Below, in pieces: positions 1-64,000 of a stretch of DNA of 64,000 nucleotides. The position numbers and the translations under genes were made by a program. The number at the start of each line of letters is the position of its first letter. The first letter of the stretch is position 1. The stretch comes from an uncultured Gemmatimonadales bacterium (GTDB lineage Bacteria > Gemmatimonadota > Gemmatimonadetes > Gemmatimonadales > GWC2-71-9), in NCBI GenBank assembly GCA_963730185.1, contig CAVSQW010000015.1, forward strand, positions 32,001 through 96,000, written 5' to 3'. The notes below the pieces were generated by a model. It was not told the DNA's origin. It saw only the letters and a program-made list of their open reading frames with translations, and searched no databases.

Positions 1-119
1 TCGCCCAGCTCGCCCTGCGCGTAGTCGGTGATACCGATCTCGATCACGCCGGCGGCGCCCGTCGACCGGGTCCACTCGTGCTCGGCGGTATAGCGAAGAT
101 CGTCGGGTACGTTCGCCAC
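1..119 (-). CDS. gcvH: Glycine cleavage system H protein (5' part; runs off window)
   Basis: Manual translation from GTG at 119: [40 protein letters not shown], the typical GcvH N-terminus (YT.EHEW, GITDYAQ..LGD). Confidence 0.93.
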
Positions 120-172
120 TCGAAACCCCGTGGGAGAATGCGGCTTCAGGATACCCCGGCCCGGTGCCGGGG

Positions 173-790
173 TCAAGCGGAACCGGACTCGTCCTTGCGC
201 CGCTCCAACGCCTGAAATACCGCCCACGCGCGCCGTTCGAGGGTCGCGAGGTCGGCATCGTTGTCGATCACGAAAGTGGCCCGGCTTCGCTTGGCCTCAG
301 CCGGCATCTGCGCGGCGATCATTGCCTTGGCGCGATCGGGGCTGAGCCGCCGGTCGGCCACCAGCCGGGCCTGCCGAATCGGAACGGGGGCGTCGACCAG
401 CACCACGGCGTCGAAGCCGGCCGGGTCCATGGCCTCGAAGAGCAGGGGAATGTCGCTCACCACGATCCGGTCCCCGCGTCGGCGGGCCTCCTCCAGGCGG
501 AGGGCGCGCTCGGCGGCGACGGCGGGATGAACGATCTTCTCGAGCGCCGCCCGCTCCTCCGGCGACGAGAAGACCCGGCGGCCGAGGGCCGCGCGGTCGA
601 GGGTCCCGTCGGAGGCCACGACCGTGGGGCCGAAGCGGGTCACGATCGCCTCGAACACCGGCCGGCCCGGCCGTTGGAGGGTGTGGACGATCTGATCGGC
701 GTCGATCACGGTGGCGCCCCAGCGCTCGAAGTGCCGGGCCACGGTCGATTTCCCCGAGGCGATGTTGCCGGTGAGGCCGACGCTCAGCAT
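173..790 (-). CDS. coaE: Dephospho-CoA kinase
   Basis: [18 protein letters not shown]-loop, [27 protein letters not shown] motifs. Confidence 0.95.
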
Positions 791-809
791 CGGGATTCGG
801 GGTGGGGCC

Positions 810-1421
810 TCAGACCGCCAGGATCGTGGTCTGGTCCTGGTCGCGGCTGGGGACCCGGTGGCAGCGGCGGCAGCGGGCCTCGTAGGCCTCGCTCCCACCA
901 ACCATGATGGTCGGCGAGTCGAACCGGGCGGGCCGGCCGTCGATCAGCCGCTGGTTCCGGGAGGCCAGGTCGCCGCAGACCACGCAGATGGCCTGGAGCT
1001 TGGTGACTTCCTCGGCCACGGCCATGAGATTGCCCATCTCACCGAAGGGCAGTCCGCGGAAATCGGTGTCGGTGCCGGCCAGAATGACCCGGACGCCGCG
1101 GTCGGCCAGGTCGGTCGCGATCTCGACCACGCCGTCGTCGAGGAACTGGACCTCGTCGATGGCCACGACCTCGGTCTCGGGGCGAATCTGGCGGAAGATC
1201 TCGGCGGCGCTGTCGACCGGCACCGCTTCGAGCTCGACGCCGGTGTGGCTCGAGACCAGGGTGATCCCGCCATAGCGGGCATCGAGGTGCGACTTGAAGA
1301 CCTGCACTCGCCGGCGGGCGATCAGCGCGCGACGGACGCGGCGAATCAGCTCTTCGCTCTTGCCACTGAACATGACGCCGGCGATGACTTCGATCGATCC
1401 GGCGCGGGCGGCCTGATACAT
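810..1421 (-). CDS. tdk: Thymidine kinase
   Basis: [20 protein letters not shown], zinc-lasso CVVC...YEARCRRCH; start taken at MYQAAR. Confidence 0.95.
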
Positions 1422-1479
1422 CGACGGGCCCTGTGAGATGGGGTGAGGGGTTCGAGGATAGGCGTCGTTGTCCCGACGG

Positions 1480-2904
1480 TCAAGGCGCGCGCGCTTCACG
1501 ACCCCGATCGAGCCGGGCGGCCAGCCGGCGGCCGCGGAGGGTGCGTCCGGCGAGGCGATCGACGGCGTGTTGGGCCTCGAGGTCTCCCGCGAACTCGATC
1601 AGCGTGAACGTCTCCTTCAGGTCCACCCGACCCACCGTCTCCCGAGGGACGTCGATCTCCGACGTCAGGAACGAGAGCCACTCGCCGAGCGTGACGCCGT
1701 CCTTGCGGCCGGCGTTGACCCAGACCCGGGCGCGCCGGCCGCTCGGCCCGGCCGCCGGATGCGCGGCGGCCTCGTGCCGGTGGCGCGCCTCGGTCCAGAG
1801 GCCGTGCAGGGCCGTGGCGACCTCGGTCGCCTGGTAGCGCTCGAAGAGCGGCGCCAAGGTGGCGAGGGCCGCCCGGTCGTCACCCGCGTCGATCCGGGCT
1901 CGCACCAGACGGCGCTCCTCCGCCATGGCGGCCTGCGCGGTGTCGAGGTGCCCGGGCAGACGCACGGGCTGCCGGTGGGCGATCCATCGGGCGGCGTAGG
2001 GCTCGCTCCCCGGCGGGAGCAGCACCACGGCCCCGCGGGCGGCGAGGTCGCGCAACGTCTCCGGCGGGGGCACGTCGAAGCAGGCGACGAGGGCGGCTTC
2101 CTCCGGCACCTGGGCAGTGACCGTCGGATCGATGCCGCGAGCCCGGAGGCTGGCCCGAATTTGGGGGTGATCGGAGGGCGACGCGGCCCAGACGGTGATC
2201 GTGTCGGCGTCCTCGAGGTCGACGAGATCGCCGAGGGCGCCCAGGCGGTCGTGCCACTGGACGGAGGCGACCCGGGCGCGGAACGCGGCCGGGGCCGTGA
2301 CCGTGCCGCCGACCAGCGGGCCTGCCACCACCGCGCGCCAGGCGTACCGTTCGGCCAGGGACGCGGTGCCTTCGGGATCGGTGGTGACGATGAGTCGGGG
2401 GACGGTCCGGGGCAGCTCGTTGAAGAACGGCACCAGCGGCTCGTCGGACGGCAGGAGCTCGGGCCAGATCAACACCAAGGCGCGGATCCGCTCGAGCGGG
2501 AGGCCACCTCGGCTCTGGAGCGCGGCGATGGTCTCCGGGGAGGCCACCAGTCCGGCGGTCTCGGGCGCGTGGGCCAGCCGACCGGCGCGGCCCGGCCCCG
2601 CGGCATAGGCGACGGCCCGGCCCAAGGCGGGCGCGAGTCGCGCGGCGAACGAGGCCCATGCCTCCGCGGCGCCGTCGGGTGCCATCAGGAGCGTGAAGCC
2701 GGGGGATGGGTCGGAGGAGGCCAAGGCGAGCGCGGCGGCGACGCCGGGCGCGGCGTACACGGGTGCGGGCGGCGCGGCCAGCACGGCGTGATTGCCCCGG
2801 AGCAGAGCCGGGACGACCGTTCGGGTGACGGGGTGGTCTTGCCCCATCCCGAGCGCTTCAAGCGCGCCCGACACGGCGGGCGGCAGCTTCGTTCCTTCCG
2901 ACAC
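1480..2904 (-). CDS. Degenerate DEAD-box-helicase-like protein with C-terminal DbpA RNA-binding domain
   Basis: C-terminus [13 protein letters not shown]...[15 protein letters not shown] is DbpA/CsdA-like. The N-terminal part follows RecA-like DEAD-box spacing but lacks the GKT and DEAD motifs. GTG start at 2904 after GAGGGA. Confidence 0.7.
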
Positions 2905-3007
2905 GGTTCCCTCGGTTGTCAAAAGAGCGGAGCGAAAGGAATAGCATTGACTTCGCCTGCGCAACCGGGAAGCTTTCGCCGCGATTCCCCCATCCGGATT
3001 GCTCGCC

Positions 3008-4231
3008 GTGACCAAAGTGCTTCGTCTCCCGGACCCGTTGTCCGCGAATCTGCAGCATCTCAAAGGCTCCGAAACCATCGCGATCAGCGCCGAGGCGCGA
3101 CGGCTCCGGGCTGAGGGGAAGGACGTCATCGACCTGAGCGTCGGCGAGCCGGACTTCGACACCCCGGCGCCGGTGGCGCAGGCCGGCGTTCAGGCGATTC
3201 AGAAGGGGTTCACCCGCTATCCGCCCAACGCCGGAACGGCCGATCTCCGGGCCGCGATCGCGAGCCACCTGAGCGCCCTGTCCGGCGGGCGGGCGGTCAA
3301 TCCGGACCAGGTGGTGGTCAGCTCCGGCTCCAAGCAGGCGCTCTTCAACGCCTGCTTCAGCCTCTTCGGTCCCAAGGACAAGGTGCTGATTCCCTCGCCC
3401 GCGTGGGTGTCGTATCCGCAGATCGTAGACTTGTCCCGGGCCACCCCGGTGATGGTGCCCGGCGATTCCGACTGGGGGCTCAAGGTCGGAGTGAAGGACC
3501 TCGAGCGGCACGCCGACAAGCTGGTGCGGGGGCTGATCCTTTGTTCGCCGTGCAATCCGACCGGCTCGGTCTACACCCTGACCGAGCTCAAGGCGATCGC
3601 CGACTGGGCCCGGGAGAACCACGTCTGGATCATCAGCGACGAGATCTACCGGCGGATCTACTACGGCTCCGGCGCCGCGCCCTCGATGTTCGACCTGCCG
3701 GACGAGTATCTGGAGCGGGCCGTGGTCATCTACGGGGCCAGCAAGGCGTACGCGATGACCGGCTGGCGGATCGGCTCGGCCTACGCGCCGCCCCACGTCG
3801 CCAAGGCGATGGCCAACCTCCAGTCGCATACCACCGCCGGCGCCAACCACCCGGCCCAGATCGCGGCCACCGCCGCATTCAGCGATCCCAAGGTGGAGCA
3901 GGACGTGGTCCGGATGACGGCCGCCTTCCGGCGCCGGCGTGACACGCTGGTCGAGAGTCTGCGGCGCGACGTCCCCGGGGTGGAGTTCGTCGAGCCGCAC
4001 GGCGCCTTCTACCTCTTCTTTCGGGTGGACGGGTTCGGTCCCAACCACGACACCACCGGCACCGCGTTCGCCGCCAAGCTGATCTCGGAGTTCGGGGTGG
4101 CGTCGGTCCCAGGCGGAGCCTTCGGCGACGACCGGTGGGTCCGGCTCAGCTACGCCGTCTCGGACAAGGAGCTCGACCGGGCGATCACCCGGATCCTCTC
4201 CTGCATCGAGGCGATCGGGCAGGGCCAGTGA
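3008..4231 (+). CDS. PLP-dependent aminotransferase class I/II (aspartate aminotransferase-like)
   Basis: GEPDFDTP, SPCNPTG, SDEIY, SKAYAMTGWRIG, GAFYLF motifs. Confidence 0.93.
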   Translation: MTKVLRLPDPLSANLQHLKGSETIAISAEARRLRAEGKDVIDLSVGEPDFDTPAPVAQAGVQAIQKGFTRYPPNAGTADLRAAIASHLSALSGGRAVNPDQVVVSSGSKQALFNACFSLFGPKDKVLIPSPAWVSYPQIVDLSRATPVMVPGDSDWGLKVGVKDLERHADKLVRGLILCSPCNPTGSVYTLTELKAIADWARENHVWIISDEIYRRIYYGSGAAPSMFDLPDEYLERAVVIYGASKAYAMTGWRIGSAYAPPHVAKAMANLQSHTTAGANHPAQIAATAAFSDPKVEQDVVRMTAAFRRRRDTLVESLRRDVPGVEFVEPHGAFYLFFRVDGFGPNHDTTGTAFAAKLISEFGVASVPGGAFGDDRWVRLSYAVSDKELDRAITRILSCIEAIGQGQ

Positions 4232-4271
4232 CCGGCCGGCGCCTCGCGGCCGAGGGGTGGTCGCCCGAGCC

Positions 4272-5198
4272 ATGAGGCGGAGCCTCGTGATCGAGCGGAT
4301 CCGCCGCCGGCTCGGCGCCCGCGGCTACGCCACCGCCACGTCGCTCCCCTCGGCGGTCGACGGTCGGGCCGACGAATTTCGCCTGGTCCCCGCCCGGGTC
4401 CTGGACGACGCCCCCCTCTTGGCGCATCCGGTGGGCCCACCCACTGCCTGTTCCGAGCCGATCGCGTTTCTCGACGGGGTGCAGCGCCTGGAGGTCGTGG
4501 GCTTCTCCGAGGCGACGCCGATCGTGGTCGCCGAGATCGCGGCGGCGGTCCGGCTCCGGACCGGCCGCGAGTTCAAGACGGTGGTTCGGGACGAGCGCCG
4601 GCTGGTGGTGAGCGCGCCGGAGGTGCTCGACGAGCTGGGCGAGTCGGCCGCCGAGTGCGAGGCCTGGCCGCTCGACGTCGAGGACCCGGCGGTAGGGCAC
4701 CCGCTCCGGGCTCTGGAGCTGGCTCGGAAGCGGGTCGACCAGCGCCGGGCCACGCTGGAGCATCAGGTGGGCGACGCCTTTCGCCGCCGGTCCGATGCCT
4801 GGCTGGTGGTCGATGGCGTGCTCAACGACAGCGCCGCGTGGTCCGCCGACCCGCGGGCCATCGGGGTCTCGAAGAGCCACGCCACCCTCCCGTTCGAGGG
4901 TGACGACCTCTTGACCTATCTCCGCCTGCCGGCCGGCCACCGCTCGTCGGTGTTCGAGCCTGGGACCTGGCGGATCGGTCCGGTCCACGCCTGGGGCCTC
5001 CGCCTCTGGGAATGGGAGGGTCACGATCTGCTGCACGGCCTGGTCCGGATCGAGGCGGCCGTCTCCGCGGAGCCCGACGCCCGCGCGGACGAGATTTCCC
5101 GCTGGATCCTGGCGGAACGGGTGCCGCTGAGTCGCCCGGACCCGCGGTGGGATAGGCTGCTGTACGGCGTGGCGACGGTGGAAAGAGCGATCGGATAG
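4272..5198 (+). CDS. nurA: NurA-like nuclease
   Basis: Two RNase H-fold acidic motifs, IAFLDG and LVVDGVL, plus GVSKSH; lies directly upstream of a HerA-like ATPase. Confidence 0.7.
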   Translation: MRRSLVIERIRRRLGARGYATATSLPSAVDGRADEFRLVPARVLDDAPLLAHPVGPPTACSEPIAFLDGVQRLEVVGFSEATPIVVAEIAAAVRLRTGREFKTVVRDERRLVVSAPEVLDELGESAAECEAWPLDVEDPAVGHPLRALELARKRVDQRRATLEHQVGDAFRRRSDAWLVVDGVLNDSAAWSADPRAIGVSKSHATLPFEGDDLLTYLRLPAGHRSSVFEPGTWRIGPVHAWGLRLWEWEGHDLLHGLVRIEAAVSAEPDARADEISRWILAERVPLSRPDPRWDRLLYGVATVERAIG

Positions 5199-5522
5199 GG
5201 AGTGGGGACTTGTGAGTGGTGAATAGGGAGTGAGTTAGGAGGGGAGTGGGCGATAGGGGTGGCCGGGTCCGGTGGCGGCTCCTGCTCGCCGATGCGACGC
5301 AGGGCTCGGTTCCCGGCGACTCGCGCGGGCCGCCCCTCGCCGCTTCCCCCCGCCGCTCCCTACCCAACTCCCTCCCCACTCACTACCCTACTCTCAACGC
5401 CTACTCACTCCCGTACTCCCAACCGCCTACTCACTCCCCTACTCCCAACCGCCTACTCACTCCCCTACTCCCAACCGCCTACTCACTCCCTATTCACCAC
5501 TCACAAGTCCCCACTCCCTATC
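5194..5522. repeat. MITE/REP-like element with 42-bp perfect terminal inverted repeats and an internal 26-bp tandem repeat
   Basis: 5194-5235 GATAGGGAGTGGGGACTTGTGAGTGGTGAATAGGGAGTGAGT is the exact reverse complement of 5481-5522. The unit GCCTACTCACTCCCCTACTCCCAACC occurs about 3.5 times at 5399-5490. Confidence 0.8.
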
Positions 5523-5525
5523 ACC

Positions 5526-7443
5526 ATGGTCGGCCGCGTCGTAGCCACGGAGCTCAAACCAGCACCCCGCACCAGTTCCTCTTCTGGACGGCGCGGGACG
5601 CGGTGGTGGGGATCGGCTCGATCGTGCGGGTCGAGGGTGACGGGCGGGTCGTCTACGGGGTGGTGACCGACGCGTTCGCCTACAGCGATCTGGCGGGCGC
5701 CGATGGACGCCGTATTCGCCGCCGACGGCGACCCGGCGAGCGCCGTCGATCCCAGCCGGCGGAGCGAGATCCGCCTCTATCAGACGGCGGTGCTCCGCCA
5801 CGAGCCCGAGGAGCCGCTCCAGCCGGTGCCGCTGGGCGAGGTGTACCTCGCGACGGACGCCGACGTGGCCACGGCGCTCCGGATGGACGCCTTTCTCGGC
5901 GGGGAGAAGCCCACCGGGATGCCGGTCGGGCTCTACGCCGCGGGCGGGCTCGAGGCCCCGGTCTACCTCGACGCCGAGTTCCTGCTCGGCCCCGAGGCGG
6001 CGCACCTCAACATCAACGGCGTCTCCGGTCTCGCCACCAAGACCTCGCGCGATCGAGTTTTTCCTCGCGAGCATCTTCCAGACCTTCCCGGCCCACAAAG
6101 GGACGGGTCGCGGCGCTCTGCTTCAACGTGAAGGGGCCCGATCTGCTCTTCCTCGACCAACCGGGGCCGCTGTCGCAACGACGACCGCCACATGTACGAG
6201 CGGCTGGGTCTCGAGGCCAGGCCGTTCGAGCGGGTCCGCTACTTCGCGCCCTTCAAGCCCGACGGCGTCAACCTCAACACCCTCCGCACCCACCCCGAGC
6301 TGCCGCACCACGGAGCCGTTGGTGTGGGGGCTCCGCGAGGTGCTCGACTATCACCGAGGTGCTGCTCAACCGCGACGACGTCGATGCCAAGGCCGACGCC
6401 TTCATCGACTTTCTGGCGGAGCGGGTGATCGGCCGCGAGTTCCACGACGAGATCCTGGGCCAGACCTTCACGGTCCGGAGCTTCGCCGAGCTGGAGCAGT
6501 TCTTCCGGCGATCTTCAACTTTCTCGAGATGCAGACCCGGGGCGGAGAGATCTGGCGGACCCACCACATCGCCACCATCCGAAAGATCCGGAACCGCCTG
6601 GGCAACATCAGTACCCGGTCCAAGGGGCTGGTGACCGACGACGGCGAGGTGAACGACCTGCCCTGGGGCGCCTTCGAGGACCGGGCCACCTACGTGGTCG
6701 ACGTCGCCGGGCTCGATCCCCTGGCGCAGGACCTGGTGTTCGCCCGGGTGGTCTCCAAGCTCCGGGAGCACCTGGAACGGCGCGACCTGGGCGTGGAGCA
6801 CGTGGTGGTCTTTGTCGACGAGCTCAACAAGTACGCCCCCCAGGAGGGGCCGGACACCTACGTCCGGAAGATGCTCCTCGACCTCTCGGAGCGAGGCCGC
6901 TATCTCGGGCTGGTGCTCTTCTCGGCCCAGCAGTTCCGGTCGCAGGTGCACAAGCGGGTGATCGGCAACGCCGGCACCTCCGTCTTCGGCCGGCTGGATC
7001 CGGACGAATTGGCGACACCGGGTTATGCGATCCTGTCTCCGGCCATCAAGGCCAAGCTCGCCGCCCTCCCCAAGGGCGAGCTGATGCTCCGGCACCCCCA
7101 CTTTACCCAGCCGGTGTTCGTCCGCTTTCCCCGGCCGGCCGTGCTGGCCGGACGGGATGGGATCGACCGCTACCCGCCGGAGGCCGAGGTCCCGTTCGAG
7201 GACGCGGTGGTCCGGCGGCTCCGGGCCCTGGACCCGAAGATCCCGACCAACCGGCTCCGGGATCTGGTCTCCGGCCGGGCGCCCGACGACGTGGTGCGGG
7301 CCCTCCACGCCACCATCCGGACCCGCCCGGACGACGTGATGGCCTTCTTCGTGAAGTGCCTCGGCCGGGAGGTTCCGACCCGGACGGTCGCCCCGCGGGC
7401 CGGCGTCCCACCCCTCCGAATCACGGACGACCCCTACGCCTGA
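5526..7443 (+). CDS. herA: HerA-like ATPase/helicase, broken by several apparent single-base indels
   Basis: Pieces across frames: HAS-barrel start MVGRVVATELKP..PHQFLFWT, Walker A variant GVSGLATKTS, FNVKGPDLLFLD, Walker B VVFVDELNKYAP, ERGRYLG..LFSAQQ. Confidence 0.8.
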
Positions 7444-7511
7444 GCTGAGTTGACGGCCGTTTCGGGCGCCCGGCCGCTTGCGGCCCCCCAATCGGCAAGC
7501 GATTCTCCAGC

Positions 7512-8693
7512 GTGCGCTTAGCCCATCTCGCCGACCTCCATCTCGGCTACCGCCAGTACCACCGTCAGACGGCCGCCGGGATCAACCAGCGGGAGGCCGA
7601 CGTCGCCCAGGCCTTCCGGGCCGCGATCGACGGCGTCATCGAGGCGCGCCCCGACCTCATCGTGGTCGCGGGCGACCTCTTTCATGCGGTCCGTCCGACC
7701 AACCAGGCGATCGTCTTCTGCTTCCGGCAGTTCCAGCGGATCCGGGCCGCGCTCCCCGACGTCCCGGTCGTGCTGGTCGCGGGGAACCATGACACGCCGC
7801 GGGCGACGGAGACCGGCTCGATCCTCCGACTGTTCGCGGAGCTGGGCTTCGACGTCGTCGCCGACGAGGCGAAACGTCTCCCCTTTCCCAAGCTCGATCT
7901 CTCGGTCCTGGCGGTGCCCCATAGCGCGCTCACGGCCGGCGAGCGACCCCGGCTCCGGGCCGAGGGGACGGCGCGCTACCAGGTGTTGGTGACCCACGGC
8001 GAGGTCGAGGGCCTCTTCCCGCTGGACCGGTGGTGGGCCGAGCCGGGTGGGGCGGTCCTCGACCCGGTCGAGCTGGCCGAGGGCGACTGGTCGTACGTGG
8101 CGCTGGGTCACTATCACGTGCAGAAGCAGGTCGGCGAGCGGGCGTGGTATGCCGGCGCCCTCGACTACGTCACCCCCAACCCCTGGGGCGAGCTGATCGA
8201 GGAGCGGAAGTCCAAGGTCAAGGGCAAGGGCTGGCTGCTGGTGGACCTCGACTCGGGCCGGGTGGAGTCGCACCCGGTCAAGACGCCCCGGAGCTTCCTC
8301 GACCTCAAGCCGATCGAAGCCCGCGACCTTCCTGCCTCGGAGCTGGATCAGGAGATCGCCGCCCGCCTCGGGAGTGTCCGGGGCGGGATCGCCGACAAGG
8401 TCGTCCGCTTGGTCGTGCACGACGTGGCCCGCCACCTGGTCCGGGAGCTCGATCATGCCGCGATCCGGGCCGCCAAGGCGAGCGCCCTTCACCTCCATCT
8501 CGACTTCCGCCGTCCGGAGGCGCATCGCACCGTCGGCGTGGGCGCCCCGGGGCCGCGGCAGACGCTGGTGGACGTGCTCCGGAGCTATCTCGCCAACCGG
8601 CCGCTCCCGGAACGGGTGGATCGCGAGCGGTTCGTGCGCGAAGGCGTGGCCCTGCTCGAAGCCGCCACCGCGGACGTCGAGGGGACGGCCTGA
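7512..8693 (+). CDS. sbcD: SbcD/Mre11 family nuclease
   Basis: Metallophosphoesterase motifs ADLHLG, AGDLFH, AGNHD, THG, ALGHYH. Confidence 0.92.
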   Translation: MRLAHLADLHLGYRQYHRQTAAGINQREADVAQAFRAAIDGVIEARPDLIVVAGDLFHAVRPTNQAIVFCFRQFQRIRAALPDVPVVLVAGNHDTPRATETGSILRLFAELGFDVVADEAKRLPFPKLDLSVLAVPHSALTAGERPRLRAEGTARYQVLVTHGEVEGLFPLDRWWAEPGGAVLDPVELAEGDWSYVALGHYHVQKQVGERAWYAGALDYVTPNPWGELIEERKSKVKGKGWLLVDLDSGRVESHPVKTPRSFLDLKPIEARDLPASELDQEIAARLGSVRGGIADKVVRLVVHDVARHLVRELDHAAIRAAKASALHLHLDFRRPEAHRTVGVGAPGPRQTLVDVLRSYLANRPLPERVDRERFVREGVALLEAATADVEGTA

Positions 8694-11116
8694 TGCTGAT
8701 CCGCCGGGTTCGGCTGCTCAACTTCCGCCAGCACGCCGACACGGTGCTGGAGCTGGCGGAGGGCCTCACCGGTATCGTGGGGCCCAACGGGGCGGGGAAG
8801 ACCACCCTGCTCGAGGCGATCGCCTGGGCGATGTACGGCACCCCGGCGGCCCGGGGGACCCGCGACACGATCCGCCGTCGCTCGGCGCCGCCCCGCTCAC
8901 GGGTGGAAGTGGAGCTCGAGTTCCAGCTCGGCCCGCACCGCTACCGCGTGGTCCGGTCGCTCCAGTCGGCGGCGCTCTATCAGGACGACGAGCCGGCCGC
9001 GATCGCGAACAGTCCGGGGGCGGTGACCGAGAAGGTCACCCGGATCCTCCGGATGACCCGCGAGGAGTTCTTCAACACCTACTTCACCGGGCAGAAGGAG
9101 CTGGCCATCATGGCGTCGATGTCGGCGCCGGATCGAGCCCGGTTCCTGAGCCGGGTGTTGGGGTACGATCGGTTGGCGGCGGCCCAGGTCCGTCTCAAGG
9201 AAGCTCGTTCCGCCCTCCGGGCCTCGCTCCAGACGGCGGAGCACGGGCTGATCGACGCCGCGTCGCTGGCGACCGAGGAGCGTGAGGCCGACGCCCGGCT
9301 GGCCACCGCCGGCACGGCGTTGGAGCAGAGCCGGGCGCATGCCGCCGCCGGCGCCGAGGCCTTCCAGACCCTGGTGCCGGTCTGGGAGTCGCTTCAGCGC
9401 CGCCGGGAAGAGGTCCTCTCGGTCGAGACCGACCTCAAGGTCGCCGCCCACCAGGCCGACGAAGCCCGCCGTACCTTCGAGGGCATGGACCGGGAGTTGG
9501 CCGAATCGCTCGCCGCCAAGACCAAGCGGGACGCTCTCTTGCCGGCGCTGGCCGACTGGGAGCCGCTGGTCAAGGAGCGCGATGCCCTGGACGCGGACGC
9601 CCAGGCCTTCTCGGGCCGGCGGGCCCTCGAGGCCCGAGTCGGCGAGGTCAAGGCTGCCCTGACCGCGGCCGCGGCCCGCCTGGAACGGCTCCCCCGGTCG
9701 AACCGGGTAGACATAACCCGTAGCGATCTGGCCACGGCCCGGGAGACGGCGGCCCGGGCGGTGTTGGCGGTGGAAGAGCGCCACACGGTCTGGGTCCGCG
9801 ACAAGCAGGACGCGGAGACCCAGCGGAAGAACCTGCTCCAGCAGCACGAGGACGTCGCCAAGCAGCTGGAGCGCCTCCGGGCCACCGGCCCCACCGTGGT
9901 CTGTCCCACCTGCGGCAAGCCCCTCGGCAAAGAGTACGAGGCCGTCCTCGACGACCTTCAGACCCGGCACGACGACATCCTGTTCCAGGGCAAGTTCTAT
10001 CGCCAGCGGATCGACCAGCTTACCCCGGAGCCGCCCGAGCTCAAGCAGGCCCGGGCGGCCGCGGAGCAGGACGAGAAGCGCGTCGCCGAGCTGACCCGCA
10101 CCCTGGCCCAGGTCGAGGCGGCGGTGGCCGAGCGGGCCGGGGTCGAGCGGGAGCGGGCGCAGCTGGCCGAGCGCCTGGCCGACCTGGAACGGGAGCTGGC
10201 CGCCGTGCCGGGGCGGTACGACGAGGAGCGCCACCGGCAGGTGCGGGCCCGGCTGGCCCAGCTGGAGCCGCTCCGGGAGCAGGTGACCCGGCTGACCGTG
10301 GCCGCCGACCGGGGCGCCCAGTTGATGCCTCGGGCGGCCGAGGCCGAGCAGGTGCTCTCCAAGGCCGAGGCCAGGGTGATCGAGCTCCGCCACCGGTTGC
10401 AGGAGTTCGGCTGGTCGAGCGAGACCTTCGAGCAGACCCGCACGGCCTATCAGCGGGCCGACCAGGAGCGGCAGGTCGCCGAGGTGCGCCGGGTCCGGGC
10501 CGAGTCCGAGCTGGCCGCCGCCAACGAGCATCGGGGGGCGGTCGCCCGGCGACGGGCCGAGCGGCAGACCCGGCTCCGGGAGGTGGAGCGGCTGGGGAGC
10601 GAGGTGGCCCTGAACCAGGAGCTGGACCGGGCCTTCACCGATCTCCGCGAGGAGCTCAACGCGACCATCCGGCCCGACCTGTCCGACTCGGCCTCGGCCT
10701 TGCTCCGGGATCTGTCGGGAGGGCGGTATGCCGACCTCGAGCTGGACGAGAACTACATGCCGACCATCGTGGACGACGGCGAACCCAAGACCGTGATCTC
10801 CGGCGGCGAGGAAGACGTCGCCAACCTGGCCCTCCGGCTGGCCATCAGCCAGATGATCGCCGACCGGGCCGGCCAGCCGTTCTCGCTCCTGGTGCTCGAC
10901 GAGATCTTCGGCTCGCTCGACGAGGAGCGGCGGATGGCGGTCCTGGACCTGCTCCGGAGTCTGGCCGACCGGTTCCCGCAGGTCATCCTCATCACCCACA
11001 TCGAATCGGTTCGCGACGGCTTCGACCGGGTGATCCGGATCGCGTACGACGTGGAGCGGGGCCTCGCGACCGCGCGCGAGGAACGCCTGGGTGAGGTGCC
11101 TCATGTGGCGGCGTGA
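8693..11116 (+). CDS. sbcC: SbcC/Rad50 SMC-family ATPase
   Basis: GPNGAGKTT Walker A, long coiled coil, CPTCG zinc hook, SGGE signature, LVLDEIFGSLD; TGATG overlap with sbcD. Confidence 0.92.
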   Translation: MLIRRVRLLNFRQHADTVLELAEGLTGIVGPNGAGKTTLLEAIAWAMYGTPAARGTRDTIRRRSAPPRSRVEVELEFQLGPHRYRVVRSLQSAALYQDDEPAAIANSPGAVTEKVTRILRMTREEFFNTYFTGQKELAIMASMSAPDRARFLSRVLGYDRLAAAQVRLKEARSALRASLQTAEHGLIDAASLATEEREADARLATAGTALEQSRAHAAAGAEAFQTLVPVWESLQRRREEVLSVETDLKVAAHQADEARRTFEGMDRELAESLAAKTKRDALLPALADWEPLVKERDALDADAQAFSGRRALEARVGEVKAALTAAAARLERLPRSNRVDITRSDLATARETAARAVLAVEERHTVWVRDKQDAETQRKNLLQQHEDVAKQLERLRATGPTVVCPTCGKPLGKEYEAVLDDLQTRHDDILFQGKFYRQRIDQLTPEPPELKQARAAAEQDEKRVAELTRTLAQVEAAVAERAGVERERAQLAERLADLERELAAVPGRYDEERHRQVRARLAQLEPLREQVTRLTVAADRGAQLMPRAAEAEQVLSKAEARVIELRHRLQEFGWSSETFEQTRTAYQRADQERQVAEVRRVRAESELAAANEHRGAVARRRAERQTRLREVERLGSEVALNQELDRAFTDLREELNATIRPDLSDSASALLRDLSGGRYADLELDENYMPTIVDDGEPKTVISGGEEDVANLALRLAISQMIADRAGQPFSLLVLDEIFGSLDEERRMAVLDLLRSLADRFPQVILITHIESVRDGFDRVIRIAYDVERGLATAREERLGEVPHVAA

Positions 11117-12053
11117 AGACGAGCTGATCGGCCCCGACCGGGCGACGCCCGACGACATCGAGGCGATCAACCGGGTCTTTTCCGACGCGTTCACCGAGCG
11201 CTATCACCGCGACGGGATGAACGGCGTCCGGGTGCCCCTCCTGAGCCCGGCCATCTGGCGCTTCGCGATCGCGACCGCGGCCGACGGCGCCCTGGTCTGG
11301 CGCGACCGGTCCAGCACGATCGCCGCCTTCAACATGGTCCACGTGTCGGGCGCCGAGGGGTGGATGGGACCGCTGGCGGTCCGGCCGGATTGCCAGGGGC
11401 GCGGCGTCGGACGAACGATCGTCACCGTCGGGTCGGCCCTGCTCCGGGAGCGGGGCTGCCGGGTCATCGGCCTCGAGACCATGCCCCGGACGATCGAGAA
11501 CATCGGATTCTACAGCACCCTCGGCTTCCGGCCGGGGTTCCTGACCATCTCGATGGTGAACGAGGCGATTCGCCGGGGCGATCGCCTCCCGCTCGCTTCG
11601 GAAAGCCGCTCGGTCGACTGGCTCGGCGCCTGCACCGGACTCACCACTCGCCTGGCGCCGGGGCTCGCCTTCCAACGCGAGATCGCCCTGACGTTGGAAC
11701 AGACCCTGGGTGACGTGTCGCTGGTCTGGCGGGACGGCGCGTTGGCGGGGTATGCCCTCTGGCATTCGGCGGCGCTGGCCGCGGGGCGCCCGGCCGACGA
11801 GCTCCGGGTCCTCAAGCTATCGGCCCTCGATCCGGCCGCGTTCCGGTCGTTGGTGGAGGGGCTGCTGACCGAGGCCCGGGCCCGGTCGCTCCGGCGGGTG
11901 GCGATTCGCTGCCAGACCGCGCATCGGGCGGCGTTCGCCGAGCTGCTGGCGCTCGGTTTCCGGGTTCACTGGACCGATCTCCGAATGACGCTGGAGGGAT
12001 TCGACGAAGCGCCGACGCCGGCGGGCGTCGTGTTTTCGAACTGGGAAATTTGA
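11103..12053 (+). CDS. GNAT family N-acetyltransferase (two-domain)
   Basis: LAVRPDCQGRGVGR acetyl-CoA motif, NIGFYSTLGF. Confidence 0.8.
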   Translation: MWRREDELIGPDRATPDDIEAINRVFSDAFTERYHRDGMNGVRVPLLSPAIWRFAIATAADGALVWRDRSSTIAAFNMVHVSGAEGWMGPLAVRPDCQGRGVGRTIVTVGSALLRERGCRVIGLETMPRTIENIGFYSTLGFRPGFLTISMVNEAIRRGDRLPLASESRSVDWLGACTGLTTRLAPGLAFQREIALTLEQTLGDVSLVWRDGALAGYALWHSAALAAGRPADELRVLKLSALDPAAFRSLVEGLLTEARARSLRRVAIRCQTAHRAAFAELLALGFRVHWTDLRMTLEGFDEAPTPAGVVFSNWEI

Positions 12054-12117
12054 GCTGCGCCGCGGGGTGAGCGTCGGTCCGTTCGACCGGACGCTCCGAG
12101 CGGCGCGGGGGTGACGC

Positions 12118-12270
12118 TCAACTCGGCTTCGGGACCCTGAGCGCGTACCAGCGGATCAGCAGCACCACCCCGATCGCCAGCAGCAGGTGCACGAGTCCGA
12201 CCCCCGTCGGCATCACGAAGGTCAAGAGAAACCACAAAGCAAGTGCAACGATCGCGCCAGCGAGAGTCAT
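12118..12270 (-). CDS. Small two-helix membrane protein (50 aa)
   Basis: MTLAGAIVALALWFLLTFVMPTGVGLVHLLLAIGVVLLIRWYALR; resembles lmo0937-like small membrane proteins. Confidence 0.55.
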   Translation of the reverse strand: MTLAGAIVALALWFLLTFVMPTGVGLVHLLLAIGVVLLIRWYALRVPKPS

Positions 12271-12293
12271 GGTTTCTCGGGGCAGAGAATGCG

Positions 12294-12323
12294 TTGACGG
12301 TACCGAGGGCCACGAGGTATTAT
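12294..12323 (+). promoter_or_regulatory. Sigma70-type promoter
   Basis: TTGACG (12294-12299), 18-nt spacer, TATTAT (12318-12323), just before the predicted RNA. Confidence 0.6.
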
Positions 12324-12326
12324 AGT

Positions 12327-12493
12327 GGGGTCGGCTGGTGGCCGGGAACCACGTTATTGAGCCAACAGGTCTGAAACTGGGCCCATATACCGTGGCCGAT
12401 GTCATGCCCCTCGGGGGAAGGCAGACGCCGTTGGTGAGGGTGCCAAGCATTATGTTTCGGGCTTCAATAAACCTCCCGGTACCATCCGACCTC
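12327..12493 (+). ncRNA. ssrS: Probable 6S RNA
   Basis: About 167 nt. The ends pair (GGGGTCGGCTGGTGGCCGGGA with TCCCGGTACCATCCGACCTC), an inner stem TTATTGAGCC/GGCTTCAATAA flanks a central bubble, and there is a promoter upstream and a terminator downstream. Confidence 0.62.
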
Positions 12494-12536
12494 GGGGCGC
12501 CGACCGACTTCGCGTCGGGTCGGCGCCTCGTCTTTT
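12494..12536 (+). terminator. Intrinsic terminator
   Basis: GGGGCGCCGACC...GGTCGGCGCCTC hairpin followed by GTCTTTT. Confidence 0.65.
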
Positions 12537-12557
12537 CGGGACCCTCGAGGAGCTGGT

Positions 12558-12977
12558 ATGCCGAGCTGCGTGGTGGCGCGTCGGGCTCACTTCAACGCGG
12601 CGCATCGTCTCCATAACTCCGACCGGTCCGACGACTGGAACCGCGCGACGTTCGGCCCCTGCAACAACCCCAACTACCACGGTCACAACTACGAGCTCGA
12701 GGTGCTGGTCGAGGGAACCATCGATCCCGAGACCGGCTATGTCATCGACGTGGGCGTCGTCAAGCGGATCGTCGACGAGGTCGTGGTGTCGGTCCTGGAT
12801 CACCGCAACCTGAATTTGGACGTGCCCTGGTTCCGCGACCGGTTGCCGTCGGCCGAGAACATCGCGGTGTTCTGCTGGGAGCAGGTCGCCCCCCGGCTGC
12901 CGCGCGGACGGCTCCACCTCATTCGTTTGTGGGAGACTCCGAGGAACTATGTCGAGTACCAAGGCCGGGAAGACTGA
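12558..12977 (+). CDS. 6-pyruvoyl-tetrahydropterin synthase (PTPS/QueD family)
   Basis: [38 protein letters not shown]; the CNN..HGHNY motif matches the mammalian-like PTPS type. Confidence 0.9.
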
Positions 12978-13539
12978 CCTCCGCCCCCTGATCCATACCC
13001 TGCTGTCGGCGCTGGGCGAGGACCCCGAGCGGCCCGGGCTCAAGCGCACCCCGGAACGGGTGGAAAAGGCGATGCGCTTCCTGACCCGGGGCTACGAGAT
13101 GTCGGTGGCCGACGTGGTCGGGAGCGGGGTGTTCGAGGAGTCGCACCAGAACATGATTTTGGTGCGCGACGTGGAGCTCTACTCGATGTGCGAGCACCAC
13201 ATGCTGCCGTTCTTTGGCCGGGCGCACGTGGCCTACATCCCGAACGGCCGGATCATCGGGCTCTCGAAGATTCCCCGGATCGTCGACATGTTCGCCCGGC
13301 GGCTCCAGGTCCAGGAGCGTCTGACCGACCAGGTGGCCGACGCCGTGATGGAGGTGCTCGAGCCGCAAGGCGTGGGCGTGGTGGTCGAGGCGGTCCACCT
13401 CTGTATGATGATGCGCGGGGTCGAGAAGCAGAATTCGCGGACCGTTACCAGCGCGCTCCGGGGCGTGTTCCAGGAGGACCCTCGAACCCGCGACGAGTTC
13501 CTCCGCCTGGCGCACGGCGGTCGCGGGATCGAAATCTGA
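12949..13539 (+). CDS. folE: GTP cyclohydrolase I
   Basis: [50 protein letters not shown]. Confidence 0.96.
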
Positions 13540-14234
13540 TGGCGGATCGGCTGGCGGGCCGCCTGGCGGTCGTCACCGGGGCCTCGCGGGGCATCGGACG
13601 GGCGGTGGCCGACGCGCTCCATGCCGCCGGGGCCACGGTGGTCCGGATCGCCCGGAGCCTCGAGCCCGCCCAGGTAGACCGGCGGATCGATCTCCCGACC
13701 GACCTCACCGACGACGAGGCCCGGACCCGGACCATGGACGCGGTCCTCCGGATCGGCACGCCTGACCTGGTGGTGAACAACGCCGGGGCCTTCGAGTTGG
13801 CGCATTTCGAGGACCAGACCCTGGAGGGCCTCGACCGGCTCTACCGGGCCAACCTCCGGGCACCGTTCGCGGTGGCCAAGGCGCTGCTTCCGTCGATGCG
13901 CCGGGCCGGTGCCGGCCGTCACGTGTTGATCGGGAGCATTGCCGATTACCAGGCCTTCCCCGGCAACGCCGCCTACGCGGCCACCAAGTTCGGCGCCCGT
14001 GGTCTGCACCAGGTTCTCCGGGCCGAGCTTCGCGGCAGCGGCGTGCTCTGCACCCTGATCAGCCCCGGCCCGACCGACACACCGCTCTGGGATCCGTTCG
14101 ATCCCGACCGCCGCGACGACCTGATGTCGCGCCACCAGATGCTCCGCCCCGAGCACGTTGCCGGCGCGGTGCTCTGGGTGGCCACCCAAAGCCCCAAGGT
14201 GGAGGTGGACCTGATTCGCCTCGGCCCCGCCTAG
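13539..14234 (+). CDS. Short-chain dehydrogenase/reductase
   Basis: TGASRGIG, NNAG, YAATK; TGATG overlap with folE. Confidence 0.9.
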   Translation: MADRLAGRLAVVTGASRGIGRAVADALHAAGATVVRIARSLEPAQVDRRIDLPTDLTDDEARTRTMDAVLRIGTPDLVVNNAGAFELAHFEDQTLEGLDRLYRANLRAPFAVAKALLPSMRRAGAGRHVLIGSIADYQAFPGNAAYAATKFGARGLHQVLRAELRGSGVLCTLISPGPTDTPLWDPFDPDRRDDLMSRHQMLRPEHVAGAVLWVATQSPKVEVDLIRLGPA

Positions 14235-14269
14235 CCTCCACAAGGAGCCATCCAGCGTTCCCGACCCCT

Positions 14270-14335
14270 CCCACCCCGAGTCCCTACTCCCAACTCCCTC
14301 CCTACTCCCAACTCCCCATTCCCTAGTCCCTATCC
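14270..14335. repeat. C-rich (CTACTCCC-like) short repeat tract
   Basis: CCCTACTCCCAACTCCCTCCCTACTCCCAACTCCCC between convergent genes; same family as 5355-5522, 16740-16765 and 27875-27910. Confidence 0.6.
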
Positions 14336-15364
14336 TCATCGCAGGACGACATACGCCAACGCCGCCATCGACGCCGCCAGCGGGATCGTCAGCACCCACG
14401 CCCAGACGATCCGCCCTGCCACCGCCCACCGGACCGCCGACAGCCGCTGCGCGGCGCCCACCCCGACGATCGCCCCGGTGATGGTGTGGGTGGTGCTCAC
14501 CGGAATCCCGAAGAACGAGGCCAGGAAGATCGCCCCGGCGCCGCCGGTCTCCGCGCACACGCCGCCGAAGGGCCGGAGCTTGGTGATCCGGGTCCCCATC
14601 GTCTTGACGATCCGCCAGCCGCCCAAGGCCGTGCCCAGCGCGATGGCGGTGTAGGCGGCCATCTCCACCCAGATCGGCACGGTATCGGGCGAGGTGAGGT
14701 AGAGGTGGGAGAGCCACCCGGTCTGGTCGCGGAAGAGCCGGTTGGTCGCCACCAGCAGGCCGACGATGACTCCCATCGTCTTCTGGGCGTCGTTGGCGCC
14801 GTGACTGATCGAGAACGCGGCGGCCGACAACAGCTGGAGCCGACGGAATACCCGGTCCAGGAATGCCGCCTGCACCCGTCGGAGGGCCCAGGCCAGGGCG
14901 ACCGTGAGGGCCATCGCGGCGAACATCCCGATGATCGGGGAGAGAAAGATGAAGAGGATCGGCTTGACCCACCCGGCGGCGATCAAGGCTCCGATCCCGG
15001 CCTTTGCCACCGCGGCGCCGCCGAGCCCGCCCAGGAGCGCGTGCGACGACGACGACGGCAGGCCGAGCCACCAGGTGGCGAGGTTCCAGGCGATGGCCCC
15101 GAGCAGGGCGGCCAGGATGACGGTCGAATCCACGACGGTCGGATCGACCAGTCCCTTGCTGATCGTCCGGGCCACCGCGGTTCCGACCGTGAAGGCGGCC
15201 ACGAAGTTGAACCCGGCAGCCCAGATCACCGCCACGCTCGGCGAGAGCACCCGGGTGCCCACCACCGTCGCGATGGAGTTGGCGCTGTCGTGGAAACCGT
15301 TGATGAAGTCGAACGCCAGCGCCACCGCCACGATGGCGACGACGAGCGAGACGCTGTCGGTCAT
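14336..15364 (-). CDS. Inorganic phosphate transporter (PiT family)
   Basis: NGFHDSANSIAT and HGANDAQKTMG signature motifs, PVSTTH. Confidence 0.95.
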   Translation of the reverse strand: MTDSVSLVVAIVAVALAFDFINGFHDSANSIATVVGTRVLSPSVAVIWAAGFNFVAAFTVGTAVARTISKGLVDPTVVDSTVILAALLGAIAWNLATWWLGLPSSSSHALLGGLGGAAVAKAGIGALIAAGWVKPILFIFLSPIIGMFAAMALTVALAWALRRVQAAFLDRVFRRLQLLSAAAFSISHGANDAQKTMGVIVGLLVATNRLFRDQTGWLSHLYLTSPDTVPIWVEMAAYTAIALGTALGGWRIVKTMGTRITKLRPFGGVCAETGGAGAIFLASFFGIPVSTTHTITGAIVGVGAAQRLSAVRWAVAGRIVWAWVLTIPLAASMAALAYVVLR

Positions 15365-15981
15365 GAGTGCTTGATCGCGATCGATTCCAGCACGTTGGCG
15401 ACGTCCTCGGCCTGGTCGAGGGTCTTCTCCAGCGTGTCGTAGATCTCCTTCCACTTGATCAGGTTGGCGGGATTGGTCTCGGTGTCGAACAGCCGGCCCA
15501 GCCACTCGTGGTAAACCGCGTCGCCCTCCTCCTCCAGCCGCTTGATCTGGGTGCAGGCCGCGATCACCACCGGTGCCTTCCCCCTGCTCAGGACCCGAAC
15601 GGCCTCCAGGATCTGCTGGGTCGAGCGGATCACGACCTCGGCGATCAGGACGGCGCCCTGGGGTGCCTGGCCGGCCCGGAAGATGTGGATCCGGCGGGCG
15701 GTCCCGTCGATCCGGTCGATGATGTCGTCGAGCCGGGAAGCCAGCATGTGGATGTCTTCCCGGTCGAGCGGCGTGATGAAGCTTCGGTCGAGCCGGCTGA
15801 TCACCTCGTGGGTGATCTCGTCGGCCTCGTGCTCGAGGCGCTTGATGGCCTCGACCAGGTAGATCCGGCGATCGCCGTCGACCGCGATGAGCTCGTGCAG
15901 GTGGCGGGCCGCTTCGACGTTCAACGTCGCGACCGAGGTGAACAGGTCGAAGAACCGCTCGTCTCGGGGCAGGAGGCGCAC
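15361..15981 (-). CDS. DUF47 / PhoU-like Pit accessory protein
   Basis: EHEADEI, FITPLDREDI, LEEEGD, KWKEIY..LE. Confidence 0.92.
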   Translation of the reverse strand: MRLLPRDERFFDLFTSVATLNVEAARHLHELIAVDGDRRIYLVEAIKRLEHEADEITHEVISRLDRSFITPLDREDIHMLASRLDDIIDRIDGTARRIHIFRAGQAPQGAVLIAEVVIRSTQQILEAVRVLSRGKAPVVIAACTQIKRLEEEGDAVYHEWLGRLFDTETNPANLIKWKEIYDTLEKTLDQAEDVANVLESIAIKHS

Positions 15982-16129
15982 GGAGGGTCCTTGGGCTCGT
16001 GGGATCGCTGGAAGCCGGACCGAATCTGCCGCCGCGACTCATTGGTGACAAGTCCGTGACATCGAATCGGACCCGGGCCGGGCCGGGGATGGGCTCCGCC
16101 CCGCCTTGCCGGGTGACTAGCTTCCCGGG

Positions 16130-16714
16130 GTGTTCATCGAGCTGACGGACCACCTCCGCTGCGCCAACGACCATCCCGAGTCGTTCCTGGTCCTCCTCCC
16201 CGATCGGATGGAGGGGCGACGAGTCATCGCAGGGAGCCTCGGATGCCCCGTTTGCGCGAGTGTGGTCACTCTCACGGAGGGCGTTGCGACCTTCGGCGAG
16301 GCATCGCCGGCCGCCGGAGGGACGGCCCTGGCCCCGGCCGCGGCTCTCGCCCTGCTCGGCCTCGAGGGCCCGGGCGGATTCGTGGCGCTCCTGGGCGGAG
16401 CCACGACCCTCGCTCCGGGGCTGGGAGATCTGCTCCCCGGGGTTCACTTCCCGCTGGTGAACCCCTCGGCGGACGCGCAAGACTCGCTCCTATCGAGCGT
16501 TCTGCGCTCTCCCATCCTTCCAATCAAGCGGGCCAGCATGCGAGGCGTGGTCGTCGGCCCCGACCTGGCCGCCGAGCCGCGGTGGGTCGACAGAGCCCTG
16601 GAGGCAGCCCTCCCCGGCAACCGAATCGTCGGCGAAGGCCCCACGCCGACCCATCCCGATTTCGAGGTCCTAGCCGAAGCCGCCGGCATCTGGGTGGCAA
16701 AACGCCGGAAATAG
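16130..16714 (+). CDS. Hypothetical protein with Trm112-like N-terminus
   Basis: MFIELTDHLRC...GSLGCPVC...GVA pattern resembles Trm112-like zinc-ribbon N-termini. Confidence 0.55.
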   Translation: MFIELTDHLRCANDHPESFLVLLPDRMEGRRVIAGSLGCPVCASVVTLTEGVATFGEASPAAGGTALAPAAALALLGLEGPGGFVALLGGATTLAPGLGDLLPGVHFPLVNPSADAQDSLLSSVLRSPILPIKRASMRGVVVGPDLAAEPRWVDRALEAALPGNRIVGEGPTPTHPDFEVLAEAAGIWVAKRRK

Positions 16715-16760
16715 GAGTCGCCCGACGAACCGAGAGCCCCTACTCCCCACTCCCCACTCA

Positions 16761-17852
16761 CTACTTCCCGCCCGGAAGCCTGAGCGCCATGCCCGGCCGG
16801 AGACGATACCACCTGGGGATCGCGTTGGCCCGCCGGAGCGCCTCGGGGGTCAGCCCGTGCGCCTTGGCCAGACTCTCGACGGTGTCACCCTTGCCCACCC
16901 GGATCAGCTTGCCGAATCCCAGCCTGGGGGAACCCAATTCCGAGGCCGTGACCGGCGGCAGGCTGGCCAGCCGGCGGTCCAGCTCAGCGCCCAGGCCCGG
17001 CGGGACCCGGACCCACGAGGTGGAGGCGGGTGGGGTGACGCCGCGGACGTACTGGGGATTGAGCTTTTTCAGGCTGTCCCGGGGGAGTCCCAGGCTCCGG
17101 GCCGCGGCGCCGAGGCTCACGGGTCCCTTGACCGAGAGGGAGTCGAACTCGGGGCTCGAGAGGGGCGGCGGCGTGAAGCCGAAGCGCTCCGGGTCCCGGC
17201 CAATGGCCGCCGCGGCGATCAGCTGAGGCACGTAGTCCCGGGTCTCGGAGGCGAGCAGCTTCCGGTCGGCGAGAGTGAAGAAGTCCGCGTCCGAGCCGCC
17301 CGCCGAATCGCCGTCGGCAGGGTTGCCGTACAGCGTGGCCAGGCCCCGCGCCACCCGGCCCGCCCCGCCGTTATAGGCCGCCGCGGCGAGGAGCGGTGAG
17401 CCGAGGGTCCGGTTCAGATCGGCGATGTGCTTGACGGCCGCGTCGGTGGCCAGATACGGGTCACGCCGCTCGTCGACGTAGCGATTGATCGAGAGCCCCA
17501 TCCGCTTCGCGGTCTCGGGGATGAACTGCCACATTCCCACCGCGCCGGCCTTGCTTACCGCGGTGCTCGAATAGCCGCTTTCGATCAGGGGGAGAAACTC
17601 GAGCTCGCTCGGGAGGCCTTGGCTCTTGAGGCGGTCCCGAATCAGGCCCCGGTAGGCGCTGCCGCGATCCAGCCAGGCCGCCATCCGGTCCCGGGCGGGG
17701 CCGGTAAAGTACTCGATGAAGTGCGCCACCCGGGGATTGTGGAGCAAGCTGTCGATCGGGAGCGACGAGCCGAGCGCAGGGTCGGCGGACTGGGCGGCCA
17801 CGGGCGCCGCCACGAGCAGGGCCCCGAGGGCCCAGCGAATCGGGGTAGACAT
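16761..17852 (-). CDS. Lytic transglycosylase with LysM domain (MltD-like)
   Basis: Signal peptide, IESG, GAVGMWQF, AAYNGG, ETRDYVP, C-terminal GDTVESLAKAHG LysM. Confidence 0.9.
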   Translation of the reverse strand: MSTPIRWALGALLVAAPVAAQSADPALGSSLPIDSLLHNPRVAHFIEYFTGPARDRMAAWLDRGSAYRGLIRDRLKSQGLPSELEFLPLIESGYSSTAVSKAGAVGMWQFIPETAKRMGLSINRYVDERRDPYLATDAAVKHIADLNRTLGSPLLAAAAYNGGAGRVARGLATLYGNPADGDSAGGSDADFFTLADRKLLASETRDYVPQLIAAAAIGRDPERFGFTPPPLSSPEFDSLSVKGPVSLGAAARSLGLPRDSLKKLNPQYVRGVTPPASTSWVRVPPGLGAELDRRLASLPPVTASELGSPRLGFGKLIRVGKGDTVESLAKAHGLTPEALRRANAIPRWYRLRPGMALRLPGGK

Positions 17853-17988
17853 ACCCTGGGTGCCGGGCAGGTTCCGGACCACGGCCTCCAGAGTGGTAAC
17901 ATGTTGCCGATAAGGTGTTTACAGTGATGGCTTCCGGGCTTCTCTGGAACGACCGGCACCGATCTCCGGCCGAGATTGCCGGGTGGCC

Positions 17989-19812
17989 TCAGGCAGGGTC
18001 GCCGTGCTCCAGCTCGGCCCGCTGGAAGATGGCGTCGATTTGGTCGCGATAGTGGGCTTCGACGACTTTCCGCTTGACCGAGAGCTTGGGGGTGAGTTCG
18101 CCGGTCTCGATCGAGAACTCGCCGGGGATGACCAGGAAGCGCTTGGGCACCTCGTACCTTGCCAGGTCGCGGAGATGCTTTTTGGCCTCGGCCTCCATCA
18201 GCGTGGTGACTTGGGGCAGCTCCACCAGCTCCTCCCGCGAGCCGAAGCTCAGTCCCTGGCCGCGGGCCCAGGCTTCGAGACGCTGGAAGTCGGGAGCGAG
18301 CAGCATGATCGGGAACTTCCGCTTGTCGCCCAGCATCACGGCGTTCGCGATGAACGGGTTCTGGCGGAGCAGGTCCTCGATCGGTTGGGGGGCGATCTTC
18401 TTGCCGCCGGCGGTCGCGATCAGATCTTTCTTGCGATCCGTGATCTTGAGGTAGCCGTCGTCGTCGAACTCGCCGATGTCGCCGGTATGGAACCAGCCCT
18501 CGGGGTCGATCGCCTCGGCGGTGGCCTCGGGCTTGTTGAAGTAGCCCCGCATCACGTTCGGACCCCGGACCAGGATCTCGCCGTCCTCGGCGATCCGTAC
18601 CTCGACCGACGGGACTACGTGGCCGACGGTCCCCAGCCGGATCGCGTCGAGCGTGTTGACGCTGATCACGGGCGAGGTCTCGGTCAGTCCGTAGCCTTCG
18701 AGAATCGGGATTTGGGCGGCATAGAAGAACCGGGCGATGTCCGCGTTGAGGGGTGCGCCGCCCGAGATGAAGTACCGGAGCCGGCCACCGAGCGCGGCCC
18801 GGAGTTTCGAGTAGACCAGCCGGTCGGCGATCCGGTGCGAGAGCGAGAGCGAGAGTGGGATCGACTCGCCGCCCAGTCGGCGGCTGGTCCACTGATCGCC
18901 CACCCGCTTGGCCCAGAGGAACACCCGGCGAGACAGCGCCGAGCGGTGCACTGCGGTCTCGAGCGCCCGGGCATACATCTTCTCGTAGAGTCGGGGTACC
19001 GCGGCGACCACGGTGGGCTGCACGGTCATCAGGTCCTGCGGCACCGTGTCGATGCCCCGGGCGTAATTGATGACCACACCCATCTCCAGCATGCTGTAGT
19101 GTCCGACCATCCGCTCGAAGATGTGGGAGAGCGGCAGGAACGAGAGGCACTCGTCGCGGGTGGAGATGGGGAGCACGGCGCATCCGGCCCGGACGTTGGA
19201 CGCGATGTTGCCGTGGGTCAGCATCACGCCTTTCGGCTCGCCGGTGGTCCCCGAGGTATAGATGATGGTCGCCAGGTCGTCGGGCCGGCCGGCGAGGGCG
19301 TTGGCCCGCCAATCCGGGTGGCGCGACGCCGCGGTGCGGCCGCGGGCCTCGAGCACCTCGATCGGGATCACGTCGTCGCCGGTCAGGTCGGCGTCGAACC
19401 CGATGATCCAGCGGAGGGCCGGCAGGTCGGCCCGGATCTCGAGGATCTTGTCGAGCTGGGCCTGGGTGGAGACGCAGACCGCCTTCGCGCCCGAGTCGTT
19501 CAGGAGGTACCCGATCTGATGCGGCACCAGGGTGGGGTAGATCGGAACGTCCACCGCCCGGGCGGTGAGGCAGGCGTAGTCGATCACGGCCCATTCCGGC
19601 CGGTTCTCCGAGAGGATCGCCACCCGATCGCCGGCCGCAACGCCCAGGTCCAGCAGTCCCATGCTGGCCGACCGGACCCGCTCGTGCAGGACCCGATAAC
19701 TGATCGGCACCCAGGTGTCGCCCGGCCGGTGGCGCATGGCGACCGGATTGGCGCCGTACCGCTCCTGCGCGCCGAAATAGAGCTCGTTGAGGGTGCGGGG
19801 CTCTTGCTTCAT
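17989..19812 (-). CDS. Long-chain fatty acid--CoA ligase
   Basis: YTSGTTGEPKG, EGYGLTE, TGDIG, ITDRKKD, ELTPKLSVKR. Confidence 0.92.
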   Translation of the reverse strand: MKQEPRTLNELYFGAQERYGANPVAMRHRPGDTWVPISYRVLHERVRSASMGLLDLGVAAGDRVAILSENRPEWAVIDYACLTARAVDVPIYPTLVPHQIGYLLNDSGAKAVCVSTQAQLDKILEIRADLPALRWIIGFDADLTGDDVIPIEVLEARGRTAASRHPDWRANALAGRPDDLATIIYTSGTTGEPKGVMLTHGNIASNVRAGCAVLPISTRDECLSFLPLSHIFERMVGHYSMLEMGVVINYARGIDTVPQDLMTVQPTVVAAVPRLYEKMYARALETAVHRSALSRRVFLWAKRVGDQWTSRRLGGESIPLSLSLSHRIADRLVYSKLRAALGGRLRYFISGGAPLNADIARFFYAAQIPILEGYGLTETSPVISVNTLDAIRLGTVGHVVPSVEVRIAEDGEILVRGPNVMRGYFNKPEATAEAIDPEGWFHTGDIGEFDDDGYLKITDRKKDLIATAGGKKIAPQPIEDLLRQNPFIANAVMLGDKRKFPIMLLAPDFQRLEAWARGQGLSFGSREELVELPQVTTLMEAEAKKHLRDLARYEVPKRFLVIPGEFSIETGELTPKLSVKRKVVEAHYRDQIDAIFQRAELEHGDPA

Positions 19813-20522
19813 GGCTGGTGCAGGAACCGGATGACGAACTGGACGCCCGAACCGGGGATCGGCTGGCCGTTGGCGCGGTAGGCGGTGGCCTCGACCACGA
19901 CCCGGTCGGGGGGCGTCTGGCCCGTCGCCGCCCTGACGGTCATCGGCGTCGTTGGGGCGCCGGTGGCTGCGGTCAGGACCGAGTCGCGGGTCTTGGTGGT
20001 GCGGAGCACGACCGTGGGGGTCGTGCTCTGGACGGGGTCGACGATCTGGAACCCGATCGGTCGGCCGGCCACTCCGGTCGCCGCGGTGGTGTCGATCAGC
20101 GCCACCTCGAGGGCGACGCTGGTGGCGGTGTCGGTCGCGACCTCGATCGAGTCCGGGCCCACCAGGCGAAGCGAGTCGGCCCGGGCGGTCAGGGTGAACT
20201 TGAGGCTGTCCGACGGCGTCAGCAGGGTATCTTTTCCGAAGAGGCCGACCTGAACCCGACCGATGCCGCTGCCGAGGAGTGGCGTCACCAGACCGGCGGG
20301 GTCGACGGTGATGGTGGTGTCGGGGGTGAGCCAGACCAGCGAGGCGCCGACGCTGTCGCCGGCCGCGTTGCGGGCCACGGCGTGCAGCTGGACGGTTTCA
20401 CCCAACTCGAGGTAGAAATTGGCGGGCAGCCGGACCTCGAGCGACGCCACCCCGTCCTGGTTGTTCGCGAAGGAGCTGCAGGCCAGCGCGAAGCAGAGCA
20501 GCGCCGGCCACGCGCGGATCAC
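19809..20522 (-). CDS. Putative lipoprotein with Ig-like domains
   Basis: Lipobox-like FALAC; LGETVQLHAVARNAAGD...W...VDPAGLVT resembles a Big_2 domain. The GTG start overlaps the upstream stop. Confidence 0.6.
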   Translation of the reverse strand: MIRAWPALLCFALACSSFANNQDGVASLEVRLPANFYLELGETVQLHAVARNAAGDSVGASLVWLTPDTTITVDPAGLVTPLLGSGIGRVQVGLFGKDTLLTPSDSLKFTLTARADSLRLVGPDSIEVATDTATSVALEVALIDTTAATGVAGRPIGFQIVDPVQSTTPTVVLRTTKTRDSVLTAATGAPTTPMTVRAATGQTPPDRVVVEATAYRANGQPIPGSGVQFVIRFLHQP

Positions 20523-20971
20523 GCCGTGCCGGCGATCGATTCCGCGGGCGCGTCGTCCATCTGTCGAAGGGTATGCTCGGCGTGCTGTATCCACCGGTCG
20601 GCGTCCGGTCCGCGGGGTGGTCGCGCCAGGAACGCTCGGAGGTGCTCGGCGGCCTGATCGGGGTCCCCGCGCTTGAGCAGCAGGAACGCGAGACCATAAT
20701 GCGCGCCCGACAGCGCAGAGTCCAGTTCGAGGGCACGCCGGTAGTGCCGAATCGCCTCGTCGGGTTGGCCGGTCCGGGTGAACGCGATGGCCATGTTCTG
20801 GAGAATGCGCGGATCGGCGGGGTCTTCCCGGAGCGCGAGCCGGTAGGACGTGATCGCGGCGGTGAAGTCACCCTGCCGCTCGAGCGCGAGCGCTTCGTTG
20901 AGATAGTCGAGGCGCTGGGGTCGAGAGGCGGGCTTGCCCAGCTTGTCGAGGACGTCTCGAATGAAGCTCAT
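20519..20971 (-). CDS. Tetratricopeptide repeat protein
   Basis: Repeated TPR helices (GDFTAAITSYRLAL, GQPDEAIRHYRRALELD, AHYGLA). Confidence 0.85.
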   Translation of the reverse strand: MSFIRDVLDKLGKPASRPQRLDYLNEALALERQGDFTAAITSYRLALREDPADPRILQNMAIAFTRTGQPDEAIRHYRRALELDSALSGAHYGLAFLLLKRGDPDQAAEHLRAFLARPPRGPDADRWIQHAEHTLRQMDDAPAESIAGTA

Positions 20972-21191
20972 CGGACGGGTCGCGTCTCCACTCTGGAAGG
21001 AAGGCGACATCGGGGTGCTGATGCGCCGCTGCCACAAAGCTAAGAAAGTTGTTCAGGCCGTGCAATACAACTCCTTGTCCCACCGGCACAACGGCCATGA
21101 CCTTGCGGCCGACTTTCGGACCGGCTGAGGCAGGCCTATTGTTATGCAGGGACCGGCCGATCCGGTCCCCAAACCGTGAAGGATGGCCCCC

Positions 21192-21707
21192 ATGCCCCGT
21201 CGCCCGCTCGATCCCACCCGTGGCGTGCTGGAAATCGACTGGCCGCTGTTCGGCGAGCTCTGTCGCGCCCTGGCCGTGAAGGTCGCCCACGAGTACGACC
21301 CCGAGATCGTGGTCGGGATCGCCAAGGCGGGAGTGATTCCCGGGGCCGTGATCGCGTCCATCCTCCAGCGCGAATTCGTCTCGATGAGCGTCACCCGCCC
21401 GAAGCCCGGCGAGCCGCCGGTGCTGGTCAGCGGGCCGCCGGCGAGCGTGGCTGGGCGGCGGGTGCTGCTGGTGGACGAGACCTGCGACACCGGACACACC
21501 ATGAAGCTCGCCCTCAACGAGGTTCGGGCGGTGGGACCGGCCGAAGTCCGGACGGCGGTCTCGTTCCGGACTGGCGGGTTCAATCCCGACTTCTATTCGT
21601 TCTCGACCGAGAAGGCCATCATCCTGCCCTGGGATCGGGAAGAGATCCGGGACGGCGAGCTGGTCCCGCGCAGCGACTGGACTCCGGGCGGCGCTTCCCC
21701 GGAATGA
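21192..21707 (+). CDS. Phosphoribosyltransferase family protein
   Basis: VVGIAKAG, PRPP-binding VLLVDETCDTGHT, C-terminal ILPW. Confidence 0.85.
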   Translation: MPRRPLDPTRGVLEIDWPLFGELCRALAVKVAHEYDPEIVVGIAKAGVIPGAVIASILQREFVSMSVTRPKPGEPPVLVSGPPASVAGRRVLLVDETCDTGHTMKLALNEVRAVGPAEVRTAVSFRTGGFNPDFYSFSTEKAIILPWDREEIRDGELVPRSDWTPGGASPE

Positions 21708-23074
21708 TGCGGGAGCGGCTGCAGGACGCCCTGGGCGCCATCAAGGACGCCTACGTCGAAATCAGGCTTCGCCGCCGCTGGACCACCACGGTGGTGTTCC
21801 GGCGCCAGCGGCCCGAGGTCGCCGCCGAGTCCGACCTGGCCGGCGGTGTGGTCCGCTGCCTGGTGCCTGGATTCGGATGGGGGGCCGTGGCCTTCACCGA
21901 CGTGGACCGGGCCGCCCGGGCGGTCGAGCGGGCCCGCGAGCTCTCCCGCGAGCTCCGGCCCGAAGTGCCGATCGCGTTGGCGCCGATTCCGATCCGGCAG
22001 GTGGAACAGGCCGATCCCCTCCTCGACGATCCCCGGGTCATCCCCCTCGACGAAAAGCGGAAGTTCCTCGAACATCACACCGGCCTTCTCCTCGGCGCCG
22101 ATCGCCGGGTGGTCGATTCCCGCACGACGTTCACCGACACGGTCCACGAGACCTGGCTGGCCACCAGCGAGGGCGCCTGGCTCCATGAGCTCAAGGCCGA
22201 CGCGGCGCTCGGGGCCCTGGCGGTCGCGAGCGAGGGCGGCGCCACCGAGCGGGCGGTGGATTCGGTGGCGCTCCGGGGCGGATGGGCCGCCATCCGGGAG
22301 CACGGCACCCTCTTTCCCGCCGTGGCGGAGCGGGCCGTGCAGCGGCTCCATGCCGCGCCGGTCAAGCCCGGTCGGTATCCGGTGGTGCTCGACAACCGGT
22401 CCACCGGGGCGCTGGTGCTCCAGAGCCTGACCGACCACTGCCGGGCGGCGCCCCGAGGCCAGGAGCGCGACGTGTTCGCGGTGGGCGCCCGGATCGGCCC
22501 GGAGTGCCTCTCGATCGGCGACGATCCCACCGCCGCCGGGCTCCGGACCAGTCTGGCCCTCGACGACGAGGGTACCCCGGTGTCCAACACCTTGCTGGTG
22601 CAGCACGGCGTCGTGGTGGGGCACCTTCATACTCGGGAAACCGCCGCCCGCGATCAGGCCGCGCCGACCGGCCACGCGCTGGCGCCGGCGCTCCGGGCCG
22701 TGCCCGGCGCCCGGCCCACCAACACCTACCTGGCTCGGGGGCAGGGCTCCGCCGCCGACCTGATCGGGAGCGTCTCCGAGGGTCTTTACCTCTCCGACGT
22801 GCTCTCGATCGGTTCGGAGGGGCGCCGGGTTACCCTGGTCCCGGGTTTTGCCAGGATGGTCCGGCGGGGCGAGCTGGCCGAGGCGGTCAAGTGCCCCGCC
22901 ATCACGAGCGACCTGTACTCGCTCTTCGGACGGCTGGAGGCCGTCGCCGAGGACTTCGCCTGGGATCAGTCGGCGTCGCAACTCCACGAGACCCATCTGC
23001 CGACCCGCGCCGTCACCACCGGCGCCGCCCATACGCGCTTCGTCGACATCGACGTCGGCGCGATGTACGCATGA
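21704..23074 (+). CDS. TldD-like protein (metal-binding motif degenerate)
   Basis: GRYPVVLD, SIGDDPT, DDEGTP, GHLHTRETA, TGHA...PTNTYL; the HExxxH position reads LQSLTDH. Confidence 0.8.
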   Translation: MMRERLQDALGAIKDAYVEIRLRRRWTTTVVFRRQRPEVAAESDLAGGVVRCLVPGFGWGAVAFTDVDRAARAVERARELSRELRPEVPIALAPIPIRQVEQADPLLDDPRVIPLDEKRKFLEHHTGLLLGADRRVVDSRTTFTDTVHETWLATSEGAWLHELKADAALGALAVASEGGATERAVDSVALRGGWAAIREHGTLFPAVAERAVQRLHAAPVKPGRYPVVLDNRSTGALVLQSLTDHCRAAPRGQERDVFAVGARIGPECLSIGDDPTAAGLRTSLALDDEGTPVSNTLLVQHGVVVGHLHTRETAARDQAAPTGHALAPALRAVPGARPTNTYLARGQGSAADLIGSVSEGLYLSDVLSIGSEGRRVTLVPGFARMVRRGELAEAVKCPAITSDLYSLFGRLEAVAEDFAWDQSASQLHETHLPTRAVTTGAAHTRFVDIDVGAMYA

Positions 23075-24348
23075 TCGACGCGCTCACCGAGGCGCTCTCC
23101 CGAACCGTCACCGCCGCCGACCTCGTCGCGAAGACCGACGCCACCCTGAGCGTGACCGTCGACGCCTGGGGCGACGTGGCGATCACGTCCGACGACTCGT
23201 CCGGCGTCCATGTCCGGGTGCTCCAGCACGGCCGGGTTGGCCGGGCCGGCGGGCTCGAGGCCGATGCCCCGGCCGTGGTCGAGGCCGCGCTCCGCTCGGC
23301 CAGGGGCGGCCCGGCCTTGGAGCTCATGCTCCCGGTCGCCTCGCCGCTCGCGCCGGTGGTCACCGAGGCGCCGGCCGCCGCGAGCGCCGGCAGCGAGGCC
23401 CTGTTGGCCCTGGCGCGCACCCTGGCGGACCGGCTCCGCCGGCCGGGCCGCCGGCTCGACGTCTGGGCCGAGCGATCGGCCGGCGAGGTGCGGATCGCGA
23501 ACACCCGCGGGGTCACCGCCGCCTATCGCACCACGGTCGCCGGCGCGGGCGTGACCGTGCGGGTGCCGGGGACGGACTTCGACGCGCCCTTCCGGGCCTG
23601 GGTGTCCGGATCCGACCTCCCGGCGTTGCCGGAGATCGACGCCCTGGCGGCCGAGGTCGACTGGTGGACCGGCCTCCCCGCCGTCGAGGAGACGCCGCCG
23701 GGTTCCCGCCATCGGGCCTGGTTCCACCCCCGGGCCGTCCGCACCCTGCTCCAGCCGCTCCTCCAGCGACTCACCGGCGAGACCTGGGTGGATCGGCGGC
23801 GCGACCCCTCGGCGCTCGACCCCCGGCTCACCGTGATCGACGACCCGCTGGCGCCCGGCCGGCCGGGCAGCCGGCCGATCTCCGACGATGGGGTCGTGAC
23901 CCGGCGACTGATCCTGGTGGACCGGGGCGGCCCGGTGCAGGGGATCGTGGATCTCGAGACCGGGGCCCGCTTCGGGGTGCCGGCGACCGGGCACGGAGTC
24001 CGGCGGATGCTGGGCGCCCCGCGGGCCGGGTTCTCGAACCTGATCGTCCTGCCGGGCGACGTGCCCACCGGGAGGCTCGCCGGTCTGGTCGGCGAAGGCC
24101 TGGTAGTCCTGGCGCTCGATTGGGGGCCGGCGCCGAACCCGGGGTCCGGTCTCTTCCGGGCCCGCGCCCCCTGGACCTTCCTGGTCCGGGGCGGTGAGAT
24201 CGTCGGTCGGTTGGAGGGGGTGGTGCTGGCCGGCAATGCCGACGAGCTCCTGGCGGAGGTCGTGGCGGTCGGGGCCGACGCGCCCTGGGACGGGGCGGCC
24301 TCGCTCCCGTCGCTGGTGGTGGAGGGAGTGCTTCTGGAGGAGCGTTAG
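23071..24348 (+). CDS. TldE/PmbA-like protein
   Basis: IANTRG, LTVIDDP, DDGV, TGHG, FSNLIVLPG; ATGA overlap with the TldD-like gene. Confidence 0.78.
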   Translation: MIDALTEALSRTVTAADLVAKTDATLSVTVDAWGDVAITSDDSSGVHVRVLQHGRVGRAGGLEADAPAVVEAALRSARGGPALELMLPVASPLAPVVTEAPAAASAGSEALLALARTLADRLRRPGRRLDVWAERSAGEVRIANTRGVTAAYRTTVAGAGVTVRVPGTDFDAPFRAWVSGSDLPALPEIDALAAEVDWWTGLPAVEETPPGSRHRAWFHPRAVRTLLQPLLQRLTGETWVDRRRDPSALDPRLTVIDDPLAPGRPGSRPISDDGVVTRRLILVDRGGPVQGIVDLETGARFGVPATGHGVRRMLGAPRAGFSNLIVLPGDVPTGRLAGLVGEGLVVLALDWGPAPNPGSGLFRARAPWTFLVRGGEIVGRLEGVVLAGNADELLAEVVAVGADAPWDGAASLPSLVVEGVLLEER

Positions 24349-24899
24349 GCGCGGAGCCGGTCCAGCAGCTCGGCGTAGCCCGCGCCCCCGCCCATCCCCT
24401 CGTAGAGCCAGGTCAGGATCTCGGGACTCCCCACCAGGAACCGGCACTGGGCGTCGCCGTGGCTCCGGCACTCCACTTCCATCACCGCCGCCGGGCGGCC
24501 GCCCAGCCGGGTGCAGAAATCCGAGAGCAATCCCGAGCTGAAATGGCAGGACGGGTAGGGCGCTTCCCAGGGGCTCGCCTCGGCCCAGTCGGGGCTGTCG
24601 ATGGCCAGCACCCCCGGGGCGATCTTGTCGGTCGTGACCGTGCCCCAGCCCTCTTCCCGGAAGAATCCCGCCAGGGCGTCGCCCAGGAACCGGGCGTCGA
24701 GCCCCTGCGGCGTCTCGACCCCGTAGCGGGCGGTCACCGACTCGACGAACCCCTCGTAGGCGGCCTCGCCGGCTGCGAAGCCGATCTCCCGGAGGAGGGT
24801 GGCGGACTGTTCGGGCAGCTCGCGCTCGAGCACCTGGGCGAGCTGCTCCAGGGTCGCCCGACCGAGGGCGAGACGGGGCACGGAGATGGCGCTAGGCAT
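24345..24899 (-). CDS. V4R domain protein
   Basis: GWG, SCHFSSG, EVECRSHGDAQCRF V4R signature. Confidence 0.85.
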   Translation of the reverse strand: MPSAISVPRLALGRATLEQLAQVLERELPEQSATLLREIGFAAGEAAYEGFVESVTARYGVETPQGLDARFLGDALAGFFREEGWGTVTTDKIAPGVLAIDSPDWAEASPWEAPYPSCHFSSGLLSDFCTRLGGRPAAVMEVECRSHGDAQCRFLVGSPEILTWLYEGMGGGAGYAELLDRLRA

Positions 24900-24909
24900 G
24901 GGAACGAAG

Positions 24910-27713
<2,804 letters not shown>

Positions 27714-27749
27714 AGGAAGCCAAAAATGCCTCCCGATGGGGGCCAGGGA

Positions 27750-27912
27750 AAGGGGGGAGGGTAGGGATTAGGGAGGGAGTAGGGAGTAGGGTAGGGGGTA
27801 GCGAGTAGTCGCCCCCGCTGCCAACCGCTCGTTCCTGATCCCTGCCACTCCCTGGGCCTCCTCACGCCCTCGTCGCTCCCTGCTCCCTACTCCCACCCTA
27901 CTCACGACTCCC
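27750..27912. repeat. G-rich/C-rich imperfect inverted short-repeat tract
   Basis: GGGAGGGTAGGGATTAGGGAGGGAGTAGGGAGTAGGGTAGGGGG followed by CTCCCTGCTCCCTACTCCCACCCTACTC. Confidence 0.6.
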
Positions 27913-28113
27913 TCGCTAATGCCCCTCTCATGACGCGCTGACAATCCACCCAGCTCACGGTGTTGGCGTGATGGTTCTCGGGGTCCTCACCCCGCCGGTG
28001 ATCGCGTCCGGGGAATGAGCTCCGGTGCCAGCGAGCCTAACGATCTATGCCGAATTCATGAGGTAGTGACGGATGACTGGTCACAACCTCCGTCCCTGCT
28101 TAGACTTCAGGGC

Positions 28114-28401
28114 ATGAGTCACCACGACGACGAGCTCGAAGACGACGAGCTCGAGGACGACGAGGTCCTCGATGAGGACCACGACGTGAGTTCCGGGCGG
28201 GCCGGGGGGTTCGCGGCGGGGTTGGTGCTCGGGCTGATGGTGGGCGCCGGCGCGGCCATTCTGTTCGCGCCGACTTCCGGCGAGGAGACCCGCCGCCGGC
28301 TCCGGCGACAGCTGCGCCGGACCCGGGACAAGCTCGGCGACGACGTCTACGACCTCCGCCGGAAGGTGCGCCGGCGGATCCGCCGGCACACCGAGAGCTA
28401 G
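28114..28401 (+). CDS. YtxH domain protein
   Basis: GLVLGLMVGAGAAILFAPTSGEETRRRL; acidic N-terminus. Confidence 0.85.
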   Translation: MSHHDDELEDDELEDDEVLDEDHDVSSGRAGGFAAGLVLGLMVGAGAAILFAPTSGEETRRRLRRQLRRTRDKLGDDVYDLRRKVRRRIRRHTES

Positions 28402-29120
28402 GCCGGCCCCGGGGCGGTCCAGGCCGCCGTCTCGAACTCGTAACCCGAGAGCTCTCCCAGGAGCCGCTCCCGGCTCCACCGGACCCGCTCGCGGGTTACC
28501 CCGAGAAACCAGGTTTCCTGCGCCAGCGGCTCCGCGACCTGAAACGCGGTCGGCGTGAGCACCGCGCCGCAGCCGCCGTGTTCCGGATCGCGCACCGACT
28601 GGTATCGAATCACCGCGATGCCGGCCGCTCGGGCTTCACCCGCCAGGATCTGACACGCCCCATAGTCGACCGGATCCGTCCACTGTGCCTTCCGGCCGGC
28701 CAGCCGGCCGGTTCGGAGATCGATGCCCGTCCCGGCCACCGCCACCTGAAAGACGGTCTGCGCCGCCGGCTCCAACCGCTCGACCGCGGGGCTGTCCACC
28801 AGGAAACGCCAGCGCCAATAGCCAAGCTCGGCGCAGGCGGTCCGAATCTCGTCGGCACCGTAGAAGACGCCGGGATCGGTGGGGCGGCGGAAGCGGGAGC
28901 CATAGGGTGGCGGTGGGTAGCGGAACGGCGTGAAGAGGAGGTAGTGGAGGCCCCGCGCCGCGGACGGCACCGGCGGCTTGCCGGCTTCGATCAGCTGCTC
29001 CAGGAGCAGCTGCTCCTCTCGGGTGTCGACCAGGGCCATGGTCGACACCACATGCTGGGCCTCGACCGCGCGCCAGAGCCGGAGCCGGACCGGCCCCGAC
29101 TCAAACCCGGCCGCGGGCAT
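28398..29120 (-). CDS. RES domain toxin (NAD+ phosphorylase family)
   Basis: WRAVEAQ, TPFRY, GSRF, GVFYG...AELGYW, YQSVRD. Confidence 0.88.
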   Translation of the reverse strand: MPAAGFESGPVRLRLWRAVEAQHVVSTMALVDTREEQLLLEQLIEAGKPPVPSAARGLHYLLFTPFRYPPPPYGSRFRRPTDPGVFYGADEIRTACAELGYWRWRFLVDSPAVERLEPAAQTVFQVAVAGTGIDLRTGRLAGRKAQWTDPVDYGACQILAGEARAAGIAVIRYQSVRDPEHGGCGAVLTPTAFQVAEPLAQETWFLGVTRERVRWSRERLLGELSGYEFETAAWTAPGPA

Positions 29121-29478
29121 GGTCCAGGTACTGCACCACCCGGACCAACCCCTCGGCGCTCCGGATCAGGTCGAGCGGGGCGGCGCCTAACGCCTGGTTC
29201 GCGCCCCGGAGCCAGGCCCGGGCCTCGGGGCCGTGGCCGGCCACCGCGTCGAGCGATCGGAAGAGCCGGAGGAAGAGCAGGGCCAGCTCCCACTCCTTGG
29301 CCCGTTTCGGGTCGAGCAGGTAGGCGCCGGAGAAGAGCCGCGACACGGTGGCCCGACTCAGGCCCAGCACGTCGGCCAGGGTGGCCTGGGTGAGGTCAAG
29401 GAGGCCGGCGGCCCGCTGGACCGCCTTGGTGACGGTGGGGCCAGGAATGGGCTGGAGATCGAGCGCCAGGTTGGTCAT
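29101..29478 (-). CDS. Xre/MbcA/ParS-type antitoxin
   Basis: N-terminal HTH (QATLADVLGLSRATVSR), C-terminal ARAWLRGAN..LG..PLDLI...YLD; overlaps the RES gene. Confidence 0.88.
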   Translation of the reverse strand: MTNLALDLQPIPGPTVTKAVQRAAGLLDLTQATLADVLGLSRATVSRLFSGAYLLDPKRAKEWELALLFLRLFRSLDAVAGHGPEARAWLRGANQALGAAPLDLIRSAEGLVRVVQYLDHARGRV

Positions 29479-29491
29479 GATGTAGCCTCCA

Positions 29492-29522
29492 CAGCAACAA
29501 TAACACTATGTTATTGCTGCTG
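29492..29522. promoter_or_regulatory. Inverted-repeat operator upstream of Xre-RES
   Basis: CAGCAACAATAACA-CTA-TGTTATTGCTGCTG (14-bp arms, 1 mismatch), 14 bp upstream of the antitoxin start. Confidence 0.65.
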
Positions 29523-29565
29523 CAATACTGGAGGCGTGCCGAAAATGACTCCGGACGGACCGGCC

Positions 29566-30356
29566 CTACTTCTCGGATTTGTCCCGCTTGTCCGCGATCC
29601 GGAGCTTCAGTTCCACCGCCTCCAGTCGGTAGCGGGGGTCGTCCGGGAACTGGTTGGGCAGGGAGTCGATCGCCCGGAGCTGGGCCCGGGCCGCATCGTA
29701 GCGCTTCCGGTCCACGTAGACCCGGGCCAGGTCGAGCCGGTGGTAGAGTCGGCTCGGGTCCAGGGCCACCGCCCGCTCCAGGTGAACCAGGGCCGAGTCC
29801 CACTTGGCCTTGCCCAGCACCTTCGCCCCGAGGATGTTCTTCGCCATGAAGCGGTTGAACCCGGAGATCCGCATCACCTCGGCGTTCCAGAGGCCGAGGA
29901 CGTGATGGGCGCCGTCGTGGTCGGGGGCGATGGTGAGGGCGCGGACCGCCGCGTCGTGGATCTCGACGGCGTACTCGAGTCGCTGGCGCTGGCCCTTGGT
30001 CAGGGCGGCCCGGCCCAGCGCCATCGAGAGGGCGAACCAGCCGTCGGCCTGGGTGGAATCCACCCGGACGGCTCGGCGCGCCATCCGGACCGCGCCGGCA
30101 TAGAGCGAATCCCGCTCGGCGCTCTTGACCGAGTCGGGCGTTTCCTTCCCCCACTCGACCGCGGCGACGGCGCCGCGCCAGTTGGCCTCGTAGTCGAGCG
30201 AATCGATGGCCAGGGCCCGCTCGAAGTAGCGATAGGCCTGGTCGGGGTAACGCCGCGAGATGGCTCGGCCATGGGCCACCAGCTCGAAGAGTCCCTGGGC
30301 TCGGGCGGGGGTGGGAACGGCGAGGGTGGCCAGCAAAAGGGCGAGCGGACCGACAT
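29566..30356 (-). CDS. Secreted TPR-like protein (start uncertain)
   Basis: Signal peptide LALLLATLAVPTPARAQ and TPR helices. The nearest ATG (30356) is one base out of frame, so an indel is possible. Confidence 0.7.
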
Positions 30357-30393
30357 ATCCATATATAATATACGACAGGTGCGACGAGCCATC

Positions 30394-31764
30394 ATGCCAG
30401 GGAATAAATTGGAGACCTCGGGACAAGGGAAGCCGCTCAATGTCCCTCGCCTGATCGAGCGGAAGCGAAACGGCCAGAGCCTGACCGCCGAAGAGTGGGC
30501 GGCCCTGATCGGGGCCTACGTGGACGACCGGGTGCCCGACTATCAGATGTCGGCCCTGGCGATGGCCATCGTCTTCCAGGGCCTCGCGCCCGACGAGCTG
30601 GTGGCACTGACCCGGGCCATGCTCGAGTCGGGTGACCGATTCGATCTGGCCGGCTGGCCGGCGCCCCGGGTGGACAAGCACTCGATCGGCGGGGTGGGCG
30701 ACAAGACCTCGTTGCTCCTGGCGCCGATGCTGGCGGAGCTGGGCGTGGCGGTGCCGATGATCTCGGGCCGCGGGCCTGGGCCACACCGGCGGCACGCTCG
30801 ACAAGCTGGAGTCGATCCCCGGTTTCCGGACCGGCCTCTCGCTTCGGGAGGCCCGGGCCCAGCTGGAGCGGATCGGCGCGGTGATGCTGGGCCAGACGCC
30901 CGAGCTGGTGCCCGCCGACCGGAAGCTCTACGCCCTTCGTGACGTGACCGGGACGGTCGAGTCGATCCCGCTCATTTCCGCCAGCATCATGTCGAAGAAG
31001 CTGGCCGAGAGCTGACCGGCCTGGTGCTCGACATCAAGACCGGGAGCGGCGCCTTCATCACCGATCCGGCACAGTCGCTGGCGCTGGCCCGGACCATGAT
31101 CGATCTGGGCGAGGCGAGCGGCTGCCGGACCGTGGCGCTGCTGACGGCCATGGACCGGCCGTTAGGCATCGCTTGCGGGAACGCGCTGGAGGTGCGCGAG
31201 GCGATCGCCGGACTCCGAGGCCAAGGCCCGGACGACCTGATGGAGGTGACGTTCGCCCTGGCTACCGAGATGCTGGTGGTCTCGGGGTTGGAGCGGAATC
31301 GGGCGCTGGCCCGTACCAAGGTCGAGGAGGTGGTGCATTCGGGGCGGGCGCTCGAGCGGTTCCGGGTGCTGGTCGCGGCGCAGGGGGGAGATCCCGGCGT
31401 GATCGACGATCCGGGCCGCCTGCCGACCGCGCCGCTCGTGGAGCCCTACCTGGCCGACTTGGCGGGGTGGGTCCAGCAGGTCGAGCCTCGCGCGGTGGGC
31501 CACGCAATCATCGAGCTGGGCGGCGGCCGGCGGCAGACCAGCGACCGGATCGATCCCGCCGTGGGCTTCCTGATCGCGGCCAAGCCGGGGCAGGCGGTGG
31601 TGCGGGGGGAGGTGCTGGCCGAGATCCATGCGGCGCGCGAGGCCGACCTAGCGGCGGCGCGGCTGGCGTTGGGGCGGGCGATTCGGGTCGGAGCGGAGCC
31701 GCCGGTGGTGCCGCCGCTCGTGTCGCACCGGGTTACCAAGGCTGGGATCGACGGGGTGGGTTGA
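30394..31764 (+). CDS. pdp: Pyrimidine-nucleoside/thymidine phosphorylase with compensating +1/-1 indels
   Basis: [28 protein letters not shown](L)[33 protein letters not shown]; frame breaks near 30775 and 31010. Confidence 0.9.
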
Positions 31765-31812
31765 GGTGTCCTGGTCTGGGTCAGGCGACGGGGCGGGATT
31801 GAGCAACTGACT

Positions 31813-31836
31813 AACCGCAGAGAGCGCGGAGGGCGC
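31813..31836. repeat. ACCGCAGAG-type intergenic repeat
   Basis: AACCGCAGAGAGCGCGGAGGGCGC; related copies at 33191, 35559, 36420, 36553 and 51749. Confidence 0.6.
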
Positions 31837-32344
31837 CGGAAGTGGTCGGCTTCGGGGCCGCCGTCCGTCGAGGCAGGAGGCACGTGGCGCCTGGGCCGTC
31901 CAGGAGGCGGCAACCGGTCGCACTTCCACTGGGCGAATCTCGATCGGGAAGGGCTCTCGCGGCTGGCTTGCGCCTTGCGCCTGGAGCCTCCGGCTTCTCC
32001 CCGGGGCGGGCGGCGAACTCCTTGTGGGGGCACCGCTTAGCGACGGGGATGGCCGAAGGCCAGACAGCGACCCCGCTGTCGCAAACCGCGAGGGTGCCGG
32101 CCGGAGGACGTTAGGCGGATGCCGACGTCTGCACGGCGCGAGCGCAAGGAGTGGCAGTCACGTGGGAGATGCAGCCAGGACCGTCGTGGCCGATCGGGCC
32201 TCGGGGTGGTACGAAGCGGCGAGTGAGACCGCCGGACGGTCGGCGGGGGATGCCGAACCGACCAAGCCGCCTCGGCCGTCGGGCAAGGCGGCCCGGCCCT
32301 CGGGGCGGAGCCCTCGGCCGCTCGAGGCCCGGGCGTTCGCCACC

Positions 32345-33130
32345 GTGCACCACATCCTGGTCCAGCTCTGCGACGCGGGGATGCGGCCTCGGTTCGCCGA
32401 GACCTGCAAGGCGTTCGGCGACATCGTCTGGTGCGACGACCTCGACGAGCTGGTCGTCCGCTCCGCGGCCCGCGAGGCGCTGGCGGTCGTGGTCGACGTC
32501 GGCGACCGGCTCGGGATGCCGAGCACCCGGTCGATCGTGGCGATGCGGAAGCGGCGGGCCGATCTCCCGATCATTCTCTGGTGCGACCGGACGGCGCTGA
32601 TGACCGGCGACGTCGACGGCCTCTTGGGCGCGGGGGTGACGGCGGTGGTGTTCCGGGACGAGACCGACGTCGAGCAGCGACTGATGAGCGCCCTCACCCG
32701 TGCCACTGACGTCGCCTTTCATCAGCTCACCGATCAGGCGCTCTCACGCCGGGTGCCGAGTCCGTTGATTCCCGTGTTTCGGATGTGCCTGGACCGGGCC
32801 GGCGCGGTTCCGAAGACCAGTGTCATCGCGGCCTCGGTCGGGCTGACGCCGCGCCAGCTGGCGGCGCATCTCCGTCGGGCGGGGATGCCGCCGGTGCGGG
32901 AGATCGCCCGCTGGGCCCGGCTGCTTACGGCCTCGTACCGGTTGGAGCAGACCACGGAGCCGGTGGTAGTGATCGCTCATTCGGTGGGGTTCGTGTCGGC
33001 CTCGTACCTGAGCCGCCTGCTCAAGCGGTACGCCAACGAGACGCCCGACGGGGTGCGCGAGCCGGGCGGGTTTGGCTGGGTGCTCCGGTGCTTCGAGCGG
33101 TATCTGGTCAAGCGGAAACAGAGCCGCTGA
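32345..33130 (+). CDS. AraC-family transcriptional regulator
   Basis: Two C-terminal HTHs (IAASVGLTPRQL; IAHSVGFVSASYLSRLLKRY..ETP); receiver-like N-terminus. Start uncertain. Confidence 0.8.
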   Translation: MHHILVQLCDAGMRPRFAETCKAFGDIVWCDDLDELVVRSAAREALAVVVDVGDRLGMPSTRSIVAMRKRRADLPIILWCDRTALMTGDVDGLLGAGVTAVVFRDETDVEQRLMSALTRATDVAFHQLTDQALSRRVPSPLIPVFRMCLDRAGAVPKTSVIAASVGLTPRQLAAHLRRAGMPPVREIARWARLLTASYRLEQTTEPVVVIAHSVGFVSASYLSRLLKRYANETPDGVREPGGFGWVLRCFERYLVKRKQSR

Positions 33131-33190
33131 CGGGTGGGGATCCTGCCGGGTGGCGACGGTCGTGGGGACAGGCGTCGGCAACAACTGATT

Positions 33191-33215
33191 CACCGCAGAG
33201 GACGCGGAGAGCGCG
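33191..33215. repeat. ACCGCAGAG-type intergenic repeat
   Basis: CACCGCAGAGGACGCGGAGAGCGCG preceded by CAACTGATT. Confidence 0.6.
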
Positions 33216-33312
33216 AAGGGAGTAGGACAGGACTGAAGGCAGCAGCCGCTCCTCCCTTGCCCGCCATCTGATCTCCCCCTAACCTCCAGATGTCGCTGTC
33301 TTGGGGGGGCTC

Positions 33313-34554
33313 ATGCGTGCTCGTCGATGGTTGCTGGTCGGAGTGATGGGGGTGGGGGCTTGCGGGTCGGGGTCGGGAACGGGGCCCACGGAGCCATTGC
33401 TGGACCAGCTGCCTCGGCCGCTGTCGGGGGCGGAGGTGCAGGTCGCCGACGCGGGCAACGCCTTCACCTTCGATCTCTTCCGGCAGGCCACCGCCAACCT
33501 CTCGCCCGACGCCAACGTCATCCTCTCGCCCTTCAGCGCCTCGATGGCGCTCGGGATGGCGCTGAACGGTGCCCAGGGTGAGACGTTCGACGCCATGCGG
33601 CAGACGCTGGGCTTCGGATCGGCCACGCTGCCCGAGATCGACCAGGGGTACCACGACCTGACCACCTTGCTGCTCGGGCTCGATCAGGCGACCCAGATGG
33701 ACATCGCCAACTCGATCTGGATCCGGCAGGGCTTCCCCGTCAAGGCGTCGTTCACCGACCTGGGCCGGACCTATTTCGACGCCGAGGTGCAGTCGCTCGA
33801 CTTCGCGAGCGCGGCGGCGCTTCCGACCATCAACGGGTGGGTGAGCGCCAAGACCAACGGGCGGATCCCGTCACTCCTCGATCACCTCGAGGACAACGAG
33901 GTTCTCTTCCTGATCAACGCGGTCTACTTCAAGGGGCGGTGGCGGCTCCAGTTCGACCCGGCCCAGACCCGGGACGAGCCGTTCCACGGGGCCGATGGCC
34001 AGGACCGCTCGGTGCCGATGATGCACCTGACCGGGGCGCCGATCCGGGTGTACGCCACGTCGAGCTACCAGGCGGCGGACCTGCTCTACGGCAACGGCGC
34101 CTTCACGATGACGGTCCTGCTCCCGGCCGAGGGGACCACGCCGACCGCGGTGCTCGCGGCGTTGGGGCCGGCGGAGTGGCGGGCGCTGACCGAGGGATTC
34201 GCGGAGCACGAAGTGCCGCTCTCGCTGCCGAGGTTCACGCTCGACTACGAGCGCTCGCTGAAGCCGGACCTGGACGCGCTGCGGATGGGGGTCGCGTTCG
34301 ACCCCAACCAGGCGGATTTCGGGGGGATCGCCGAGGTGGCGCCCGACCGACTCTTTCTCACTCACGTCAAGCAGAAGGTGTTCGTGCAGGTCAACGAGGA
34401 GGGCACCGAAGCCGCCGCGGCCACGGCGGTCGGCGTGGGAGTCACCTCGGCACCGGTCCCGATGGTGGTGGACCGCCCGTTCCTGTTCGTGATCCGGGAG
34501 CGGTTCTCGGGGACGATCCTCTTCATCGGGCAGGTGAACCGGCTGGGCACGTAG
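33313..34554 (+). CDS. Serpin family lipoprotein
   Basis: Lipobox-like VGAC; NVILSPFS, NAVYFKGRW, hinge EEGTEAAAATAV, DRPFLFVIRE..SGTILFIG. Confidence 0.93.
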   Translation: MRARRWLLVGVMGVGACGSGSGTGPTEPLLDQLPRPLSGAEVQVADAGNAFTFDLFRQATANLSPDANVILSPFSASMALGMALNGAQGETFDAMRQTLGFGSATLPEIDQGYHDLTTLLLGLDQATQMDIANSIWIRQGFPVKASFTDLGRTYFDAEVQSLDFASAAALPTINGWVSAKTNGRIPSLLDHLEDNEVLFLINAVYFKGRWRLQFDPAQTRDEPFHGADGQDRSVPMMHLTGAPIRVYATSSYQAADLLYGNGAFTMTVLLPAEGTTPTAVLAALGPAEWRALTEGFAEHEVPLSLPRFTLDYERSLKPDLDALRMGVAFDPNQADFGGIAEVAPDRLFLTHVKQKVFVQVNEEGTEAAAATAVGVGVTSAPVPMVVDRPFLFVIRERFSGTILFIGQVNRLGT

Positions 34555-34615
34555 CCCGGCGGCCGGCGGAGGCTGAGTCGGTCGTCATGCTGCGGAAACA
34601 GGAACTTGGCCCGCT

Positions 34616-35428
34616 TCAGGGCGCCTTCGGTGTCGGCGAAGGCGGCAGGCTGAGCAGCCGGCGACGAAAGGTCTGAAATGCCGGGGTGTCCTTGGTGAGA
34701 CCCTTGAGCTGGCTGGCCGGATAGGTCGCGATCTGGGCCTCGGTCGCCGTGATCCGATCCTCCTCGAGCGGGTGGCTCGCGAAGAAGGCATCCACCGCGC
34801 CGGGGTTCGTCTGGCGCTCGTTCAAGAGGATCCGGAACATTGCCGGAATGCCGTAGGGCGAGATGCCCGCCTTGATCGTGGTCGACACGCCTTCCGCATC
34901 GGCCTGGGCCTCGTCGGTGCGGCTGAACTTCGCGAACAGGGCGCTTCCGCCCACGTTGATGGCCGCCTGGCCGGTGCTGCTGTCGCACACCTTGGTCAAC
35001 GTACAGAGCAGCGCCACCCCGACGTTGGCGCCCTGCGCCTGCTGCATCTGCTCCACCGAATGCCGCAGGGTTACGTGGCCGATCTCGTGGCCGAGCACGC
35101 CGGCCAGCTCGCTCATGTCGGTCGCCCGCTCGATCAGCCCGCGGTTGACGTAGACCCAGCCACCCGGCACGGCAAAGGCGTTGACCTCCTTGCTGTCGAC
35201 CACGGTAAAGTGCCAGGCGAGGTTGCGGGCGTCGGTAACCTTCGCGAGCTGATTGCCGAGTTGGTTGATATACCGGACGACGGCGGGATCACTGATCAGT
35301 GGTAGCTGAGCGCTGACCTGATCGGCCGTGCTGGCGCCAAGGGCGACCTCCTGCTGCTGCGAAACCGCGCACGCGGACAGAAGCACCACGGCGAGGCAAG
35401 TCGGAAGTCCGGGGCGGGTGGCGCGCAT
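34616..35428 (-). CDS. M48 family metallopeptidase (lipoprotein)
   Basis: LSAC lipobox, NAFAVPGG, HEIGH, FSRTDEAQAD, SHP. Confidence 0.92.
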   Translation of the reverse strand: MRATRPGLPTCLAVVLLSACAVSQQQEVALGASTADQVSAQLPLISDPAVVRYINQLGNQLAKVTDARNLAWHFTVVDSKEVNAFAVPGGWVYVNRGLIERATDMSELAGVLGHEIGHVTLRHSVEQMQQAQGANVGVALLCTLTKVCDSSTGQAAINVGGSALFAKFSRTDEAQADAEGVSTTIKAGISPYGIPAMFRILLNERQTNPGAVDAFFASHPLEEDRITATEAQIATYPASQLKGLTKDTPAFQTFRRRLLSLPPSPTPKAP

Positions 35429-35558
35429 TGAAGTCATTCCTTGGATGAGGCTCCTCGGCGGTGAGGCCCGGAGAAAAGCTAGAGCCGTCGTTGCGAGGGC
35501 GGTATCGATCGGTCGGTCTCACTCCTCCGAGCGAGGAGCAGCCGATGGCAACTGATTC

Positions 35559-35586
35559 AACCGCAGAGGACGCTGAGGGCGCAGAG
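35559..35586. repeat. ACCGCAGAG-type intergenic repeat
   Basis: AACCGCAGAGGACGCTGAGGGCGCAGAG preceded by GGCAACTGATTC. Confidence 0.6.
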
Positions 35587-35633
35587 CGGTTCGGCGTCGA
35601 TCAGCGAAGGGTCCCCCGCCGCGCCGAGGGCCG

Positions 35634-36020
35634 TTACGTCTCGAAGAGAGGTATTCGGAGTGCTCGGGCGGCGGCGGCGAGGCGGGCGTCGTAGGTCGCC
35701 ATCCGGAGACGGCGCTCGCGGGCGCGGAGGAAGAGAATCGAGGCCAGGTGAAGCGCGTCGAGGGTCCGAACCGGCACCGGAAAGGGCTCGAGCCCCCGGG
35801 CCAGGACCGGCGGGGCCAGCTCGATCAGGGCAACGCGGCCGAGCAGGTCGCGGACGGCGTCGCCGTGAGACTTGGCCAGGCCGCGGGCGTTGACCCGGGT
35901 CCAGAGCTCGTACTCGAGCAGGCGGCTGGAGACGAGCGGCTCGTCCCAAAGGGTGGGGGGCGGCGTGCGGTCTTCGGCGAGCAGCTGGGCGAGGGCGACC
36001 GAGGTGTCGAGGTAGATCAC
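35634..36020 (-). CDS. PIN-domain (VapC) toxin
   Basis: IYLDTS, EYE, RTLDALHLAS, TYDARL. Confidence 0.9.
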   Translation of the reverse strand: MIYLDTSVALAQLLAEDRTPPPTLWDEPLVSSRLLEYELWTRVNARGLAKSHGDAVRDLLGRVALIELAPPVLARGLEPFPVPVRTLDALHLASILFLRARERRLRMATYDARLAAAARALRIPLFET

Positions 36021-36307
36021 CGGTCGCCGCGGTCTTGGTCCAGCTCGTCGAGGAGGGAAGCGAGGGGGGCCACGGGCTGGCGGGGTGGCGGCTCCCGCAC
36101 GGCCAGGAGCGGCGGCGTGAGCCATCCCTCGCGAACGGCGTCGGCCAGGAGCGCGTCCTGGAGCGACCCGCTCCGCCCGGGCCGAGGCGGGACCAGCTCG
36201 GCGACCACCCGGTCACGGCTGGTAACCAGGACGGTCTCGCCGTTCTGGGCCAGGCGGACGTACTCCGCCAGCCGGTTCTTGAGCACCTTGAGTCCCACGA
36301 CGACCAT
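36017..36307 (-). CDS. Phd/YefM-family antitoxin
   Basis: VGLKVLKNRLAEYVRLAQNGETVLVTSRDRVVAEL; overlaps the toxin start. Confidence 0.88.
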   Translation of the reverse strand: MVVVGLKVLKNRLAEYVRLAQNGETVLVTSRDRVVAELVPPRPGRSGSLQDALLADAVREGWLTPPLLAVREPPPRQPVAPLASLLDELDQDRGDR

Positions 36308-36313
36308 GCCTTA

Positions 36314-36337
36314 AAAGTAGCTTCTAGTAGCTACTTT
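36314..36337. promoter_or_regulatory. Palindromic operator upstream of Phd-VapC
   Basis: AAAGTAGCT-TCTAGT-AGCTACTTT, perfect 9-bp arms immediately upstream of the antitoxin ATG. Confidence 0.7.
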
Positions 36338-36419
36338 GGCAATTCGACGCGTGACCGTCTCTGCCCGGGGTCGGGTTGGCCTGGCAGGCTCGGTGGGTGG
36401 GCGGCGACAACAACTGCTT

Positions 36420-36737
36420 CACCGCAGAGGACGCCGAGGGCGCTGAGGGCTCCCGTGTCGTTGCCGGCATCCCGGCTGGGTGAGGACTCGGCTTGATGTG
36501 GGGGTGTGCGTGGTGGGGATGTCGCGGGGGCCTGGGATCGGTAACCACTGGTTAACCACAGAGGGCACAGAGGGCACAGAGGAACAGCCACAACGATAGG
36601 ATACAACGACAATCGCTCAATCCAGGTCCTCCGCGGACTCTGCGACCTGTGCGGTGAATTCTGCTGTGGTTGCCGTTGTTGTTGCTGTTCCCCCCTAGTT
36701 GCCGTTCTCTGTGTCCTCTGTGCCCTCTGTGGTTGAC
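36420..36737. repeat. Cluster of ACC(G/A)CAGAG repeats including nested inverted pairs
   Basis: CACCGCAGAGGACGCCGAGG at 36420; AACCACAGAGGGCACAGAGGGCACAGAG (~36553) pairs with CTCTGTGTCCTCTGTGCCCTCTGTGGTT (~36707-36734); a further reverse copy lies near 36630-36659. Confidence 0.7.
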
Positions 36738-36860
36738 CAGTTGTTGCGGAGCCCAACCAGCCGACGGCTGCGGACGAGGCACGTCGTGACCCGGATTGGG
36801 CTCTTGCGCGGTGGCGCGGCGGCCCCTACCTATGGGACGATCCCCAGTCTGGAGTCCCCG

Positions 36861-38117
36861 ATGCCCCAGTTGGCGCGGTTTCCTGGGTCGTGGCTCGTGG
36901 TGCTGGCGGCCGCCGCCTGCACCGGGAGCACCGAGATCGTCACGCCGCCGCCTCCGCCGGCGAGCGGGTTCACGCTGCGATTCGTGCCGGAGCCGGAGGA
37001 CGGGGCGACGGCGGCGGCGCTGGGATGGGGAAGCGGGTTACCGGGGTTGGCGGTGACGCTGACGCCGTCGGACTCGAGCCAGCCGGCGCGGACCTTCACG
37101 AGCGAAGGCGACGGGATGGTGGCGATCCCGGACCTGGTGGCGGGGGACTACATCGTGGAGGCGAGCCGGTGGCTAACGGCGGGGGAGCGGGCGGAGCTGG
37201 CGAGCGGGGACGATGGGGACGGGTTCGCGACCCGGACGGTGCTCCGAACGGGAACGGGGGTGGGCAGTACGACGATCGCGGTGCCGGCGAGCCGGCGGCG
37301 GTCGCTAGTGATCAGTGAGTGGGCGTTCAACCCGGGGCAGACCCCTGGTCGTGGCGGGTACGATTTTGGCGGCTTTCTGGAACTCTACAACAACTCGGAC
37401 ACCACGCTGTTCCTCGATGGCATGGTCGTGGCGCGGGGACTGGATCACGAGCTGGACTATCCTCTTTATCCGTGTGGCGGCGAGTATCACACGTTCAGTG
37501 CCGACGCAAGAGGTATTTGGACGCTCGGATACCAGGTCTTTCCCGGTGCCGGCCATGACTATCCGATCCTTCCTGGCCACGACATCGTGATTGCCACTGA
37601 TGCCATCGACCATCGACCCTTCTATCCCGGGGCAATGGATCTCAGTCATGCAGATTTTGAGTTCGTCGGCGCCGCGGACCCCGACAATCCTGCGGTTCCC
37701 AACATGGTGAACACGGGGTATGACCGCGACTTGCAGGGGCATGGCCTCTTTTGGCAGGACTTGGGGGCGATCGCCGTGGTGGCGATGCCGCTCGACACGG
37801 CCGCCCTGACGACGGCGGTATACCCCGGCACCAGCACATTCGCGTTCCCACGAATCCCGGGCGATAAGGTCCTCGATGTTGTTGCCATGAGGGCAGTCCG
37901 CGACTATGGCTACGCGTTGTGTCCTTCCATCCTGAATCCGCAATTCGATCGCGAACCGTTTGTGGGGCGCGGTGCAGACGTGGTGGCCGAATTTCTCTAT
38001 TCGGTATCACGGCGCGCCGCCGACCTGCCCAACGGCGGCCGGCCGATCCTACGAGACACGAGAAGCAGTGATGCCGACCTGGTACGAACCATACGAACGC
38101 CGGGGGTCGTCCCATAG
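36861..38117 (+). CDS. DUF4876-like lipoprotein, copy 1 (D1)
   Basis: Lipobox LAAAAC; FLELYNNSDTT.FLDG, FPG.G..YP..PG..IVIATDAIDH, DLSHADFEF, DPDNPAVPN match my recollection of DUF4876 / lamin-tail-like lipoproteins. Confidence 0.8.
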   Translation: MPQLARFPGSWLVVLAAAACTGSTEIVTPPPPPASGFTLRFVPEPEDGATAAALGWGSGLPGLAVTLTPSDSSQPARTFTSEGDGMVAIPDLVAGDYIVEASRWLTAGERAELASGDDGDGFATRTVLRTGTGVGSTTIAVPASRRRSLVISEWAFNPGQTPGRGGYDFGGFLELYNNSDTTLFLDGMVVARGLDHELDYPLYPCGGEYHTFSADARGIWTLGYQVFPGAGHDYPILPGHDIVIATDAIDHRPFYPGAMDLSHADFEFVGAADPDNPAVPNMVNTGYDRDLQGHGLFWQDLGAIAVVAMPLDTAALTTAVYPGTSTFAFPRIPGDKVLDVVAMRAVRDYGYALCPSILNPQFDREPFVGRGADVVAEFLYSVSRRAADLPNGGRPILRDTRSSDADLVRTIRTPGVVP

Positions 38118-38170
38118 GTTGCCTTGGGGACGGCGCTCCGCTGGGGCGTGCCGTCCCCGCCGTTCAGGAC

Positions 38171-38419
38171 CTAGTAGAGGCAGCGGCAGCAACCGTTGGT
38201 CGAGCCCCACTGAGCCTCGACCTCCTCCCCGTGGACCGCCACGCACGCGGCCAAGCACGCTCCCTCGTCCGGCTGCTGCCCGAGCCAATTCCAGCCGTCG
38301 TCGGGGCAGGTCAGCGCATTGGCCGGCGTGGCAACCGCCACCACCCCTCCGAACGCCAACGCCCCCGCCACCGCCACTCCAAACCCCCATCCGCCGAGCC
38401 TCTTGATGCTGCGTGACAT
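38171..38419 (-). CDS. Secreted six-cysteine peptide precursor, copy 1 (p1, 82 aa)
   Basis: Strong RBS AAGGAGGAG; signal peptide ending PANA; mature LTCPDDGWNWLGQQPDEGACLAACVAVHGEEVEAQWGSTNGCCRCLY; four paralogues in the window. Confidence 0.85.
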   Translation of the reverse strand: MSRSIKRLGGWGFGVAVAGALAFGGVVAVATPANALTCPDDGWNWLGQQPDEGACLAACVAVHGEEVEAQWGSTNGCCRCLY

Positions 38420-38472
38420 GATCTCCTCCTTGCTGCGGGAAGAACAGCGAGCACCGCCGCGACCCGAGGTGG

Positions 38473-38784
38473 TCACGGGCGGACGCCCGCGGAAGTAGTC
38501 GTGGGTGGGGTCGCCCCGGGGGCGACCGTGCCAGGGGGCGGTGGGTCCCACGCGCCGAAGTCCCCGCGCAGGGCGGCGTAGACCGAGTCGAGGACCGGCC
38601 CGGGCTCGAGCCGGCCGGTGTGGGCAAAGACCACCTCGCCCCAGTGGTTCAAGACCAGGGTCTGCGGCACGGCCCGGGCCCGGGCGAGCTGGGCGGTCTT
38701 CCAGTCGGGGAAGGTGGCCACTGCAAAGGCCAAGGCGTGTTCGGCCGCGGAGCACTGGAGGGTCCCGACCGAATCCAGGCCAAG
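38473..38784 (-). pseudogene. 3' remnant of TlpA-like thioredoxin (CPYC and anchor missing)
   Basis: LGLDS...ATFPDWKTAQLARARAVPQTLVLNHWGEVVF matches the C-half of 45511-46161; homology stops abruptly near 38784. Confidence 0.8.
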
Positions 38785-38938
38785 CTGCCGCCTGTCAAGC
38801 CGTGCCTCCTCCACGCCCGTTTCACGTGCTCGTCGGCGCGAGCCAGCCTGCGCACGGGCTCCGTGGCCCGGTTTGGGCTCTTGCGCGGTGGCGTGGCGGC
38901 CCCTACCTATGGGACGATCCCCAGTCTGGAGTCCCCCC

Positions 38939-40186
38939 ATGCCCCGCATGGCGCGGTTTCCTGGGTCGTGGCTCGTGCTGCTGGCGGCCGTCGCCTGCAC
39001 CGGGAGTACCGAGATCGTGACCCCGCCGCCCCCGCCGGCGAGCGGGTTCACGCTGCGATTCGTGCCGGAGCCGGAGGACGGGGCGACCGCCGCGGCGCTG
39101 GGGTGGGGGAGCGGGTTACCGGGGCTCACGGTGACGCTGACGCCGACGGACTCGAGCCGGCCGGCGCGGGCCTTCACGAGCGACGGGGACGGGACGGTGG
39201 CGATCCCGGACCTGGTGGCGGGGGACTACATCGTGGAGGCGAGCCGGTGGCTGACGGCGGCGGAGCGCGCGGAGCTGGCGAGTGGGGACGACGGGGACGG
39301 GTTCGCGACCCGGACGGTGCTCCGGACGGGGACGGGGGTGGGCAGTACGACGATCGGGGTGCCGGCCAGCCGGCGGCGGTCGCTCGTGATCAGTGAGTGG
39401 GCCTTCAACCATTTCGGGCTGCCGGGAATCGGCGCCTATACCTACGACGGCTTCCTCGAGCTCTACAACAACGCGGATACCACGATTTACCTGGATGGGA
39501 TGATCATCGCCGAGGGGTTTCGGAACGGTATCGCCGACACACCGGCCTTTCCCTGCGCCGAGAGTCGGCCGTTTCGGGACGATTCCGCCGGGGTGTGGAG
39601 CTGGGCGATGGAGCGCTTTCCCGGCACGGGGCACTCGTTTCCGATTCACCCAGGCGAAGTCAGGACGGTGGCAACGGATGCAATTGACCATCGGGCCCTG
39701 TTCCCCGACGCGCTGGACCTGAGTCACGCCGACTTCGAGTTCCGTGGCTCGGGCGACGTAGACAACCCGGCGGTGCCGGACCTGACGGACCTCAGCCTCG
39801 CACCGTACCCCGACGGTCATGGCCTGGAGTTCCAGGGACTTGCCATCATTGCGGTCGTGGCGCTGCCCCTCGATCCAGCCAACCTGGTGCGAGGCAACGC
39901 AGGCGGCGGGGAGTACGTGCGCATTCCCAAGGCGCGAATCATGGACATCCTGACGCTCCGCTCGAACTTCGCGACCGGTTTTACGGAGTGCTCCCCGCTC
40001 GTGGCGGCGGGGATCGACCGGGAGTGGTCGGATGTCCGAGGGACCGACTACCGAGATGAGCACCGGCACTCGGTTTCCCGGCGTGTTGCGGGGCAGGGCC
40101 TCAGCGGGCGGCCGCTGCTCTGGTACACCCGGAGCTCGTTCGCCGACTTCGAGCGGACCTTGCGGTCGCCCGGCGCAATACGGTGA
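38939..40186 (+). CDS. DUF4876-like lipoprotein, copy 2 (D2, most divergent)
   Basis: Same 157-codon N-terminus (to ISEWAFN), lipobox LAAVAC; divergent C-terminal domain retains FLELYNN, TDAIDH, ADFEF, DNPAVP. Confidence 0.8.
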   Translation: MPRMARFPGSWLVLLAAVACTGSTEIVTPPPPPASGFTLRFVPEPEDGATAAALGWGSGLPGLTVTLTPTDSSRPARAFTSDGDGTVAIPDLVAGDYIVEASRWLTAAERAELASGDDGDGFATRTVLRTGTGVGSTTIGVPASRRRSLVISEWAFNHFGLPGIGAYTYDGFLELYNNADTTIYLDGMIIAEGFRNGIADTPAFPCAESRPFRDDSAGVWSWAMERFPGTGHSFPIHPGEVRTVATDAIDHRALFPDALDLSHADFEFRGSGDVDNPAVPDLTDLSLAPYPDGHGLEFQGLAIIAVVALPLDPANLVRGNAGGGEYVRIPKARIMDILTLRSNFATGFTECSPLVAAGIDREWSDVRGTDYRDEHRHSVSRRVAGQGLSGRPLLWYTRSSFADFERTLRSPGAIR

Positions 40187-40270
40187 CCCTGAGTCTCTGG
40201 TAGCAACACCCTCAGGCCCCGGCTTCACGGGCGCGAGGGGCCCGGCGCGTGGCCGAGCCCCTCCGGCGCC

Positions 40271-40517
40271 TCAGAAGTAGCAGGTGCAGCAACCCTGCTG
40301 CGTGTACCGGACCTGCACGAGTGTGGGATGCAGCGCGTAGCACGCGTCCCAGCAGTCGTTGTAGGACGGCTGGTATCCCAGCCAGTTCCACCCCGTCGTC
40401 CGCGCAGGACATGGCATTGGCCGGCTTGGCGACCGCCAGCAACCCTCCGAACGCCAACGCCCCGGCCACCGCCAGCCCGAACCCCCATCCGCCGATCTTC
40501 TTCACGCTGCGTGACAT
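40271..40517 (-). CDS. Secreted six-cysteine peptide precursor, copy 2 (p2), with one extra base in a homopolymer
   Basis: Removing one C from CCCC at 40391-40394 gives 81 aa: MSRSVKKIGGWGFGLAVAGALAFGGLLAVAKPANA-MSCADDGWNWLGYQPSYNDCWDACYALHPTLVQVRYTQQGCCTCYF. Confidence 0.8.
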
Positions 40518-40567
40518 GATGTCATCCTGACTTGAAAGACGGCAGGCACCGCCGCGACCCGAAGTGG

Positions 40568-41219
40568 TCACGGCCGGATGCCCGCGGAAGGAGTCGGACG
40601 GGGTCGGGAACGTCCGGCCGCCGAGTCGGTGGGCGGCGGGTCCCACGCTCCGAAGTCGCCTCGGAGGGCGGCGTAGACCGAGTCGAGGCCTGGCCCGGGC
40701 TCGAGCCGGCCGGTGTGGGCAAAGACGACCTCGCCCCAGTGGTTCAGGACCAGGGTCTGGGGCACGGCGCGGGCCCGGGCGAGCTGGGCGGTCTTCCAGT
40801 CGGGGAAGGTGGCCACCGGGTAAGTCAGAGCGTGCTCGGCGGCGTAGTCCCGGACCCGTGGGAGCGAGTCCAGCCCAAGGCCAATCACCCCAACGAGGGG
40901 CCGGGCGGCGCGAGTCGACTCGGCCAGGGCCGCCCAGACCGGCAAGGTGGCCCGACAGTAGGGGCAGGTGGTGGTGAAGACGAAGACGAGCTGCCGGCCG
41001 GCGGTGTCGGCGAAGGCGCCGACGGTGACGGAATCGCCGGCGAGGGTCTTGGTCCGGAAGGTCGGCAGAGCGTAACCGCGATATGGAAGCGCCGGCTTTG
41101 GCCGTGAGCTCCAGGTAGGCCCGATTCAGCGCGACCTGCCGGCGGGCCAGCAGCACGACCAGGCCTGAGGCGACGAGCAGGGTGCCGCGCAGGAGGGCGG
41201 GAATCGATCGGGTTGCCAT
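40568..41219 (-). CDS. TlpA-like membrane-anchored thioredoxin, copy A (+1 indel near 41090)
   Basis: 652 nt versus 651 nt for the intact paralogue; LVFVFTTTCPYC and AVPQTLVL are retained across the frame break. Confidence 0.75.
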
Positions 41220-41817
41220 CGCGACGCTCGTGAGGTGGAGGGCCCCTCCACGATAACACGCGCCGGCTCCCGCCATAGAGCGCCAAGCGAGCCAGAAATG
41301 GTACCGGTTCAGGCCATGAGAGCCCCGGTGACGGAAAGGCGGGCATAGAGTCATTCGGCCCCATTGAGGCGTCGAGCGGATTCCGGTTATCCTGAGACGG
41401 ATACCTCGGACCTGGTGCCTATTTCGGATCAGTCGTTGTCGAAAGGTCCGCGGCACCTCGATGAGGCGCCGACCAGATCGTTGCCTTGCTAGAGACCTGA
41501 CCTCAGCAGGTTCGCGACCTGATCCGGGTCGGCTTCCACGATGCGCGACCGGCCGGTGGCGAGGCCGCCAGCTCGATGGTCAGAGCGCAGCGGCGGCAGA
41601 CGCTTCACCGCAGACCGAGCGTCGGGTCGGGGGAGCCTCGTCGAGGAAGGCGTGGGCAATGCCGCCGTCTGTCACTCCGTGCCTCCTTCGTACCTAGTTC
41701 GCACGTGCTCCTCCCCACGAGCCAGCCCTCGCACGGGCTCCGTGGCCCGGTTTGGGCTCTTGCGCCGTGGCGCGGCGACCCCTACCTATGGGACGATCCC
41801 CAGTATGGAGTCCCCCC

Positions 41818-43074
41818 ATGTCCCTAATCGCGCGGTGTCCTGGGTCCTGGCTCGTACTGCTGGCGGCCGTCGCCTGCACCGGGAGCACCGAGATCGTGAC
41901 GCCGCCGCCCCCGCCGGCGAGCGGGTTCACGCTGCGATTCGTGCCGGAGCCGGAGGACGGGGCGACCGCCGCGGCGCTGGGGTGGGGGAGCGGGCTACCG
42001 GGGCTGGCGGTGACCCTGACGCCGGCGGACTCGAGCCGGCCGGCGCGGGCCTTCACGAGCGAAGGGGACGGGACGGTGGCGATCCCGGACCTGGTGGCGG
42101 GGGACTACATCGTGGAGGCGAGCCGGTGGCTGACGGCGGCGGAGCGGGCGGAGCTGGCGGGCGGGGACGATGGGGACGGGTTCGCGACCCGGACGGTGCT
42201 CCGAACGGGGACGGGGGTGGGCAGTACGACGATCGCGGTGCCGGCCAGCCGGCGGCGGTCGCTGGTGATCAGCGAGTGGGCCTTCAATGTCGGGCAAACG
42301 CCCGGTCTCGGCGGCTACACCAACGGCGGCTTTCTCGAACTCTACAACAATGCCGACACGACGGTGTTCCTCGACGGCGTTGTTGTAGTGAAGGGCTTGG
42401 ACCAGGAGTTCGAATCGGCGGCCTTCCCGTGTTCTGCGTTCCGTCAGTACGCGAGTGATGCTGCAGGAATCTGGAGCCTTGCCTATCAAGTGTTTCCTGG
42501 TAAGGGCCGCGATTACCCTCTGGCGCCTGGGCACGTGGTCGTAGTTGCCACCGACGCCATCGATCATGGTGCGTTCTACCCAGCCGGCCTCGACCTCCGA
42601 TCGGCAGACTTCGAATTTGTCGGGACGAGTGATGCTGATAATCCGGCGGTGCCGAATATGGTAAACACTGGGTACGATCGTGACCTTGCGGGCCACGGCC
42701 TCGAGTGGGCGGAGCTTGGCGCGGTTGTTGCCGTTGCGAGACCGTTCGATACGACGGGCTTGGTCAGGGCGGTGTTCCCGGGTACGAGTACATTCGCCCA
42801 CCCCAGGGTTCCGACAAGTGCGGTGCTGGACGCTATCGCTATTCGGTCCAACTATGATCCGAGTCGCGGCGAGTGTCCCGACATCGTTAGTCCGCAGTTC
42901 GATCGGAACCCGTTTCGGGGGCGAGGCCGCGACCTGCCGATGGAGTTTCAGTACTCCGTATCGCGACGTACGATGCCCATCGAGATTGAGGGCCATGCAA
43001 TCCTACAGGACACCCGGGCCGGCAACGCAGACCTTGTCCGAAGTCCGAGGACCCCTGGCGTGATCCCGCAGTGA
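41818..43074 (+). CDS. DUF4876-like lipoprotein, copy 3 (D3)
   Basis: Same constant N-terminus and the same conserved motifs in a divergent C-terminal domain. Confidence 0.8.
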   Translation: MSLIARCPGSWLVLLAAVACTGSTEIVTPPPPPASGFTLRFVPEPEDGATAAALGWGSGLPGLAVTLTPADSSRPARAFTSEGDGTVAIPDLVAGDYIVEASRWLTAAERAELAGGDDGDGFATRTVLRTGTGVGSTTIAVPASRRRSLVISEWAFNVGQTPGLGGYTNGGFLELYNNADTTVFLDGVVVVKGLDQEFESAAFPCSAFRQYASDAAGIWSLAYQVFPGKGRDYPLAPGHVVVVATDAIDHGAFYPAGLDLRSADFEFVGTSDADNPAVPNMVNTGYDRDLAGHGLEWAELGAVVAVARPFDTTGLVRAVFPGTSTFAHPRVPTSAVLDAIAIRSNYDPSRGECPDIVSPQFDRNPFRGRGRDLPMEFQYSVSRRTMPIEIEGHAILQDTRAGNADLVRSPRTPGVIPQ

Positions 43075-43118
43075 CCGCGAGGTGACCTGCGGCCACCCCG
43101 CGGCGGTTCAGGCGGTCT

Positions 43119-43367
43119 CTAGTACAGGCAGCGGCAGCAGCCGTTGGTGGACCCCCACTGTGCCACGACGTCTGGGCCGTGAATGCTGGAGCAGACGTCG
43201 TAGCATACGCTCTGAGATGGCTGCTGCCCTACCCAGTTCCACCCGTCATCCTGGCAGTTCAGCGCATTGGCCGGCGTGGCAACCGCCACCACCCCTCCGA
43301 ACGCCAACGCCCCCGCCACCGCCACTCCAAACCCCCATCCGCCGAGCCTCTTGATGCTGCGTGACAT
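43119..43367 (-). CDS. Secreted six-cysteine peptide precursor, copy 3 (p3, 82 aa)
   Basis: RBS AAGGAGGAG; leader identical to p1; mature LNCQDDGWNWVGQQPSQSVCYDVCSSIHGPDVVAQWGSTNGCCRCLY. Confidence 0.85.
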   Translation of the reverse strand: MSRSIKRLGGWGFGVAVAGALAFGGVVAVATPANALNCQDDGWNWVGQQPSQSVCYDVCSSIHGPDVVAQWGSTNGCCRCLY

Positions 43368-43420
43368 GATCTCCTCCTTGCTGCGGGAAGAACAGCGAGC
43401 ACCGCCGCGACCCGAGGTGG

Positions 43421-43732
43421 TCACGGGCGGACGCCCGCGGAAGTAGTCGTGGGTGGGGTCGCCCCCGGGGCGACCGTGCCAGGGGGCGGTGGGTCCCACG
43501 CGCCGACGTCCCCGCGCAGGGCCGCGTAGACCGAGTCGAGGACCGGCCCGGGCTCGAGCCGGCCGGTGTGGGCAAAGACGACCTCGCCCCAGTGGTTCAA
43601 GACCAGGGTCTGCGGCACGGCCCGGGCCCGAGCGAGCTGGGCCGTCTTCCAGTCGGGGAAGCTGGCCACCGCAAAGGCCAAGGCGTGCTCGGCGGCGTAG
43701 CGCCGGACGGCCCCGACCGAATCCAGGCCAAG
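43421..43732 (-). pseudogene. 3' remnant of TlpA-like thioredoxin
   Basis: Same truncation point and junction sequence as 38473-38784, 4948 bp further on. Confidence 0.8.
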
Positions 43733-43886
43733 CCGCCGCCTGTCAAGCCGTGCCTCCTCCACACCCGTTTCACGTGCTCGTGGGCGCGAGCCAGCCTGCG
43801 CACGGGCTCCGTGGCCCGGATTGGGCTCTTGCGCGTTGCCGCGCCGGCCCCTACCTATGGGACGATCCCCAGTCTGGAGTCCCCCC

Positions 43887-45143
43887 ATGCCCCGCATGGC
43901 GCGATTTCCTGGGTCGTGGCTCGTGGTGCTGGCGGCCACCGCCTGCACCGGGAGCACCGAAATTGTCACCCCGCCGCCCCCGCCGGCGAGCGGGTTCACG
44001 TTGCGATTCGTGCCGGAGCCGGAGGACGGGGCGACGGCCGGGGCGCTCGGGTGGGGTAGCGGGTTACCGGGGCTGGCGGTGACGCTGACGCCGGCGGACT
44101 CGAGTCGGCCGGCGCGGGCCTTCACGAGCGAAGGGGACGGGACGGTGGCGATCCCGGACCTGGTGGCGGGGGACTACATCGTGGAGGCGAGCCGGTGGCT
44201 GACGGCGGCGGAGCGGGCGGAGCTGGCGGGCGGGGACGATGGGGACGGGTTCGCGACCCGGACGGTGCTCCGGACGGGGACGGGGGTGGGCAGTACGACG
44301 ATCGGGGTGCCGGCCAGCCGGCGGCGGTCGCTCGTGATCAGTGAGTGGGCGTTCAACGTGGGCTCCACGCCGGGTCTAGGTGGGTATTACACCGGCGGCT
44401 TCCTCGAGCTCTACAACAACAGTGACACGACCATCTATCTCGATGGCATGGTGGTGGCGCGAGGCCTCAACCTCGAGTTGGACTATCCGCTCTATCCCTG
44501 CAACGGGCCATACTACGCGTTCACGGCCGACCCGGCCGGTATCTGGACCCTAGGGTATCAAGTCTTTCCGGGGACCGGCCACGACTACGCCATCACGGCG
44601 GGCCAGGCTATCGTGATCGCGACGGACGCGATCGACCACCGGCCATTCTATCCAGGGGCGCTCGACCTGAGTCACGCGGATTTTGAGTTCGCTGGCAGCG
44701 CGGATCCGGACAACCCCTCCGTCCCCAACATGGTGAACACAGGATACGATCGCGACCTGTCGGGACATGGGCTGTTCTGGCAGGACCTTGGTGCGATCGC
44801 CGTGGTTGCGTTGCCCCTCGACACGACATCGCTGGTAAAGGCCATCTACCCTGGCCCTGGCACGTTCGCCCATCCGCGGATCCCTCGATCGAGGATTCTC
44901 GATGTCGTGGCGATGCGTGCGAGCCAGAGCTTTGACTATCCGCCATGCGCGACGATCATCAACCCAGAGTTCGATCACGAACCATTCCGGGGGCGGGGGG
45001 GAGATGTGGCGGCCGAGTTCCTGTATTCGGTGTCGAGACGGCCCACGGGCCTCCTCAGCGGTGGGCACCCAATTCTCCAGGATACCAGGACGGGAGAGGC
45101 GGATCTCCTTCGAACTGCCCGAACCCCGGGGCTGGTGCCATAG
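43887..45143 (+). CDS. DUF4876-like lipoprotein, copy 4 (D4)
   Basis: Same constant N-terminus; the C-terminal domain is closest to D1 (ELDYPLYPC, GIWTLGYQVFPG, GLFWQDLGAIAVVA, AEFLYSVSRR shared). Confidence 0.8.
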   Translation: MPRMARFPGSWLVVLAATACTGSTEIVTPPPPPASGFTLRFVPEPEDGATAGALGWGSGLPGLAVTLTPADSSRPARAFTSEGDGTVAIPDLVAGDYIVEASRWLTAAERAELAGGDDGDGFATRTVLRTGTGVGSTTIGVPASRRRSLVISEWAFNVGSTPGLGGYYTGGFLELYNNSDTTIYLDGMVVARGLNLELDYPLYPCNGPYYAFTADPAGIWTLGYQVFPGTGHDYAITAGQAIVIATDAIDHRPFYPGALDLSHADFEFAGSADPDNPSVPNMVNTGYDRDLSGHGLFWQDLGAIAVVALPLDTTSLVKAIYPGPGTFAHPRIPRSRILDVVAMRASQSFDYPPCATIINPEFDHEPFRGRGGDVAAEFLYSVSRRPTGLLSGGHPILQDTRTGEADLLRTARTPGLVP

Positions 45144-45211
45144 AGATCACAGAGGAGAAGCACCGGGCCGACCTGATGGGGTTCCGGCCGGCTCGGCGCT
45201 CTACTCGGAAA

Positions 45212-45460
45212 TCAGAAGAGGCAACGGCAGCAGCCGTTGGTCGACCCCCACTGCGACTCCACGTCCGGGTCATGGACAGCGACGCACGCTGCGTGACACG
45301 TTGCTGCGTCCGGCTGCTGCCCGAGCCAATTCCAGCCGTCGTCGGGGCAGGTCAGCGCATTGGCCGGCGTGGCAACCGCCACCACCCCTCCGAACGCCAG
45401 CGCCCCCGCCACCGCCAACCCGAACCCCCATCCGCCGATTTTCGTCATGCTGCGTGACAT
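45212..45460 (-). CDS. Secreted six-cysteine peptide precursor, copy 4 (p4, 82 aa)
   Basis: RBS CAGGAGGA; mature LTCPDDGWNWLGQQPDAATCHAACVAVHDPDVESQWGSTNGCCRCLF. Confidence 0.85.
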   Translation of the reverse strand: MSRSMTKIGGWGFGLAVAGALAFGGVVAVATPANALTCPDDGWNWLGQQPDAATCHAACVAVHDPDVESQWGSTNGCCRCLF

Positions 45461-45510
45461 GATGTCCTCCTGACTTGAAAGACGGCAGGCGCCACCGCGA
45501 CCCGAGGTAG

Positions 45511-46161
45511 TCACGGTCGGACGCCCGCGGAAGTAGTCGTACGCGCTTGGGGACGCCTGGCCGCCGAGTCGGCGGGCGGCGGATCCCACGCTCCGAAGTC
45601 GCCCCGCAGGGCGGCGTAGACCGAGTCGAGCACCGGCCCCGGTTCCAGCCGGCCGGTGCGGGCAAAGACGATCTCGCCCCAGTGGTTCAGGACCAGGGTC
45701 TGGGGCACGGCGCGGGCCCGGGCGAGCTGGGCGGTTTTCCAGTCAGGGAAGGTGGCCACCGGGTAGGTCAGGGCGTGCTCAGCCGCGTAGCGCTGGACCT
45801 TCCCGAGTGAATCCAGGCCGAGACCGAGGATCGGCGTCGAAGGCCAGCCGGCCCGGGTCGAGTCGGCCAGCGCGGCCCAGACCGGCAGGGTGGCGCGGCA
45901 GTAGGGACAGGTGGTGGTGAAGACGAAGACCAGTTGGCGGGCCGCGGTGTCGGCCAAGGCGCCGACGGTGGCCGAATCGCCGGCCAGCGTCGCAGCCCGG
46001 AAGGTCGGCAGAGCGTAGCCTCGATAGGGAAGGCCGGCTTTGGCCTTGAGCTCCAGGTACGCCCGATTCAGCGTCACCTGCCGGCGGGCCAGCACCACGA
46101 CCAGGCCGGAGGCGACGAGCAGGGCGCCGCCCAGGAGGGCGGAAATCGATCGGGTTGCCAT
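45511..46161 (-). CDS. TlpA/ResA-like membrane-anchored thioredoxin, copy B (intact, 216 aa)
   Basis: N-terminal TM helix, LPTF.A.TLAG, VFVFTTTCPYC, cis-Pro loop AVPQTLVL; ends 50 bp upstream of p4 on the same strand. Confidence 0.85.
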   Translation of the reverse strand: MATRSISALLGGALLVASGLVVVLARRQVTLNRAYLELKAKAGLPYRGYALPTFRAATLAGDSATVGALADTAARQLVFVFTTTCPYCRATLPVWAALADSTRAGWPSTPILGLGLDSLGKVQRYAAEHALTYPVATFPDWKTAQLARARAVPQTLVLNHWGEIVFARTGRLEPGPVLDSVYAALRGDFGAWDPPPADSAARRPQARTTTSAGVRP

Positions 46162-46389
46162 CGCGACGCTCGTGAGGGGGAGGGCCCCTCCACGATAACA
46201 CGCGCCGCCTCCTGCCATAGAGCGCCAAGCGAGCCAGAAATGGTACCGGTTCAGGCCACCAGAGCCCCGATGACGGGAAGTCGGGCATAGGGTCGTTCGG
46301 CCCCATTGAGGCGTCGAGCGGACGCCGGTTATGCTGAGACGGATACCTCGGACCTGGTGCCTATTTCGGATCAGTCGTTGTCGAAAATC

Positions 46390-46640
46390 CCGCGCCACCT
46401 CGACGAGGCGGCCGACCAAGTCGTTGCCTCCCTGGAGCCCCTGCCCCAGGAGGTGCGTGACTTGATCCGGGTTGCTGGTGGCGGCGTTTCTCCTCATCTT
46501 TGAGCGGGTCACGGTCGAGCATGCCGCCGATGGAGCGGGGTTCGGCCGGGCCGCGACCCTTCGCCATCACATGAAAGCCCACTTCCGCCGACTGCCGTCG
46601 GCCCTCCGCGTCGGAGGCACGGCCGCGTGGCGCGACCTGC
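46390..46640 (+). pseudogene. Remnant of an AraC-like regulator running into the TonB receptor ORF
   Basis: LLVAAFLLIFERVTVEHAADGAGFGRAATLRHHMKAHFRRLPSALR resembles the second AraC HTH (compare 32345-33130); no intact N-terminus. Confidence 0.5.
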
Positions 46641-49432
46641 TTCGACAGCTGCCTCGGCTGGGCCGCCGCGGTACGCTGGCGGCGCTCGCCTGCGTCATGC
46701 TGGGCCGCGAGGCGCGGGCCCAGGCGGCCGAGGGCGGAGCGGTGATCGCCGGCCGGGTCACCGACGCGGTGACCGACGCGCCGCTCGCCGGGGCCACGGT
46801 GGCGCTGGAGGGCGGCGCGCTGGCCGCGACCAGCGGGGCCGACGGGCGCTACCGGCTGGCGGGGGCGCCGCCTGGTCCGGCGGTGCTCCGGGTGGTCCGG
46901 ATCGGCTACGCGCCGGTTCGCCGGCCGCTGACGGTGCCGCTCTCGGGCACGGTCACGGTGGACGTGGGGCTGGCCCGGAGCGCCCTCAACCTGCCGAACC
47001 TGGTGGTGACCGCCGATCCGGCGGGACGGGCCCGGGGCGAGCTGGGAACGGCGTCGGTGATCGGGAGCGACGCGATCCGGAACCAGACCGCGGCCAGCCT
47101 GGCCGGGGTGCTGGAGCTGGTGCCCGGCACGACCCTCCAGCCGCCCGGGCTCGACGGGGTCCAGCAGTTCTCGCTCCGGTCGGTCCCGATCTCGACCGGC
47201 GGCGGTGCCACCGGCCCGAACGCCCTGGGCCCCTCGGCCCAGAGCCTGGCGTCGTTCGGGACCCAGATCGTGCTGGACGGGGTGCCGGTCTCCAACAACG
47301 CCAACCTCCAGTCGCTAGGTGCCCGTGGCGAGCTAAGCTTCGCCTCGGCGGCCGGCGGCGGGATCGACCTCCGCCGGATCCCGGCGGCCACCCTGGAACG
47401 GGTCGAGGTGATCCGGGGCGTGCCCTCGGCCCGGTTCGGCGATCTGACCCAGGGCGTGGTGCTGGTGGACACCCGGGCCGGCGTGGTGCCGCCCGAGGCC
47501 CGGCTCCGTTTCGACGCCCGGACGGTCGAGGGGACCCTGCTGGGCGGCGCCCGGCTCTTCCCGGGCCAGACCGGCACCGCGAGCGTGAACCTGGCCCGGA
47601 CCCGGCTGGCGCCCGGCACCCGGGACGACGTGGGCTCCCGGATCTCGGGGCAGCTGGCCCACCGGTTCGCCTCCGACCGGCTGACCCTCGACACCCGGAT
47701 CGACGCCTTCCAGGTGCTTCAAGACGAGCCGGCCACGCCGGTCTTCCCCGACGTCGCGGCCCGGAGCCGGGACAACGGGCTCCGGGTGTCGGAGCGGGCC
47801 CGCTACCGGCTGGGGCGGTCGAGCGGGCTCGAGTGGACGGCGGCCTTCGAGGGCGGCCGGCAGCGGTCGTTCACCCAGGCGCCCCGGCTCCGGGGCGCGA
47901 TGCCCTTCACCAACCGGCTCACCGAGGGGACCCAGGACGGCAAGTTCATCGGCGGGGTGTACGTGGCCCGGGTGGACGTGGACGGCGATCCCCGCCAGGT
48001 CTACTCGCGGCTGGAGCTGACCGCGCCGGCCAGGTTCGCCGGGATGGACCACCTGACCCGCACCGGGTTCGAGCTCCGCCGGGAATGGAACGGCGGGCCC
48101 GGGGTCCAGTTCGACGTGGAGTTTCCGCCGCAGGTGGAGTTCAACGGGGTGCAGGGCTACGACCGGCCCCGCCGGTTCGACGCGATCCCGGCGCTGGTGA
48201 CCAGCGCGCTCTATCTGGACGACCGGATGACCCGGGAGCTGGGCGGCACGGTGGTCAACCTCCAGGCCGGTCTCCGGTTGGAGCTGCTGCACGACGGGAG
48301 CACCTGGGCGTCGGGCGTGCGGGACGCGGTGCTGGGCCCCCGGCTGCAGCTGGAAGTGGCCCCGGCCGAGCGGGTCCGGTTTCGGGCGGGGGTGGGGCGG
48401 GTCGCGAAGGTGCCCTCGCTGGCGGAGCTCTTTCCCGGGGCGCAGTACTACGACCTGGTCAACTTCAACTACTACGCCAACGATCCGGCCGAGCGCCGGG
48501 CCATCCTGACCACCCGGATCCTGGACCGGACCAACCCCGACCTCCGGATGATGCGGGCCGACAAGGCCGAGGCGGGCGTCGAGGTGGACCTGGGCGGGGG
48601 CGGGCAGGTGGCGCTGGTGGGATACCTGGACCGGATCCGGAACGGGGTCGGGATCCGCGAGCTGCCGACCTTTCTGCTCCGCGACCGCTACGCCGTGGAC
48701 AGCGCCACCATCGGGACCGGCCGGCCCCCCGACGTGCTGTTGCCGCCCGCGGCCCAGGACACGGTTCCCACCCTGATCGACCAGCCGGCCAACAACCTGG
48801 ATCTCCGGAGCGAGGGGCTCGAGCTGACGGCCATCCTCCCGGAGATCCGCCCGCTCAAGACCCGGATCGACGTCCAGGGCGCCTGGGCCTGGAGCCGGCT
48901 CTACGACGCCGGGGTCCAGTTCAACAGCTCGTTCACCGACTTCCAGCTGACCGAGCACATTCCCCGGGCGCCCTACTGGCAGGCCCTGACCCGGAAGGGG
49001 GAGCGCCTGCTGATCACCACCCGGCTGATCCACCAGCAGCCCAAGGCGGGCCTGGTGATCACCGGGACGGTGCAGGTGACGGTCCGGGAGCTCCGCCAGG
49101 ACGTGGGGGGCACCGACACGCTGTCGTTCGCCGGGTACATCACCCGGGCCGGCGAGCTGGTGCCGGTGGCGCCGGCCGACCGGGCGCTGCCCCAGTACCA
49201 GGATCTCCGCATCGCGCGAACCGGGCTGATCGACCCGCAGAAGGCGTCGCCCGACTGGCTCTTCAGTCTCCAGGTGAGCAAGACCCTGCCGCTCGACGGG
49301 CGGCTGTCTTTCTACGCCTACAACGCGTTCGACCGGATCGGGAGCTACGGGGGGCGGACCACGGTGCCGCGGCTCTATGCGCCGGTGCGGTTCGGGCTCG
49401 AGGTGTCGATGCCGTTGCCGGGCGCCCGTTAG
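46571..49432 (+). CDS. TonB-dependent receptor with N-terminal carboxypeptidase-regulatory-like domain (start uncertain)
   Basis: Signal ending ARAQ; IAGRVTDAVTDAPLAGATV; plug motifs LELVPG, IVLDGVPVSNNAN, ERVEVIRGVPSARFGDLTQGVV; beta-barrel C-terminus FGLEVSM. Confidence 0.9.
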   Translation: MKAHFRRLPSALRVGGTAAWRDLLRQLPRLGRRGTLAALACVMLGREARAQAAEGGAVIAGRVTDAVTDAPLAGATVALEGGALAATSGADGRYRLAGAPPGPAVLRVVRIGYAPVRRPLTVPLSGTVTVDVGLARSALNLPNLVVTADPAGRARGELGTASVIGSDAIRNQTAASLAGVLELVPGTTLQPPGLDGVQQFSLRSVPISTGGGATGPNALGPSAQSLASFGTQIVLDGVPVSNNANLQSLGARGELSFASAAGGGIDLRRIPAATLERVEVIRGVPSARFGDLTQGVVLVDTRAGVVPPEARLRFDARTVEGTLLGGARLFPGQTGTASVNLARTRLAPGTRDDVGSRISGQLAHRFASDRLTLDTRIDAFQVLQDEPATPVFPDVAARSRDNGLRVSERARYRLGRSSGLEWTAAFEGGRQRSFTQAPRLRGAMPFTNRLTEGTQDGKFIGGVYVARVDVDGDPRQVYSRLELTAPARFAGMDHLTRTGFELRREWNGGPGVQFDVEFPPQVEFNGVQGYDRPRRFDAIPALVTSALYLDDRMTRELGGTVVNLQAGLRLELLHDGSTWASGVRDAVLGPRLQLEVAPAERVRFRAGVGRVAKVPSLAELFPGAQYYDLVNFNYYANDPAERRAILTTRILDRTNPDLRMMRADKAEAGVEVDLGGGGQVALVGYLDRIRNGVGIRELPTFLLRDRYAVDSATIGTGRPPDVLLPPAAQDTVPTLIDQPANNLDLRSEGLELTAILPEIRPLKTRIDVQGAWAWSRLYDAGVQFNSSFTDFQLTEHIPRAPYWQALTRKGERLLITTRLIHQQPKAGLVITGTVQVTVRELRQDVGGTDTLSFAGYITRAGELVPVAPADRALPQYQDLRIARTGLIDPQKASPDWLFSLQVSKTLPLDGRLSFYAYNAFDRIGSYGGRTTVPRLYAPVRFGLEVSMPLPGAR

Positions 49433-49974
49433 GCGGGGTCGAGCAGGTGGCCGAGCGAGACGCCGAACGGATGCGCCGCCCCGGCAGGGCGCCACTCGAG
49501 CCGGTCGGTGACCGTGACCGGGAACCGGGCCTCGGGTGTCCAGACCTCCGCCAGGCGGCGATCGGGATCGATGATCCAGTAGAGCGGCACGCCCTGCGCC
49601 TGATAGAGGCGGCGCTTGGTGAAGCGGTCGGCCCGGCGGGTGCTCGGGCTCACGACCTCGACGGCCAGGAGGAGCCGGCTCACATGAGCCCAGGCGGTGA
49701 TGCCGGCCTGCTCGGGCGGGACCACGAAGAGGTCCGGCTGGACCAGCAGGTCGGGCGCCCAGGAGAGGTCGGCCGGCGCGAAGAAGGCTCGCCCCACCGG
49801 CTCCCGCTGGAGGTAAGCATGAACCGCCGCGAAGAGCTCGCTCAGGACTCGCTGGTGCGCGGGACGGGGGGCGGGCGTCACCAAGAGCTCGCCGTGGACC
49901 GTCTCGTAGCGGTTGCCGTCGGCGGGCAAGGCGAGGACCATCTCGGCGGAATAGAACGGAGCGGACATGCCCAT
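49429..49974 (-). CDS. Uma2 family (PD-(D/E)XK) endonuclease-like protein
   Basis: RYE.VHGELLVTPAP...HQ, VQPDLFV, LAVEVVSPST...DR..KRRLY...GVPLYWIIDP. Confidence 0.9.
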   Translation of the reverse strand: MGMSAPFYSAEMVLALPADGNRYETVHGELLVTPAPRPAHQRVLSELFAAVHAYLQREPVGRAFFAPADLSWAPDLLVQPDLFVVPPEQAGITAWAHVSRLLLAVEVVSPSTRRADRFTKRRLYQAQGVPLYWIIDPDRRLAEVWTPEARFPVTVTDRLEWRPAGAAHPFGVSLGHLLDPA

Positions 49975-50013
49975 AAGCTCGGCTCGGCTGGGGGGAAAAG
50001 GCAAGGGCACGAC

Positions 50014-51678
50014 ATGACCGCAAGCTGGTCAGGGTGGGCCGCGAGAACACAACCAAAAAAGCGCATAGCGGCGCCGGTGATTGCCGGCCTGGCCGTCGCC
50101 TGGCTCGGGCTCGGCGGACCGCTCGCCGCCCAGTCGATCGGTCTGGCGCCCGAGCACGACCTGCCGGCCTGGCTCGACCGGTGGAGCGTGCTGGCGCCCC
50201 GGGCCGATCTGCCCCGGCACTTTCCCACCGCCGGTTCGGCGCTCCCGGCGGGGCTCTTTCCGGCGACCACCATCGGGCTCTTCTGGACGGCGGCCAACCC
50301 GGCCGGTCTGGCTGGGGCGGTGGACAGCGCCTGGACCGAGTTCCGGGCCGCGGCGGCGGGCAGCCGGGGTGCGTTCCGGCGGCCGCTCGATCCGGGGGGC
50401 ACGCGGCTTCGGCAGATATCGGCGACCTCGTGGCGACCGCTGACCGACCGAGTCACCATGCTGGGCCGGGTGGTGCTCGACCAGGAGCGGTTCGATCCCG
50501 GGAGCCAGGCCGACGAGAGCGAGCCCTACCCGACCAGCCCGTTCGTCACCACCGACAGCAGCACCAGCCCCACCCGCCGGACCCGAGCCCGGCTGGAGGG
50601 CGTGGCGGCCTGGCGGCTCGGGGCCTGGGCGTTAGGCGCCGACCTGGGCTACGAGACCAACGAGCGGCGGACCATCGAGGCCGGGTTCGCCCGACTGACC
50701 CGCCAGACGATGCCGGGCGTGGCGCTGGGGGTGACCCGGACCGCGGGCGGACTGACGGTCGGGCTGGTGGGCCGCTACCGGAACCGGGCCGAGACGATCG
50801 ACCTGACCGAGCGGGCCGCCGAGGGGCAGGTGGTGGACCTGGCCGGGTACCAGGGGGTGACGCCGATCAGTGTGAACCAGAGCTACTATCGGCGGATCGA
50901 CGAGGACGTCCCCTCGGCCAGCCTCGGCCTGAGCGGCGCGGGGCTGGGCGGCCGCTGGGTGGCGTTCGTCGAGGTGTCGCGCCTCCGCGAGCGGCGGACC
51001 CGGCAGCAGCAGGACCAGCCCGCCTACGACCGGTGGAACGCCGGCGCCTGGACCGCGGGCGCCGCCTACCAGCGCGGCCTGGGCCGCTCCGGCCGGTGGC
51101 GGCTGACCCTGGACGGCCGCTTCACCGCCCTCACCGGCGACGGCGACCTGGCGCTCGACTCGGCCGGCACGGTCTTCACCGCGACCGAGCGGGCCTTCGA
51201 GGGGCGGGCCGAGCTCCGCCGGCTCCGCTCGGCGGGCGGCTGGTCGGGGCTGATCGCGGTGAAGTCGCGCTACGAGAACCGGGTCCGGAACGACTCGATC
51301 GCGGTGATCGGATCGAAGATCCAGACCGCCGGCCTGGGCGTGGAGCTGGAGCTGGGCCACCCATTGGCCCCTGGCGTGGCATTCCTCGCCTCGGGCGGGC
51401 TGGTGAGTCAGGCGTCGAGCGCCGCGATCCCGGCGCCGCTGGTGCAAGGCGCCGTTTACCAGCGGCTGATCGCCCCGGAGCTCGACTTCTACGCCCGCGA
51501 CCTGACCCCCTGGTCGGCCGGCCTCGCGCTCCGCTGGCAGGCGAGTGCCCGAACCGCCCTCTGGCTGGCCGGGCACGCCGAGGGGGTGAGCCCCCGCGGT
51601 CCGATGGGGCCGACCGGCTACACCGGCTCGGCGGGGCGATCGGCGTCGAGTGTCGTGCTCGGGGTCGTGCTTCGCTGA
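50014..51678 (+). CDS. Outer-membrane beta-barrel protein (DUF6850-like)
   Basis: Signal peptide ending LAAQ; NPAGL, G.FRRP, PF...DS motifs and alternating beta-strand pattern. The family label is from memory of TonB/DUF4876 loci. Confidence 0.65.
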   Translation: MTASWSGWAARTQPKKRIAAPVIAGLAVAWLGLGGPLAAQSIGLAPEHDLPAWLDRWSVLAPRADLPRHFPTAGSALPAGLFPATTIGLFWTAANPAGLAGAVDSAWTEFRAAAAGSRGAFRRPLDPGGTRLRQISATSWRPLTDRVTMLGRVVLDQERFDPGSQADESEPYPTSPFVTTDSSTSPTRRTRARLEGVAAWRLGAWALGADLGYETNERRTIEAGFARLTRQTMPGVALGVTRTAGGLTVGLVGRYRNRAETIDLTERAAEGQVVDLAGYQGVTPISVNQSYYRRIDEDVPSASLGLSGAGLGGRWVAFVEVSRLRERRTRQQQDQPAYDRWNAGAWTAGAAYQRGLGRSGRWRLTLDGRFTALTGDGDLALDSAGTVFTATERAFEGRAELRRLRSAGGWSGLIAVKSRYENRVRNDSIAVIGSKIQTAGLGVELELGHPLAPGVAFLASGGLVSQASSAAIPAPLVQGAVYQRLIAPELDFYARDLTPWSAGLALRWQASARTALWLAGHAEGVSPRGPMGPTGYTGSAGRSASSVVLGVVLR

Positions 51679-51748
51679 CGTTCGTTCCGGTTGGGGGCGG
51701 TGTACTTGGCCAGGTTGGAGGTTGTGGCCGGGTGATGGCAACCGCTTT

Positions 51749-51960
51749 ACCGCAAAGGGCGCGGAGGACGCAGAGGAACAGCGTCGAGGGATCCTCCGCA
51801 CTCTATTGTCCTGACAGCCGGAGTCGTGGTGCTGGTGGTGGTGGTGGTGGTGGTGGTTGGTGGTGGTGGTTGTTGTTGTTGTTGTTGTTGTTGTTCCCCC
51901 TCTTGTGCTTTTTCCGTCCTCGATCAGTTCCTCTGCGATCTCTGCGTCCTCTGCGGTTAA
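51749..51960. repeat. Inverted ACCGCA(A/G)AG repeat pair enclosing a (GGT)n(TGT)n microsatellite
   Basis: ACCGCAAAGGGCGCGGAGGACGCAGAGGAA (51749) and TTCCTCTGCGATCTCTGCGTCCTCTGCGGTTAA (51928-51960); trinucleotide tract at 51826-51895. Confidence 0.75.
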
Positions 51961-52059
51961 TGCTGTTGCCAATGTCCGCTCACGTACGACCCCCGGCCTT
52001 GTACGACGGCCCCCGAGGCCATGAACCCCCGGGGGCCGCGTGCCTGACCGCGGAAGGAG

Positions 52060-55000
52060 CTAGACCTCGAGCCGGTCACCCTCGCGGGCCGCCATCACGT
52101 AGAGCACCGGCATCAGCAGCACGCTGATCAGGAGCCGGGAGAAGAGCCCGCCCACGATCACCAGCGCGAACGGCCGCTGGGAGTCGGAGCCGACCCCGGT
52201 GGAGAGCGCCGCCGGGAGGAGCCCGAACGCCGCCACCAGGGCCGTCATCATGATCGGCCGGAGCCGGTAGAGCGCCGCCTCCCGCGCCGCATCGGCTATT
52301 CCTAGCCCGCCGAGCCGGAGCTCGTTGACGTAGGAGATGTAGACCACCGCGGTCTGTACCGACACGCCGAAGAGCGCGATGAAGCCGATCCCCGACGACA
52401 CCGAAAGCGGCGTCCCGGTGAGCGCCAGCGTCACCAACCCGCCGACCGGTGCCGAGAGGACGACGCCGATCACGGTGATCAACGGGAAGGTCACGTTCCG
52501 GTAGAGCGCAAAGAGCAGGAGGAAGATCAGCGCGACGGTGAGCGGGAGGACCACCACCAGCTGGCTTCGCGAGGCGGTGTACTCCTCGTACTCGCCGCCC
52601 CAGACGGTCTGATAGCCGGTGGGCATCGAGACGGCCGCGTCCACCTTCTGCCGGGCTTCGTCGACGGCGCTGGCCAGGTCGCGGCCCTCGACCGCGTACT
52701 GCACCCCGATGTACCGCGAGTTGTTCTCCCGGTAGATGAACGAGGCGCCGCTGCTCACCTGGATGGTGGCCAGCTCCCGGAGCGGGATCTGCTGCCCGTC
52801 CGGTGCGGCGACCAGGATCGCGCCGATCTGCGCGGGGTTCTCCCGGTACTGGGGCTGGAGCCGCACCACGAGGTCGAAGAGCTTCTCGCCTTGGACCACC
52901 TCGGTCGCGGCGGTGCCCCCGACGGCGGCTTCGATCAGGCCGTTCACGTCGGCCACGTTGAGGCCGTAGCGGGCCACCTTGGCGCGGTCGATCGCGACCG
53001 TCAACGAAGGCTGTCCCAGCTCCTCGACCACCAGGACCCGGTGGATGCCGCGTACCTGGGAGATGACGTCGGCAATGGCGTGGGCTTTGGATTCCAGCAC
53101 CTGGAGATCGGTGCCGAAGATCTTGACCGCGAGCGAGCTCTTGAGGCCGGTCTCCGCCTCGTCGACCGCGTCCTCGGCCGGCTGGGTGTAGTTGAAGGTG
53201 ATGCCCGGAAAGCCGGCCAGCTTCTTCCCGATGGCGGCGATCAGCTCGGGCTTCGAGTGATAGTCGCCGTGCCACTCACCGTACGGATGGAGGCCGACGT
53301 AGAACTCGGCGTTGAAGAACCCGGTCGGATCGGTGCCGCCGTCGTCGCGGCCGTGCTCCGACGCCACGTCGGTGACCTCGGGGAAGCTCTTGAGGATCGC
53401 CCGGATCTGAGGAACGATCTTGCTCGACTCCTCGAGCGAGATGCTGGGAGGCATGGTCGCCCGGACCCAGAGCGCGCCCTCGTCGAGGTGAGGCATGAAC
53501 TCGGCCCCGATGACCGGTACCAGCGCCAAGGCGCCGACGAAGAGCGCGGTCGAGGCGCCGACTGTGAACCAGCGCCGGGCCAGGCACCAATCGAGGGTGA
53601 CGGCGTAGCGGTCGCGGATCCACTCGTAGATCCGGTTCCGCCGTTCCTGGATCCCGCCCTTGAGGAGCCAGTTGCAAAGTACCGGCACCGCGGTGAGGGT
53701 CAGGGCGAGGGCGCCGATCAGGGCGAAGATCGTGGTGTCCGCCATGGGCTGGAAGAGCCGGCCCGACGGTCCCGACAGCACGTAGATCGGGAGGAAGCCC
53801 GCGATGATGATCGCGACCGCGTAGAAGATCGGCCGGTCCACCTCGGCGGCCGCCTGCGCAATGATGGTCGGGATCGGGACGGTGGAGTCGCCCCGGTCGG
53901 CCAGCTTCCGGTAGATGTTCTCCACCATCACCACGGCGCCGTCGACCAGGATGCCGAAGTCGATCGCGCCGATGGAAAGGAGGTTGGCCGGAATGTTCTT
54001 CAAGTCGAGGCAGATCGACGCGAAGAGCAGGGCCAGCGGAATGGTGACCGCCACGATCAGACCGGTCCGCGCGTTGGCCAGGAAGAGCACCAGCACGATG
54101 ATCACCAGCACGATCCCGCGGAGCAGATTGTCCACCACGGTTCGGGTCGTGAGGTGGACCAGGTCGCTCCGATCGTAGAACGGATGGATCTTCACGTCCT
54201 TGGGCAGGATCCGGTCGTTCAGCTCCTGGGTCTTGGCCTCGACGCCCTTCAAGACGGTTTGGGCCTGCTCGCCGGTCCGCATCAGGACCACGCCCTCGAC
54301 CGCGTCGTCCCGGTCGTTGAACCCGAACTGTCCCAGCCGGGGCGCGTAGCCGATCACCACCTGGCCGACGTCCTTGACCAGGATCGGCGTCCCGTTCTTG
54401 ACCGCCAGCACGACCTGCCCGATGTCTTCCGGCGTGGTGAGCCGGCCGAGACCGCGGACGTAGTAGAACTGGCCGCCCTCGGAGTAGAAGCCGCCGCCGG
54501 CGTTGTCGTTGTTGTTGGAGAGGGCGTCGACGATGTCGGTGATGCCGAAGCCCGGCGCCGGCGACCTTCTTGGGGTCGAGCAGCACCTGGTACTGCATCG
54601 TCTGGCCGCCCAGCCCCGCCAGGTCCGCCACGCCGGGGACCGACTTGTAGGCCCGGCTGATGATCCAGTCCTGGATCGTCTTGAGCTCCATCGGCGTGCG
54701 GTCGTGGCTATCGATGACGTAGCGGTAGACCAGGCCGGAGGGAGAGAAGAGCGGCTCCATTCCCGGGCTGACGCCGTCGGGCACTCCCACGTCGCTCAGG
54801 CGCTTCGTGCACCCGTTGCCGAGCGAAGTAGGGGTCGGTGCCGTCCTGGAAGACCAGCCGGACGTCGGAGAGGCCGTAGAGTGAGATCGAGCGCTGCACC
54901 TTGAGCTTGGGCAGCCCGTTCATTTCGGTTTCGATCGGGAAGGTGATCAGCCGCTCGACCTCTTCGGCGGCATGGCCGGGCCACTGGGTGGTGATGGCCA

Positions 55001-55202
55001 CCATCGTGGGCGAGAGGTCGGGATAGGCGTCGACGGGGAGCCGGCGGAACGACCAGTAGCCGACCGCGCCGATCGAGAGAACGGCGACCGCCACCAGCAC
55101 CGGCTGGCTCAGCGACGCCGCGACGAGGCGATGGATCCAGGAGTGCTGGCGACCCGGACCCTCACCCTCACCCGTGACGGGTTCGTGGGGTCCGGTCATC
55201 AT
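52060..55202 (-). CDS. CusA/CzcA family heavy-metal RND efflux pump (two apparent indels near 54550 and 54810)
   Basis: LPVDAYPD, AEEVERLIT.PIE, AIDFGILVDGAVVMVEN, EFMPHLDEG, RLRPIMMTA. Confidence 0.9.
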
Positions 55203-56339
55203 TGCTCACTCATGGTCTGGAGGTAGAGGGCGCCGTCGACCACGATCAGCTCGCCGGCGGTCAGGCCGTCGGTGATCTCGTAGCGGTCGTCGACCCGGCC
55301 GCCCACGCTTACCCGGCGCCGGGCAAAGGTCCCTTCGCTGGTGGCGATGAAGAGGTAGGGCAGGTTCTCGTCGTCGCGGAGCACGGCCGACACCGGCACC
55401 AGGAGTCCCTCGCGGTTGGTGCCCGAGCGGATGATCACCTGGACCAACATGTCGCGCTTGAGGATCAACGCCCTTGTTCGGCACGACCAGCCGGACCTGG
55501 GTGGCCTTGGTGGCGGGGTCCACGAGGTCGGCGACGTAGTCCACCCGGCCAACCAGGGTGTCGGCCGAGGCGTCGGTCGCGATCAGGGCCTTGTCGCCCC
55601 GGTGGACGGCGCGGATGTCGCGTTCGAAGACGTTGGCCATCACCCACACGGTCCGGACGTCGGCCACGGTGAAGGTCGGGGTGCCGCTCTCCAGAAGCTG
55701 GCCGGGGGTGATCAGCTTCTCGACGACGGTACCCGCGATCGGGGCCCGAATGGCCGCTTCGATCGGCCGGTCGACCCCGCCGCTGTCGGCGATCGTGGGG
55801 TCGGCGATGCCTAACGCCCGGAGCGCCTGAATGGCCGCGTCGCGGTCGGCGGCGGCGCCGGCCAGATCGGCGCGGCTCTGATCGAGCTCGCGGCGGGCCA
55901 GGGCGTCGTTCTGGAAGAGCTGCTCGTTGAGATCGGTGATCTGCTTCTGGTTCTTCCAGGCGGCGTCGGCCTTACGGTAGTCGGCCAGGGCCGTGGCGAA
56001 GTCGGGCGACACCAGCGTGGCCATCGCCTGGCCGGGCTCCACGTGGGCGCCCGGCTGGACCAGGATCCGGCTCACCGGCCCGGAGATCGGCGCCAGCACC
56101 TGGGTGGAGAGATCGGCGCTGAACGCCACCGTGCCGGTGGTGACGATCGACGGCGCGTACGACGCCGAGGCGACCGGCTCGATGATGAAGCGGGCCCGCT
56201 GGGCGGAATCGACCGCGATCGGCGCGTCCTTGGTCGCGGGGGTGGCCGCGCCGTCGGCGGCCTCAGGCTTGGACCCGCAGGCGGCGAGCAGGAGGCTCGC
56301 GGTGCAGGTGGCGGTTCCGAGAAGTCGGCGAGTGATCAT
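55199..56339 (-). CDS. RND periplasmic adaptor (CusB/CzcB-like), apparent indel near 55470
   Basis: LAAC lipobox, APISG, IRAPIAGTV, VWVMANVFE, VDPAT, LLVPVSAV...GL..GE.IV.DG in the second frame. Confidence 0.88.
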
Positions 56340-57691
56340 CGTGAGCCTCCGATGCCGTCGAGCCGGCGGCCGACCGCGCGCTCCAGCTCGGCGCGGCCCA
56401 TGTTGGCGGTGGCGAGGGCATCCGTATACTGGTTTTCGGCGTCGAGCAGGGCCTGGCGGGCGTCGAGCACGTCGAGGGCGGACGAGCCGCCCAACCCGTA
56501 ACTCACCGACGCGATCCGGAACGCTTCGCGGGTGGCGGGCAGGAGCTGATCGCGGAGATAGCGCGCCTGGGCGAGCGCGGTCTGGGCCTGGGCGTAGATG
56601 GCGCGGAGCTCCTGACCCACGAAGCTCTGGGCGTCGCGGAGGGTGGCGTCGAGCTCCCGCTCGTGGTGCTTGCTCTCGGCGATCTCGCCCTTGGAGTGCT
56701 GCCAGAAGAAGACCGGGAGCGGCACCGCGATGCCGGCGGTGAGAATGCCGGGGCCGGGATCGGCGTAGTCCTTCCCCAACCCCACGATCAGGTCGGGAAG
56801 CCAGTACTCCTTGGCCAGCGCCGTGTTGGCGCGGGCGCCTTCCCGCTGCCGCTGGAGGCTCGCGATCTCGGGACGCGACGCCAGCGCGGCCGGTTCGAGC
56901 GCCGCGAGCGGCGGCAGATCGCCGGGCACCGCCAGCGAGTCCGACGCGAGGGTTGGGGCGTCGAGCGGGCGGTCGAGCAACCGGTTGAGGGCCGAGCGCG
57001 CGGTGGCGACGTCGTGCTCGGTGGAGATCAGGTCGTTCTCCGCCTGGCCCACCGCGACCTGCGCCTTGATCACGTCCAGCCGGGCGACCGTGCCGGCCTG
57101 GAAGCGGGCCTGGGTCTTGGTCAGGAAGTCGGCCGCCAACGCCCGGGCTTCGGTCAGATCGCGCCGGCGACGGAGCGCCGCGAGGAGCGAATCGTAGGTC
57201 TGCGAGGCGGCGGAGGCGACTTGTTGGCGAAGGAGCTCCAACCCCGCTTGGGTCGACTGGATGTCGGCGTTCCCGATCTTGGCCTGGAGCCGGAACTTGT
57301 CGGGGAAGGGGATCTGGAGCGTGGCCCCGACTACCTTGGCGGTCGCGTTACCGAGGCTTGCGGTTGCTTGGTCGAGCTCCGCCCCGAACTGGGGATCGGG
57401 AATCGCGGTACCCTGCACCTTCCGAGCGTGGGCCTGGGCGACCTGTTCCTCACCCGCTCGAATCGCGGGGTTCCGCTCGATCGCCATCCGGACCACGTCG
57501 GACTTGCCGAGGCAGAGCGAGTCGGCCGGCCGTTCGAGCGCGCCGACCGGGCCGCGAGCCACGCAGTCGGGTTCGAGCGGGGTGGCCGCGAGCAGGGAAT
57601 CGACTCGCTGCCGGGCGCCGGATGTCGGTGGTTGCGCCGCCGCTCCACTGGCCATGACGGCCAGGAGCAGCGCACACGTCAGTGATCGCAT
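56336..57691 (-). CDS. TolC/CzcC family outer-membrane factor
   Basis: AIERNP, ARFQAG.VARLDVIKA, ALASRPE, SYGLGGSSALDVLDA. Confidence 0.9.
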   Translation of the reverse strand: MRSLTCALLLAVMASGAAAQPPTSGARQRVDSLLAATPLEPDCVARGPVGALERPADSLCLGKSDVVRMAIERNPAIRAGEEQVAQAHARKVQGTAIPDPQFGAELDQATASLGNATAKVVGATLQIPFPDKFRLQAKIGNADIQSTQAGLELLRQQVASAASQTYDSLLAALRRRRDLTEARALAADFLTKTQARFQAGTVARLDVIKAQVAVGQAENDLISTEHDVATARSALNRLLDRPLDAPTLASDSLAVPGDLPPLAALEPAALASRPEIASLQRQREGARANTALAKEYWLPDLIVGLGKDYADPGPGILTAGIAVPLPVFFWQHSKGEIAESKHHERELDATLRDAQSFVGQELRAIYAQAQTALAQARYLRDQLLPATREAFRIASVSYGLGGSSALDVLDARQALLDAENQYTDALATANMGRAELERAVGRRLDGIGGSR

Positions 57692-57747
57692 GCCGTTCCT
57701 GAACGAGAATGTCCCCCGGACCGTGGGTGGCCGGAGGTGTTACCGGT

Positions 57748-58104
57748 TCAGAGGGCGATCGGAGGTGCTCTGGGAGCCTGCGAGAGGATGAACTGCGGGG
57801 GAACGAACGTCACCCGGCTTGGCGGCACCGTGCGGACGGGCGCGACGGCCAGGGCCGGAAGCTCGGCCCGACCTTCCGGCCGCGAGCCGAGATTGTGGAC
57901 CAGGCAGACCGGGCAGGTGGCCGGATCGTGCGGGGCGATCTGGTGACCGCTCTCCGGCGTGGTCCACGCGGTCGCGGGCCTGACCGCGTCCAACGTCGAC
58001 GCGGGACCGGGGAAGAGGTCGAGATCGCAGAGCGGAAGCGTGGCCATACCGAACTGCGCCAGCGCCGCCATCGCGATGGCGGCTCGGCGCACGCCGAACA
58101 ACAT
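57748..58104 (-). CDS. DUF2946/CruR-like leader protein with CxxC and C-terminal RAPP
   Basis: Hydrophobic N-terminus, HQIAPHDPATCPVC, ends APRAPPIAL, 56 bp upstream of the OMF gene. Confidence 0.7.
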   Translation of the reverse strand: MLFGVRRAAIAMAALAQFGMATLPLCDLDLFPGPASTLDAVRPATAWTTPESGHQIAPHDPATCPVCLVHNLGSRPEGRAELPALAVAPVRTVPPSRVTFVPPQFILSQAPRAPPIAL

Positions 58105-58412
58105 GGCCCGAAGGGATCCCGCAACGAGTCTCACGGTTCCAACAGTAGCGGCCCGATCCCTGGGCCGCCAGCCCCGCAGGTCCCGAGGCAGGTCCGGGTC
58201 CCGCTCGACGCCTCGACCGCGGTCGCGTCGAGGTGCGCCTGCGGGCCGGTGGCGGGATCTCCCTGCGACGACCGGCGGTTCGCTGCGGTGAGCCATCGGT
58301 TCGCTGCGGTGGCGGTAGCTTCGGAGGAGGGCCGGCCGTACGGTTCGATGAGACGGTTGGCGCCTCGGGCGCCGGCCAGATGACCGACCGCCCTAGCCAT
58401 CGGAGATCCGCC

Positions 58413-59330
58413 ATGAGCACCCGCTCCCTCGCCGTATTGGCTTGCCTCGCGCTGGCCGCCACCCCGGTCCGGGCCCAACAGGACGCCCGGGACGGAGTCG
58501 TGACCTCGGTGTCATGGCTGGCCGCCCATCTCCACGACGCCGACCTGGTGGTGCTCCACGTCGGTCCCGACTCCGGCTACGCGGCGGGACACCTGCCCGG
58601 CGCCCGGCACGTTGGCCTCCAGCAGATCACCGCCCCGCACGACGATGCCGGTCTGGCGGTGGAGTTCGGCCCCGACTCCATGCTCCAGCGCCAGCTGGCC
58701 GACCTCGGGATCGGAGATCGCTCCCAGGTGGTGGTCGTCGCGGCGCCCGATTGGCAGACCAGCGCCATGCGGGTGCTCTCCACCCTTTTCTATGCCGGTC
58801 TCGGCGATCGCGCCCGGGTGCTCGACGGCGGACTCGCGGCCTGGACCGCGGCCGGGAAGCCGCTCACCACCGAGGTGCCTCCCGCGACCAAAGGTCGCCT
58901 GACGATTCACCCCCGTCATGACTTCGTGGTCGACGCCGGGTTCGTCGGTTCCCACGCCGGCAAGGCCGGGTGGGCCGTGGTCGACGCCCGCGGGCAGGCG
59001 TTCTATGACGGGGTCCGGAACAGCACCTTTGGCCGGAACGATCCCGGGAAGCCCGGCCACGTGCCCGGCGCGCTCTCGATCGGGGTGTCGGAAGTCTACG
59101 CCGACGACGGCTCCTTCCTGCCGACCGACCAGCTCCGGACGCTGTTCACCAAGGCAGGCGTCAAACCGGGCGACGTGGTGGTGGCGTACTGTCACATCGG
59201 GATCTACGCCAACTCGATCATCACCGCCGCCCGCATTCTCGGCCATGACGTCCGGCTCTACGACGGGTCGTTCCAGGACTGGGCCAAGCGGAACTTGCCG
59301 CTCGAGACCAAGCCGGCCGGAGGGCAGTGA
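58413..59330 (+). CDS. Secreted two-domain rhodanese sulfurtransferase
   Basis: Signal peptide ending VRAQ; GHLPGA, LDGGL..W, GHVPGA, active loop YCHIG, LYDGSFQDW. Confidence 0.9.
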   Translation: MSTRSLAVLACLALAATPVRAQQDARDGVVTSVSWLAAHLHDADLVVLHVGPDSGYAAGHLPGARHVGLQQITAPHDDAGLAVEFGPDSMLQRQLADLGIGDRSQVVVVAAPDWQTSAMRVLSTLFYAGLGDRARVLDGGLAAWTAAGKPLTTEVPPATKGRLTIHPRHDFVVDAGFVGSHAGKAGWAVVDARGQAFYDGVRNSTFGRNDPGKPGHVPGALSIGVSEVYADDGSFLPTDQLRTLFTKAGVKPGDVVVAYCHIGIYANSIITAARILGHDVRLYDGSFQDWAKRNLPLETKPAGGQ

Positions 59331-59860
59331 GCGTGGCGGCTCGGCGGGCCGAGCGGCCGTATCTGGATCCGTACCTGGCGGGGGTCGGGATCGGGGTCGT
59401 CCTCCTCCTGACCTTCGTGATCGTTGGCCACGGGCTCGGGGCGTCGGGCGCCTTCGCGACCACCGTGGCATCCGGCGCGGCGCTGGTGGCGCCGGGTCAC
59501 GTGGCCGCCAATCCGGCCTACCTGGCCTACGCACCCGACGGACCGACGTCCATATATAAGGACTGGCTGGTCTGGGAGATCGCCGGCGTGTTCCTGGGGG
59601 GCGCGTTCTCGGCCTGGTGGTCGGGCCGGATGCACCGGGGCATCGAGCGCGGCCCGCGGATCAGCGACCGGACCAGGCTGGTCTTCGCGTTCGGGGGCGG
59701 GACGATCATGGGGTTCGGTGCCAAGCTGGCTCGCGGCTGTACCTCGGGGCAGGGGCTCTCGGGCGGGGCGGTGCTGAGCGTGGGGAGCTGGCTCTTCATC
59801 GCCGCGGCGTTTGGCGCCGCCTATCTCTTCGCTCCCGCCTTTCGGAGGGCCTGGCGATGA
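59327..59860 (+). CDS. YeeE/YedE family sulfur transporter, half 1
   Basis: GLGASG, GFGAKLARGCTSGQGLSG. Confidence 0.9.
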   Translation: MSVAARRAERPYLDPYLAGVGIGVVLLLTFVIVGHGLGASGAFATTVASGAALVAPGHVAANPAYLAYAPDGPTSIYKDWLVWEIAGVFLGGAFSAWWSGRMHRGIERGPRISDRTRLVFAFGGGTIMGFGAKLARGCTSGQGLSGGAVLSVGSWLFIAAAFGAAYLFAPAFRRAWR

Positions 59861-60459
59861 TGCTCCAGGTCTATGATGGTACGGCGGGCTCGGTGATCGG
59901 GAGTCTCGGCCCCGCCTTCGCGCTCGGAATTGGCTTCGGCTTCTTTCTGGAGCAGGGCGGGATGGGCAACGCCCGGAAGCTGGCCGGCCAGTTCTACTTG
60001 ACCGATCTGTCGGTCTTCAAGGTCATGTTCTCCGCCATCCTGACCACCATGCTCGGTCTCTTCTGGCTGGGCCGGATGGGGATCGTCGACCCGGCCCGGA
60101 TTTTCGTCCCGCCCACCTACCTCCTGCCGCACCTCGTCGGCGGGCTGGTGTTCGGCCTCGGCTTCGTGATGGGCGGGCTCTGTCCCGGCACCTCGTGCGT
60201 GGCGGCCTCGACCGGGCGCCTCGATGGGGTGGCCCTGATGGGCGGCATGCTGGCCGGAATCCTGGCCTTCGACGAGGCGTTCCCCCGACTCCAGGGCTTC
60301 TACGAGAGCACGCCGTTAGGCGCGATCACCCTGCCGAGCCTGCTCGGGCTCTCGCCGGGACTGGTGGTGCTGCTGGTGGTGGTGATGGCGCTGCTGGGCT
60401 TCCGGCTGGCCGAGTGGCTGGAGCGGCGGCCGGTGGGGACGGGCGGGGGCGCGGCGTGA
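59857..60459 (+). CDS. YeeE/YedE family sulfur transporter, half 2
   Basis: GFGFFLEQGG, VFKVMFSAI, GG.VFG.GF..GGLCPGT. Confidence 0.9.
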   Translation: MMLQVYDGTAGSVIGSLGPAFALGIGFGFFLEQGGMGNARKLAGQFYLTDLSVFKVMFSAILTTMLGLFWLGRMGIVDPARIFVPPTYLLPHLVGGLVFGLGFVMGGLCPGTSCVAASTGRLDGVALMGGMLAGILAFDEAFPRLQGFYESTPLGAITLPSLLGLSPGLVVLLVVVMALLGFRLAEWLERRPVGTGGGAA

Positions 60460-61079
60460 TCCGGACCGGGCTCGGCCTGGCCGCGCTGGGCCTGGGCTTC
60501 CTGGCCGCGCTCGCCGGCCAACCCACGCCACCGGGTCGGGCAGACCCGGCGCTGGCCGCCGCCATCGGCCGGGGCGAGGGCCGGCTCGGCATCGTGGAGC
60601 TGGCTCGCTGGGTTCGCGACCGCCGGGCCGGGCTCCTGATCGTGGACCTCCGGGCCGACTCCGCCTACCAGGATTTTCACCTCCCGCGGGCGGAGCGGAT
60701 GGACCTCGCGGACCTGGCGGCCTTGCCGCCGGACGGATCTCGTACCATCGTGGTCTACGGCGACGCCGGTCCCGAGGCGGCTCAGGCCTGGGTCTTGCTT
60801 CGGGCCCGCGGGCACCGAGACGCGTTCTACGTTCCCGACGCCGTCGCCGCCTGGCTGGCCGGGGTGATGCACCCGGTCCTTCCCTCGGACGCGACCCCAG
60901 CCGAGCGCACGCTCTGGCCCGCGGTCCGGGAGCTGAGCCAGTATTTCGGCGGGTTGCCGAGGGCGGGTGGGCCGCGGGCCGAGCTGGGTCCGCTCGCTTG
61001 GACCGGCGCCGCGGCCGCGCCGGTCGCCGACCCGAAACCGATGCTCGACAAGGCCCGGAGGCAGGGATGCGGGTTCTGA
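60456..61079 (+). CDS. Membrane-anchored rhodanese-like protein lacking the loop Cys, with C-terminal GCGF
   Basis: IVDLR...Y..FHLPRA; the active-loop position reads VYGDAG. Confidence 0.75.
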   Translation: MIRTGLGLAALGLGFLAALAGQPTPPGRADPALAAAIGRGEGRLGIVELARWVRDRRAGLLIVDLRADSAYQDFHLPRAERMDLADLAALPPDGSRTIVVYGDAGPEAAQAWVLLRARGHRDAFYVPDAVAAWLAGVMHPVLPSDATPAERTLWPAVRELSQYFGGLPRAGGPRAELGPLAWTGAAAAPVADPKPMLDKARRQGCGF

Positions 61080-62521
61080 CCGATCTGACGCTGGACCTGC
61101 CGACCGGCGGCGCCGACACCGAGCGGTTCGCGGCGCTGCGAGCGAGCGAGTACGGCCGGCTCGACGAATCGGGACATGCCTACCTGGACTACACCGGCGC
61201 CGGCCTCTACGGCCGGAGCCAGATCGAGCGGCATCACGCCTTTCTGGCCCGTCACCTGGTCGGCAACCCTCACTCCGCCAATCCCACGTCCTCCCTCGCC
61301 ACCGAGGCGATGGAGGAGGCGCGCCGCCGGGTGCTGGCCTTCTTCGGGGCTGATCCGGCCGACTACACGGTGGTGTTCACCGCCAACGCATCGGCCGCGA
61401 TCAAGCTGCTGGGCGAGGCCTACCGGTTCGGGCCCGAGGCCGACCTGATCCTGATGGCCGACAACCACAACTCCGTCAACGGCCTCCGGCGCTACGCCGA
61501 GGCGGCCGGGGCGCCGGTCCGGTACCTCGGCCTCGATGCCGAGCTCCGGCTGGCGGAGCCGTTTCCGGCGGCCAAGGCACCCGAGGTGGGGTCGCCGGCG
61601 ATCGCGAGGGGTAACGGGCATCCGGACCGCGGCGCTCGCCGGGGACTGTTCGCCTTTCCGGGCCAGTCCAACTTTTCCGGGGTCCGGCATCCGCTCAACC
61701 TGATCGACCAAGCCCACGCCGCCGGCTACGACGTCCTGCTCGACGCCGCCGCCTTGGTGCCGACCCGGCAGTTGGACCTCGCCCGGACGCCGGCCGACTT
61801 CGTGGCGGTCTCGTTCTACAAGATGTTCGGCTTCCCCACGGGGGTCGGGGTCCTGATCGCCCGGTCCGAGGCGCTGGCCCGGTTGGCCCGGCCCTGGTTT
61901 GCCGGGGGGACGGTCGACTTCGTCTCGGTCCAGAGCGGGATTCATCAGCTCAGCCCGGGCGCCGAGGGGTTCGAGGACGGGACGCCCAACTTTCTGGGGG
62001 TCGCGGCGGTCGCGACGGGGCTCGCCTATCTCGAGGCGGTCGGCGTCGAGTCGGTCGGGCGTCACGTAGCCCGTCTCACCGGGCGGCTGCTGGAGCGTTT
62101 GGCGGCGCTCCGGTACGCCGACGGGCGCCCGGTGCTGGCCCTCTACGGTCCCGCGGGGACGGACGCGCGAGGGGGCACCGTCGCGTTCAACGTGCTGGAC
62201 CGGCGCGGCCGACCCCGCCGATACGCTCCGATCGAGAACGCGGCGGGCGAGCGGTCGATCCACCTCCGAGGCGGCTGCTTCTGCAACCCCGGCGCGGCCG
62301 AGGTCGCGTTCGCCTTTCCGGCCGACCGCTCCCGGCGGTGCTTCGAGCAACTCCCGCCCGGGACCTTCGATCTCGATCGTCTGGCCGACTGCGTGGGGCC
62401 CGACGTGGCGGTGGGTGCGCTCCGCGCCTCACTCGGGATCGCGAGCAACGAGCGGGACGTGGACCGGTTGGTGGAGTTTCTGGCCGAATGGACGCTGGAC
62501 GCCGAGGCGCGGGAGCCTTAA
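61067..62521 (+). CDS. Class V aminotransferase / cysteine desulfurase of the molybdenum-cofactor-sulfurase type
   Basis: YLDYTGAGLY, GNPHS, DNHNSVNG, QSNFSG, LLDAAA, SFYKMFGFPTGVG, FEDGT, LRGGCFCNPGA. Confidence 0.88.
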   Translation: MRVLTDLTLDLPTGGADTERFAALRASEYGRLDESGHAYLDYTGAGLYGRSQIERHHAFLARHLVGNPHSANPTSSLATEAMEEARRRVLAFFGADPADYTVVFTANASAAIKLLGEAYRFGPEADLILMADNHNSVNGLRRYAEAAGAPVRYLGLDAELRLAEPFPAAKAPEVGSPAIARGNGHPDRGARRGLFAFPGQSNFSGVRHPLNLIDQAHAAGYDVLLDAAALVPTRQLDLARTPADFVAVSFYKMFGFPTGVGVLIARSEALARLARPWFAGGTVDFVSVQSGIHQLSPGAEGFEDGTPNFLGVAAVATGLAYLEAVGVESVGRHVARLTGRLLERLAALRYADGRPVLALYGPAGTDARGGTVAFNVLDRRGRPRRYAPIENAAGERSIHLRGGCFCNPGAAEVAFAFPADRSRRCFEQLPPGTFDLDRLADCVGPDVAVGALRASLGIASNERDVDRLVEFLAEWTLDAEAREP

Positions 62522-62610
62522 CCGGCCGGGTCATTGCCACCGGCCGGGTTCGGGGCTAACCTAGCAAAGACGCGTCGCCAGCCGATTCCCCCGCCGCCGG
62601 AGGCCCACCC

Positions 62611-63525
62611 ATGATGGACGTCCTCCATTCCATCGTGCACGTGCTGGATCTTGCAGTCGGCTGGATCTTCAGTGCCTCCTGGCTCCCGCCGGGGGACTTC
62701 AAGTTCTACCGCTGGCTGATCGTGCCGGGGTACGGCTATGGCTTCGTCCTGATCACGTTCGGGATCGCGGAGTTGTTGCGCCCGGCGCAGCCCCGTCCCT
62801 GGAGTCGAAGGACCCTGCTGAGCGGCACCTATCTCCTGCTCGCGGGCAAGATCGGGATCTACGCCATCGTCGTCGTCCCGGCCATGCGCAAGGCCTGGCT
62901 GGCTCTGGGGCTGCCGTCGGCGCACCTGGATCAGGTGCTCCCGTGGCCGGCCTACATGCTGGTCGCCGTGCTGGTGATCACGTTCACCGGCTACTGGGCC
63001 CACCGCCTCATGCACCAGGTGCCGATTTTCTGGCACATCCACAAGATCCATCATTCCGCCGAGAACCTGAACGCCGGCGCCATCTATCACATGCACTTCC
63101 TGGAGCTGTTGCTCCACACCCCAATGCACATGGTCACGGTGCTGCTGTTGGGCACGAACCTGGTCGCCCCGTTCGGAATCATCTGGAAGGTGATCGACGT
63201 CCTGGGCCATGCCAACGTCCGATTGGATCTGGGACGACTGGCCTATCTCGTCTCGACCCCGCAGGCCCACCGCATCCATCACTCGGTCGAGCCGCGCCAC
63301 TACAACTCGAACTACGGCAACACGTTCATGATCTGGGATCACGTCTTCGGAACGTTCCAGTACGATCCGGCCGATCTTCCCACCAAGTACGGGGTCGACG
63401 ATCAGGTGCCGGTGGGCTTCGTCAAGCAGCAGGTCCTCCCGCTGGTGTGGATCGCCCGCGACATCAGGCGGGGTCTGGCCGCCCGGGCCCGTCGGCTGGT
63501 GGGCAGCCCGGTCGCCGGCGACTGA
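62611..63525 (+). CDS. Sterol desaturase / fatty acid hydroxylase family protein
   Basis: His boxes YWAHRLMH, IHKIHHS, HAN, HRIHHS, NYG...IWDHVFGT. Confidence 0.9.
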   Translation: MMDVLHSIVHVLDLAVGWIFSASWLPPGDFKFYRWLIVPGYGYGFVLITFGIAELLRPAQPRPWSRRTLLSGTYLLLAGKIGIYAIVVVPAMRKAWLALGLPSAHLDQVLPWPAYMLVAVLVITFTGYWAHRLMHQVPIFWHIHKIHHSAENLNAGAIYHMHFLELLLHTPMHMVTVLLLGTNLVAPFGIIWKVIDVLGHANVRLDLGRLAYLVSTPQAHRIHHSVEPRHYNSNYGNTFMIWDHVFGTFQYDPADLPTKYGVDDQVPVGFVKQQVLPLVWIARDIRRGLAARARRLVGSPVAGD

Positions 63526-63639
63526 TCCGCGGGCGTCGGGGGGGGCGGATCGCGCTCCCGCCCCAGGGGCGTCTTGTCAGGAGGCCGGCAATCCCGCCAG
63601 GTTCCCAGGAACGCTTCTCCGGGAGCGCGCCTCCGGCTC

Positions 63640-64000
63640 GTGCCGAAATCTCATTCCCCCGCGGACCCGTTCTGGGCCGGGCCGGCCGACGACCTGCTCG
63701 CCGGCCTGGGCTCGTCGTCGGCCGGTCTGACGTCCGGCCAGGCGGCGGCGAGGGCGGCGTCCCGCCCGCCCGACCGTCACCGGGCGAGCCTGGTCTCCGC
63801 GCCGCGGCTCCTTCTCCGCCAGATCGCGAATCCGCTGGTTCTCCTCCTGCTTGCGGCCATGGTGGTCGCGTTCGTCGTGGGCGAGACCACGGACGCGCTC
63901 GTGGTCCTCGGGATCGTCGCGGCCAGCACGCTGCTCGGCTTCGTCCAGGAGTATCGAGCCGGCGGCGCCGTGGCCCGATTGTTGGAACGGATCGAGGTCC
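63640..64000 (+). CDS. P-type cation-transporting ATPase N-terminus (MgtA-like; runs off window)
   Basis: Manual translation: FWAGPADDLLAGLGSSSAGLTSGQAAAR...QIANPLVLLLLAA...LLGFVQEYRA. Confidence 0.8.
   Translation, partial: MPKSHSPADPFWAGPADDLLAGLGSSSAGLTSGQAAARAASRPPDRHRASLVSAPRLLLRQIANPLVLLLLAAMVVAFVVGETTDALVVLGIVAASTLLGFVQEYRAGGAVARLLERIEV

Follow-up and report, generated by a model that had tools for sequence, protein, structure and literature searches.

DUF4876-lidded non-SusC TonB transporters have been described as BT1939/BT1938 and BT3633/BT3632 (bioRxiv 10.1101/2023.03.17.533168; PDB 4Q1Z; PMC10434189). The locus analysed here lies in the window, the whole 64,000-nt stretch from an uncultured Gemmatimonadales bacterium (GWC2-71-9; GCA_963730185.1, contig CAVSQW010000015.1, positions 32,001-96,000 of the forward strand), and, like the BT1939/BT1938 type, it combines a DUF4876 lipoprotein with a TonB transporter at a single locus, here together with a DUF6850 barrel. 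It differs in that several lid copies are present, every one next to a Cys-rich peptide of its own and with thioredoxin, whereas the accessible parts of those reports mention no peptide for the BT loci; in that the arms are homogenised and the domains exchanged; and in that the Gemmatimonadota lids carry an invariant Cys pair (143/143), absent from 4Q1Z in the alignment. As far as the main text of PMC11561630 describes the cis-defensins (CS-alpha-beta; five bacterial classes), the window peptides share with them the CxxxC of the helix, the CxC of the strand, the leader and a predicted beta-alpha-beta-beta order, and the eight-Cys relatives resemble bacterial class III, the class with an extra bond from Cys1; unlike cis-defensins, the window peptides are anionic and have neither the GxC core nor the Cys that partners it. 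Nowhere in that main text do Gemmatimona-, TonB, thioredoxin, operon or gene cluster occur. No report of a peptide-lid link was found in the literature searched, subscription papers and supplements being outside its scope.

CDI and Rhs are polymorphic toxin-immunity systems, and the plant ligand SP11 is defensin-like. Like toxin-immunity loci and receptor-hijacking bacteriocins, the locus combines a variable module between constant arms with arrays, orphan partner genes and a nearby TonB transporter; unlike CDI, Rhs or pectocin M, which enters through FusA (PMC11658791), it has neither a carrier protein nor a known toxic domain, the presumed toxin being a free 5-kDa disulfide peptide. It also recalls Brassicaceae SCR/SP11 with SRK, described in the accessible text of PMC10624595 as a polymorphic Cys-rich ligand and receptor inherited as one haplotype; at this locus a bacterial lipoprotein without a kinase takes the partner role, and the comparison is an analogy only, cognate binding being putative. 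With type XI secretion and hemophore loci, as far as PMC8406197 sets them out, it shares an outer-membrane barrel linked to lipoproteins at the cell surface and to small secreted proteins, although the barrel is DUF6850, not DUF560, and the secreted protein is defensin-like and polymorphic.

Gene anatomy and predicted peptide fold

The features of the locus, in window coordinates, are as follows.

36861-38117, plus strand: L1, DUF4876 lid lipoprotein; arm 36861-37331, domain D1 37332-38117; 46.6 bits, cut-off 27.9
38171-38419, minus strand: p1 precursor, 82 aa; signal-like leader of 35 aa and mature six-Cys peptide of 47 aa
38473-38784, minus strand: thioredoxin remnant of unit 1; aa 114-216 only, without CxxC
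38939-40186, plus strand: L2, DUF4876 lid; domain D2 from 39410
40271-40517, minus strand: p2; one extra base near 40394, frameshifted as assembled
40568-41219, minus strand: trx2, full-length thioredoxin-like gene; one extra base near 41091, frameshifted
41364-41520 (end approximate), plus strand: AraC-type gene, broken 5' copy of the one at 46306
41818-43074, plus strand: L3, DUF4876 lid; domain D3 from 42289
43119-43367, minus strand: p3 precursor
43421-43732, minus strand: thioredoxin remnant of unit 3; aa 114-216
43887-45143, plus strand: L4, DUF4876 lid; domain D4 from 44358
45212-45460, minus strand: p4 precursor; codons 21-51 identical to p1
45511-46161, minus strand: trx4, intact thioredoxin-like protein; N-terminal hydrophobic anchor and CPYC
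46306-46717, plus strand: AraC-type HTH region, frameshifted near 46500
46466-49432, plus strand: TonB-dependent transporter open frame; mature protein from ~46718
50014-51678, plus strand: DUF6850 beta-barrel; 50.9 bits, cut-off 27

By their sequence, the four lipoproteins are the DUF4876 'lid' component of a trio completed by TonB transporter and DUF6850. All four match PF16215 (39.8-46.6 bits), 123 of the 124 lid rows in the alignment have a candidate lipoprotein Cys at position 20, a lid profile search matches 4Q1Z (E 4e-16), the lid model (pLDDT 62) has 4q1z, the BT1938 fold, as its best Foldseek match (E 2e-12, TM 0.42), and the transporter and barrel are same-strand neighbours of the window lids. 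No TBDT was found in the 69% complete relative G290, which carries a long array of its own. The trx4 protein matches AhpC-TSA, StoA, TrbB and DsbE weakly, all below cut-off. The extra bases in p2 and trx2 are probably assembly errors; contigs of four sequencing runs lack them, though these may be copies of other units, and the frameshifted p2 product had no exact-sequence match in the protein collection, which decides nothing. A promoter and terminator scan stayed at chance level, and the 3' part of the AraC-type HTH region at 46306 is in frame with the transporter signal peptide.

The mature window peptides are anionic six-Cys miniproteins behind a hydrophobic leader ending in PANA, and the peptide model (helix 17-28, strand 42-46, pLDDT 96) predicts a defensin-like beta-alpha-beta-beta fold. 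All 135 of the six- and eight-Cys peptides contain CxxxC and CCxC; the GxC gamma-core with the predicted third canonical disulfide occurs in 88 of 104 eight-Cys relatives and in 0 of 31 six-Cys peptides, the window's included. Only the six Cys are invariant across 136 peptides, and His is present in 30 of the 31 six-Cys members. When the peptide profile was compared with the PDB, 32 of 33 matches named defensins or scorpion toxins, the best E being only 0.024; Pfam AtDEF-like matches 31 of 136 peptides, p1 not among them. VIA aligned 38 residues with plant defensin 1ti5 at Z 3.4 (rmsd 2.3), a score that PAN/apple domains equalled, and its weak fold matches included chain 5gyy_H ('Plant receptor complex', Z 3.1), while Foldseek with the peptide model returned no match at E 0.001 and a structure atlas search with p1 no usable one. 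Two familiar peptide classes were rejected. A cationic membrane-lytic peptide is at odds with a positive net charge in 0 of 136 mature peptides, and class II microcins or ABC-exported bacteriocins have a dedicated ABC exporter and a double-glycine leader, whereas the 74 flanking ORFs include no conserved ABC exporter (two ABC ATPases, one beside SufBD) and the leader is of the kind described above.

Old cassette types on homogenised arms, and their exchange

An earlier sequence-only reading had proposed that variable lid domains and mature peptides form one cassette swapped between constant arms. The lipoprotein 5' arm is indeed near-constant (aa 1-157 of L1-L4, 145-150 of 157 residues identical across all six pairs), and the domains group as then stated, ((D1,D4),D3),D2, with 193/261 identical residues for D1/D4, 160/260 for D1/D3, 153/260 for D3/D4 and 112-118 of 256-257 for D2 against the others. 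Synonymous differences amount to 13-19 of ~142 codons in the arm and to 57-67% in the domains, the switch from the arm level falling at the SEWAFN boundary. The C-terminal domains are old, divergent types on homogenised arms. Between genomes arm and domain are equally divergent (medians 0.40/0.40, 562 pairs), and within arrays the arm is far more alike than the domain in 5 of 7 cases. We rejected an intrinsically more conserved arm (arm and domain medians 0.43/0.43 over 10,153 pairs) and an assembly-artefact repeat, given the synonymous divergence of the domains and similar arrays in other genomes.

For the mature peptides the earlier counts were reproduced (p1/p4 38/47, p1/p3 31/47), p3/p4 share 30/47, and p2, read with X at the frameshift break, shares 19-21/46 with the others. 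Within the proposed grouping ((p1,p4),p3),p2 the outlying p2 is solid; the union of p1 and p4 against p3 is weak, as 16 of their 38 common residues lie in one 93-nt tract (codons 21-51) along which the two genes are identical, with 0/14 synonymous differences. Outside it, p1/p4 share 22/31 residues, p1/p3 19/31, p3/p4 18/31 and p2 9-11/30. This p1-identical tract is the mosaic tract noticed earlier in the p4 leader, except that it runs past the leader; it is a recent conversion tract reaching into the mature peptide.

The flanks group unlike the cassettes, as had been noticed, namely (1,3),(2,4) by DNA identity: units 1 and 3 give 1.00 for the leader, 1.00 upstream and 0.95 for thioredoxin, units 2 and 4 give 0.90, 0.90 and 0.87, and the remaining pairs 0.88-0.91, 0.76-0.78 and 0.83-0.86, respectively. 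The leader does not single out the pairing of units 2 and 4; the full thioredoxin ascribed to both is intact in trx4, and in trx2 full-length but frameshifted. Separate arm and cassette trees, named beforehand as a test, disagree in topology, and the proposed comparison with relatives found other cassettes in the same flanks: one relative has a type-2 domain and a type-2 peptide inside unit-1/3 flanks, and another has an identical D2 joined to a different arm. The cases of exchange are L042, P0163, P0160, P0164 and P0166; next to the D2 of P0163, which is identical, a search for an intact p2 found none. Because the trees disagree and relatives show swapped combinations, we read the domain and peptide as moved together by recombination in the constant arms, the pairs being exchanged within near-identical flanks. 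In a further exchange case, a pair of units from G290 and G333, pS was 0.235 in the arm, 0.089 in the domain, 0.061 in the mature peptide and 0.304 in the leader. Across 14 pairs pN was below pS in every differing region, so there is no signal of positive selection.

One-to-one pairing and what the peptide tracks

Lids and peptides pair one to one. Among 401 Gemmatimonadota genomes searched, a close lid was present in 21 of the 22 peptide genomes and a peptide in 1 of 372 genomes without a lid match, and of the 63 peptide genes that had 1 kb of space, 58 had a lid no more than 400 nt away. Where there was room on both sides (57 peptide genes), a lid stood next to 52 and a piece of thioredoxin next to only 39; G290 alone has 11 lid matches and as many peptides, with 10 adjacent pairs among them. 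The four window units are convergent, but the tail-to-tail geometry originally emphasised is not required, 14 of 55 units being co-oriented. Such strict pairing would also suit a peptide that is either a small subunit of the lid beside it, in a surface complex (variable tip or adhesin), or that lid's export client, escorted out via the transporter or barrel; protein secretion by a TonB transporter is known (Oar/PopC, in the accessible text of PMC11658791), and DUF560 barrels both surface-expose lipoproteins and secrete soluble proteins (PMC8406197, likewise). We consider this improbable, since lids are kept alone (11 of 66 are peptide-free, commoner than the 3 of 63 peptides without a lid within 2.5 kb) and decayed peptides stand beside intact lids in G009.

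Whether the peptide follows the domain depends on the units compared. In 27 close pairs, which are not independent, mature identity correlates with the domain (rho 0.86) and not with the arm (0.01), and without the window's six pairs the values are 0.84 and 0.35. Across 55 units, however, the partial r of the mature peptide is 0.11 for the domain versus 0.47 for the arm, in the 10-unit G290 array -0.29 versus 0.71, and a partial Mantel test of mature peptide on domain given arm and leader yields -0.06 (29 units). Quartets with domain/arm disagreement split 96/106/39 for all units and 41/0/0 for six-Cys units, or 1/0/0 without the window; in the 14 co-oriented units, where the arm lies between peptide and domain, domain and arm give 0.22 versus 0.25 (quartets 10/7/1). 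No one region along the lid tracks the peptide in all three subsets in sliding windows. Over the whole family, the peptide follows the domain no better than it follows the arm, and most lid/peptide co-variation is explained by linkage. One could go further and suppose linkage with gene conversion only, the lid domains binding diverse outside cargo and the peptides being separate secreted products that co-travel via similar flanks. Domain synonymous sites near saturation would alone suffice to block internal crossovers, no domain-specific signal exceeds kinship family-wide or in G290, an LPPH-type peptide is joined to the other lid clade in G290 (G290_L104_8001), and the Bacteroidota trio literature mentions no such peptide in its accessible parts. 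We regard this account as unlikely but of some weight, for it leaves unexplained why lid and peptide stay one to one while repeat units drop thioredoxin, transporter and barrel and occur in both gene orientations, and why the genomes that hold the close lid clade are nearly the same as those that hold the peptide. The peptide of G019 is 69% like p4 and its domain only 40% like D4.

Candidate roles of the peptide-lid pairs

Cognate lid-peptide binding of some kind seems rather probable. A bolder reading, an S-locus-like self/non-self system in which anionic defensin-fold peptides, each with a type-specific lid, are swapped as haplotypes in arrays of up to ten, is a reasonable possibility that falls short of even chances. 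As the best explanation we propose, only tentatively, that the pairs work like toxin-immunity or kin-discrimination cassettes. On this view Sec would export the peptide, a CPYC thioredoxin common to several units would fold its disulfides, the far domain of each DUF4876 lipoprotein would likely bind its own peptide type, and the peptide would pass the outer membrane via the neighbouring TonB transporter or DUF6850 barrel; more speculatively still, a cell with the matching lid might neutralise or recognise the peptide, and a relative that has the transporter together with a different lid might be harmed or rejected. In toxin-immunity arrays, producers accumulate one-to-one with partner genes, and the one-to-one build-up counts for this because a scavenger predicts many receptors per producer. 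The excess of orphan lids over orphan peptides speaks for it as well, as does G331, where peptide and thioredoxin persist but lid, transporter and barrel alike were not found. Counting against it, the peptides are anionic, unlike membrane-lytic defensins, orphan peptides exist, and DUF4876 lids have been proposed to aid import, not block it (bioRxiv 2023.03.17.533168, accessible text).

Import is central to another explanation, private uptake, in which the secreted peptide is a self-made (metal) carrier or signal captured by the matching lid for the TonB transporter, extra lids being pirate receptors. Iron shortage induces Bacteroidota DUF4876 loci (PMC10434189), ferredoxin and hemophores are examples of small proteins bound by TonB transporters (PMC11658791), as the accessible texts report, the peptides are acidic and mostly His-containing, orphan lids exist, and a distant peptide-free lid locus adjoins CobW. 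Against this, the six Cys are the only invariant positions, which leaves no conserved metal site if they form disulfides, producers multiply in step with lids, one for one, and among the 74 flanking ORFs no gene for inner-membrane uptake, a reductase or a sensor is conserved, only an AraC-type HTH. G331 (95% complete) keeps peptide and thioredoxin, and no lid, transporter or barrel was found in it, a producer without a detected receptor. We think private uptake rather unlikely.

The locus joins two questions, what DUF4876-lidded transporters carry and what bacterial defensin-like peptides do. Were the S-locus-like reading true, it would provide the first ligand for DUF4876 lids and the first dedicated folding, transport and recognition machinery for bacterial defensin-like peptides; were binding cognate, the pairs would be a bacterial counterpart of the plant haplotypes that join Cys-rich ligand and receptor, and a naturally occurring library of miniproteins with orthogonal receptors. 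Matched and mismatched pairs are ready-made in p1/D1, p2/D2 and p3/D3, with dozens more in relatives, and pattern scans recovered 2 true loci in metagenomes and 5 in genomes.

Exchange at the arm/domain boundary

The window carries a tandem array of four units, each with a DUF4876 lipoprotein or "lid" (L1-L4, +) facing a small Cys-rich peptide gene (p1-p4, -), with an intact or remnant thioredoxin gene coming next; no other copies of the lipoproteins, the peptides or their DNA were found elsewhere in the 5.27-Mb assembly. The mature-peptide identities given in the sequence-only reading (38/47 for p1/p4, 31/47 for p1/p3) were reproduced, as was the (1,3),(2,4) grouping of the flanks. The constant N-terminal arms are identical at 145-150/157 positions, and the variable C-terminal domains D1-D4 range from 193/261 (D1/D4) to 112/256. 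At the SEWAFN boundary, synonymous differences jump from ~10-13% (arm) to 57-67% (domain), which indicates old domains on recently homogenised arms. Between genomes, arm and domain divergence were equal (0.40/0.40, 562 pairs); within arrays, the arms were far more alike in genomes G000, G206, G280, G390 and G009, but not at loci L043 or L095.

That reading had proposed separate trees of arms, domains and peptides; with 15 six-Cys units per tree, all four window arms fell into one clade (support 0.98), D2 fell outside the (D3,(D1,D4)) clade and p2 clustered with a peptide from another genome (support 0.89), the p1+p4 node having a support of just 0.36. Different cassettes between like arms, for which it had suggested searching relatives, were also found: metagenome contig L042 matches the unit-1 flank at 93.7% identity across 874 nt and carries a D2-type domain (110/183 vs 85-87 for other types) with a p2-type peptide (29/46 vs 18-20), and relatives' lids P0160, P0164 and P0166 bear other domains (44-64%) on window-like arms, while P0163 joins a domain essentially identical to D2 to an arm just 88% like that of L2. 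In one G290/G333 pair the cassette is younger than either flank. Together with the within-array likeness of the arms and the trees, these cases strongly support swapping at the arm/domain boundary. The proposal that domain and mature peptide move as one cassette thus stands for exchange at this boundary but not for indivisibility, because p1 and p4 share an identical 93-nt tract reaching 16 codons into the mature peptide.

One extra base in p2 and another in trx2, the full-length thioredoxin-like gene of unit 2, are absent from relatives' contigs. A pyrimidine-nucleoside phosphorylase-like gene (30382-31764, named from sequence alone) is also broken, by two frameshifts that point to indel errors in the assembly. 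On both grounds the extra bases in p2 and trx2 are probably assembly errors.

Distribution and retention of the paired genes

Across 401 family genomes (no more than 14 and 4 candidates scored per genome), the peptide was present in 22, a lid match in 29 (25 of them close) and both in 21; in a phylum sample 12 of 301 matched, spread over 4 of 12 families, one of them doubtful. Five of six peptide-profile records were titled Gemmatimonadota or Gemmatimonadales, the sixth being an 18-residue match. At the fetched loci, which were chosen by peptide or lid match, a lid lay within 400 nt of 58 of the 63 peptide genes that had 1 kb of sequence beside them, and 55/66 full lids had a peptide; peptide matches ending before profile position 70 were excluded, among them a frameshifted peptide with thioredoxin but without lid. 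Thioredoxin is often lost (an adjacent piece at 39/57 peptide genes vs an adjacent lid at 52/57), and transporter and barrel are usually unrepeated across units. Genome G290 (69% complete, single-contig) holds 10 adjacent lid-peptide pairs in two clusters (L102-L104), and neither a transporter nor a barrel of this kind was found in it. Complete units (n = 55, 12 peptide matches skipped) were convergent in 41 cases and co-oriented in 14. This one-to-one retention in both orientations, with everything else shared or lost, is the best argument for a direct peptide-lid relation.

In a set of 74 flanking ORFs drawn from 135 candidates, an AraC-type HTH alone recurred as a module-linked extra, and no protease was conserved beside the loci. 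Toxin-antitoxin genes were common neighbours, with PIN, HEPN, MazF and HipA genes beside several relatives' loci. In the window, short REP-like intergenic repeats around ACCGCAGAGGACGC occur in direct and inverted pairs, and a toxin-antitoxin pair lies directly left of the array:
33171-33220, REP-like repeats
35560-35599, REP-like repeats
35634-36307 (-), PIN toxin and Phd antitoxin
36400-36449, REP-like repeats
36533-36755, REP-like repeats
51728-51981, REP-like repeats

Linkage and functional pairing

In 27 close pairs the mature peptide tracked the domain and not the arm (rho with the domain 0.86, or 0.84 once window pairs are left out), a correlation that linkage also predicts, so that it does not separate linkage from function. 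Partial Mantel values for mature peptide and domain were -0.06 across 29 units, 0.28 for a six-Cys subset, 0.00 for an eight-Cys subset, 0.11 vs 0.47 for the arm across 55 units, and -0.29 vs 0.71 in G290. Quartet counts were 96/106/39 overall, 9/3/1 in G290 and G333, and 41/0/0 among six-Cys units (1/0/0 with window units excluded). Co-oriented units (n = 14) favoured neither domain nor arm clearly, one G290 unit was discordant, and no excess of amino-acid change was seen. These tests, which lack phylogenetic independence and whose whole-domain distances can mask a small interface, do not favour functional pairing where they could separate it from linkage. We lean modestly towards cognate binding of some kind between lid and peptide, and linkage alone seems rather unlikely.

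The peptide would be exported, folded by the thioredoxin and bound by the lid, and would then act. Given cognate binding, a toxin-immunity or kin-discrimination cassette is tentatively the best fit, on these grounds: pairs accumulate one-to-one, lids without a peptide outnumber peptides without a lid, different genomes share old types, and occurrence is patchy. It also fits G331, a peptide producer in which no lid or transporter was found. A structural or export partnership of lid and peptide is improbable. The system would work like polymorphic toxin loci, without being a member of that class. It would likewise resemble S-locus SCR/SRK haplotypes (PMC10624595), but does not belong to that system. 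Lid-transporter pairing and bacterial cis-defensins are both already described; the main text of the cis-defensin paper (PMC11561630) does not mention Gemmatimonadota, TonB or thioredoxin, and no description of a joined peptide-lid-transporter system was found in the literature searched. If cognate recognition holds, the lid-peptide system would be categorically new.

Peptide fold, lid and transporter

The p1 mature peptide was modelled as beta-alpha-beta-beta (pLDDT 96), and with a cut-off of E 10 the family profile matched 33 PDB sequences (best E 0.024), 32 of them named defensins or scorpion toxins; structural-match scores were low, PAN domains tying with defensins. CxxxC and CCxC occur in 135/135 six- and eight-Cys peptides and the GxC core in 88/104 eight-Cys but 0/31 six-Cys members, which suggests that the window peptides are defensin-like, not canonical defensins. 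Net charge was positive in 0/136 mature peptides, comprising 25 from the window, fetched loci and a further search and 111 of 150 listed matches (39 excluded: the 26 ranked lowest, 6 long proteins made of repeats and 7 that were incomplete or too long) among 213 at E 0.001 in 50%-identity representatives. In five peptides of G290 and G333, YCxC replaces CCxC and an N-terminal CxxC is added. Decayed or frameshifted peptide genes lie at L031:1764-2003 (G009) and L090:3616-3863 (G334), both beside intact lids, and at L128:7146-7340 (G116).

L1-L4 score above the Pfam DUF4876 cut-off, and the lids match BT1938 (PDB 4Q1Z) by profile and by fold, with a lid-model pLDDT of just 62. In a preprint the family is proposed to form lids on TonB transporters of the non-SusC type, and no phenotype is known (10.1101/2023.03.17.533168); Bacteroidota DUF4876 loci are induced by iron shortage (PMC10434189). 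Here the array is followed on its right by the TonB transporter gene and that of a DUF6850 barrel, and the thioredoxin carries a CPYC motif in addition to a membrane anchor. Private uptake, in which only the matching lid would capture the peptide, is an unlikely reading. A Uma2-family endonuclease gene (49429-50010, -) separates transporter and barrel, which are adjacent in relatives. In three genomes of the genus an AraC-type HTH shares one open frame with the transporter, directly before the signal peptide (HTH_18 Pfam 0.001 in the window, 1e-11 and 5e-14 in the relatives):
window 46466-49432, HTH-transporter frame
L034:3988-7413, HTH-transporter frame
L036:5205-8585, HTH-transporter frame
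A regulator-transporter fusion is possible; in G280 (L082) the HTH is a separate gene. L039 (G021) and L040 (G006) hold lids of a distant clade that lacks the Cys pair, the peptide and the thioredoxin and adjoins a transporter, L040 additionally carrying DUF6850 and CobW; this is probably the ancestral metal-uptake form.

Follow-up and report, generated by a model that had tools for sequence, protein, structure and literature searches.

What might small, cysteine-rich peptides, predicted to be secreted, be doing in a Gemmatimonadales genome, and which of the genes around them bear on the answer? The window, a stretch of 64,000 nucleotides from an uncultured member of this order, was originally predicted to encode a family of acidic, defensin-like six-cysteine peptides. 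The peptide genes are real: four homologues lie on the minus strand, three intact and one frameshifted. They sit in four tandem cassettes, in each of which the peptide gene is tail-to-tail with a gene for a DUF4876 lipoprotein (a putative lid for a TonB-dependent transporter) and lies downstream of an intact or damaged gene for a CxxC thioredoxin-fold protein. The features are as follows.

36861..38117, plus strand: DUF4876 lipoprotein, lid allele 1; 418 aa; Pfam PF16215 at 46 bits, above cut-off
38171..38419, minus strand: six-cysteine peptide precursor 1; 82 aa, intact
38473..38784, minus strand: remnant of a thioredoxin-fold gene; covers just residues 114-216 and lacks CxxC (tblastn)
38939..40186, plus strand: DUF4876 lipoprotein, lid allele 2; intact; Pfam PF16215
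40271..40517, minus strand: six-cysteine peptide precursor 2; frameshifted, one extra base at about 40394
40568..41219, minus strand: second copy of the thioredoxin-fold gene; frameshift near 41091
41818..43074, plus strand: DUF4876 lipoprotein, lid allele 3; Pfam PF16215
43119..43367, minus strand: six-cysteine peptide precursor 3; 82 aa, intact
43421..43732, minus strand: thioredoxin-fold gene remnant; residues 114-216 only (tblastn)
43887..45143, plus strand: DUF4876 lipoprotein, lid allele 4; Pfam PF16215
45212..45460, minus strand: six-cysteine peptide precursor 4; 82 aa, intact
45511..46161, minus strand: thioredoxin-fold protein; 216 aa, CPYC, TlpA/ResA/StoA-like; sole complete copy
46400..46670 (approximate), plus strand: broken AraC-type regulator gene; profile of seven syntenic homologues, E 3e-17
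46472..49432, plus strand: TonB-dependent transporter open frame; Pfam plug, barrel and CarboxypepD_reg; homology from about 46736
50002..51678 (start approximate), plus strand: DUF6850 outer-membrane beta-barrel protein; Pfam PF21012 at 50.9 bits

A tblastn search of the 5.27 Mb genome recovered no peptide copies beyond these four. A six-frame scan for the cysteine pattern gave five matches, four of them the peptide genes, and a genome-wide rule for short open reading frames with a hydrophobic leader and a terminal CxC gave three, namely the intact copies. The extra base of copy 2 is absent from one contig of a relative. A look-up of sequencing runs listed eight DNA runs with small shares and no RNA run; the four DNA runs used yielded fragments only, with no cassette spanned. 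Scans for promoters and terminators did no better than chance; the genome holds two Fur and three DtxR-type matches.

The predicted cysteine and tryptophan pattern holds, as do the adjacency of the fourth and fifth cysteines and the net acidity (mature charges of -6, -3 and -5 for copies 1, 3 and 4). Two measurements needed correction: all three intact precursors are 82 aa long, not 81-82, and 11-12 residues, not 12-13, separate the histidine from the glycine before the cysteine pair. A 35-residue signal cleaved at A-N-A had also been proposed. Under SPase I rules a cut following residue 30 is as probable or more so, since conservation over 145 family members is much higher at Ala28 (74%) and Ala30 (87%) than at residues 33-35, the proposed A-N-A site (about 35%). 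The mature parts are under purifying selection (dN/dS 0.14-0.21).

The window peptides belong to an unnamed family of more than 140 clusters, and all named members seen are from Gemmatimonadota. The alignments (A2/A3) were built from 150 listed representatives, after dropping ten outside 70-110 aa (nine long repeat-like proteins or short pieces) and three truncated or frameshifted ones. Acidity is general, with a median charge of -4 and 120 of 142 members at -2 or lower. Eight cysteines are present in 124 of the 142 aligned members, while 17 lack one pair and one is discordant. On this alignment six cysteines is the derived state, the window copies having apparently lost one pair jointly, with Gln and Trp in its place; a quick and weak tree indicates two such joint losses. 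Only Cys and Gly exceed 85% conservation in the mature part, and there is no conserved His, Asp or Tyr ligand.

Is the fold that of a defensin? The window peptides have no Pfam match at E<=0.1, but among their 142 relatives AtDEF-like matches 34 (best 2.7e-6), Gamma-thionin 26 and Toxin_2 nine, and a precomputed PF25052 match exists for a few family members. No family member comes close to an NCBIfam cut-off, the ESM Atlas returned no usable match for a window peptide, and the family has no match in plasmids or viral contigs. The family profile finds 40 weak matches among PDB sequences (best E 0.029), all of them defensins, scorpion-type toxins or designed relatives except for one anticoagulant protein, and the language-model neighbours of one eight-cysteine member are defensin clusters, all under 0.9. 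AlphaFold2 predicts a confident beta-alpha-beta-beta fold (mean pLDDT 95.9), with CxxxC on the helix (residues 17-28, Cys20 and Cys24) and CxC on the last strand (residues 42-46, Cys43 and Cys45), which backs the original CS-alpha-beta reading. Bonds C55-C78 and C59-C80 would follow from CS-alpha-beta homology and C38-C77 by elimination; the third canonical disulfide and the GXC gamma-core are absent from the window copies.

Structure searches are less discriminating. Foldseek with the predicted model gave no match at E<=0.001, and VIA-align reached a best Z of 3.6, with defensins (3.0-3.5) tied with PAN/apple domains (2.2-3.6); the weak matches include 5gyy and 5yah, in which a plant ligand of defensin fold is bound in a receptor complex. 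The tie (7mob at Z 3.6, 2ll4 at 3.3) is what speaks for the alternative first raised alongside the defensin reading, a miniature PAN/apple- or WSC-like module that binds glycans or proteins in adhesion. Neither family is among the Pfam matches listed (25 of 28 families, 142 members), whereas AtDEF-like, Gamma-thionin and Toxin_2 are, and both the PDB profile matches and the language-model neighbours are of CS-alpha-beta type. We consider such a module very improbable; the sequence evidence points to CS-alpha-beta defensins.

The claim that this signature is rare in bacteria is retained with a qualifier: five classes of bacterial cis-defensin have been published (PMC11561630), none from Gemmatimonadota, and the main text of that paper does not mention Gemmatimonad, TonB or thioredoxin. 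Its class III likewise comprises secreted CS-alpha-beta peptides of diderms in which acidic residues are common. Compared by description only, its three Polyangiaceae sequences have a 15-residue unstructured N-terminal tail and are assigned, besides the three canonical bonds, a fourth one, Cys1-Cys6 (Cys5 in another passage), the bond that elimination suggests for our eight-cysteine relatives. The window peptides differ in having two to seven residues before Cys1, depending on the cleavage site, and thus no such tail, and in having only three bonds, without the canonical loop-to-strand bond. Actifensins and actinodefensins (PMC6989792; NF038042) are also bacterial, defensin-like and encoded in divergent multi-copy arrays, but they have a GA/GG-type leader and ABC transporters where the window has a hydrophobic Ala-x-Ala leader of Sec type and, as neighbours, genes for a thioredoxin-fold protein, a lid and a TonB transporter; NF038042 touches only one of 142 family members (E 0.095).

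The original prediction favoured a receptor-mediated or metal-binding role, and for the first of these the neighbouring genes now supply concrete candidates, the DUF4876 lid and the transporter. The genome's PF16215 matches number four, one per peptide, all in these cassettes. As DUF4876 proteins, the lids combine PF16215 above cut-off, a lipobox, a predicted BT_1938 fold and a conserved position beside a TonB-dependent transporter. Lid 1 has its lipobox at Cys20, a transthyretin-like N-domain (about 34-147) and a variable C-domain (about 148-418); its model (pLDDT 91.8) matches BT_1938 (4q1z) at Z 27.9, with an rmsd of 12.1 over 344 residues, the two domains being differently hinged. DUF4876 proteins are predicted to serve as lids of transporters, the opening being about 20 Å, and surface exposure and transporter contact are predicted here on the model of BT1938 and BT3632 (bioRxiv 10.1101/2023.03.17.533168). 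A complex prediction for lid 1 (28-418, A5) and mature peptide 1 (A2) scored 0.02 against a mark of 0.32, in a run with no folded controls, and weighs neither for nor against binding.

The complete thioredoxin-fold protein has an N-terminal hydrophobic segment and matches Pfam AhpC-TSA (E 1e-5) and Redoxin, with NCBIfam StoA/DsbE/MauD below cut-off. CxxC is present in most homologues beside peptides, and a metagenome locus (L065) shows the same truncation beside a lid start as 38473..38784. The C-terminal part of the AraC-type remnant is clear, while the N-terminal part is weak and in another frame, and a direct pairwise test was negative. The transporter is 61% identical to that of locus L001 and 25% to the Prevotella transporter of a DUF6850-DUF4876 operon; no close solved relative was found. 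Identity with the Capnocytophaga iron capture system was rejected, homologues of that system being SusC/RagB-type (PMC5429918).

The module of peptide, thioredoxin, lid, transporter and DUF6850 recurs across Gemmatimonadota, with DUF6850 again behind the transporter in related loci; we found no description of a peptide-thioredoxin-lid-transporter module in the literature. Of 46 peptide genes, taken from 38 loci that were retrieved via peptide matches and include non-independent kin, 41 have a thioredoxin gene within 2 kb, 39 a lid within 1.5 kb and 27 a transporter within 8 kb. Where at least 2 kb is available on both sides, a thioredoxin is near 23 of 24 and a lid near 20 of 24. In a sample of 400 genomes from the phylum, lids occur in 12 of 14 other peptide-positive genomes, against 29 of 400 overall. 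An apparent peptide-lid fusion in G289 (L082) was rejected: the lid gene, which continues the reading frame of a truncated peptide gene, retains a lipoprotein signal of its own.

Such association could arise by hitchhiking: peptide and thioredoxin would form a secretion module of their own, on one island with a lid-transporter importer of some outside substrate, the peptide would not touch the lid, and the joint variation would reflect linkage. Thioredoxin and peptide do occur alone (L047, L053, L056, L059), lids and transporter occur with no peptide seen (L076-L078, L086-L088), and the Bacteroidota locus examined has no such peptide. Yet the association persists in four families of the phylum although gene order takes at least four forms (tail-to-tail, peptide-lid-transporter, lid-peptide and divergent), and lid and peptide have repeatedly been duplicated together (the window, L016, L051, L067, L094). 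We regard mere hitchhiking as quite unlikely.

How, then, do peptide and lid vary? The lid C-domain and the mature peptide form one divergent block (dS from 0.57 to saturation) between near-identical flanks (dS 0-0.17). The signal of copy 1 is that of copy 3 (100%, the first 35 codons being identical in DNA), but in the mature part (81%) and the lid domain (74%) copy 1 goes with copy 4. For copy 2, the nearest peptide and the nearest lid domain are both in L065, and lid 2 is 99% identical in its C-domain, against 88% in its N-domain, to P0168 of another assembly. Across 16 non-independent within-genome paralogue pairs, divergence of the mature peptide tracks that of the lid C-domain (rho 0.83), not that of the N-domain (-0.02), and the signal hardly tracks the C-domain (0.15). 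However, linkage alone predicts co-variation, since mature peptide and lid C-domain adjoin in tail-to-tail cassettes, and it could account for much of it. Only two co-directional paralogue pairs separate the two parts: one is supportive (L055; identities of 88/54/84/67 for signal, mature part, lid N and lid C), the other (L051) uninformative. Among 13 six-cysteine pairs nearest neighbours agree in six only (Mantel rho 0.35), and over all 35 pairs the partial correlations with lid C-domain (0.36) and N-domain (0.31) are alike.

This joint variation of peptide and lid domain, set between flanks that hardly differ, makes it likely that the peptides are private cargo for matching receptors and not ordinary antibiotics. 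The main rival is that they are narrow-spectrum bacteriocins of a polymorphic toxin-immunity system, entering relatives via the transporter while each lid neutralises its own peptide. Swappable variable blocks, paired numbers, and surplus and retained partners are typical of polymorphic toxin loci. Here too a variable block lies between conserved flanks, n peptides accompany n lids, many loci have surplus lids, and lids outlast peptide decay (copy 2; L082). Producer-only genomes would be immune through lack of an entry route, and in G276 and G272 (95-96% complete), which have thioredoxin and peptide, neither lid nor homologous transporter was found. A mobile island is suggested by the varied flanking genes, which include toxin-antitoxin pairs and IS elements, and a defensin fold is itself compatible, actifensins being antibacterial (PMC6989792). 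Against this stand the family's acidity and the inactivity of the myxobacterial defensin xanthusin-1 in antimicrobial tests (PMC11561630). The lid family is moreover a predicted transporter partner that occurs without peptides, and most loci keep the entry receptor next to the supposed toxin gene, which is unexpected. Immunity through a lid would also not be dominant where several lids share one transporter. We judge this rival unlikely, though less so than hitchhiking.

We therefore favour import, at a probability of roughly 55%: the peptides would be allele-matched cargo taken up via lid and transporter. They would be exported by Sec, their disulfides folded by the co-oriented CxxC oxidoreductase, and each would probably be captured at the cell surface by its matching lid and handed to the shared transporter, with alleles exchanged by recombination in the conserved flanks. 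Within this reading a private carrier of a nutrient metal is the likeliest cargo, though a tentative assignment, and a self-recognition signal is slightly less probable still. Each further lid on the one transporter would bring a new specificity, which would turn loci with lids but no peptide into pirates or eavesdroppers. Known cargoes of transporters with non-SusD lids, at 1.4 kDa or less, count against import of peptides of about 5 kDa, as do the missing conserved His, Asp or Tyr ligand and the two genomes, G276 and G272, in which peptide and thioredoxin came with neither lid nor this transporter.

The same three gene families form the Bacteroidota loci BT1938/39, BT3632/33 and PG1019-22, which gave no phenotype in 519 fitness assays; one locus examined has no linked peptide or thioredoxin, in contrast to the window, and we found no description of lid allele arrays for such loci. 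On iron depletion PG1019-22 rises 21-215-fold and BT3625-33 37-128-fold (PMC10434189), in homologues about 25% identical and with no Cys-rich peptide in the one such locus examined. An insulinase (M16) peptidase gene comes after the Prevotella homologue, and feoB lies next to it, an arrangement like that of Fus protein-import systems. In Fus and YddB-PqqL (PMC6793856) a TonB transporter imports a small folded protein for iron, much as proposed here; Fus takes up a host protein and has no lid, whereas our candidate cargo is encoded in the locus. Fus-type clusters include an M16 gene, which we saw in the one Prevotella operon but beside none of the Gemmatimonadota loci: 112 neighbouring open reading frames held no PepSY reductase, FeoB or M16 peptidase and no recurring ABC exporter. 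M16 genes occur elsewhere in G000.

A hypervariable ligand-receptor block between conserved flanks, with orphan receptors, is familiar from agr, ComQXP, Rap-Phr, pyoverdine-FpvA and plant SCR-SRK. These have no sequence relation to our genes, and here the candidate receptor is a transporter lid and the ligand a disulfide mini-protein. It is conceivable, at somewhat less than even odds, that the locus is a bacterial counterpart of the plant S-locus, in which matched peptide-lid alleles are inherited and swapped as private channels, for metal or kin, through one transporter.

The original interpretation is thus supported in part, and a large unnamed family of acidic defensin-fold peptides is added from a phylum that the published survey of such bacterial peptides does not include. 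Its conserved genetic context predicts a non-lytic job, and supplies DUF4876-lidded TonB transporters with a first candidate cargo; in Bacteroides and Porphyromonas these transporters are strongly induced when iron is depleted, and they have no known substrate. Were the S-locus reading correct, this would be a first system of its kind with a gene-encoded mini-protein as cargo, and the orphan DUF4876-DUF6850 transporters would gain a named class of substrate. If binding among the four peptide-lid alleles proved cognate, bacteria would possess a pairing of ligand and receptor alleles on a defensin scaffold that is otherwise known from plant signalling.

The peptide genes are not a chance pattern, since two genome-wide scans return almost solely these genes: a six-frame search of the 5.27 Mb genome for the cysteine pattern gave five matches, four of which are the window genes, and a second ORF rule matched only the three intact copies. 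The family first noticed comprises four homologous copies in the window, all on the minus strand and with no others in the genome; the precursor length originally given as 81-82 aa needs correction, as the intact ORFs are uniformly 82 aa and copy 2 is frameshifted.

Peptide genes in the window
38171-38419 (-), peptide gene 1, intact 82-aa ORF
40271-40517 (-), peptide gene 2, one extra base at about 40394
43119-43367 (-), peptide gene 3, intact 82-aa ORF
45212-45460 (-), peptide gene 4, intact 82-aa ORF

Purifying selection acts on the mature regions: compared in pairs, the three intact copies give dN/dS of 0.24/1.32, 0.12/0.57 and 0.26/1.82.

A profile built from 14 close homologues matched 202 cluster representatives at E<=0.001, 150 of them listed. 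Our alignment (A3) comprises 142 clean sequences, each about 70-110 aa long; five came from a separate search. Source names, given for a minority of members, are all Gemmatimonadota, Gemmatimonadaceae or Longimicrobium, which suggests, rather than proves, that the family is confined to Gemmatimonadota. The consensus carries eight cysteines (C1..GxC2..C3xxxC4..GxC5..C6C7xC8). C2 and C5 come and go together, being both present in 124 of the 142 members, both absent in 17 and discordant in one, with two joint losses required on a quick, weakly supported tree; this implies a predicted C2-C5 disulfide in eight-cysteine members that would have been lost in the window lineage. Its position is that of the canonical loop-to-strand bond of cis-defensins. 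The acidity noted for the window peptides extends to the whole family (median net charge -4 among the 142 members; 120 at -2 or below, one at +2 or above). Within the mature part, conservation exceeds 85% for the cysteines and one glycine only; in the leader, Leu21 reaches 90%, Gly24 93% and Ala30 87%. The leader motif L-x-F-G-x3-A-x-A (residues 21-30) is 74-93% conserved, above most mature positions, and may serve in recognition as well as acting as a signal peptide. Because the leader is unusually conserved around Ala30, cleavage after residue 30 is as plausible as the site after residue 35 (A-N-A) first proposed, which is kept as a candidate. Shorter Cys-rich peptides (68-73 aa), with CxxC or CxC at the start and CC at the helix position, occur in the same module at five loci (L075, L080, L083, L094 and L109) and are, judged by sequence, a second, divergent peptide type.

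The AF2 model of the peptide, made with 144 sequences (mean pLDDT 95.9, pTM 0.76), places a strand at residues 10-13, a helix at 17-28 and strands at 33-36 and 42-46. Foldseek returned no match to it at E<=0.001, such searches usually being weak at 47 residues. At E<=0.1, the Pfam families AtDEF-like and Gamma-thionin were matched by 34 and 26 of the 142 members respectively, and no Pfam family by the window peptides themselves. The family profile drew 40 matches from the PDB, all CS-alpha-beta proteins but one (best E 0.029), and the Atlas neighbours of P0120, an eight-Cys family member, were defensin clusters at 0.80-0.86, which serve as leads only. The sequence evidence thus leans towards CS-alpha-beta defensins, and together with the AF2 model it favours the defensin-like fold originally predicted; a structure search with the 47-residue peptide does not separate plant defensins, scorpion-type peptides and PAN/apple domains, which score alike (best Z 3.6). 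That tie is what speaks for a PAN/WSC-like fold instead, which we regard as very improbable. The peptide probably works like a cis-defensin scaffold, with one membership feature lacking in the window form.

The peptide genes lie in four tandem cassettes, each about 2.1 or 2.9 kb, comprising a DUF4876 lipoprotein (+), a peptide (-) and a thioredoxin-fold gene (-). Copy 4 of the last is the sole whole one; the first 113 residues are missing from copies 1 and 3, a loss also seen in the metagenome locus L065, and copy 2 is frameshifted. All four DUF4876 matches in the genome fall within this region. Modelled at pLDDT 91.8, the lipoprotein shares its fold with BT_1938 (Foldseek E 1e-18; Z 27.9), a protein predicted to be the lid of its transporter, with an opening of about 20 A (Price et al., bioRxiv 10.1101/2023.03.17.533168). 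Beyond the cassettes, a broken AraC-type gene is followed by genes for a TonB-dependent transporter and a DUF6850 barrel, with a Uma2 gene inserted between these two; on the DUF6850 family we found no literature, and in most related loci the transporter and DUF6850 genes directly abut.

Further features around the cassettes
33301-34554 (+), bacterial serpin with lipoprotein-like N-terminus (Pfam E 8e-100)
35634-36307 (-), Phd/PIN toxin-antitoxin pair, left edge of cassette array
36533-36755, inverted repeat (49 nt, 88%), left edge of cassette array
about 41470-41650, weaker AraC-type remnant, upstream of lid 3 (E 0.15)
46400-46670, AraC-type regulator gene, middle apparently deleted
49429-50010 (-), Uma2-family putative endonuclease gene, between transporter and DUF6850 genes
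52060-55202 (-), CusA/CzcA-like efflux gene (named by sequence likeness), apparently split over two ORFs

The toxin-antitoxin pair and inverted repeat are possibly an island border.

The association recurs across the phylum. With 13 candidates scored in each genome, peptides occur in at least 14 of the 400 others, spread over four families of the phylum, and lids in 29 of 400; 12 of the 14 peptide-positive genomes carry both. For 46 peptide genes, from 38 loci fetched through peptide matches and several of them close kin, a thioredoxin lies within 2 kb of 41 (23/24 where flank suffices), a lid within 1.5 kb of 39 (20/24) and a transporter within 8 kb of 27 (12/15). In the reverse direction, we retrieved the loci of each of the 17 genomes that had scored positive for lids and negative for peptides: five hold a thioredoxin with a divergent Cys peptide (L075, L080, L083, L084, L085), one a truncated peptide gene (L082), and in 11 no peptide was seen, four of these having lid fragments only. 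Two genomes have thioredoxin and peptide with neither lid nor transporter found. DUF6850 recurs at related loci and the transporter is often flanked by AraC-type or ECF sigma genes; the remaining neighbours differ between loci and include toxin-antitoxin and housekeeping genes as well as IS elements, and a scan of 112 neighbour ORFs gave no PepSY reductase, FeoB, M16 peptidase or recurring ABC exporter. In genome G025, a 411-aa ORF without a Pfam match (L058:4432-5664) sits between thioredoxin and peptide and is possibly an extra maturation factor. A distant transporter-lid-DUF6850 locus (L087:1768-8807) adjoins a CobW-type GTPase gene, a hint of zinc or cobalt regulation.

The four cassettes share 85-100% of their DNA sequence in the lid N-domain; identity drops to 25-80% at about 44,380-45,320 (copy-4 coordinates), a block comprising lid C-domain, spacer and mature peptide, and is again 70-100% in the signal and thioredoxin parts. 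Identity among the lids is 92-96% for the N-domains (dS 0.11-0.17) and 44-74% for the C-domains (dS 2.5 or saturated). Copies 1 and 3 have identical signal DNA and mature parts with dS 1.3; copy 1 has the flank of copy 3, yet both its variable parts are closest to copy 4. The C-domain of P0168, from another assembly, is 99% identical to that of lid 2, the N-domain 88%. Among within-genome paralogues (16 non-independent pairs, seven sets), identity of the mature peptide follows that of the lid C-domain (rho 0.83) and not the N-domain (rho -0.02). Such joint variation might be linkage by hitchhiking, for which the adjacency of the variable parts in tail-to-tail cassettes would suffice. Thirteen six-Cys pairs gave a Mantel rho of 0.35 (p 0.007, kinship not removed), with nearest neighbours of peptide and lid agreeing in 6/13, and in a set of 35 pairs the lid C-domain does not stand out by partial correlation. 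We consider hitchhiking quite unlikely, and favour allele-matched cargo with a probability of roughly 0.55.

Cassette 2 carries two one-base insertions within 700 bp, each absent from one contig of a relative. In a control of 23 other genes (27,384 aligned bases), a single case was flagged, which proved to be tandem paralogues, and none had a genuine frame change. Taken with the broken AraC gene, this makes it more likely that peptide production has truly decayed while the lid was retained, the alternative being polishing errors in repeats. Elsewhere, peptide genes are broken beside intact lids by a transposase-bearing insertion (L019:1350-2560, genome G164) and by a deletion (L082:9600-9812, genome G289).

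Under allele-matched cargo, the peptide would be exported by Sec, folded by the co-oriented CxxC protein, much as BdbA/B fold sublancin, and released; a matching lid would then capture it and the one transporter would import it. The transporter is the better conserved of the two, with a median identity of 54% where lids have 39%. Toxin-immunity pairs would also match allele by allele, but several lids on one transporter would add specificities, so that lid arrays fit cargo better than immunity, and we judge such pairs unlikely. Within the cargo reading, a metal-carrier role is slightly the likelier purpose and a signal the next, each by itself well short of even odds. For comparison there are the systems agr, ComQXP, Rap-Phr, pyoverdine-FpvA and SCR-SRK. 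The only functional data on the transporter lineage point to iron, PG1019-22 being induced 21-215-fold and BT3625-33 37-128-fold by iron depletion (PMC10434189). Against a metal role stand the lack of conserved ligands and of release machinery nearby. A Prevotella transporter homologue, 25% identical over 938 columns, belongs to the Prevotella nigrescens locus L110:6947-16667, whose further genes are a small lipoprotein-like gene, DUF6850, DUF4876, insulinase and feoB. The locus suggests, from gene content, a lidded protein-import system in Bacteroidota; its insulinase-feoB pairing recalls Fus protein import (PMC6793856), in the available text of which Bacteroidetes are not mentioned.

The 74 bacterial cis-defensins catalogued by Cardoso et al. 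2024 (PMC11561630) come from Proteobacteria, Acidobacteria and Actinobacteria; its available text mentions no Gemmatimonad, TonB or thioredoxin, and the window peptides were compared with them by published description. Actifensins differ in having GA leaders and ABC transporters (PMC6989792, available text). We found no description of the peptide-thioredoxin-lid-transporter module in a literature search mostly outside subscription journals. The family and module are real and undescribed, a known fold in a new genetic context, and they may be a new type of system that imports peptides through matched alleles, a proposal we place somewhat short of even odds.
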